From Tubiluchus corallicola (Eukaryota; Animalia; Priapulida), in assembly GCA_030141605.1 (NCBI GenBank), contig JAQGDQ010001495.1, positions 1-38,171 of the forward strand: 38,171 bases of DNA, given 5' to 3'. Shown here one piece after another: positions 1 to 38,171 of the stretch. Made by a program: the position numbers and the translations under genes. The notes under the pieces were generated by a model that was given only the letters and a program-made list of their open reading frames with translations, was not told the DNA's origin and searched no databases. Position 1 is the stretch's first letter. Each line of letters starts with the position of its first letter.

Positions 1-2640
1 CGTTACCTGTATGAAAGTAAGGTAAGTCAAAGACTACCTGTACAGTACTCTACAACAACTTCGTTACCTGTATGAAAGTAAGGTAAGTCAAAGACTACCT
101 GTACAGTACTCTACAACAACTTCGTTACCTGTATGAAAGTAAGGTAAGTCAAAGACTACCTGTACAGTACTCTACAACAACTTCGTTACCTGTATGAAAG
201 TAAGGTAAGTCAAAGACTACCTGTACAGTACTCTACAACAACTTCGTTACCTGTATGAAAGTAAGGTAAGTCAAAGACTACCTGTACAGTACTCTACAAC
301 AACTTCGTTACCTGTATGAAAGTAAGGTAAGTCAAAGACTACCTGTACAGCACTCTACAACAACTTTGTTACCTGTATGAAAGTAAGGTAAGTCAAAGAC
401 TACCTGTACAGTACTCTAAAACAACTTCGTTACCTGTATGAAAGTAAGGTAAGTCAAAGGCTACCTGTACAGTACTCTACAACAACTTCGCTACCTGTAT
501 GAAAGTAAGGTAAGTCAAAGACTACCTGTACAGTACTCTACAACAACTTCGTTACCTGTATGGAAGTAAGGTAAGTCAAAGACTACCTGTACAGTACTCT
601 ACAACAACTTCGTTACCTGTATGAAAGTAAGGTAAGTCAAAGACTACCTGTACAGTACTCTACAACAACTTCGTTACCTGTATGAAAGTAAGGTAAGTCA
701 AAGACTACCTGTACAGTACTCTACAACAACAGTACCTGTATGAAAGTAAGGTAAGTCAAAGACTACCTGTACAGTACACTACAACAACTTCGTTACCTGT
801 ATGAAAGTAAGGTAAGTCAAAGACTACCTGTACAGTACTCTACAACAACTTCGTTACCTGTATGAAAGTAAGGTAAGTCAAAGACTACCTGTACAGTACA
901 CTACAACAACTTCGTTACCTGTATGAAAGTAAGGTAAGTCAAAGACTACCTGTACAGTACTCTACAACAACAGCGTTACCTGTATGAAAGTAAGGTAAGT
1001 CAAAGACTACCTGTACAGTACTCTACAACAACAGCGTTACCTGTATGAAAGTAAGGTAAGTCAAAGACTACCTGTACAGTACTCTACAACAACAGCGTTA
1101 CCTGTATGAAAGTAAGGTAAGTCAAAGACTACCTGTACAGTACTCTACAACAACTTCGTTACCTGTATGAAAGTAAGGTAAGTCAAAGACTACCTGTACA
1201 GTACTCTACAACAACTTCGTTACCTGTATGAAAGTAAGGTAAGTCAAAGACTACCTGTACAGTACTCTACAACAACTTCGTTACCTGTATGAAAGTAAGG
1301 TAAGTCAAAGACTACCTGTACAGTACTCTACAACAACTTCGTTACCTGTATGAAAGTAAGGTAAGTCAAAGACTACCTGTACAGTACTCTACAACAACTT
1401 CGTTACCTGTATGAAAGTAAGGTAAGTCAAAGACTACCTGTACAGTACTCTACAACAACTTCGTTACCTGTATGAAAGTAAGGTAAGTCAAAGACTACCT
1501 GTACAGTACTCTACAACAACTTCGTTACCTGTATGAAAGTAAGGTAAGTCAAAGACTACCTGTACAGTACTCTACAACAACTTCGTTACCTGTATGAAAG
1601 TAAGGTAAGTCAAAGACTACCTGTACAGTACTCTACAACAACAGTACCTGTATGAAAGTAAGGTAAGTCAAAGACTACCTGTACAGTACACTACAACAAC
1701 TTCGTTACCTGTATGAAAGTAAGGTAAGTCAAAGACTACCTGTACAGTACTCTACAACAACTTCGTTACCTGTATGAAAGTAAGGTAAGTCAAAGACTAC
1801 CTGTACAGTACTCTACAACAACTTCGTTACCTGTATGAAAGTAAGGTAAGTCAAAGACTACCTGTACAGCTCTCTACAACAACTTCGTTACCTGTATGAA
1901 AGTAAGGTAAGTCAAAGACTACCTGTACAGCACTCTCCAACAACTTCGTTACCTGTATGAAAGTAAGGTAAGTCAAAGACTACCTGTACGGTACTCTACA
2001 ACAACTTCGTTACCTGTATGAAAGTAAGGTAAGTCAAAGACTACCTGTACAGTACTCTACAACAACTTCGTTACCTGTATGAAAGTAAGGTAAGTCAAAG
2101 ACTACCTGTACAGTACTCTACAACAACATTACCTGTATGAAAGTAAGGTAAGTCAAAGACTACCTGTACAGCACTCTACAACAACTTCGTTACCTGTATG
2201 AAAGTAAGGTAAGTCAAAGACTACCTGTACAGCTCTCTAAAACAACTTCGTTACCTGTATGAAAGTAAAGTAAGTCAAACACTACCTGTACAGTACTCTA
2301 CAACAACATCGTTACCTGTATGAAAGCAAGGTAAGTCAAACGCTACCTGTACAGTACTCTACAACAACTTCTTTACCTGTATGAAAGTAAGGTAAGTCAA
2401 ACACTACCTGTACAGCACTCTACAACAACTTCTTTACCTGAACGAAAGTAAGGTAAGTCAAAGACTACCTGTACAGCACTCTCCAACAACTTCGTTACCT
2501 GTATGAAAGTAAGGTAAGTCAAAGACTACCTGTACGGTACTCTACAACAACTTCGTTACCTGTATGAAAGTAAGGTAAGTCAAAGACTACCTGTACAGTA
2601 CTCTACAACAACTTCGTTACCTGTATGAAAGTAAGGTAAG
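1..2640. repeat. 61-bp minisatellite, about 43 copies (runs off the window start), overlapping the 3' end of the dynein exon
   Basis: Unit cgttacctgtatgaaagtaaggtaagtcaaagactacctgtacagtactctacaacaactt, near-identical copies. Confidence 0.97.
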
Positions 2641-2854
2641 ACTCGTGTGTGCCCTTGGGAGGTGCGTAATATTCTCCGCTACGTGAAAGTTTGTACTTCG
2701 GTTCGATGATGATCTCCTTGCAGTAGAAATCAGCCAGCATGGTCAAAAGAAGCCGTCGGTCGAGGTCGTCCGTGACACGCCCTCCGTAGTTGCATTCGCC
2801 CGTTAGGTACGTGATGGCTTTGAAAGGCACTTCGTCGTATTCGTTTATAAACAT
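2621..2854 (-). CDS. DNAH12: Dynein HC exon (234 nt, phase 0-0): [44 protein letters not shown]...[15 protein letters not shown]
   Basis: Acceptor ccttacag|ATG, donor CAG|gtaacg. Confidence 0.93.
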
Positions 2855-5800
2855 CTGTAAGGTTAATGAGAAAGTGTTAATTGCAAGTAATGAGCTAATT
2901 TGCACCTGTTACTTCTACTGCATCACATAAATAATTCAATTAATGAGATCTTACAGAAAAAAAACTTTGAATTTTAAATTCTCCGGAACAGACCGTATAG
3001 GGATGTCACAAATCTGAAATTACCGAATCTGAATCTACACCGAATCTCTCGTTCATAATAATTTTCGATTCCGTATTTTCAAATCCGGATCAAATCCAAA
3101 CATCATATTAACATAATTTTTGAATCTGGATCAAATCCAAATCACAGTTTAAAATAATTTTTGAATCTGGATTGAATCCAAATATCAGTTTAAAATAATT
3201 TTTCGAAACCGAATTAAATTCACATCTCAATTTTTCAGATTTTTCTTTCTACAGAATCTTTTTCGAATCTACACGGTTTTCAACCAAATTATAGCAGATT
3301 GGTAAGACAGCAGTATTTTTCATGAATATTACAGATGAACTATCTGACAGTAATTCTCCAATAATTGTTGTTGTTGGCATCCTTCTGTCAACGGAAGACA
3401 ATGGAATGTGCGCCAAGAGAGGACGATCTTTGAATGTCTCCAGGGTGCACGCCTGGGCAAAGTGTATTGAGATCCTGAGTTGCCCAAACAATAGGAACCC
3501 CCTCTCTTCCTCCCTGGTGTAGTCCAAAGGAAAGCGGAGCGATACGTTTGCCACCGGGTTGGCTGCAGGAGCTGCCGGAGTCAGTGAGCATGCTGCACTG
3601 GTCCGCCTTCGGGGCTCCACTCCTGATTTGGAAGGTTTACTCCTCTACACATGGCCGTTGGGTCACTTGGCCTCCTCCGCCCTCTAGCCATTGGCTGCTT
3701 GTACAGCTCCTCCGCCTAGTGTCGAGATACAGTGTGGGCATCCCGCAAGCCTACAGCACCTGATATTCCTAGGCGGTCACCCTTCCAAGCACTAACCAGG
3801 CTCTACATTGCTTAACTTCGGTGATCAGACGAGAACAGGTGTTTCAACATGATTTGGCCGTAGTCTCCAATAATAATGACCGTATTATCTAATATTATCT
3901 AAAGACTATAAATGATCTAATTATTTTGTAGAAGATTTTTTTCTGCCGACAACATAACAATATAAAAGATCTGTCAAAAAAATGCTTGGTGTGCATTTAC
4001 CTACACTCCATGAGTCCAAAATTATCAAAAAAAAACAAGGATTTCAGGATTTTGCTGAAAATTTTAAAGTTAAAGGAGCGCATAACGCTTTTGCAATACA
4101 GCACTACCAAACTGCCTCTGTAACCGAAGCTAAACCGGATTTTTTTCCAAAAGTCTCGGTCGGATCTAAGGTAACTTAGAACCTAGGTGAATCGAATCGG
4201 ATCAAAGCTTCGATTCGAGATTTGATTTTTAACCTCTGTGACAACCCTAATATGATACGTTACCATTAGCTATTCTTTAACATGTTTTACAACATAAAGT
4301 CAATGTTTAGTGTGCAAATTTTATTTGAAAATATGAAAACAGCAAAGCGTTACTAGCAGATGTTACATGGAAAAATTTTGGCTATTAAAGGATAGGTAAA
4401 AACTAGCTGCTTAATTCTACAAAGAAATTTACACTTAGGACCGCCCAATGGTATTTATGGGTGATTATACTGAGACCCAATTCAACAACATTTTTGTAAC
4501 CCCACAGTAATTAAAAAAACTGAAAATGTTTGTTCTTTATGCAGTGATTATTCAGGGGTCAGAATGACAAATTGCAAAAAACTCTGAAACAGGCCGGGGG
4601 TTTTGGGGTCACCTAGGCCCCCAATGGGGTTGAGGGGTAAAGCCCCCTTGGAAGCAGCAATTGCAATTTTGTGACCATAGAAAGCCTCTAAGTGGACTTG
4701 AAATATCAATTACCTTGTTTCATGCATAATTTAAAATACCCAACTATCAAGGATACATGATACCTAATTGTCTCAAAAACACCTAAGTACTGGCCGCTCC
4801 TATGCAAAAGTATATAAAAACTGTCTGCAATTGACTCAAATAATGCAGCACAATTGATTCTATATTTTTATACATAGAGATATACACGTGGTTACACTGA
4901 TGTGCGTGATGTAAACAAAGTGACGGCCTGCCAACTAGCGGTCAGCTTGTGAAATACTGTACTGGGTCCGTAAAAATTTTCTCAACAAATTTACGTGATT
5001 TACAAAAATGGCACTACTGGTCTTCCAAAAACTCGGTCTGACAAAAAATGGATGGAGACTAAAATAGATACTCTGTACAAGGGATAAATTAATAATACAT
5101 TTGCAAAATCATTTTATTCTATCTAGCAAAGTAGTCACAAATTTGTTTGTGTGTTTGTTTACTAGCTTGTTTATTTGTCGAGGTAAACAATCTTCAATCA
5201 GTTGCCAAGTTTGGAACGAGAAGGGTTCTAAAAAATTTAGAGTAAACTTGGATTCGAATCCAGAACTTTGTAGTGTAAGGTCACACACCCTAGTCATTTG
5301 ACTTATCAACCCACATGGCTAAAGCAGTTTAAAGTTTTCAATGAGATATTAGAAGATCTCGTAGCAAATTTCAGCGAAACACTAAAAGAACTTTGACATA
5401 GAAGCAGCTCTGCCATTGACACAGACTGAGAACTAGAGTCTGCTTAATGTAAGTTCGTCTGTTTGGGCTTTCAAAAACCAAATTCGAAGCTCCGTCAATA
5501 TTTGAAGTCCGTCTTCGTAATTTGTCTATTTTTTGTGACACTTTTGGTAATTATTCCCATGAAGGGAAAACATCAGGACCTAGCCCTTTACTTCTAGGAG
5601 AGGCATCCGGTTCACATGAAGGGAAAACATCAGGACCTAGCCCTTTACTTCCAGGAGAAACATCCGGTGCCCTCAAAGAACTTTGAGAACGTGACAGCAA
5701 AGTTAGAAAACTTGTTCAAAGGTAAGTTATAACAGTTATGTATGTATGCAGAAATCATAAGATCTGTGTATGAGTAGTATAATGAATGTTTGGGCTTTCA

Positions 5801-8800
5801 GAACCAAATTCGAAGCTCGATTAAATTTTGCTCTTTCTTTGCTCTTTATTTGCCAAAAAATGTCATTCCATCTAAACATAACAAATTAGTGCCAAAAATA
5901 GCAAAAAATAATAATAGCCAAAAGTCAATTTTACATAATCAAGAGTTATACACTGCACTGTCGCATTAATTAATACCTAGCTGTTATTTTAAACTAAATT
6001 TAAGTTTTTTAAAGTAATTAGAGAATATACATACGTTATTAGCCCCAAATCATGAGCAATTGTAAACAGATAACGACAATATCTTATCAACTTATCATGA
6101 CACGTCTTCACTTCACAGTAGGCCTCTGACCCAGATCAAGTTGATCACGTGATTAGGCCAAAAAATCACCACAAGGTGGCCAAAGCCGACAACAAGCGAA
6201 GGCAGTAAAGCATGCCAATGCAAGATTTCCAGTACATCGTGCTTACCCCCGGTTACTGCCAACTACAATACTCGACCTTGAACTTAGAGAATGATACTAA
6301 ATGCTCGTAGAGAATAAAACCGGGTCGACTCCAGCATCCAGTTTTAACAGCTATAAGGACCGAGACCGGTCCCCTATCAGGCTAGAAACAGGTAAGCTCA
6401 TTAAGGTAAATCTACGGGCACACCTGTAGTTGTCTGACGCTGATGCGGAGGTCAGAGTCATTGAAGCCGTATGGGATGTTCCATCCGAGAGGTCCAAACT
6501 TACGTCTCTCCTGTACTAGAGCGTGGAAGAAGCACAGTCCAAACAGCAGCTTCTCAAATTGCTGCAAACAAAAGATATTTAAATTTTAATTCGACTCCGT
6601 ACGGCAGGGGTGTGCGAATTATCTGACTAGCCGGGCCACATTAAACTTCCCGCAATTCCTGCGGGCCACAGGCAGTTTGATCAAGGAGCCAAGTACAGAA
6701 AGGCCTAATAACGATTTTTTTGCATCCGACCTCCGTACATCATTACTACTACACTCAAGAAACTATTTTAGAAGTTATTAAAATTTATATTACAAATCAT
6801 ATATTTCTACTTTCAGCACAGATAGTGGTAATTTCATTACAATGCATATTAGTAATGTGTATCACACAGTCTGTGTAGTACAGTGACATTAAGCTACGAC
6901 CGTCTTGTAAGGGCTAATGGCATCCGATCTAGTAGAAAAAACTACCCACACTATCTTTGGGATCGTGGCACGGACTTCAGCTGGATACACTCAATTAATC
7001 GCCCGGGCCGCACTTTCATTAGGTTGACAAATCTCTTCGCAGGCCGCACAAATTCTCTCGGCGGGCCGCAATTTGCACACCCCTGCCGTACATGAAGATG
7101 TCTTCCAGTTGTACAAAATGCACAAATAAGGGATTTTTTCCAGCTAAAATCAATTCTAAACTAAACCAGGAGATGGAGCTGGTAGTGAAAGTAAAAATGC
7201 TCGCACAGAAATTACATTTGCTCGGAAGCAATATGGTTATTTGCGTTACCGTGGCAACTACAACTCACCTGTTGTTTACCGTGGCAACCATTGAAGAATG
7301 CCGAATCAGAAATGGGATCGTTCAGGTACGACTGCATGAGGTTCTGACGGAGGCCAGTAGGGGGCTCATTTGTCATCTTGACGCCATTTTGGAGAATTGA
7401 TACTGGAAACTAGAAACAAGTATTTGTTAAATTACTAACATTATGTTTTTGGTAAAAGCGAGTTTAGTAAAACAGCGCCATCTGCAATTTACTAAACATG
7501 TCAAAAATGTTTTAACACAATTTCATACCTGCAAGATCGGATACAATGGCTGGCCTCACTGAATGAAATGACCGAGATAATCTTCTAACATAAGACACTG
7601 AACCAGCAGGAGTGTCAAACATGTCAGAGTAAAAATGTTTTTTTAACATAATTTCATACCTGCAAGATCGGATACAATGGCTGGCCTCACTCAATGAAAT
7701 GACCGAGATAATCTTCTAACGTAAGCCACTGAACCAGCAGGAGTGTCAAACACGTCAGAGCGTAAATATTTTTTAACACAATTTCATACCTGCAAGATCG
7801 GATACAATGGCTGGCCTCACTCAATGAAATGACCGAGATAATCTTCTAACGTAAGACACTGAACCAGCAGGAGTGTCAAACATGTCAGAGCAAAAATGTT
7901 TTTTTAACACAATTTCATACCTGCAAGATCGGATACAATGGCTGGCCTCACTCAATGAAATGACCGAGATAATCTTCTAATGTAAGACACTGAACCAGCA
8001 GGAGTGTCTTAACAAATGTTGTGTATAACGTTTATAATGTTAGATGATTCCAGTCAGTCACCTATCCACTTTTTCGTAAAGTCAACGTAATAAATTAATT
8101 TACCATCATCCAAACCAAAATGTTGAATTGCAGTACAGCGTAAGAATACAAAATATTAAAAATTTTTAAAAGAATAAGCAAAGCAGGCCGTACGGCGACA
8201 AACAGTATTGGACTGAATTCGACTCAGAGGGTCGAACTCCAAGATGGCATGGCTGTCTTGATATTGCGCATCATGAAGATCCATTTTACTATCGTTGTGT
8301 AACTGATTACTTAACTACAAATGTTAATTTTAATTACGAATGTTAAGCTAATTAACTAAGTTAATGTCTATAAACTAGTACCTTATACCTGTTATCGCAT
8401 GTCATTTAACTCTCATAAAATAAAACACACAAAAACTACACTGTACGGAGTTTATTATCAGCACTAATAAAATAGGGAACAAAATACACGTGCAAAAAAT
8501 AGCTAACTAACTCAGTAACAGCACTACACCCGAGGAGCACCTGTGTCTGAAATGAAGGCTGTAGTGACCTCTACACGCTTTTATACTGGCATTCCAGGTC
8601 AGCTGGCTTCTCACACCACGTGTAGGCCCAAACAAGACGTCTGGACCTACAAGAAAGGGGTGAGTCGCTGCTGACGTGGAAGCAGGGCGTGTAGAGGGTT
8701 TTACACCTGACCCGACACAGGTGCCTCCGTAACAGTGTTATACTGTTACTAGATACACGAATGAAATAAATAAAAATGACGTCAAAACTGAAGTTTGGAA

Positions 8801-11800
8801 ATGAAATGAGGCAAAAAGATAAAACTGTTATTACTCACCAGGTTTGACCTCGCTTCACTTACATGAAGCTTAAAAAATTCGTCTCAAAACTTTAACCACT
8901 TACATACTGCCCTTTTTGCATGCAGGGTTTGCGTCGGCAGTAACACACTGCATAAAACATGTAAATCTAAGCTCCTGTGATGACCGCTAGGCGCAGCCAT
9001 TTTGATTGTAGGTTGATTGAAACAAGTTTAGAAAACACTGAGTGAAGTTTGAAAAAATAATCAGAGCATTACATGTTGCTAACTAAGTAAAATTGCAAAA
9101 ATTATTGTATTTTGTCAATAAGATTAAAAAGACATTTTTCGTTAGTGAGTGGTGCACCCTGGAGGGTGAGTCAGCAGCATTTTATCAATTAGTGAAAACA
9201 TTTTAAATATTTAAATAAATTAATAATTTTCTTTTCTAGTTACGTAAGTCTTTCCAGCAGGTAAATGAAATGCTAAGTAAGATAATTTGCATGGAAAGTT
9301 TTTGGGACATAATTTCACATTGCATTTTCTTCCCCTGATTTACGTTTGCGTAGTGACGTCATGTAATGGCGCCGTTGGAACAGTACTGTGGGAGATTTAA
9401 AATGAAAACAAACAAAAATTCCTTTCAATGCGAGTAAGATAAACACATAAAATTGCTGTAAAGTAGCATAATTTTTTAAGACGATTTTTTTGAAACCTAC
9501 TTGAAGTACCTGTTTTCTCATCCTTCAAGCGAGACACCTGTCCATTTGCTTGCCAGACCACAGCTCGCCTCACTTACAAATTCCATATTCTTATATAATA
9601 CCTGTTTTCTCATCTTTCAAGCGAGACACCTGTCCATTTGCTTGCCAGACCACGGCTCGCCTCACTTACAAATTCCACATCCTTACATAGATCTCCGTTA
9701 CCTTATTTGATGGATAACTCGTCAGCCACATCCGGAACTCCGGATGAGTCGTGTCCGTCGTCAGTTCCTCGCAGATCTTCTCAAGAGCGGGCATCCAGGA
9801 GACCGCCAGATGGCAGTTCTGCAGCACAACCCAGCTGCCCTTGGCTAAGCCTTCTTGAATCATCGAGGCCGCCACTGGTCCCTGGCGGGAGAAAAACACA
9901 AGAGCAACAAATGAAAGGAGAGAATTGAATTTGTTTGCAAGAAATTGAAAAAGGTTTTTATTGAAAACCAAAGCAATAAACAGAAAGCTGACAGTAGCAC
10001 CTGTAGGCTTGTCTATATATCACATATGTGTCACATGTCATACGTGTGCATGCATAGCAAAATTGTCCTTAGTTGGTAATTAAGCTTTTTTTAGTTATTC
10101 ATGTATCCTTAATCTGCATTTCATGAGGATCATTTTGATACCAAGTTCATCGTTCTACGTTATTTCTAAGCTGAGATAATCCACGTTGAAGTTGAGGTGC
10201 AGGCTGCGCAGTGAAAAACATAATCTTGAGAAAATCACTGTTAAAGTCAGCCATTGTTTTTGTCGCGTTTCTACAAAACACTTAACAACCGCACAAATGT
10301 TGGTTGTTGCAGACTTTGCGTTGTGTTGTTTCTAAGCTGAGATAATATACATTAAAGTTGAGGTGCAGGCTGCACAGTGAAAATCAGTGTTAAAGTCAGC
10401 CATTGTTTTTTGTCGCGTCTCTACAAAACACTTAGCAACCGAACGAAAGTGTGGTTGCTATGGACTTTGCAAGAACACATTGAAGTTTTGTTTAAATCCA
10501 GTAGATGGTTCTTCCTGCTGAACATCTGGGCTTGGCAACAGGAAAAATCCCGGAGCAAAATGGCTCCTTCCACGAGCTACTACCGGAATTAGAAAGTTTT
10601 TTACAATTGCAGTACTAGTTTCTAGACAGAAAAGTGGGTACATCATTATAAAGTTACATTTTTAGTATCTTTTTCGCACTTTCTTGACAGTTTGCTGCTA
10701 GAATATTAAAATTAAATATATTTAGCGTTTATTTTTATGAAAAAAAAAATTGATCAAATTTTTGGTTCATTCTACTTTGAAGCATCATAACGTCGTTTTA
10801 ACTATGCTGATTTACGGACGGCTTTGCTTTGCAAGTGCACACTTAGAAGTATAATATCGTAGTGGTTTTGTAACAAGGATATAATAAAATCTAACGTCCT
10901 TGTTTTGGAAAATCTATCTTATGAAATAGATACGTGACAATTGTTACTGTACTGTTTACATATTTCAATTCAATTCAATTTTAATTTATTTATCTCCTTA
11001 TAATACTACAATAAAACATGATTAATAAAGAATCGCTAATAAGTTTCGAAGAACGGTTAAAATGTATAGATAGATCTACAACTAGAGAAAGGATAGCGGA
11101 AAGACAATTCAATTCAACTCAATTCAATTCCAATTTATTTACATCTTTATAATGCTACATTAAAACATGATTAATAAAGAATCTCTAATAAGTTTCGAAG
11201 AATGGTTAAATGTAACGTCGTTTTAACTGTGCGGACTGAATCTCCACTTCACATCCAAGAACATTATTGTGCAAGGTAAGCATGCGCCATGCGCCAAAGA
11301 CAGTAAGTTACTGTGATTGAGACAGCAATTGTCTACCTAGCAGCAGACGCTAGCATACAGCGTGTTATCTCAGACATGTGCGCATGGCCGCCTGCGCACA
11401 ACAGCCACAAACGCCACGCTGCTTGGGCTGTGAAGCAAGAGTGTACTTGCCTCACATGCTCTGGTTCCGCGCAAGTATAAAGAAAGAATATTATATTGAA
11501 TGTTATGGATGGACAGAAGAAAATCATTTTAATTACTCTAAATTTAAATTTATGTTGAATTGTCATCATACTGTTTTTAGTTTTGGATAGTGCTGCCATC
11601 TTCAGGTGTTCTTGTTAAAATTGTTAAATCTTTCACTTTACTGTTTAAATTTTCATTGGCTTCTACAGTCTTTATGAATGCATAATCTCTAAATCTGTTT
11701 TCACACCTAAATGATTTCACCTGTAGTTTCTGGTCACTTGGTTTTCTGCTTTTCAACATGACACTACTTCACTGTTTATGTAGACATTTCAGAATAAAAT

Positions 11801-14800
11801 CTTAAAACTAAATTTCAAGTTTTTTGGTTTCTTCAAACCAATGGATAATATTGAGAGAAGACAGGGGGTGCTGCAGTGCACGCTGACACTGGTCTAAACA
11901 AAGGACAAAAACATGTGACGATTTCACAGGAGCTACAGACCATTAAACACAACTAAATCATGCCAGCGTACCTGACCCTGTCCCAGAGAGATGGAGTTAA
12001 ACTTCCCTCCCGTGAACGCCCGGTCTTCCGCAAATTTCAGCAAGCTGGCCATGGGGTCGGCACCGGGAGACAAGATGAAGATGAGCGGGGTGCAACAGTT
12101 GGAGTCGCAGTAGCTGCGAGCAAGATCAAACGGGGGCGGTTGAATGAACTTCTGACCTAGACTGTTGATTACGAAATTTGTCACCTGCGGTATCACCTGA
12201 AAAGAAAGGTATGTTCACTTTTATGATAATGACGATGAAGATGACGATGATGATGGTGACGATAATAGTAGTAGCTTAATTTCTGATGATTGGTGCATCA
12301 CATATTATTTAAATTTTTTGCAGTAATTTGAATAGTTATCACTTTTATTACTGACAACTCTCTGAATTCTACTACAGTAAACTCTGCGTAATTCAGGGGT
12401 GTGCAAATTGCAGCCTGCGGGCCACTTGCGGCCTGCCGAGAGAATTTGTACGGCCCGGGTGATTAATTGAGTGTATCCAGCTGAAGTCCATGCCACAATC
12501 CCAAAGATAGTGCGGGTAGTCTTTTCTACTAGATCGGATGCCATTAACCCTAACAAGACGGTTGTAGCTTAATGTCACTGTACTACACAGACTGTGTGAT
12601 ACACATTAAAATGCATTGTAATGAAATTACCACTATCTGTCCTGAAAGTAGAAATATATGGTTTGTAATATAAATTTTAATAACTTCTAAAATAGTTTCT
12701 TGAGTGTAGTAGTAATGATGTACGCAGGTCGGATGCAAAAAGATCGTTATTGGGCCTTTCTGTACTTGGCTCCTTGGTCAAAATGCCTGTGGCGCGCAGA
12801 AATTGTGGGAAAATTTAATGTGGCCCGGCTAGTCAGATAATTTGCACACCCCTGGCGTAAATTGAAATTGCATAGCTCAAATTTCCGATTAACTCCAAGA
12901 ATTTCAGCGGAATGGATGAATCCTTCATTTTTCCAACAAAAACATGGCTTAACTCAACGTATATAAATCAAAATTTTGCCTAACTCAAATAAAAAATTAT
13001 GGCCCAATCAATCACAATACACGCAATTTACTTGGCTTAAGACAAAAATACAATTTATACCCTATCCCCACTGTCACATTGTTTAACAGTGTTGTGTAAT
13101 TGTTGTAACTTAAAAATGGGGTTTCGCTACATAGTTTGTTATTCTTTGTGTAACTGTCATCAAATCTTGTCGTTTATGTATAGAAGGGTTAACTTTCTGC
13201 CTTCTATTTAGCTCGCCGTCTGGAGGAGGGGTTTAGAGTTTCTATGCTGGAAAATGTTCAACATCGACTAGCTCAAAGTTTTTTCCAGTCCGGGCGGATT
13301 AGTATTATGTGGAGTTTACTGTAATTTGAAATTCATTCTCTTTACATTTAGAACATTATGTATAATTCTACATTAAAGTGGGGACTTGCTGTACCTTGTC
13401 TGGTCGCAGACAGCGCAAGACGATCATCCTCTGAAATTCAGACAAGTTTGTCTGCCACGGTTCCGGCAGCGGCGACTTGTGAGGTTCCGGGCTGTCGTAC
13501 AGTAGCTTCCAGGCGTGGATATTTCTCTCAAAATCAGACCTGCAACAAGGATGTGCGACAAAATAGTGAAGAGAAGCAAAGATCAGAGGCTAGCGGAACC
13601 GGAAAGTATATCATTAACAAGAATAAATCAAGAAAGATGAGTCACTGAACCAAGAGTAGTGTCCTAGCCAACAAAGTATGAAACTACCCAGAAGCAGTTT
13701 TTCTGGTGGCCACTCATCAACTTGATAACCTGGCCTAGTGCTGCTTAACTTGGCTCTCTTGCAATGGCAACATGACCTGCCAACAATTCATTTTGTCTTA
13801 TAAAAGCTCAAAGTGATTGAATCTGGCCTACTTTCTTCAGTTTTGCAATCTCTTTTTCTTGTAGCCTCTAATATTTGATATAAATTTGACATTTGCAATT
13901 GAAGATCTGCGCTATTGACGAACGTAAAGCGAAAGAAGAACCGACCGGAAATATTTGAACGGCTCCAAGTCGCACATCCTGCAAATCTCGTCCCAGCTCT
14001 TGTCCGACAACCATTCCGGATCCGGATTCTTTAGCTTATTTTCTAGTCCGACGCCACCTGTCAGGAAAAACATGAACTGTCCGTAATCCAACTCGTCCTG
14101 AGCCCTGAAAAAGGGAAACGTAACAGAACCGAGAAAAGCCTGGACTGCGGGATTGCTCAAACGCATGGGTATGCCTGCCATTATACGTCTTAAAGATCAA
14201 TACAGTATTACCAGACATACTCGCTCAATAGATTGTGCAGTAATTACCATACTTTCCAGACACACTTACTCCAGGGATGAGAATGACAAATTGCAAAAAA
14301 CTCTGAAAGAGGCCGGGGTTTTAGGGCCACCTAGGCAGCAACAAATTGCAATTTTGTGACCATAGAGAGCATCTAAGTGGACTTAAAATATCAATTACCT
14401 TTTTTCATGCATAATTTAAAATACACAACTATCAAGGATACATGATACCTAATTGTCTCAAAAACACCTAAGTACTGGCCGCTCCTATGCAAAAGTATAT
14501 AAAAACTGTCTGCAATTGACTCAAATAACTCCACACAATTGATTCTATATTTTTATACATAGAGATAAACACGTGGTTACACTGATGTACGTGATGTAAA
14601 CAAAGTGACGGCCTGCCAACTAGCGGTCAGCTTGTGAAATAATGTACTGGGTCCGTAAAAATTTTCTCAACGAATTTACGCGATTTACAAAAATGGCACT
14701 ACTGGTCTTCCAAAAACTCGGAATTTCGCGTATCTGCGGAAAATTCTGATCCCTGATTTACTCAACAAAAAGTGCTGTACTTTCTACTTACATTTACACA

Positions 14801-17800
14801 ATACATCGAAATTTTAAAGGTGAAATAGATGTCTTCCAATTACATAATGTTTGGATGTTTCTGAACACAGTTTACTCTAGTAGTGACCGGCTAATCAATG
14901 GACACAGTGTACTCTAGTAGTGACCGGCTAATCAATGGACACAGTGTACTCTAGTAGCGGCCGGCTAATCAATGGACACAGTTTACTCTAGTAGTGGCCG
15001 GCTAATCAATGGACAGTTTACTCTAGTAGTGGCCGGCTAATCAATGGACACAGTTTACTCTAGTAGTGGCCGGCTAATCAATGGACAGTTAACTCTAGAA
15101 GTGGCCGGCTAATCAATGGACACAGTTTACTCTAGTAGTGGCCGGCTAATCAATGGACAGTTTACTCTAGTAGTGGCTCCTAATCAATGGACACAGTTTA
15201 CTCTAGTAGTGGCCGGCTAATCAATGGACAGTTTACTCTAGAAGTGGCCGGCTAGTCAATGGACACAGTTTACTCTAGAAGTGGCCGGCTAATCAATGGA
15301 CAGTTTACTCTAGTAGTGGCCCGGCTAATCAATGGACACAGTTTACTCTAGTAGTGGCCGGCTAATCAATGGACACAGTTTACTCTAGTAGTGGCCGGCT
15401 AATCAATGGACACAGTTTACTCTAGTAGTGGCCGGCTAATCAATGGACACAGTTTACTCTAGTAGTGGCCGGCTAATCAATGGACACAGTGTACTCTAGT
15501 AGTGGCCGGCTAATCAATGGACACAGTTTACTCTAGTAGTGGCCGGCTAATCAATGGACACAGTTTACTCTAGAAGTGGCCGGCTAATCAATGGACACAG
15601 TTTACTCTAGTAGTGGCCGGCTAATCAATGGACAGTTTACTCTAGTAGTGGCTGGCTAATCAATGGACACAGTTTACTCTAGTAGTGGCCGGCTAATCAA
15701 TGGACAGTTTACTCTAGAAGTGGCCGGCTAATCAATGGACACAGTTTACTCTAGAAGTGGCCGGCTAATCAATGGACAGTTTACTCTAGTAGTGGCCGGC
15801 TAATCAATGGACACAGTTTACTCTAGTAGTGGCCGGCTAATCAATGGACACAGTGTACTCTAGTAGTGGCCGGCTAATCAATGAACACAGTTTACTCTAG
15901 TAGTGGCCGGCTAATCAATGGACAGTGTACTCTAGTAGTGGCCGGCAAATCAATGGACACAGTGTACTCTAGTAGTGGCCGGCTAATCAATGGACACAGT
16001 GTACTCTAGTAGTGGCCAGCTAATCAATGGACACAGTGTACTCTAGTAGTGGCCAGCTAATCAATGGACACAGTGTACTCTAGTAGTGGCCGGCTAATCA
16101 ATGGACACAGTGTACTCTAGTAGTGGCCGGCTAATCAATGGACACAGTGTACTCTAGTAGTGGCCGGCTAATCAATGGACACAGTTTACTCTAGTAGTGG
16201 CCGGCTAATCAATGGACAGTTTACTCTAGTAGTGGCCGGCTAATCAATGGACAGTTACTCTAGTAGTGGCCGGCTAATCAATGGACACAGTGTACTCTAG
16301 TAGTGGCCGGCTAATCAATGGACAGTTACTCTAGTAGTGGCCGGCTAATCAATGGACAATACTGTGTAACAAGTACGAGTAGTCAAACGAGTGGTCAGTG
16401 ATGACATTATGACATTTGTAAATAAATGTTAATTGAACGTGAACATTCAAATCTAAAAGAGAAACCCGACACTTACAGCTGTATGTTTGCACAGAGGAGG
16501 AAGGAAAAGAGAAGCTTGTCCTTCTCGAAAAGAGAGCGGCAGACGTTACTGTAGAGGTTATATGTGAAGTGGTCTTTCAGATATCGCAGACGACGGTCCA
16601 ATATCTTTGATTTGTTGCTGAAATAAGATACGAAAGCACTGAAGGTCCAGTTAACCCTTTCAGTCCCAAATTATTTTTTAATAAGAAAATTTTTTTTGGC
16701 TTGGTATTTTTGTTCAGTATGTCTATCTTGTTTGCACATAATAATTATTTTTTCTACCTGTGCCCGCGTGCTAAATATAGCCTGTGTCCCACGGGATACA
16801 TTGGGATTCAATGGAAGCAAAAAATGTGCTTCATTTTGCAACTGTTGATAATTTTTTTAAAGTATTTAAGACATTTAGTATGCACGCTATGCTGATCTGT
16901 ACAAAGTCGTCTCTAAAGTACTGTACCTTGCGCAGTTTTTTATGCTATGTAGATTTTCTAGTTTGCCATTTTATCACCATTTTTAGTCTATTGTTATTGG
17001 CTTAAATCAAAATAACTATTAACAGATCAAAATAACTGTCAGTTTTAAAATTTTATTAATTTCAAAGGCAGAAAATATTCTCGTATCCCACGGGATACAA
17101 CGGGTATGAAAGGGTTAACATTCGAGCATTCATTCTCTGACTGGTGCATTATTGGTACTATTTTAGATAAACTTTATTTATTTTAACTATATCAACATAC
17201 AGTAATATTACTGATCAGAGTATTCACTGTGTGATAAATACATTTTAGTTAAGAACAGATACATGCAACTGGTTATCAAGAATGCAGTGATGCCATCTAT
17301 GATAGCGAGGATTCACAATTGACTAAAGAAAATTATAAAAAGAAAGAAAAGAAAGAAAAACAGTAAAATGAAACACTTAGCAACAGTTTATAGCTGACAC
17401 TTACGCGTTGAGTCGAAATGCAAACCAAAGGGTTAAACCAAAAATGACTGAATCACGACTGACTTAATAACAGCAATCAAGAAGAGAAAAACAAAATGAA
17501 ACCGAAGCCAAACATGGCCGAGAACGCACTGCCCTCGAATCTACGAGAACAGGTTACACGCTCGAGAAAATAGGCCTAGAAAACTGAGCTCTGATTGGCC
17601 CACATAATTTTACATTCAATACATTAGATTTTCACAAAGCAAGTGACGGTTTAATCCTGCGACCTGCCACACTACAGTTACATAGATAGTTAGTTAAAAA
17701 ACACAAGTAATTCATTAGTTAACACTTAAAATCTAAATATACAAAGCTCGTAGAGTACAGAAGTGATACCAGAAACAAGTATCAATGTACATCATTCTAT

Positions 17801-18115
17801 TAGTTATACAAAAGTATGATTGATCAATAACTGGTGTTTTATTCAAAAGTCCAAAATTCAGAATAATTCAGGTTACAAATCAGTATGTAATTATACATAC
17901 AGTCACTTAGCAAAATGGTACCAAACACTTTATGCATATTGGTACCATTTTGCAATATGTTAGTGCCAGCATATTCTTCAGCATTGCCATGGTGAACTTG
18001 ACAACAGTGTTGCAGCAGATGCCAGCGCTGCTGCTGCAGCTACCAACATCGCTGCACCACAGCAGCAGTAGTAGGAACAACAGCAGGAGCGAAACACTAC
18101 AACAACAACAACCGC

Positions 18116-18203
<88 letters not shown>

Positions 18204-18210
18204 ACAGCAG

Positions 18211-18241
<31 letters not shown>

Positions 18242-21200
18242 AAGATCAATAACAGCAACTTCGACGACATTATCAACATGGTACTATGGTGATGGTAGTA
18301 GCAGTAGTGGTGGCGGCAGCAGCAGTAGTAGTTGAGAACAACAAGGACAACAACAAAGACAAAGACAAGGAAAACGATGACGACGACGACGACTGCAACG
18401 ATGACAACATTATCATCATGGTGCTATGGCGATGGTAGTAGCAGTAGTAGTTGACAACGACAAGGACAGCGACAAAGACAACAACAACCACGATAATAAC
18501 ATAAACGATAACAGAAAACAAAATACCTAAAAATACTGTAGCAAGAGAACTAATATATGAAACCCGACCATTAATGCAAATCATGCAGATAAAGATTAAT
18601 ACATTTGCTAATGTACATCATTTTTGCTTACAAAAGATTAATAGTCAACAAGACGTCAAATCACTACAGCGTGGTAGTATGAATGCTTAGCCTTTGTATC
18701 AACTTATTGTAAAAGCCAATAGCTTTCAGTTGGAATTTATTATATATTTTAATAGTTCCATTTTAAATCCTTGTTCAGGAAATAAACTTTTTTTATAGTT
18801 CATTCATATGCAACGTTTACGTTTTTTGTTCCACATTTAAAATGTTTGCGGAAGTTGGAATTGTACACTGTAATTAGGTGCTGCCATCTATGTGATAATC
18901 CTATTACATTCTACCAGCTGATTTACCTTCAGTATAATTGTATGGTCCAGTGACTACATACACACTGGTTCTCTCGCTATCTAACATTAATGGTTGTTGT
19001 GAAGCCTGTGCAACTCTGCATAGGTCAAGTTTATTGTACATTGTAAGTAGGTGCTGCCATCTATGTGCTAATCCTGTTACATTCTACCAGCTGACTTACC
19101 CCCAGTATAATTCTATGGTTCAGTGACTACATACACACTGGTCCTCTCCCTATCTTAAATTAATGGTTGTTGTGAAGCCTGTGCAACTTTGCATAGGTCA
19201 AGTTTATTGTACATTGTAAGTAGGTGCTGCCATCTATGTGCTAATCCTGTTACATTCTACCAGCTGACTTACCCCCAGTATAATTCTATGGTTCAGTGAC
19301 TACATACACACTGGTCCTCTCCCTATCTTAAATTAATGGTTGTTGTGAAGCCTGTGTAACTCTGCATAGGTCAAGTTCTATACCTGTATACTGGCTGTGA
19401 AACAGGTTTTACTGACTGTTTTTGCTTTCTAGTTTTTGCTCAATGTTCAGTGCAGCAGTTTTGCTACTCGTGTTTTCTGTAGTTCAATAAACACTTTTCT
19501 GTTGTGTGCAGTGCAAATATTTATTATAGATTTTTGGTTCCTATTCATACTTCACTGTGTCTAAACTCAATCATAACAAAGTGACTGAACAACAACTGCA
19601 AAAATGACTTTCACATTGTATGTTTCAGTGTGTCTTAACAAATAAAAAATAAAAGCAAAAATAAACAAATAAACAAACAAAAGTTTTAAACACACAGACC
19701 TTTTATATGAATTCTGGAACTTACCTTTCGTGGATAGAATTAATGTACAGGTTAACGAACCAGGTGAGTGAGTATTGATACATGGGATCAATGTTCGCCA
19801 TGTCAGCTATTGAAAAGAACAAGATTGACGAATGTTTGGCAATCGGACGGTAGCCCATTCTAGACTGCTCTATCTTCTCTTCCGTTACTTCCGCTATCTA
19901 TAGAAAGATGAGGATGGTAAAGCGCACTGTGACGTGACTGATGCTGATGATCCGCGCAGGAGTCGAACACCTGACAAAAAGTCTATGCTTTCAACGGTTC
20001 CGAAAGTGTGTTCACACTAATTTAGAGTGGTGTGATAATGCCATTAGATCACTGCATTAGAGAACACACTAATCGAAAGTGTGTTCACACTAATTTAGAG
20101 TGGTGTGATAATGCCATTAGATCACTGCATTAGAGACCACACTAATCGAAAGTGCGTTCACACTAATTTAGAGTGGTGTGATAATGCCATTAGATCACTG
20201 CATTAGAGAACACACTAATCGAAAGTGTGTTCACACTAATTTAGAGTGGTGTGATAATGCCATTAGATCACTGCATTAGAGTACACACTAATCGAAAGTG
20301 CGTTCACACTAATTTAGAGTGGTGTGATAATGCCATTAGATTACTGCATTAGAGTGCACACTAATCGAAAGTGTGTTCACACTAATTTAGAGTGGTGTGA
20401 TAATGCCATTAGATCACTGCATTAGAGTGCACACTAATCGAAAGTGCATTCACACTAATTTAGAGTGGTGTGATAATGCCATTAGATCACTGCATTAGAG
20501 TACACACTAATCGAAAGTGCGTTCACACTAATTTAGAGTGGTGTGATAATGCCATTAGATTACTGCATTAGAGTACACACTAATCGAAAGTGCGTTCACA
20601 CTAATTTAGAGTGGTGTGATAATGCCACTAGATCACTGCATTCGAGAATCCAATTTCATTAGGTGTTTATCCTCACTAGCCAGGTAAAGAACTCAACGAC
20701 TGCCAGCAAAAAAGTAGTATAAACGATTATGCTATGCGTCGCTTGTCTGCCTCTAATTTCATGCAACGGCGTGAGAAGTTGTTCAAACAACATTAACACT
20801 TATTTAACTGAGTAAGCAAAGCGAATAAGTCAATTATTAGTTAAGAAAATTGGAGAAAGACTCATTGTATTAGTTTAACAAAATGCTAGCTGTCCAATTT
20901 TGAAGTGTTAACCAGGGCTGGCATGGGCCAAGGATTTACTGAACCAGTTAGTTGGTTAATTTTTTTATCGGTTAACTGTTAACCAGTTAACAGATCTACG
21001 CAACATCGGTGACCCTTTGTAATTTGATGACTAGATCATTGGAGAACCAAATAAGTAAGAAATTTACAACGCAAACATATAAAGTAAAACTTTAGAGGAA
21101 CGTGTTCAAATAAGAGTGAAAATTTTACACATAGAAAGTGAAAAGTCTCTGTTTGTAAAGATGCCAAGCTTTGTTGAACTAAGTTTAACACTTTCCTACA

Positions 21201-24200
21201 TAGAAAGTGAAAAGTCTCTGTTTGTAAAGATGCCAAGCATTGTTGAACTAAGCTTAACACTTTCCTACATAGAAAGTGAAAAGTCTCTGTTTGTAAAGAT
21301 GCCAAGCATTGTTGAACTAAGCTTAACACTTTCCTACATAGAAAGTGAAAAGTCTCTGTTTGTAAGGATGCCAAGCATTGTTGAACTAAGCTTAACACTT
21401 TCCTACATAGAAAGTGAAAAGTCTCTGTTTGTAAGGATGCCAAGCATTGTTGAACTAAGCTTAACACTTTCCTACATAGAAAGTGAAAAGTCTCTGTTTG
21501 TAAAGATGCCAAGCATTGTTGAACTAAGTTTAACACTTTCCTACATAGAAAGTGAAAAGTCTCTGTTTGTAAAGATGCCAAGCATTGTTGAACTAAGCTT
21601 AACACTTTCCTACATAGAAAGTGAAAAGTCTCTGTTTGTAAGGATGCCAAGCATTGTTGAACTAAGCTTAACACTTTCCTACATAGAAAGTGAAAAGTCT
21701 CTGTTTGTAAGGATGCCAAGCATTGTTGAACTAAGCTTAACACTTTCCTACATAGAAAGTGAAAAGTCTCTGTTTGTAAAGATGCCAAGCATTGTTGAAC
21801 TAAGCTTAACACTTTCCTACATAGAAAGTGAAAAGTCTCTGTTTGTAAGGATGCCAAGCATTGTTGAACTAAGCTTAACACTTTCCTACATAGAAAGTGA
21901 AAAGTCTCTGTTTGTAAGGATGCCAAGCGTTGTTGAACTAAGCTTAACACTTTCCTACATAGAAAGTGAAAAGTCTCTGTTTGTAAGGATGCCAAGCATT
22001 GTTGAACTAAGCTTAACACTTTCCTACATAGAAAGTGAAAAGTCTCTGTTTGTAAAGATGCCAAGCATTGTTGAACTAAGCTTAACACTTTCCTACATAG
22101 AAAGTGAAAAGTCTCTGTTTGTAAGGATGCCAAGCATTGTTGAACTAAGCTTAACACTTTCCTAGGTAGAAAGTGAAAAGTCTCTATTTGTAAGGATGCC
22201 AAGCATTGTTGAACTAAGCTTAACACGTTCCTAGGTAGAAAGTGAAAAGTCTCTATTTGTAAGGATGCCAAGCATTGTTGAACTAAGCTTAACACTTTCC
22301 TAGGTAGAAAGTGAAAAGTCTCTGTTTGTAAAGATGCCAAGCATTGTTGAACTAAGTTTAACACTTTCCTACATAGAAAGTGAACAGTCTCTGTTTGTAA
22401 AAATGCCAAATGTTGTTGAACTAAGCTTAACACTTTCCTACATAGAAAGTGAAAAGTCTCTGTTTGTAAGGATGCTTAACGTTGTTGAACTAAGCTTAAC
22501 ACTTTTCTACATAGAAAGTGAAAAGTCTCTGTTTGTAAGGATGCCAAGCATTGTTGAAATAAGCTTAACACTTTCCTACGTAGAAAGTGAAAAGTCTCTG
22601 TTTGTAAGGATGCTTAACGTTGTTGAACTAAGCTTAACACTTTTCTACATAGAAAGTGAAAAGTCTCTGTTTGTATGGATGCCAAGCATTGTTGAACTAA
22701 GTTTAACACTTTCCTACGTAGAAAGTGAAAAGTCTCTGTTTGTAAGGATGCAAAGCATTGATGAACTAAGTTTAACACTTTCCTACATAGAAAGTGAAAA
22801 GTCTCTGTTTGTAAGGATGCCAAGCATTGTTGAACTCAGCTTAACACTTTCCTACACAGAAAGTGAAAAGTCTCTGTTTGTAAGGATGCCAAGCATTGTT
22901 GAACTAAGCTTAACACTTTTCTACATAGAAAGTGAAAAGTCTCTATTTGTAAGGATGCCAAACATTGTTGAACTAAGCTTAACACTTTCCTACATAGAAA
23001 GTGAAGTGTCTCTGTTTGTAAGGATGCCAAGTGTTGTTGAACTAAGTTTAACACTTTCCTGCATAGAAAGTGAAAAGTCTCTACAGTAAGGATGCCAAGC
23101 ATTGTTGAACTAAGTTTAACACTTTCCTACATAGAAAGTGAAAAGTCTCTGTTTGTAAGGATGCCAAGCATTGTTGAACTAAGTTTAACACTTTCCTACA
23201 TAGAAAGTGAAAAGTCTCTGTTTGTAAAGATGCCAAGCATTGTTGAACTAAGTTTAACACTTTCCTACATAGAAAGTAAAAAGTCTCTGTTTGTAAAGAT
23301 GCCAAGCGTTGTTGAACTAAGCTTAACACTTTCCTACATAGAAAGTGAAAAGTCTCTGTTTGTAAAGATGCCAAGCATCGTTGAACTAAGCTTAACACTT
23401 TCCTACATAGAAAGTGAAAAGTCTCTGTTTGTAAAGATGCCAAGCGTTGTTGAACTAAGCTTAACACTTTCCTACATAGAAAGTGAAAAGTCTCTGTTTG
23501 TAAAGATGCCAAGCTTTGTTGAACTAAGTTTAACACTTTCCTAGGTAGAAAGTGAAAAGTCTCTGTTTGTAAGGATGCCAAGCATTGTTGAACTAAGTTT
23601 AACACTTTCCTACATAGAAAGTGAAAAGTCTCTGTTTGTAAGGACACCAAGCTTTATTGAGCTAAGCTTAACACTTTCCTACATAGAAAGTGAAAAGTCT
23701 CTGTTTGTAAGGATGCCAAGCATTGTTGAACTAAGCTTAACACTTTCCTACATAGAAAGTAAAAAGTCTCTGTTTGTAAAGATGCCAAGCGTTGTTGAAC
23801 TAAGCTTAACACTTTCCTACATAGAAAGTGAAAAGTCTCTGTTTGTAAAGATGCCAAGCTTTGTTGAACTAAGTTTAACACTTTCCTAGGTAGAAAGTGA
23901 AAAGTCTCTGTTTGTAAGGATGCCAAGCATTGTTGAACTAAGTTTAACACTTTCCTACATAGAAAGTGAAAAGTCTCTGTTTGTAAGGACACCAAGCTTT
24001 ATTGAGCTAAGCTTAACACTTTCCTACATAGAAAGTGAAAAGTCTCTGTTTGTAAGGATGCCAAGCATTGTTGAACTAAGCTTAACACTTTCCTACATAG
24101 AAAGTGAAAAGTCTCTGTTTGTAAAGATGCCAAGCATTGTTGAACTAAGCTTAACACTTTCCTACATAGAAAGTGAAAAGTCTCTGTTTGTAAGGATGCC

Positions 24201-27200
24201 AAGCATTGTTGAACTAAGCTTAACACTTTCCTAGGTAGAAAGTGAAAAGTCTCTATTTGTAAGGATGCCAAGCATTGTTGAACTAAGCTTAACACTTTCC
24301 TAGGTAGAAAGTGAAAAGTCTCTATTTGTAAGGATGCCAAGCATTGTTGAACTAAGCTTAACACTTTCCTAGGTAGAAAGTGAAAAGTCTCTGTTTGTAA
24401 GGACACCAAGCATTGTTGAACTAAGCTTAACACTTTCCTACATAGAAAGTGAAAAGTCTCTGTTTGTAAAGATGCCAAGCGTTGTTGAACTAAGTTTAAC
24501 ACTTTCCTACATAGAAAGTGAAAAGTCTCTGTTTGTAAAGATGCCAAGCGTTGTTGAACTAAGCTTAACACTTTCCTACATAGAAAGTGAAAAGTCTCTG
24601 TTTGTAAAGATGCCAAGCGTTGTTGAACTAAGTTTAACACTTTCCTACATAGAAAGTGAAACGTCTCTGTTTGTAAAGATGCCAAGCATTGTTGAACTAA
24701 GTTTAACACTTTCCTACATAGAAAGTGAAAAGTCTCTGTTTGTAAAGATGCCAAGCTTTGTTGAACTAAGTTTAACACTTTCCTGCATAGAAAGTGAAAA
24801 GTCTCTGTTTGTAAGGATGGCAAGCATTGTTGAACTAAGCTTAACACTTTCCTACATGGAAAGTGAAAAGTCTCTGTTTGTAAAGATGCCAAGCATTGTT
24901 GAACTAAGCTTAACACTTTCCTACATAGAAAGTGAAAAGTCTCTGTTTGTAAGGATGCCAAGCATTGTTGAACTAAGCTTAACACTTTCCTAGGTAGAAA
25001 GTGAAAAGTCTCTATTTGTAAGGATGCCAAGCATTGTTGAACTAAGTTTAACACTTTCCTACATAGAAAGTGAAAAGTCTCTATTTGTAAGGATGCCAAG
25101 CATTGTTGAACTAAGTTTAACACTTTCCTAGGTAGAAAGTGAAAAGTCTCTATTTGTAAGGATGCCAAGCATTGTTGAACTAAGCTTAACACTTTCCTAG
25201 GTAGAAAGTGAAAAGTCTCTATTTGTAAAGATGCCAAGCGTTGTTGAACTAAGTTTAACACTTTCCTACATAGAAAGTGAAACGTCTCTGTTTGTAAAGA
25301 TGCCAAGCATTGTTGAACTAAGTTTAACACTTTCCTACATAGAAAGTGAAAAGTCTCTGTTTGTAAAGATGGCAAGCATTGTTGAACTAAGCTTAACACT
25401 TTCCTACATGGAAAGTGAAAAGTCTCTGTTTGTAAAGATGCCAAGCATTGTTGAACTAAGCTTAACACTTTCCTACATAGAAAGTGAAAAGTCTCTGTTT
25501 GTAAGGATGCCAAGCATTGTTGAACTAAGCTTAACACTTTCCTAGGTAGAAAGTGAAAAGTCTCTATTTGTAAGGATGCCAAGCATTGTTGAACTAAGCT
25601 TAACACTTTCCTAGGTAGAAAGTGAAAAGTCTCTATTTGTAAGGATGCCAAGCATTGTTGAACTAAGCTTAACACTTTCCTAGGTAGAAAGTGAAAAGTC
25701 TCTGTTTGTAAAGATGCCAAGCATTGTTGAACTAAGCTTAACACTTTCCTACATAGAAAGTGAAAAGTCTCTGTTTGTAAGGACACCAAGCTTTGTTGAA
25801 CTAAGTTTAACACTTTCCTGCATAGAAAGTGAAAAGTCTCTGTTTGTAAAGATGCCAAGCTTTGTTGAACTAAGTTTAACATTTTCCTACATAGAAAGTG
25901 AAAAGTCTCTGTTTGTAAAGATGCAAAGCATTGTTGAACTAAGTTTAACACTTTCCTACATAGAAAGTGAAAAGTCTCTGTTTGTAAAGATGCCAAGCTT
26001 TGTTGAACTAAGTTTAACACTTTCCTGCATAGAAAGTGAAAAGTCTCTGTTTGTACGGATGCCAAGCTTTGTTGAACTAAGTTTAACACTTTCCTACATA
26101 GAAAGTGAAAAGTCTCTGTTTGTAAAGATGCAAAGCATTGTTGAACTAAGTTTAACACTTTCCTACATAGAAAGTGAAAAGTCTCTGTTTGTAAAGATGC
26201 CAAGCTTTGTTGAACTAAGTTTAACACTTTCCTGCATAGAAAGTGAAAAGTCTCTGTTTGTAAAGATGCCAAGCTTTGTTGAACTAAGTTTAACACTTTC
26301 CTACATAGAAAGTGAAAAGTCTCTGTTTGTAAAGATGCCAAGCTTTGTTGAACTAAGTTTAACACTTTCCTACATAGAAAGTGAAAAGTCTCTGTTTGTA
26401 AAGATGACAAGCTTTGTTGAACTAAGTTTAACACTTTCCTGCATAGAAAGTGAAAAGTCTCTGTTTGTAAGGATGCCAAGCATTGTTGAACTAAGTTTAA
26501 CACTTTCCTACATAGAAAGTGAAAAGTCTCTGTTTGTAAAGATGCCAAGCTTTGTTGAACTAAGTTTAACACTTTCCTACATAGAAAGTGAAAAGTCTCT
26601 AGACTAAAGGTGTGGTGAAGGTTCAATAATTTGTCATTTATATACAAAGATTGCTTAACCGGTTAAAGAAAAAATTAACCGGTCCCAGCACAGGTGCTAA
26701 TGATTTGAAGGTACAGCTTGAACGTGATTTTAACAGGTTCTAACACGTACATTAATCGTGGACAATTAATATGTTAATATGAACATCAACCTCAAAACTG
26801 ACAGTATTTTAGTTCAAACATCGCCACACCTTTTGCTTTTTGGAGATTTCGTCGCTGAGTATCTTCGAAGTGTCCAGAATCTGAATGGCCGTCTCATCTT
26901 CCAGGATGTTTCCCTCGGAAGCCGACAACGTGTGCAGGATCTTGTCCTCTATCTCCTTCAGCTGTTTCTTGTTTTCCGCCGACTGGACGATGAGAACCTG
27001 ACGCTCCTCCTCGAGTTCCGGCCTGAAAGAGGAGGGAATGTATATATACAAAATGTGACTAGAATGTTAACACTGCAGTGGCAAATATCGCACATCAAGG
27101 CCATCTACTAATACAGGGGTGTGGAAATTGCGGTTCTTATTCCAATTATGACCTTTAAGGCCTTGTAAGTGTTGCTAAAAACTGACCTATCCATTAAAGC

Positions 27201-30090
27201 GATGTGTCATTTGTTGCCTTGCTGTCCCTGTGACAACTCATGGACTAAAATTTGATAAATATTTCGTCAAACCTTACACACAACAAACGTTTTCATGAGA
27301 AATGTAGTGACATGGTTTTGACAAATATAACGACAAGGAGAATGACAACGACAACATTATCATCATGGAGCTATGGTGGCGGCAGCAGCAGTAGTAGTTG
27401 ACAACGACAAGGACAGCGACAAAGACAATGACAAGGAGAATGACGATGATGACAACATTATCATCATGGTGCTATGGTGATGGTAGTAGCAGTAGTGGTA
27501 GCGGCAGTAGCAGTAATAGTTGACAACGACAAGGACAACAACAAAGACAACGACAAGGAGAACGACAACGGCGACAACATTATCATCATGGTTCTATGGT
27601 GATGGTAGTAGCAGTAGTAGTTGACAACAACAAGGACAACGACAAGGAGAATGACAACGACGACATTATCATCATGGTGCTATGGTGATGGTAGTAGCAG
27701 TAGTAGTTGACAACGACAAGGACAGCGACAAAGACAACGGTAAGGAGAACGACGACAACGACAACATTATCATCATGGTGCCATGGTGATGGTGGTAGCA
27801 GTAGTAGTTGACAACGACAAGGACAGCGGCAAAGACAACGGTAAGGAGAACGACGACTACGACAACATTATCATCATGGTGCCATGGTGATGGTAGTAGC
27901 AGTAGTAGTTGACAACGACAAGGACAGCGGCAAAGACAACGGTAAGGAGAATGACAACGACGACATTATCATCATGGTGCTATGGTGATGGTAGTAGCAG
28001 TAGTAGTTGACAACGACAAGGACAGCGACAAAGACAACGGTAAGGAGAACGACGACTACGACAACATTATCATCATGGTGCCATGGTGATGGTGGTAGCA
28101 GTAGTAGTTGATAACGACAAGGACAGCGGCAAAGACAACGGTAAGGAGAACGACGACTACGACAACATTATCATCATGGTGCCATGGTGATGGTGGTAGC
28201 AGTAGTAGTTGATAACGACAAGGACAGCGGCAAAGACAACGGTAAGGAGAACGACGACTACGACAACATTATCATCATGGTGCCATGGTGATGGTGGTAG
28301 CAGTAGTAGTTGATAACGACAAGGACAGCGACAAAGACAACAAAAACAACAACCACGACAATAACATTCCAAACATTTACGAAAGCTTCATAATTGTTGC
28401 TAACACAGACTCCACTGAACTGACAATGACTGATTTGTTAAGTGAAAAGCAGACGATCCCCGCAATCCTGGGACATTACCCACTAGGGGTGAGCATCAAA
28501 CGTTCGAATTCGATTCGAACGAGTTCTTTAGTTCGAACTCGATACGAACCTAAAATTATAGATTCGAATCATTCAGCAAAAGAGCTACATACCTTCTTTA
28601 TCATTAAAATGTTTGAAACAGCAATGCAATTAGCACAATTAAGCTGCAGTTTCTGTGCAAATTTTTTAACAAACTACAGTAGGCGCCGCTTAATAGACTC
28701 ACTTTAGGACCGATGTGTTTTGACCCAATTAACCGACTGAACCTATTAACCGATGGGTGTAGTATTACAGGTATAGAAGTATGAGTCATCAGCTTACTAT
28801 GCACTGCAAAGGTTTTTAATGAATTTTAGAAACGAAGTAATGCTTAAATTCCTTTGTGCAGGTAAAAATTAGAACAAAATATTTTAAAATATTAATTTAT
28901 ATAAGTGAATTAAAAATAATTTAAAAAGTATACAATTTAAATTACAATTTAATTACAATTTAAATGTGTTAAAATCACAAGTTAGTTTATTAGCAAAAAT
29001 TACAAAAATCCCTTCAAAAAGTGAGCTGCTTCATTTTCTTGAGAAGAAGTTGACCCACACAGTTCTCGTAATTACAAAAAGTTGAAAATTTGTTGTTGTG
29101 TGTGACTAAAACAGTTCTAAATCGTCTGCTTACTTTACATTGCTCTTATTTGCTGTATGATGTTTAGTCTTGTAAGTCACAAGGAATACAAGCTGATTCC
29201 TGTCTGTACCTGCATCTTTGACTGTTAAGCCTGAAAGCGTGATTTGCAAGATTTGCAATGAGAGCATCAAAAAGAAACTGCTAGGCAAGTGATTAAATGT
29301 TTAGCTTCCAGAAATTCTTTGGGTAACAGTATTAGCGCATGATAAACGTACCTGCTTACAAACAAAATGGTACTTAACATGATTGTTTCTACTCACTCTA
29401 GTGTATCTCACTCTAGTATATTTCACTCAAATATATCTCACTTTAGTATATCTCACTTTAGTATGTTTCACTCTGGTATATTTCACTCTGGTATATTTAC
29501 AAACAAAATGGTACTTAACATGATTGTTTCTGCATACATAATGCACAAAAGGGAAGTAAAGATGACATAAAAGTAGGAAAGGCTGTTTGGGCAAATACAA
29601 ATTTCTTATTTTAAGTAGGTGAAGGAAAAACATCGAGTCAATTAGGCAGAGTTATTTGAGTTAATTTCCGATAGTTTTTATGTACACTTGAATAGAAGCG
29701 GCCCGTTCGAGGCGTTTTTGAGTCTATTAAGCGGTGCCTACTGTAATTTCGATTTTACTGCAGAACAAAATCAAGTGCTACACAAGATCATTGTAAGACC
29801 ACTTTTTGCTAGTGGTTCTAAAATCCTTAAAACTCATTTGAGTTCGATTCAAATTCGCTTTCTGGTAGAGGATGCTCGCCCCGCCCAGTGCACTAACCTT
29901 TCTTTTGCGACGACGATACCCAACAGCTGATCCTCCAGGCCCTCCGGGGTGATCATGAAGTTGAGGAGGGTGACTTTAGTCGACAGCTCCGGCAAGTAGT
30001 GCGGATTGCGCAGCTTGGTGGTGATGTAAAACCGGAAATCTCGACTGTACTCGATTACGCTCTCACCAAGTCGGATCATCTCCACACCTC
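2621..30090 (-). CDS. DNAH12: Axonemal inner-arm dynein heavy chain, DNAH12-like; partial gene, 11 exons, about 640 aa (AAA5 end to AAA6/lid)
   Basis: Manually spliced exons (1922 nt) are phase-consistent and translate to dynein motifs: [76 protein letters not shown]. Segments such as [24 protein letters not shown] and [13 protein letters not shown] recall DNAH12 more than DNAH3/DNAH7; orthology needs a tree. Confidence 0.88.
3366..3865 (-). mobile_element. 5S rRNA-headed SINE (SINE3) with RTE-like body and (CAA)n tail
   Basis: 5S head 3747-3865, about 380-bp GC-rich body, 3' end GAAGGATGCCAACAACAAC-type, TSD (TC)TCCAATAAT at 3355-3365 and 3864-3874. Confidence 0.8.
3747..3865 (-). pseudogene. 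Full-length diverged 5S rRNA copy (SINE head)
   Basis: Reverse complement GACTACGGCCAAATCATGTTGAAACACCTGTTCTCGTCTGATCACCGAAGTTAAGCAATG...GGGTGACCGCCTAGGAATATCAGGTGCTGTAGGCTT; invertebrate-type 5S with CpG decay and no oligo-T terminator. Confidence 0.88.
4553..5036 (+). mobile_element. hAT MITE family B, copy lacking the right TIR
   Basis: Near-identical direct copy of 14272-14721. Confidence 0.75.
5141..5320 (-). mobile_element. Degenerate tRNA-derived SINE relic
   Basis: B-box GGATTCGAATCC at 5250-5261, A-box-like TAAGTCAAATGA about 35 nt upstream on minus, (AAAC)n-like tail. Confidence 0.35.
6424..6561 (-). CDS. DNAH12: Dynein HC exon (138 nt, phase 0-0): [46 protein letters not shown]
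   Basis: Translated by hand; acceptor tttgcag|CAA, donor CAG|gtgtgc. Confidence 0.94.
6605..7085 (+). mobile_element. hAT (Charlie/Buster-type) MITE family A
   Basis: TIRs CAGGGGTGTGCGAAT / ATTTGCACACCCCTG; 8-bp TSD ccgtacgg/ccgtacat. Confidence 0.85.
7245..7258. promoter_or_regulatory. Candidate RFX X-box GTTACCGTGGCAAC
   Basis: Matches GTNRCC-N(0-3)-RGYAAC; near copy at 7275-7288 inside the exon. Confidence 0.3.
7269..7409 (-). CDS. DNAH12: Dynein HC exon (141 nt, phase 0-0): [47 protein letters not shown]
   Basis: Translated by hand; acceptor tttctag|TTT, donor CAG|gtgagt. Confidence 0.93.
7494..8008. repeat. About 131-bp tandem repeat, about 4 copies
   Basis: aacacaatttcatacctgcaagatcgg recurs at 7514, 7645, 7775, 7906. 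Confidence 0.92.
9508..9678. repeat. About 92-bp tandem duplication
   Basis: acctgttttctcatc...cttacaaattcca at 9508 and 9600. Confidence 0.85.
9702..9881 (-). CDS. DNAH12: Dynein HC exon (180 nt, phase 0-0): [40 protein letters not shown]...[12 protein letters not shown]
   Basis: Acceptor tcccgccag|GGA, donor AAG|gtaacg. Confidence 0.93.
10040..10900 (+). mobile_element. Unclassified interspersed repeat family C (copy 1)
   Basis: Inverted homology to about 32800-33520 (e.g. tttcatgaggatcattttgataccaagttc); internal duplication about 10160-10460; ends approximate. Confidence 0.65.
11972..12196 (-). CDS. DNAH12: Dynein HC exon (225 nt, phase 0-0): VIPQVTNFV...[39 protein letters not shown] (AAA6 start)
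   Basis: Acceptor ttttcag|GTG, donor CAG|gtacgc. Confidence 0.93.
12394..12854 (-). mobile_element. hAT MITE family A, inverted copy
   Basis: TIRs CAGGGGTGTGCAAAT / ATTTGCACACCCCTG; TSD gcgtaatt/gcgtaaat; reverse complement of 6605-7085. Confidence 0.87.
13395..13539 (-). CDS. DNAH12: Dynein HC exon (145 nt, phase 2-0): [48 protein letters not shown]
   Basis: Translated by hand; acceptor ttgcag|G, donor AAG|gtacag; LRCLRPDK motif. Confidence 0.92.
13946..14104 (-). CDS. DNAH12: Dynein HC exon (159 nt, phase 2-2): [53 protein letters not shown]
   Basis: Acceptor ttttcag|G, donor CG|gtcggt; [14 protein letters not shown] motif. Confidence 0.9.
14272..14755 (+). mobile_element. hAT MITE family B, complete copy
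   Basis: TIRs CAGGGATGAGAAT / ATTCTGATCCCTG; 8-bp TSD acttactc/atttactc. Confidence 0.85.
14865..16358. repeat. 37-bp minisatellite (35-bp variants), about 41 copies
   Basis: Unit gacacagtttactctagtagtggccggctaatcaatg. Confidence 0.96.
16477..16617 (-). CDS. DNAH12: Dynein HC exon (141 nt, phase 2-2): [47 protein letters not shown]
   Basis: Translated by hand; acceptor tttcag|C, donor CT|gtaagt; [14 protein letters not shown] motif. Confidence 0.93.
16655..17114. mobile_element. piggyBac-like MITE
   Basis: TTAA TSD both sides; TIRs CCCTTTCAGTCCC / GGGTATGAAAGGG; internal repeated tcccacgggataca. Confidence 0.82.
18098..18240. repeat. (CAA/CAG)n microsatellite
   Basis: Direct reading. Confidence 0.95.
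18260..18502 (+). repeat. About 2 units of the 101-bp compound repeat also found at 27325-28367
   Basis: gacaacattatcatcatggtgctatgg...gacaacgacaaggacagcgacaaagac shared. Confidence 0.8.
18876..19378. repeat. About 172-bp tandem repeat, 3 copies
   Basis: taggtgctgccatctatgtg at 18876, 19048, 19221. Confidence 0.92.
19725..19897 (-). CDS. DNAH12: Dynein HC exon (173 nt, phase 0-2): [58 protein letters not shown]
   Basis: Translated by hand (not in ORF track); acceptor ctttctatag|ATA, donor AAG|gtaagt. Confidence 0.93.
20001..20645. repeat. 73-bp minisatellite, about 9 copies
   Basis: Unit cgaaagtgtgttcacactaatttagagtggtgtgataatgccattagatcactgcattagagaacacactaat. Confidence 0.95.
20913..26693. 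mobile_element. Degenerate hAT-like MITE hosting a 5.5-kb satellite
   Basis: Termini CAGGGCTGG / CCAGCACAG, subterminal (CC)GGTTAA/TTAACC motifs at both ends, flanks gtgttaac/gtgctaat (6/8). Confidence 0.55.
21114..26600. repeat. 69-bp satellite, about 80 copies
   Basis: Unit acatagaaagtgaaaagtctctgtttgtaaagatgccaagcattgttgaactaagcttaacactttcct; source of the 23-aa-repeat ORFs on both strands. Confidence 0.97.
26830..27022 (-). CDS. DNAH12: Dynein HC exon (193 nt, phase 2-0): [64 protein letters not shown]
   Basis: Acceptor tctttcag|G, donor AAG|gtgtgg; buttress/strut coiled-coil region. Confidence 0.93.
27325..28367. repeat. About 101-bp compound (trinucleotide-derived) minisatellite, about 10 copies
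   Basis: gacaacatta recurs at 27760, 27861, 28060, 28161, 28262. Confidence 0.92.
28484..29884. mobile_element. hAT-like non-autonomous element with nested MITE
   Basis: TIRs TAGGGGTGAGCATC / GATGCTCGCCCC; subterminal TTCGA repeats; no clear TSD. Confidence 0.55.
28677..29743. mobile_element. Tc1/mariner-pogo (Tigger-like) MITE
   Basis: 24-bp TIRs CAGTAGGCGCCGCTTAATAGACTC (23/24), TA TSD both sides. Confidence 0.85.
29898..30090 (-). CDS. DNAH12: Dynein HC exon (193 nt, phase 1-2): [65 protein letters not shown]
   Basis: Acceptor ctaattag|GAGGT, donor GAAAG|gttagt; AAA5 C-terminal motif. Confidence 0.93.
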
Positions 30091-30351
30091 CTAATTAGGA
30101 AAAATCAATATTTCTAATAATACACAATCAATACCCTTTTTCCTACAAAACATCCAACAGCAGATTGTACAAAGTCTGACCTTTCCTTTATAGGGATAGC
30201 AGTCATCAAAAGTCATCAAACCCAGAGCATATGTAATGAAATTGAAGCAGGTCACCCAGCTAAGAGTTATTGAGAACCAACACTGCCTAACTTTTGACAG
30301 CACTTAAATAAGTGCATTACGATTAAGATGTTCGAATGACACGGTACCTAC

Positions 30352-30369
30352 CCTTCTTGGCCCGGACAG
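30352..30369 (-). other. Candidate 18-nt microexon of the dynein gene
   Basis: tttttttgttttacgctgcttgcgactgtag|CTGTCCGGGCCAAGAAGG|gtaggt; open in phase 1 (xVRAKKG). Confidence 0.4.
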
Positions 30370-31530
30370 CTACAGTCGCAAGCAGCGTAAAACAAAAAAA
30401 GCAGCATACGAAAGTGTTGAAACAGCTAAAAACTTATAAACAGTTAGTTGGCTAATCATGCGAACAGAAATGGAGATCAAAATGTGGTTTTCCGTCAAAA
30501 CTGCATAGACAAAACAAACACAAAAAACTTAACTTTCCAAACGATGGTCATTTTGGTGATTTTATAATCACCTGGTAAAAGTTGAATGGCGCACAGACAA
30601 AGCGACTATACTACTCAGACTACAAACAAGTTTGTAGAAATTGTCCAAGCTGTTTTGCTAAGATACAACAACAAACAGGATGTAACTACTCGAATACTCA
30701 TACACATATAAACAATTATTATTATTATTATTTTATTATTATTATCACATTCAGTACAATATAAAACAACAAAGAGAAGAATATGTATCAAATATTTATG
30801 TTGACATGTAATTAACCAGTGGGTGGCTCGTAGTTAAAATATTGTGTAAAACGAAACAAACACGCGTAATTTTTGATGTTGTAATTTACAATTGTATTTT
30901 TAAATAAACAAACATACAAAAATTGATACATAAACTTGATAAAATCCTAAACAAACATTTTTGCTCACGAATAGCCTAAACTGCCACAGTTCAAGAATGT
31001 GCCGGTACACGGTTTTAAAGCGCGTGACAATTGACAAAAAACTGTGTGAGCGACAGTACTTTCTCTACCTAGCAGCAGACGCTAGCAGTGCAGTACAGCA
31101 TGTTATCTCACACATGTTATCTTAGACAAGTAAATTTACATGCTCCAGTTCCATACAAGAATAAAGACAGAATTAAAGGAAAATATTGGATTTCGTTGGA
31201 TTGAAAAATGTAATTAACAGTTAACTAAGTTCAACGCATATGTAAAAAAATAAATACTTCACAATAAAAATTAGTACAATAAAGTTAAAAATTAGGTAAT
31301 TGTTAAGGCATGACAATTTTCAAGATCTTTTAAAGCAGATGTAAGTAAAAAATAGTTATTTTAAGTATGCTTTTGATAATCTATATTACCAGCCTTCTAA
31401 GGCTACCTTCTTAAACAAGCAATTGCAAGGTGCTGCCATCTGGCCGTCTTGAAATGTAACTTTTGTCGTTGGCGTGCAAATTTTGCAAATCCAAAAGTAT
31501 ACCTAATCAGCAGTTAATGCACAGCGTAAA

Positions 31531-32536
31531 GGCCATCTATTACATTCATTGCAGTACTGCTTGACAAAATGCAAGCCATCTACATTCATTGCAGCACTGC
31601 TTGACAAAACACAGGCCATCTACATTCATTGCAGCACTACTTGACAAAATGCAAACCATCTACATTCATCACAGCACTGCTTGACAAAATGCAAGCCGTC
31701 TACATTCATTGCAGCACTGCTTGACAAAACACAGGCCATCTACATTCATTGCAGCACTACTTGACAAAATGCAAACCATCTACATTCATCACAGCACTGC
31801 TTGACAAAATGCAAGCCGTCTACATTCATTGCAGCACTGCTTGACAAAATGCAAGCCGTCTACATTCATTGCAGCACTGCTTGACAAAATGCAAGCCGTC
31901 TACATTCATTGCAGCACTGCTTGACAAAATGCAAGCCGTCTACATTCATTGCAGCACTGCTTGACAAAATGTAAACCATCTACATTCATTGCAGCACTGC
32001 TTGACAAAATGTAAACCATCTACATTCATTGCAACACTGCTTGACAAAATGCAAGCCGTCTACATTCATTGCAGCACTGCTTGACAAAATGCAAGCCATC
32101 TACATTCATTGCAGCACTGCTTGACAAAATGCAAGCCATCTACATTCATTGCAGCACTGCTTGACAAAATGCAAGCCATCTACATTCATTGCAGCACTGC
32201 TTGACAAAATGCAAGCCGTCTACATTCATTGCAGCACTGCTTGACAAAATGCAAACCGTCTACATTCGTTGCAGCACTGCTTGACAAAAATGCAAGCCAT
32301 CTACATTCGTTGCAGCACTGCTTGACAAAATGCAAACCATCTACATTCATTGCAGCACTGCTTGACAAAATGCAAGCCGTCTACATTCATTGCAGCACTG
32401 CTTGACAAAATGCAAGCCGTCTACATTCATTACAGCACTGCTTGACAAAATGCAAGCCATATACATTCATTGCAGCACTGCTTGACAAAATGCAAGCCAT
32501 CTACATTCATTACAGAACTGCATGACAAAATGCAAG
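31531..32536. repeat. 40-bp minisatellite, about 25 copies
   Basis: Unit ttgacaaaatgcaagccatctacattcattgcagcactgc. Confidence 0.96.
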
Positions 32537-32799
32537 AAGATCTGACAATTTGGCAATTGCGATGAGAGCTGCGACCAAATGCATTGCACCGATCGTAAAG
32601 ACCGTAATCATCGGTAATCATCAATAATCAATCGCAATGAGAAAGTCAAAGTATTGTATTCTGTGACTTAATTCCTGCATAGCGATAAATTAGTGATGAT
32701 GTAATGATGCTAGAGCATTTACTCTTTATCCTAAAACTTCTGGCGAGAAATGCTTCGTAGCTGCTGTGTCCTGTCTTAATCTGCTCAAGCTAAACTCAT

Positions 32800-33520
32800 G
32801 ATACAGGATGGTACATAAATTTTGCCACGGGGTGCAAAACAACCAGTAACAGCACAGAACCACGCGTGTGCTTGCAAACCAAAACCGTCTATTAGTCGGA
32901 TTAGTTAAAACTGCGTTAGTATGCTTTACGTGGAATGCACCAAAAATTTGGTCAAGTCCCATTTTTTTAATAAAAAAAGCTAAAGATATTGGACTTTTGT
33001 ATTCTAGCATCAAATTATCAAAAAAATGTTCAAAAAACACAAGAAATCTAATTTTATAACCCCGTACCCAGTTCTCTAGCTAAAAACTAGTACCACAATT
33101 GTAAAAAAACTTTCATTTTCAAACGCCGGTAGTAGCTGGTAGAAGCAGTCATTTTGTTTTGGTTTTTTCTATTGTGAAGCCCAGATCTTAGTCAGGAAGA
33201 GCCATCTACTGGATTTAAGCATAACTTCAACGTGTTGTTGCGAACTCCGTAGCAACCAATATATGTGCCGTTGCCAAGTGTTTTGTAGAAATGCAAGAAA
33301 AAACAATGGCTGACTTTAACAGTGATTTTCTCAAGATTATGTTTTTCAGTGTGCAGCCTGCACCTCAACATCAATGTAGATTATCTCAGCTTAGAAATAA
33401 CACAGAGCGACGAACTTGGTATCAAAATGATCCTCATGAAATGGAGATTCAGGATGTGTGAATAACTAGTAAAACTTAATTGCCGATTTATGGACGATTT
33501 GCTATGCAAGCACTTGTATA
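32800..33520 (-). mobile_element. Unclassified interspersed repeat family C (copy 2, inverted)
   Basis: Reverse-complement homology to about 10040-10900; ends approximate. Confidence 0.65.
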
Positions 33521-34277
33521 TTACATCAATGTTTTGCTCAAAAATTGCTCAAAAATGTCTTCAAAATCTGGTGTAGAAACCTCATACGCACAGCCTGCAG
33601 TTCTGAGTGGTATGATTAGAGCAGTGACTTGAAGAACTCAAGATCCTCCAGCACATCTTCCAAATCTTTACACAAAATTATTCATAGTTTCAAAAAGTAC
33701 TTGAAAAGGACCATTTTTGGTTCATACTTATAATACAATTTTAATGGTTCCATGTCTCATGCAGTCGCAATATATGGCCTCCAATCAATTATAATGCTAT
33801 TTCAATATAGCTCTATGTAAATTAAACACACGCTGTGGTCGTTTCTTCTCCTCTCTTCCTTCTTCCTATCCCTAATCTTACTATTTTTTCCATTTCATCA
33901 TGTCTACCTACCCTAACTATTCCTTCATTTGCTCATTCTCTCTCCCTTCCTTCTTCCTCTCTCTAATCTTACTATTTTTTCCATTCCATCATGTCTACTA
34001 ACCCTACCCATTCTTTCATTCGCTCATCCTCCCCTTTTTTCCTTCTTCCTATCTCTAATCTTACTATTTTTTTCCATTCCATCATGTCTACTAACCCTAA
34101 CCATTCTTTCATTCACTCATTTGTGCAACCTTAACAAGCCAAGCTTTCAAGGTGTCATACAGCAACTCTTTTATTTGGTTAATTTGACTTCATCAACGTT
34201 TTTTTACCTATACTGTTTGTTTTTTTCAATAATATTGTACGTTGATGTATTGTATATGTATTGCTGGAGTGAGATAA

Positions 34278-34510
34278 ATTGATTGATTGATTGATTGATT
34301 GTTTGAAATGCCTCACAAGCTTGTCTGTTCAATGCTGTCAAAGTTTTTTTCATTATCCTACAATCCACTCTGTCCTCTGGGATAACTAAATGTGTCTTGC
34401 GGTTGAGATCCGGTGAATGCGATAAAGAATGCACACGGTTGTAGTGGTGAATTACTTCAACCCTTAATTTTATGTTAGAATTGAATCCAAACGTCCGAAG
34501 GTCACGCATA
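34278..34510 (-). mobile_element. Possible 5'-truncated LINE 3' end with (ATCA)n tail
   Basis: Minus-strand reading frame (..PEDRVDCRIMKK..) runs into a caatcaatcaatcaatcaat tail; weak resemblance only. Confidence 0.3.
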
Positions 34511-34632
34511 GTAAGTAATTTAAATATCAGTCTTTGTTGGATTAAAAATGTAATTAACAGTCAATTAACTTCATCCCATAAGTAAAAAAATTAATACTTC
34601 ACAACAAAAATTAGTAAAAACTAATAAAGAAG

Positions 34633-34997
34633 ACATCCAAAAGGACAGAGGACTTCCTTGAAGAGAAAGGCCTTCCTAGATAACTTCGTAGAGAACAGAA
34701 GACTTCCAGTATGTCAGAGTACATCCAAGAGGACAGAAGACTTCCAAGAGGACAGAGGACTTTCAAGAGGACAGAGGACTTCCAAGAGGACAGAAGACTT
34801 CCAAGAGGACAGAGGACTTCCAAGAGGACAGAAGACTTCCAAGAGGACAGACGACTTCCTAGAATACAATGGACATCCTACACGACTTCCTAGATGACAG
34901 AGGACTTGCAAGGGGAAGGACTTCCAAAAGGACAGAGGACTTCCTAGAGGACAGATTACTTCCAAGTGGAAAGAAGACCTCCTTGAGGACAGAGAAC
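34633..34997. repeat. About 19-bp minisatellite (ttccaagaggacagaggac), about 18 degenerate copies
   Basis: Direct reading. Confidence 0.9.
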
Positions 34998-35149
34998 TTC
35001 TTAGATATCAAACGACAATTTTCAAGATCTTTTAATGCAGATATTAGTAAACAAGTGCTATTTTTATGCTATTCTAAGTACGCAATTGATAATCCATATC
35101 ACTAGCCTTCCAAGGCTACCTTCTTAAATAAGCTACCTTATATATTGCC

Positions 35150-35400
35150 TAACAACAACAACAGCAACAAAAACAACAAACAGCAATGATGACGACGACT
35201 ACAACGATACTAACTGTGACAACAACAACAAGGATGACGATACTAGCTGCGGCAGCAACAACAACAATGACACCAGCTGTGACAACAACAACAACTACGG
35301 CGACAGTAGCTGTGAAAACAACAACAACAACGACGACGACAACAACAAGGCAACAACGGCAACGACAATGACAAAAACAGCAGCAGCAGCAGCAGCAGTG

Positions 35401-35433
<33 letters not shown>

Positions 35434-35461
35434 GCAGCAACAAAGACAATGACAACAACAA
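35150..35461. repeat. Degenerate (CAA/CAG/CGA)n microsatellite
   Basis: Direct reading. Confidence 0.88.
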
Positions 35462-35913
35462 TAAAAAAAATTACTCCCAGAGTATTTAGGTCACTGCACT
35501 GATCATACCACTCAAGATTTCAGGCCATTGAGACTTACCGCATCAAATTTTGAAACTATGATAAATTTGCTAAATTTTGAGTAATACTTTGATGTAGTAA
35601 AATGATGTATTTTTGATGTTCTGCATTATAACTCTTTGGTTTTATCTCACCCTCCAATAAAATGTTATGTACAATCATGTATAAGAATAAATAAAAAATC
35701 CCACACCAAGAAAAGACACGACGCTTCGATCACTATGGACTATCCCGCTTTATTTCTTTTCATAATTTGTACAGGATCATGATAATAAAACAATGTCTTA
35801 AAAATTTGTTCACGACATCAATTCATTTCTGTTTTCTATGCAAATGATGCAATTGACATGATTTGTATTACTTTTCGTAAGATCACAGACATTCGTTTTT
35901 GCATTATGTTAGA

Positions 35914-36070
<157 letters not shown>

Positions 36071-36176
36071 TTTTCTGGGTTATCTTAGGCTATTTCCGAG
36101 TTAATTACCTACAGGGTTGTTCACAAGCGAGTAACCAAAATATTACTAATTATTAATCACTCATTCTTATTGTCAC

Positions 36177-36251
36177 CTGACGGTGCTCGAGGATGGTGGA
36201 TCGAAGTGTCATGACTTTGTGTTTTTCTTCTAGCGTGAGATTTTTCATTAA
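36177..36251 (-). other. Candidate 75-nt cassette exon
   Basis: ttaatgcag|TTAATGAAAAATC...GCACCGTCAG|gtgaca; stop-free in phase 1 and phase 0; weak pyrimidine tract. Confidence 0.25.
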
Positions 36252-36739
36252 CTGCATTAATTTGTTTGAATAAGAATTATCTCCGGTTTAGCAAGTGTAG
36301 CCAAGATTTCACTGTTTTCAACCAAGCACCAATAGCGCAATGATCTTGCATCAGTATCATCGACTAATCAATCTTTAAAAATCAATCAATATTACACATT
36401 TCTTATATCGAATAAAATTACAGGGGTCCCTCACACAGAGCCACCCACACCCATTTTTTGTCTTTTTTTGTAATATATTTTAGTGGCATTTACATAGCTT
36501 GCAATAAACTCATTGAAAATTCTTTAAATCTTTTGTTTGTCAACAAAAACATTCATTTAGAAATACCAATATTTTAATATTTATTGCAAAACAAATGAGC
36601 ACATACTTCAACACAACCGTAGTGAAAAAACAGACTGTTACATATGCTCAAGGAGCCCCAAACTTGAAGGGCCCTAGGCCGCAACACATACTAGTCTGTG
36701 GGATAATCCGGTCCTGTTTACTAGCATCCTTGCCTAACT

Positions 36740-36798
36740 CCCTCCCTCCCATCTGTCTCCCTCTCTTTCTATCTCCCCCCTCTTTCTCTCTCTCTCCC

Positions 36799-36829
<31 letters not shown>

Positions 36830-37108
36830 TCCCACCCTAACCCTGTCTGTCTCTCTCTCCCTCTCTCTCTCTCTCTATCTCCCTCCCTCCCTACCTCCTT
36901 CCCTCCCTCCCTCTCTCTCTCTCTATCTGTCTCTCTCTCTCTCTCTGTCTCTCTCTCTCTTTCTGTCTCTCTCTCTTACCCTCTCTCCCTCTTTCTCTCT
37001 CCCCTCTCTCTCTCTCTCTGTCTCTCTTTCTCTCTCTCTTCCCCTCTCTCTCTCTCTCTCTCACTCTCACTCTCTCTATCTTTTTCTCCTATATTAATTC
37101 TCTCTTTC
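36740..37108. repeat. Degenerate CT-rich polypyrimidine tract
   Basis: Direct reading. Confidence 0.9.
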
Positions 37109-37754
37109 TGGGTTATCTTAGGTTATTTCCGAGCTAATTACCTACGGGGTTGTTCACAAGCGAGTAACCAATATATCTGTTTATTAGCAGTTACTCAAGA
37201 GGATTGAGTATACTTGAGTATCGCGGAGTACCCGTATTGGGTAAAAATGGAAATGAAATGGATGAACACGTTTTCCAAAGTAACATATTAGAAAATCTAC
37301 GTCACATTCGCAAGTGTGGTTTCTCAAGATTGGCCGGGCATGGCGTCAAACCTGCATAATATACCTGAACAATTTCCAGAACTCAGCAAATCTAACTGGC
37401 ATGTTGTCATTAAAACAAGTTCGCATGAGCTGGAGTGAGCTGGAAAGGCTAGATAAAGTTATCCATCTATTCTCTTCTGAAACGGCTTAAGACACCCTTT
37501 GGCCAAAACAGGGAAAATCTCATAATTCCACACAAAAGCAGTCCAAGAGAATAGCAAAAAGGTGAAGAAACAACATGTGGTCAAAAAACCTGTTGAAATA
37601 AATAGAAACAGAAACAACTGATGTACATTTTACCTAAACTTATCAAGCCAATGACCAGTTCACTGACCCTTATCAATGACCAGTTCACTGATTGATTTTT
37701 AAAGATTAATTAATTGTCAGATCATTAATAATTGCAGGTTAACTCTTTACTTAC

Positions 37755-37784
37755 AGATGTCACGAGAGTCAGTTTCATCCGACC
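37755..37784 (-). other. Candidate 30-nt microexon of the dynein gene
   Basis: tttcttattttacttgtttctaacag|GGTCGGATGAAACTGACTCTCGTGACATCT|gtaagt; open in phase 1 (GSDETDSRDI). Confidence 0.45.
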
Positions 37785-38171
37785 CTGTTAGAAACAAGTA
37801 AAATAAGAAACAACAACATACACATATTATGTCACACACATAAAAAAGTAAGTGCTATTCATACAGTGCATATAACAAAATCCAAGAGGATGTCACATTT
37901 TCTATATGCATTACAGTCAATCCTCATTGTAGTGCCTTCCCCCATGTATAATGCCAGCTTCGCTTAGCGCCCAAACTTTTCCAAAAAATAAATAAATAAA
38001 TAAAACAATTTCTCAAAAATTTGTTCACAACATCAATTAATTTCTGTTTCCTATGCAAATTATGCAACTGGCATGATTTGTATTACTTTTTGTAAGATCA
38101 AGGAAGATTCTTGTTTTTTTTTTGCTCTTCAGCTCAACCCGCCACAGACAGTTTGGGCAGATTTTCCTATA

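What the first reader, a model, noticed from the sequence alone, without database searches (positions are those of the whole stretch)
1..2640. Satellite built from an exon/intron junction: about 43 tandem 61-nt GT...AG mini-introns (possible recursive-splicing array)
Seen: on the gene's sense strand the unit reads GTAACGAAGTTGTTGTAGAGTACTGTACAG GTAGTCTTTGACTTACCTTACTTTCATACAG. It is the first 41 nt of the intron plus a copy of the last 20 nt of the exon (2621-2640), so the real donor CAG|GTAACG is repeated about 43 times. Each unit starts with the donor and ends in a branch-like TTGAC/CTTAC, a pyrimidine-rich tract and CAG directly abutting the next GT. Known: YAG|GT zero-length-exon junctions define recursive splice sites, and tandem duplication of AG|GT is a recognised route to intron gain. 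Inference: using any downstream donor would add GTA ACG AAG TTG TTG TAG (in-frame stop), but excising whole units as mini-introns regenerates the exact exon end. The array could therefore be self-correcting, which would explain why it is tolerated in a conserved gene.
Basis: partly seen in the sequence, partly recalled or inferred. Interest (0 to 1): 0.85.

Follow-up and report, generated by a model that had tools for sequence, protein, structure and literature searches.

The report
Splice-junction repeat in dynein intron
The last 20 bases of one exon of an animal's ciliary motor gene (DNAH12) and the first 41 bases of the next intron are copied at least 43 times in a row, each copy carrying a splice start and a convincing splice end, but repeats of this build are already known from lancelet and human genes and the cell likely uses mainly the first signal, so this is probably an ordinary new example.

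Summary
The array is real: 43 whole units (40 of 61 nt, 3 of 58 nt) follow the donor of a DNAH12 exon and run off the window. Each unit is 41 intron bases plus the exon's last 20. This is, however, a known class: lancelet 'mirage' repeats, the human F7 VNTR (only the first donor used) and UBC/VCX3A dual-site arrays, where the 'spliced out, so tolerated' idea is already in print. This scan has noted such arrays in other genomes. Against a working 61-nt ladder: donor-to-branch distance is 41 nt, the gene's introns are 406 nt or longer, variants do not avoid the signals (p = 0.40), 38% of the window is tandem repeat, and another intron carries 62 decoy acceptors with no regenerated donor. No RNA could be tested. 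One open lead: four rare residues make this exon end acceptor-like. Verdict: new member of a known kind; occasional recursive use remains possible.

The parts
1..2620 (-). Tandem array, 43 whole units plus 6 nt of a 44th; continues beyond the window start
2560..2620 (-). Unit 1 (equals the consensus): donor, in-frame stop at codon 6, internal CAG|GT at +30, branch-like TTGAC (A at +41, -21), copy of the exon end
2615..2620 (-). Authentic donor, phase 0 (7 of 9 matches to the recalled U1 consensus; the same hexamer starts the intron after exon 9881..9702)
2621..2640 (-). Last 20 nt of the exon, shared with every unit end; itself scores as a strong acceptor
2621..2854 (-). DNAH12 coding exon (78 aa, Pfam PF18198 region; human DNAH12 residues 3555-3631)
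1892..2559 (-). Units 2-12, the exon-proximal part of the array, where most variant units lie; units 2-3 are partly echoed by 11-12
2621..30090 (-). Host gene in the window: 11 DNAH12 exons in one open frame of 640 aa; 10 complete introns of 406-6932 nt

Best explanation
This is a minisatellite that likely arose from a short local duplication across the donor of a DNAH12 exon and then expanded, and the cell likely splices mainly from the first donor while the copies stay mostly silent. Shown: structure, coding origin of the 20-nt part, old intron position, signal scores. Inferred: birth by slippage or microhomology repair (3 nt, CTT, could be shared at the breakpoint), growth by slippage and unequal exchange (recurring variant blocks, more variants at the edge), exon definition of the 234-nt exon with first-donor preference as in F7, and removal by nonsense-mediated decay of the rare messages that use a later donor. 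The acceptor-like unit end is a by-product of the exon's codons; it would make any stray use of an array acceptor harmless to this exon end, but it is not needed to explain tolerance.
For: The 20-nt part encodes the family-invariant Y, F and I (117-118 of 118 homologues), so it was copied from exon to repeat. The intron position is old: 111 of 119 exon-sized homologous frames continue with V, as a GT donor read in frame gives. Variants: 7 of 30 signal positions against 11 of 31 others vary, Fisher p = 0.40; chance that the four GT/AG letters all stay unchanged is 0.24. Units 2-13 differ from consensus by 2.25 letters on average, units 14-43 by 0.7, as described for mirage edges. 14,397 of 38,171 bases lie in 14 arrays of period 15 or more; a donor-spanning unit among them is expected 0.44 times by chance. 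The gene carries other decoys: 62 top-5% acceptor-like sites in the 69-nt array with no YAG|GT, and 4 YAG|GT sites in the 131-nt array. Precedents: F7 uses only the most upstream donor for 1 to 12 units; Adh3, globin and troponin C mirages splice normally.
Against: No RNA of this species was tested, so first-donor use is argued by analogy with mammals and lancelets. In two of the five human precedents (6-16, CBS) the next two pseudo-donors are also used. The exon end under the array is the only one of 9 AG-ending exon ends in the window that scores as an acceptor, and 0 of 100 other exonic AGs score as high, which is what a 'tolerated because removable' filter would predict. All eight letters of the two AG|GT sites are unchanged in 43 units (p = 0.049, chosen after the fact). 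Human dual-specific sites are used more often than expected.
Confidence: 0.7

Rival explanations
1. The array is partly removed in stochastic recursive steps of two or more units through its dual-specific AG|GT sites, each step restoring the donor, and this minor route helps the expansion to be tolerated.
For: Unit end at the 99.6th percentile as acceptor, branch-like word at -21, regenerated donor 7 of 9. A two-unit step has 102 nt from donor to branch point, above the roughly 50 nt limit. UBC splices between tandem dual sites; human introns equal to a multiple of the surrounding repeat are 8.4-fold enriched. A duplicated AGGT segment was spliced out at 6-16% in human cells.
Against: No sign that variants avoid the signals. 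Arrays lacking acceptors are tolerated too. Repair after use of a later donor would need an acceptor right under the exon junction complex, which masks such sites in fly and human. The same acceptors could also take the upstream exon's donor and skip this exon, so they are not purely protective.
Confidence: 0.19
2. One reading: units are cut out one at a time as 61-nt mini-introns, as a regular route.
For: Each unit has GT, branch-like word, pyrimidine tract and CAG; 60-70 nt introns are modal and fast in Drosophila.
Against: 41 nt from donor to best branch point, whereas 46 nt abolished splicing in human extract; 10 of 10 complete introns of this gene in the window are 406 nt or longer; three units are only 58 nt; each copy's donor and branch region are predicted to pair in a small hairpin.
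Confidence: 0.03
3. The array is a measurable burden: later donors (premature stop) or array acceptors (in-frame skipping of the 78-residue exon) are used in a sizeable share of transcripts and lower DNAH12 output.
For: 86 extra AG|GT sites; pseudo-donors are used in 6-16 and CBS; exon-end acceptors promote exon exclusion in human.
Against: The 640-aa frame is open and 76-78% identical to the nearest animal DNAH12s; known mirages give no aberrant mRNA.
Confidence: 0.06
4. The array, or its attachment to the exon, is an assembly artefact.
For: The window ends inside the array; no listed contig bridges 2644-2755; the DNA runs may be the assembly's own sample.
Against: Units carry patterned variants and 58-nt forms; contigs of 2 of 3 runs show the 61-nt head-to-tail joint, and summed depth over the unit is far above the unique flank (155 against 3-12 in X1); the 20-nt identity with the coding end ties the unit to this place.
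Confidence: 0.02

Closest known systems
Lancelet 'mirage' minisatellites (Adh3, globins BflGb6 and BflGb9, troponin C, PGBD5). Seen: passages of PMC3087553 and PMC3902484; the original Adh3 paper was not seen
   Same: Tandem copies of an exon-intron boundary, unit length inside the reported 10-160 bp, many units with AG/GT signals, edge units less homogenised
   Different: At least 43 units against 3-6 in BflGb6; every unit has two AG|GT sites and one strong acceptor; normal splicing was shown by RT-PCR there and is untested here
Human F7 intron 7 37-bp VNTR, with 6-16, CBS intron 13, lamin B2 and PDGF intron 4 repeats. Seen: PMC1557585 parts 1 and 3 of 6
   Same: First unit spans the donor, so the exact donor is repeated down the intron
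   Different: F7 has 4 exon bases per unit and TGG|GT, so no acceptor; 5-9 units; first-donor scanning was tested in mammalian cells only
Dual-specific splice-site arrays (human UBC, VCX3A). Seen: passages and Discussion of PMC10809524
   Same: The same AGGT in each unit can be donor or acceptor, so removing whole units restores the sequence; proposed to make expansions less harmful
   Different: There the repeats are within the gene's coding or exon structure and RNA shows the splicing; here the array lies at the start of an old intron and use is not shown
Recursive splice sites and distal-exon recursive sites. Seen: passages and section 10 of PMC10156609, passages of PMC8184009
   Same: YAG|GT with an upstream tract and branch point that regenerates a donor; the exon end itself fits the distal-exon type
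   Different: Known sites are single and shown by lariats; that study discarded sites in repeats or within 100 nt of annotated sites
Intron gain by duplication of an AGGT segment (ATP2A1). Seen: PMC3265369 part 1 of 4
   Same: A duplicated AG|GT segment forms a removable GT...AG piece
   Different: No new intron position arises here; the intron position is ancestral

Membership tests
Mirage / junction-spanning minisatellite | Head-to-tail repeat whose unit spans an exon-intron boundary of the host gene | tested here: met
   exon identity
Mirage / junction-spanning minisatellite | Tandem-repeat turnover: homogenised interior, diverged edge, recurring variant blocks | tested here: met
   (exon-proximal edge only; the far edge is outside the window)
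Mirage / junction-spanning minisatellite | Copy number varies between alleles or cells | not testable with these tools
   only one sample, as short contigs
Mirage / junction-spanning minisatellite | Normal mRNA is still made from the authentic site | not testable with these tools
   no RNA to lay; open frame upstream only
Recursive splice site | Acceptor-grade sequence directly followed by a donor | tested here: met
   (small model built from the gene's 11 acceptors)
Recursive splice site | Splicing intermediates or lariats at the site | not testable with these tools
   needs nascent or lariat RNA
Recursive splice site | Signals kept by selection | tested here: inconclusive
   no depletion of variants in signals, p = 0.40; all 8 AG|GT letters unchanged, p = 0.049 after the fact; no relative closer than 78% protein identity
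61-nt mini-intron | Donor-to-branch distance and length above the organism's minimum | tested here: inconclusive
   41 nt: under the human limit, length inside the fly mode; this species' minimum unknown
Dual-specific splice-site array (UBC type) | RNA junctions joining the same AGGT in different units | not testable with these tools
   no RNA
Intron gain by tandem duplication | New intron at a position that is intronless in orthologues | tested here: not met
   111 of 119 exon-sized homologous frames show a GT-type read-through at the same place

The most novel reading that the evidence does not exclude
The array and the exon evolve as one unit: concerted evolution plus selection for removability has rewritten the last codons of a conserved dynein exon (D, I, E, K to S, L, T, Q) into a strong splice acceptor, and the array is taken out in recursive steps, a natural ladder of dozens of identical recursive sites. 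That would be a repeat reshaping protein sequence to make itself spliceable.
Probability: 0.07. Interest if true: 0.7.

Novelty: new member of a known kind. Interest (0 to 1): 0.22.

Why it matters
As it most likely stands, it is one more junction-spanning minisatellite, and shows again that exon definition copes with dozens of exact donor copies. Its one useful feature is that each unit is a complete, strong acceptor-donor site, which makes it a clean natural substrate to ask whether first-donor scanning holds outside mammals and whether dual sites in a repeat are used recursively. If recursive use and a repeat-driven change of the coding end were shown, it would link satellite turnover, splice-site choice and protein evolution in a way I did not find described.

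Tried and rejected
No whole genome is held for the window, so no genome-wide intron-length or array census, and the far end of the array and the next exon were not seen. Run search: no RNA holder listed; this says nothing about expression. DNA contigs gave no cover at 2644-2755 in 3 of 3 runs; the tool warns that holes prove nothing. Depth was not read as copy number. My first exon set had three boundaries off by a base or two (5 stops) and was corrected (0 stops). Unit as a dispersed satellite: no other copy in the window and no loose end from the unit among the pieces listed (48 pieces not shown). Unit as an old 61-nt intron that overwrote the exon end: rejected because the shared 20 nt encode the invariant Y, F, I. 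Unit as a dimer of 30-mers: halves align better than 1988 of 2000 shuffles, but mostly through the shared GTA and TACAG ends; left open. Structured RNA: z = -0.44 for 324 nt; the donor hairpin is shared by true site and copies, and 2 of 10 other donors are about as paired (0.86, 0.97); no Rfam match in the array. Sister-species test of the exon end: three protein searches found no relative above 78% identity over the 640 aa, so the organism was not placed; earlier scan notes call it a probable priapulid, which I did not test. PMC2812944 was opened only as an outline and is not used. Searches of earlier findings for recursive use in such arrays and for notes near this place returned nothing. 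No supplements were read; those of PMC10809524 (introns in tandem repeats) and PMC3087553 (mirage alignments) could hold closer cases.

Full report
Observation. The array is as described. On the minus strand 43 whole units follow position 2621, and a 44th is cut by the window start. Forty are 61 nt, three are 58 nt, 20 of 43 equal the consensus, and all start GT and end CAG. The last 20 nt of the unit equal the last 20 nt of the exon at 2854..2621. Contigs of 2 of 3 DNA runs contain the head-to-tail joint; they are one sample, possibly the assembly's own, and none listed bridges array and unique exon.

Host gene. The exon matches human DNAH12 residues 3555-3631 best (E 3.5e-33). Eleven exons between 30090 and 2621 give one open frame of 640 aa, with 10 complete introns of 406-6932 nt. 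The nearest proteins are 76-78% identical and come from molluscs, cnidarians and echinoderms alike, so the animal was not placed. The donor at 2620 is in phase 0 and old: 111 of 119 exon-sized homologous frames continue with V at this point, as a GT read in frame gives. So the array sits in an ancestral intron and is not an intron gain. Reading past the donor gives VTKLL and a stop.

Signals. With a small model built from the gene's 11 acceptors, the unit end scores 6.7, the 99.6th percentile of 850 intronic background AGs and above 10 of 11 leave-one-out scores of real acceptors; the internal AG is at the 67th. The main donor matches the recalled U1 consensus at 7 of 9, the internal one at 6 of 9; real donors range 5-8. 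Nine of 11 exon ends finish in AG, so AG|GT alone is automatic for such a duplication, but only this exon end is acceptor-like (others 15th-78th percentile), and 0 of 100 other exonic AGs score as high. In human, 10.2% of cassette exon ends pass a weak acceptor threshold and 1.62% the median (PMC10156609 section 10), so this is uncommon but known. The best branch word lies 41 nt from the donor; human extracts need about 50 and fail at 46 (PMC6692369 passages), while 60-70 nt introns are modal in Drosophila (PMC5762160 passages). Single-unit excision therefore depends on an unknown species limit; two-unit steps would have room.

Is there a mark of selection? Eighteen of 61 positions vary. Seven of 30 signal positions vary against 11 of 31 others (p = 0.40); the four terminal GT/AG letters would all be spared by chance with p = 0.24, all eight letters of both AG|GT sites with p = 0.049, a test chosen after looking. 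Variants concentrate near the exon (2.25 against 0.7 differences per unit) and recur in blocks (units 2-3 and 11-12, 16-17 and 31-32), which fits ordinary repeat turnover. The window is rich in arrays: 14 with period 15 or more, picked from TRF's 41 rows after dropping microsatellite-type rows, overlapping sub-periods and one two-copy 22-mer, cover 14,397 of 38,171 bases; one of 14 overlaps an exon, against 0.44 donor-spanning arrays expected by chance. Of seven other arrays scored, the 69-nt array holds 62 top-5% acceptor-like sites with no YAG|GT, the 131-nt array four YAG|GT sites with good acceptor and donor scores, the 173-nt array three donor-like sites, the 92-nt pair three weak YAG|GT, and three arrays nothing. 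The gene thus carries repeated decoys that could not self-correct.

A lead in favour of the bolder reading. The exon ends in ESYLTFIQ where the family has EDY(I/V)EFIK. The final Q occurs in 0 of 119, 1 of 119 and 1 of 118 homologues in three sets, the T in 2 of 119 and 0 of 118 in two. With family-type residues no synonymous coding scores above -2.4 as an acceptor; with these residues the median is 4.2 and 5% reach the observed score. Against over-reading: 12 of 401 seven-residue windows depart as much (binomial p = 0.026), the equally rare H lies outside the shared 20 nt, and ESYLTFIK occurs in 3 of 119 longer homologues. Only a sister species can decide.

Mechanism. Most likely (0.7) a short duplication across the donor was amplified, the exon is defined from its own acceptor to the first donor, and later donors are rarely used, their products carrying a premature stop. 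This step is inferred from F7, where only the most upstream of identical donors is used whatever the number of units (PMC1557585 parts 1 and 3), and from lancelet mirages that splice normally (PMC3087553 and PMC3902484 passages). It is weaker for stray use of a later donor, since the rescue acceptor would lie under the exon junction complex, which masks such sites (PMC8184009 passages), and the acceptors could equally allow in-frame skipping of this exon. A minor recursive route in steps of two or more units is given 0.19, the strict 61-nt ladder 0.03, a measurable burden 0.06, artefact 0.02.

What is known. Junction-spanning repeats are named ('mirages') and several human cases are listed in PMC1557585. 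Tandem dual-specific AGGT sites that are spliced, and the idea that such expansions are tolerated because they can be spliced out, are in PMC10809524 (passages and Discussion); PMC3265369 (part 1) shows a duplicated AGGT segment spliced at 6-16%. I found no paper showing recursive removal of an intronic junction-spanning array in listings; the library lacks most subscription journals. The scan's own notes hold 40 findings with the same search words in at least 23 genomes, and the 8 shown are arrays of this kind; these are unchecked and served only as a lead to the name.

Verdict. Observation confirmed, interpretation partly supported, new member of a known kind, interest 0.22. The boldest reading not excluded, a repeat that has reshaped a coding end into an acceptor and is removed recursively, has probability about 0.07.

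Noticed in passing
window 7503-8008, minus strand: 131-nt array (3.8 copies) ending 94 nt before the next exon; each of 4 copies holds an acceptor-like stretch followed directly by a 7-of-9 donor (CAG|GTATGA), not copied from an exon junction of this gene.
   Followed up: partly
window 21129-26600, minus strand: 69-nt array of about 79 copies filling most of a 6.9-kb intron; 62 sites score in the top 5% as acceptors, none regenerates a YAG|GT donor.
   Followed up: partly
window 1-2640, plus strand: The opposite strand carries a consensus-like donor (AAG|GTAAGT) 42 times; on the sense strand the same letters pair with the donor in a predicted 6-bp hairpin, -4.3 kcal/mol at the true junction and -6.4 at a copy.
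   Followed up: partly
window 9507-9689: Two-copy 92-nt duplication starting 13 nt after the donor of exon 9881..9702, not including the junction; that intron starts with the same donor hexamer as the array.
   Followed up: no
window 3748-3865, minus strand: Full-length 5S rRNA match (85.6 bits) at the head of a high-copy element spanning about 3390-3865, likely a 5S-derived SINE.
   Followed up: no
window, 14 arrays: 38% of the window is tandem repeat of period 15 or more, and 5 of 14 arrays lie within 120 nt of an exon edge. Drosophila Y-linked dynein genes with satellite-filled introns are a loose parallel (search listing only).
   Followed up: no
window 18860-19377, minus strand: 173-nt array (3 copies) with a donor-like site of 7 of 9 in each copy.
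   Followed up: no
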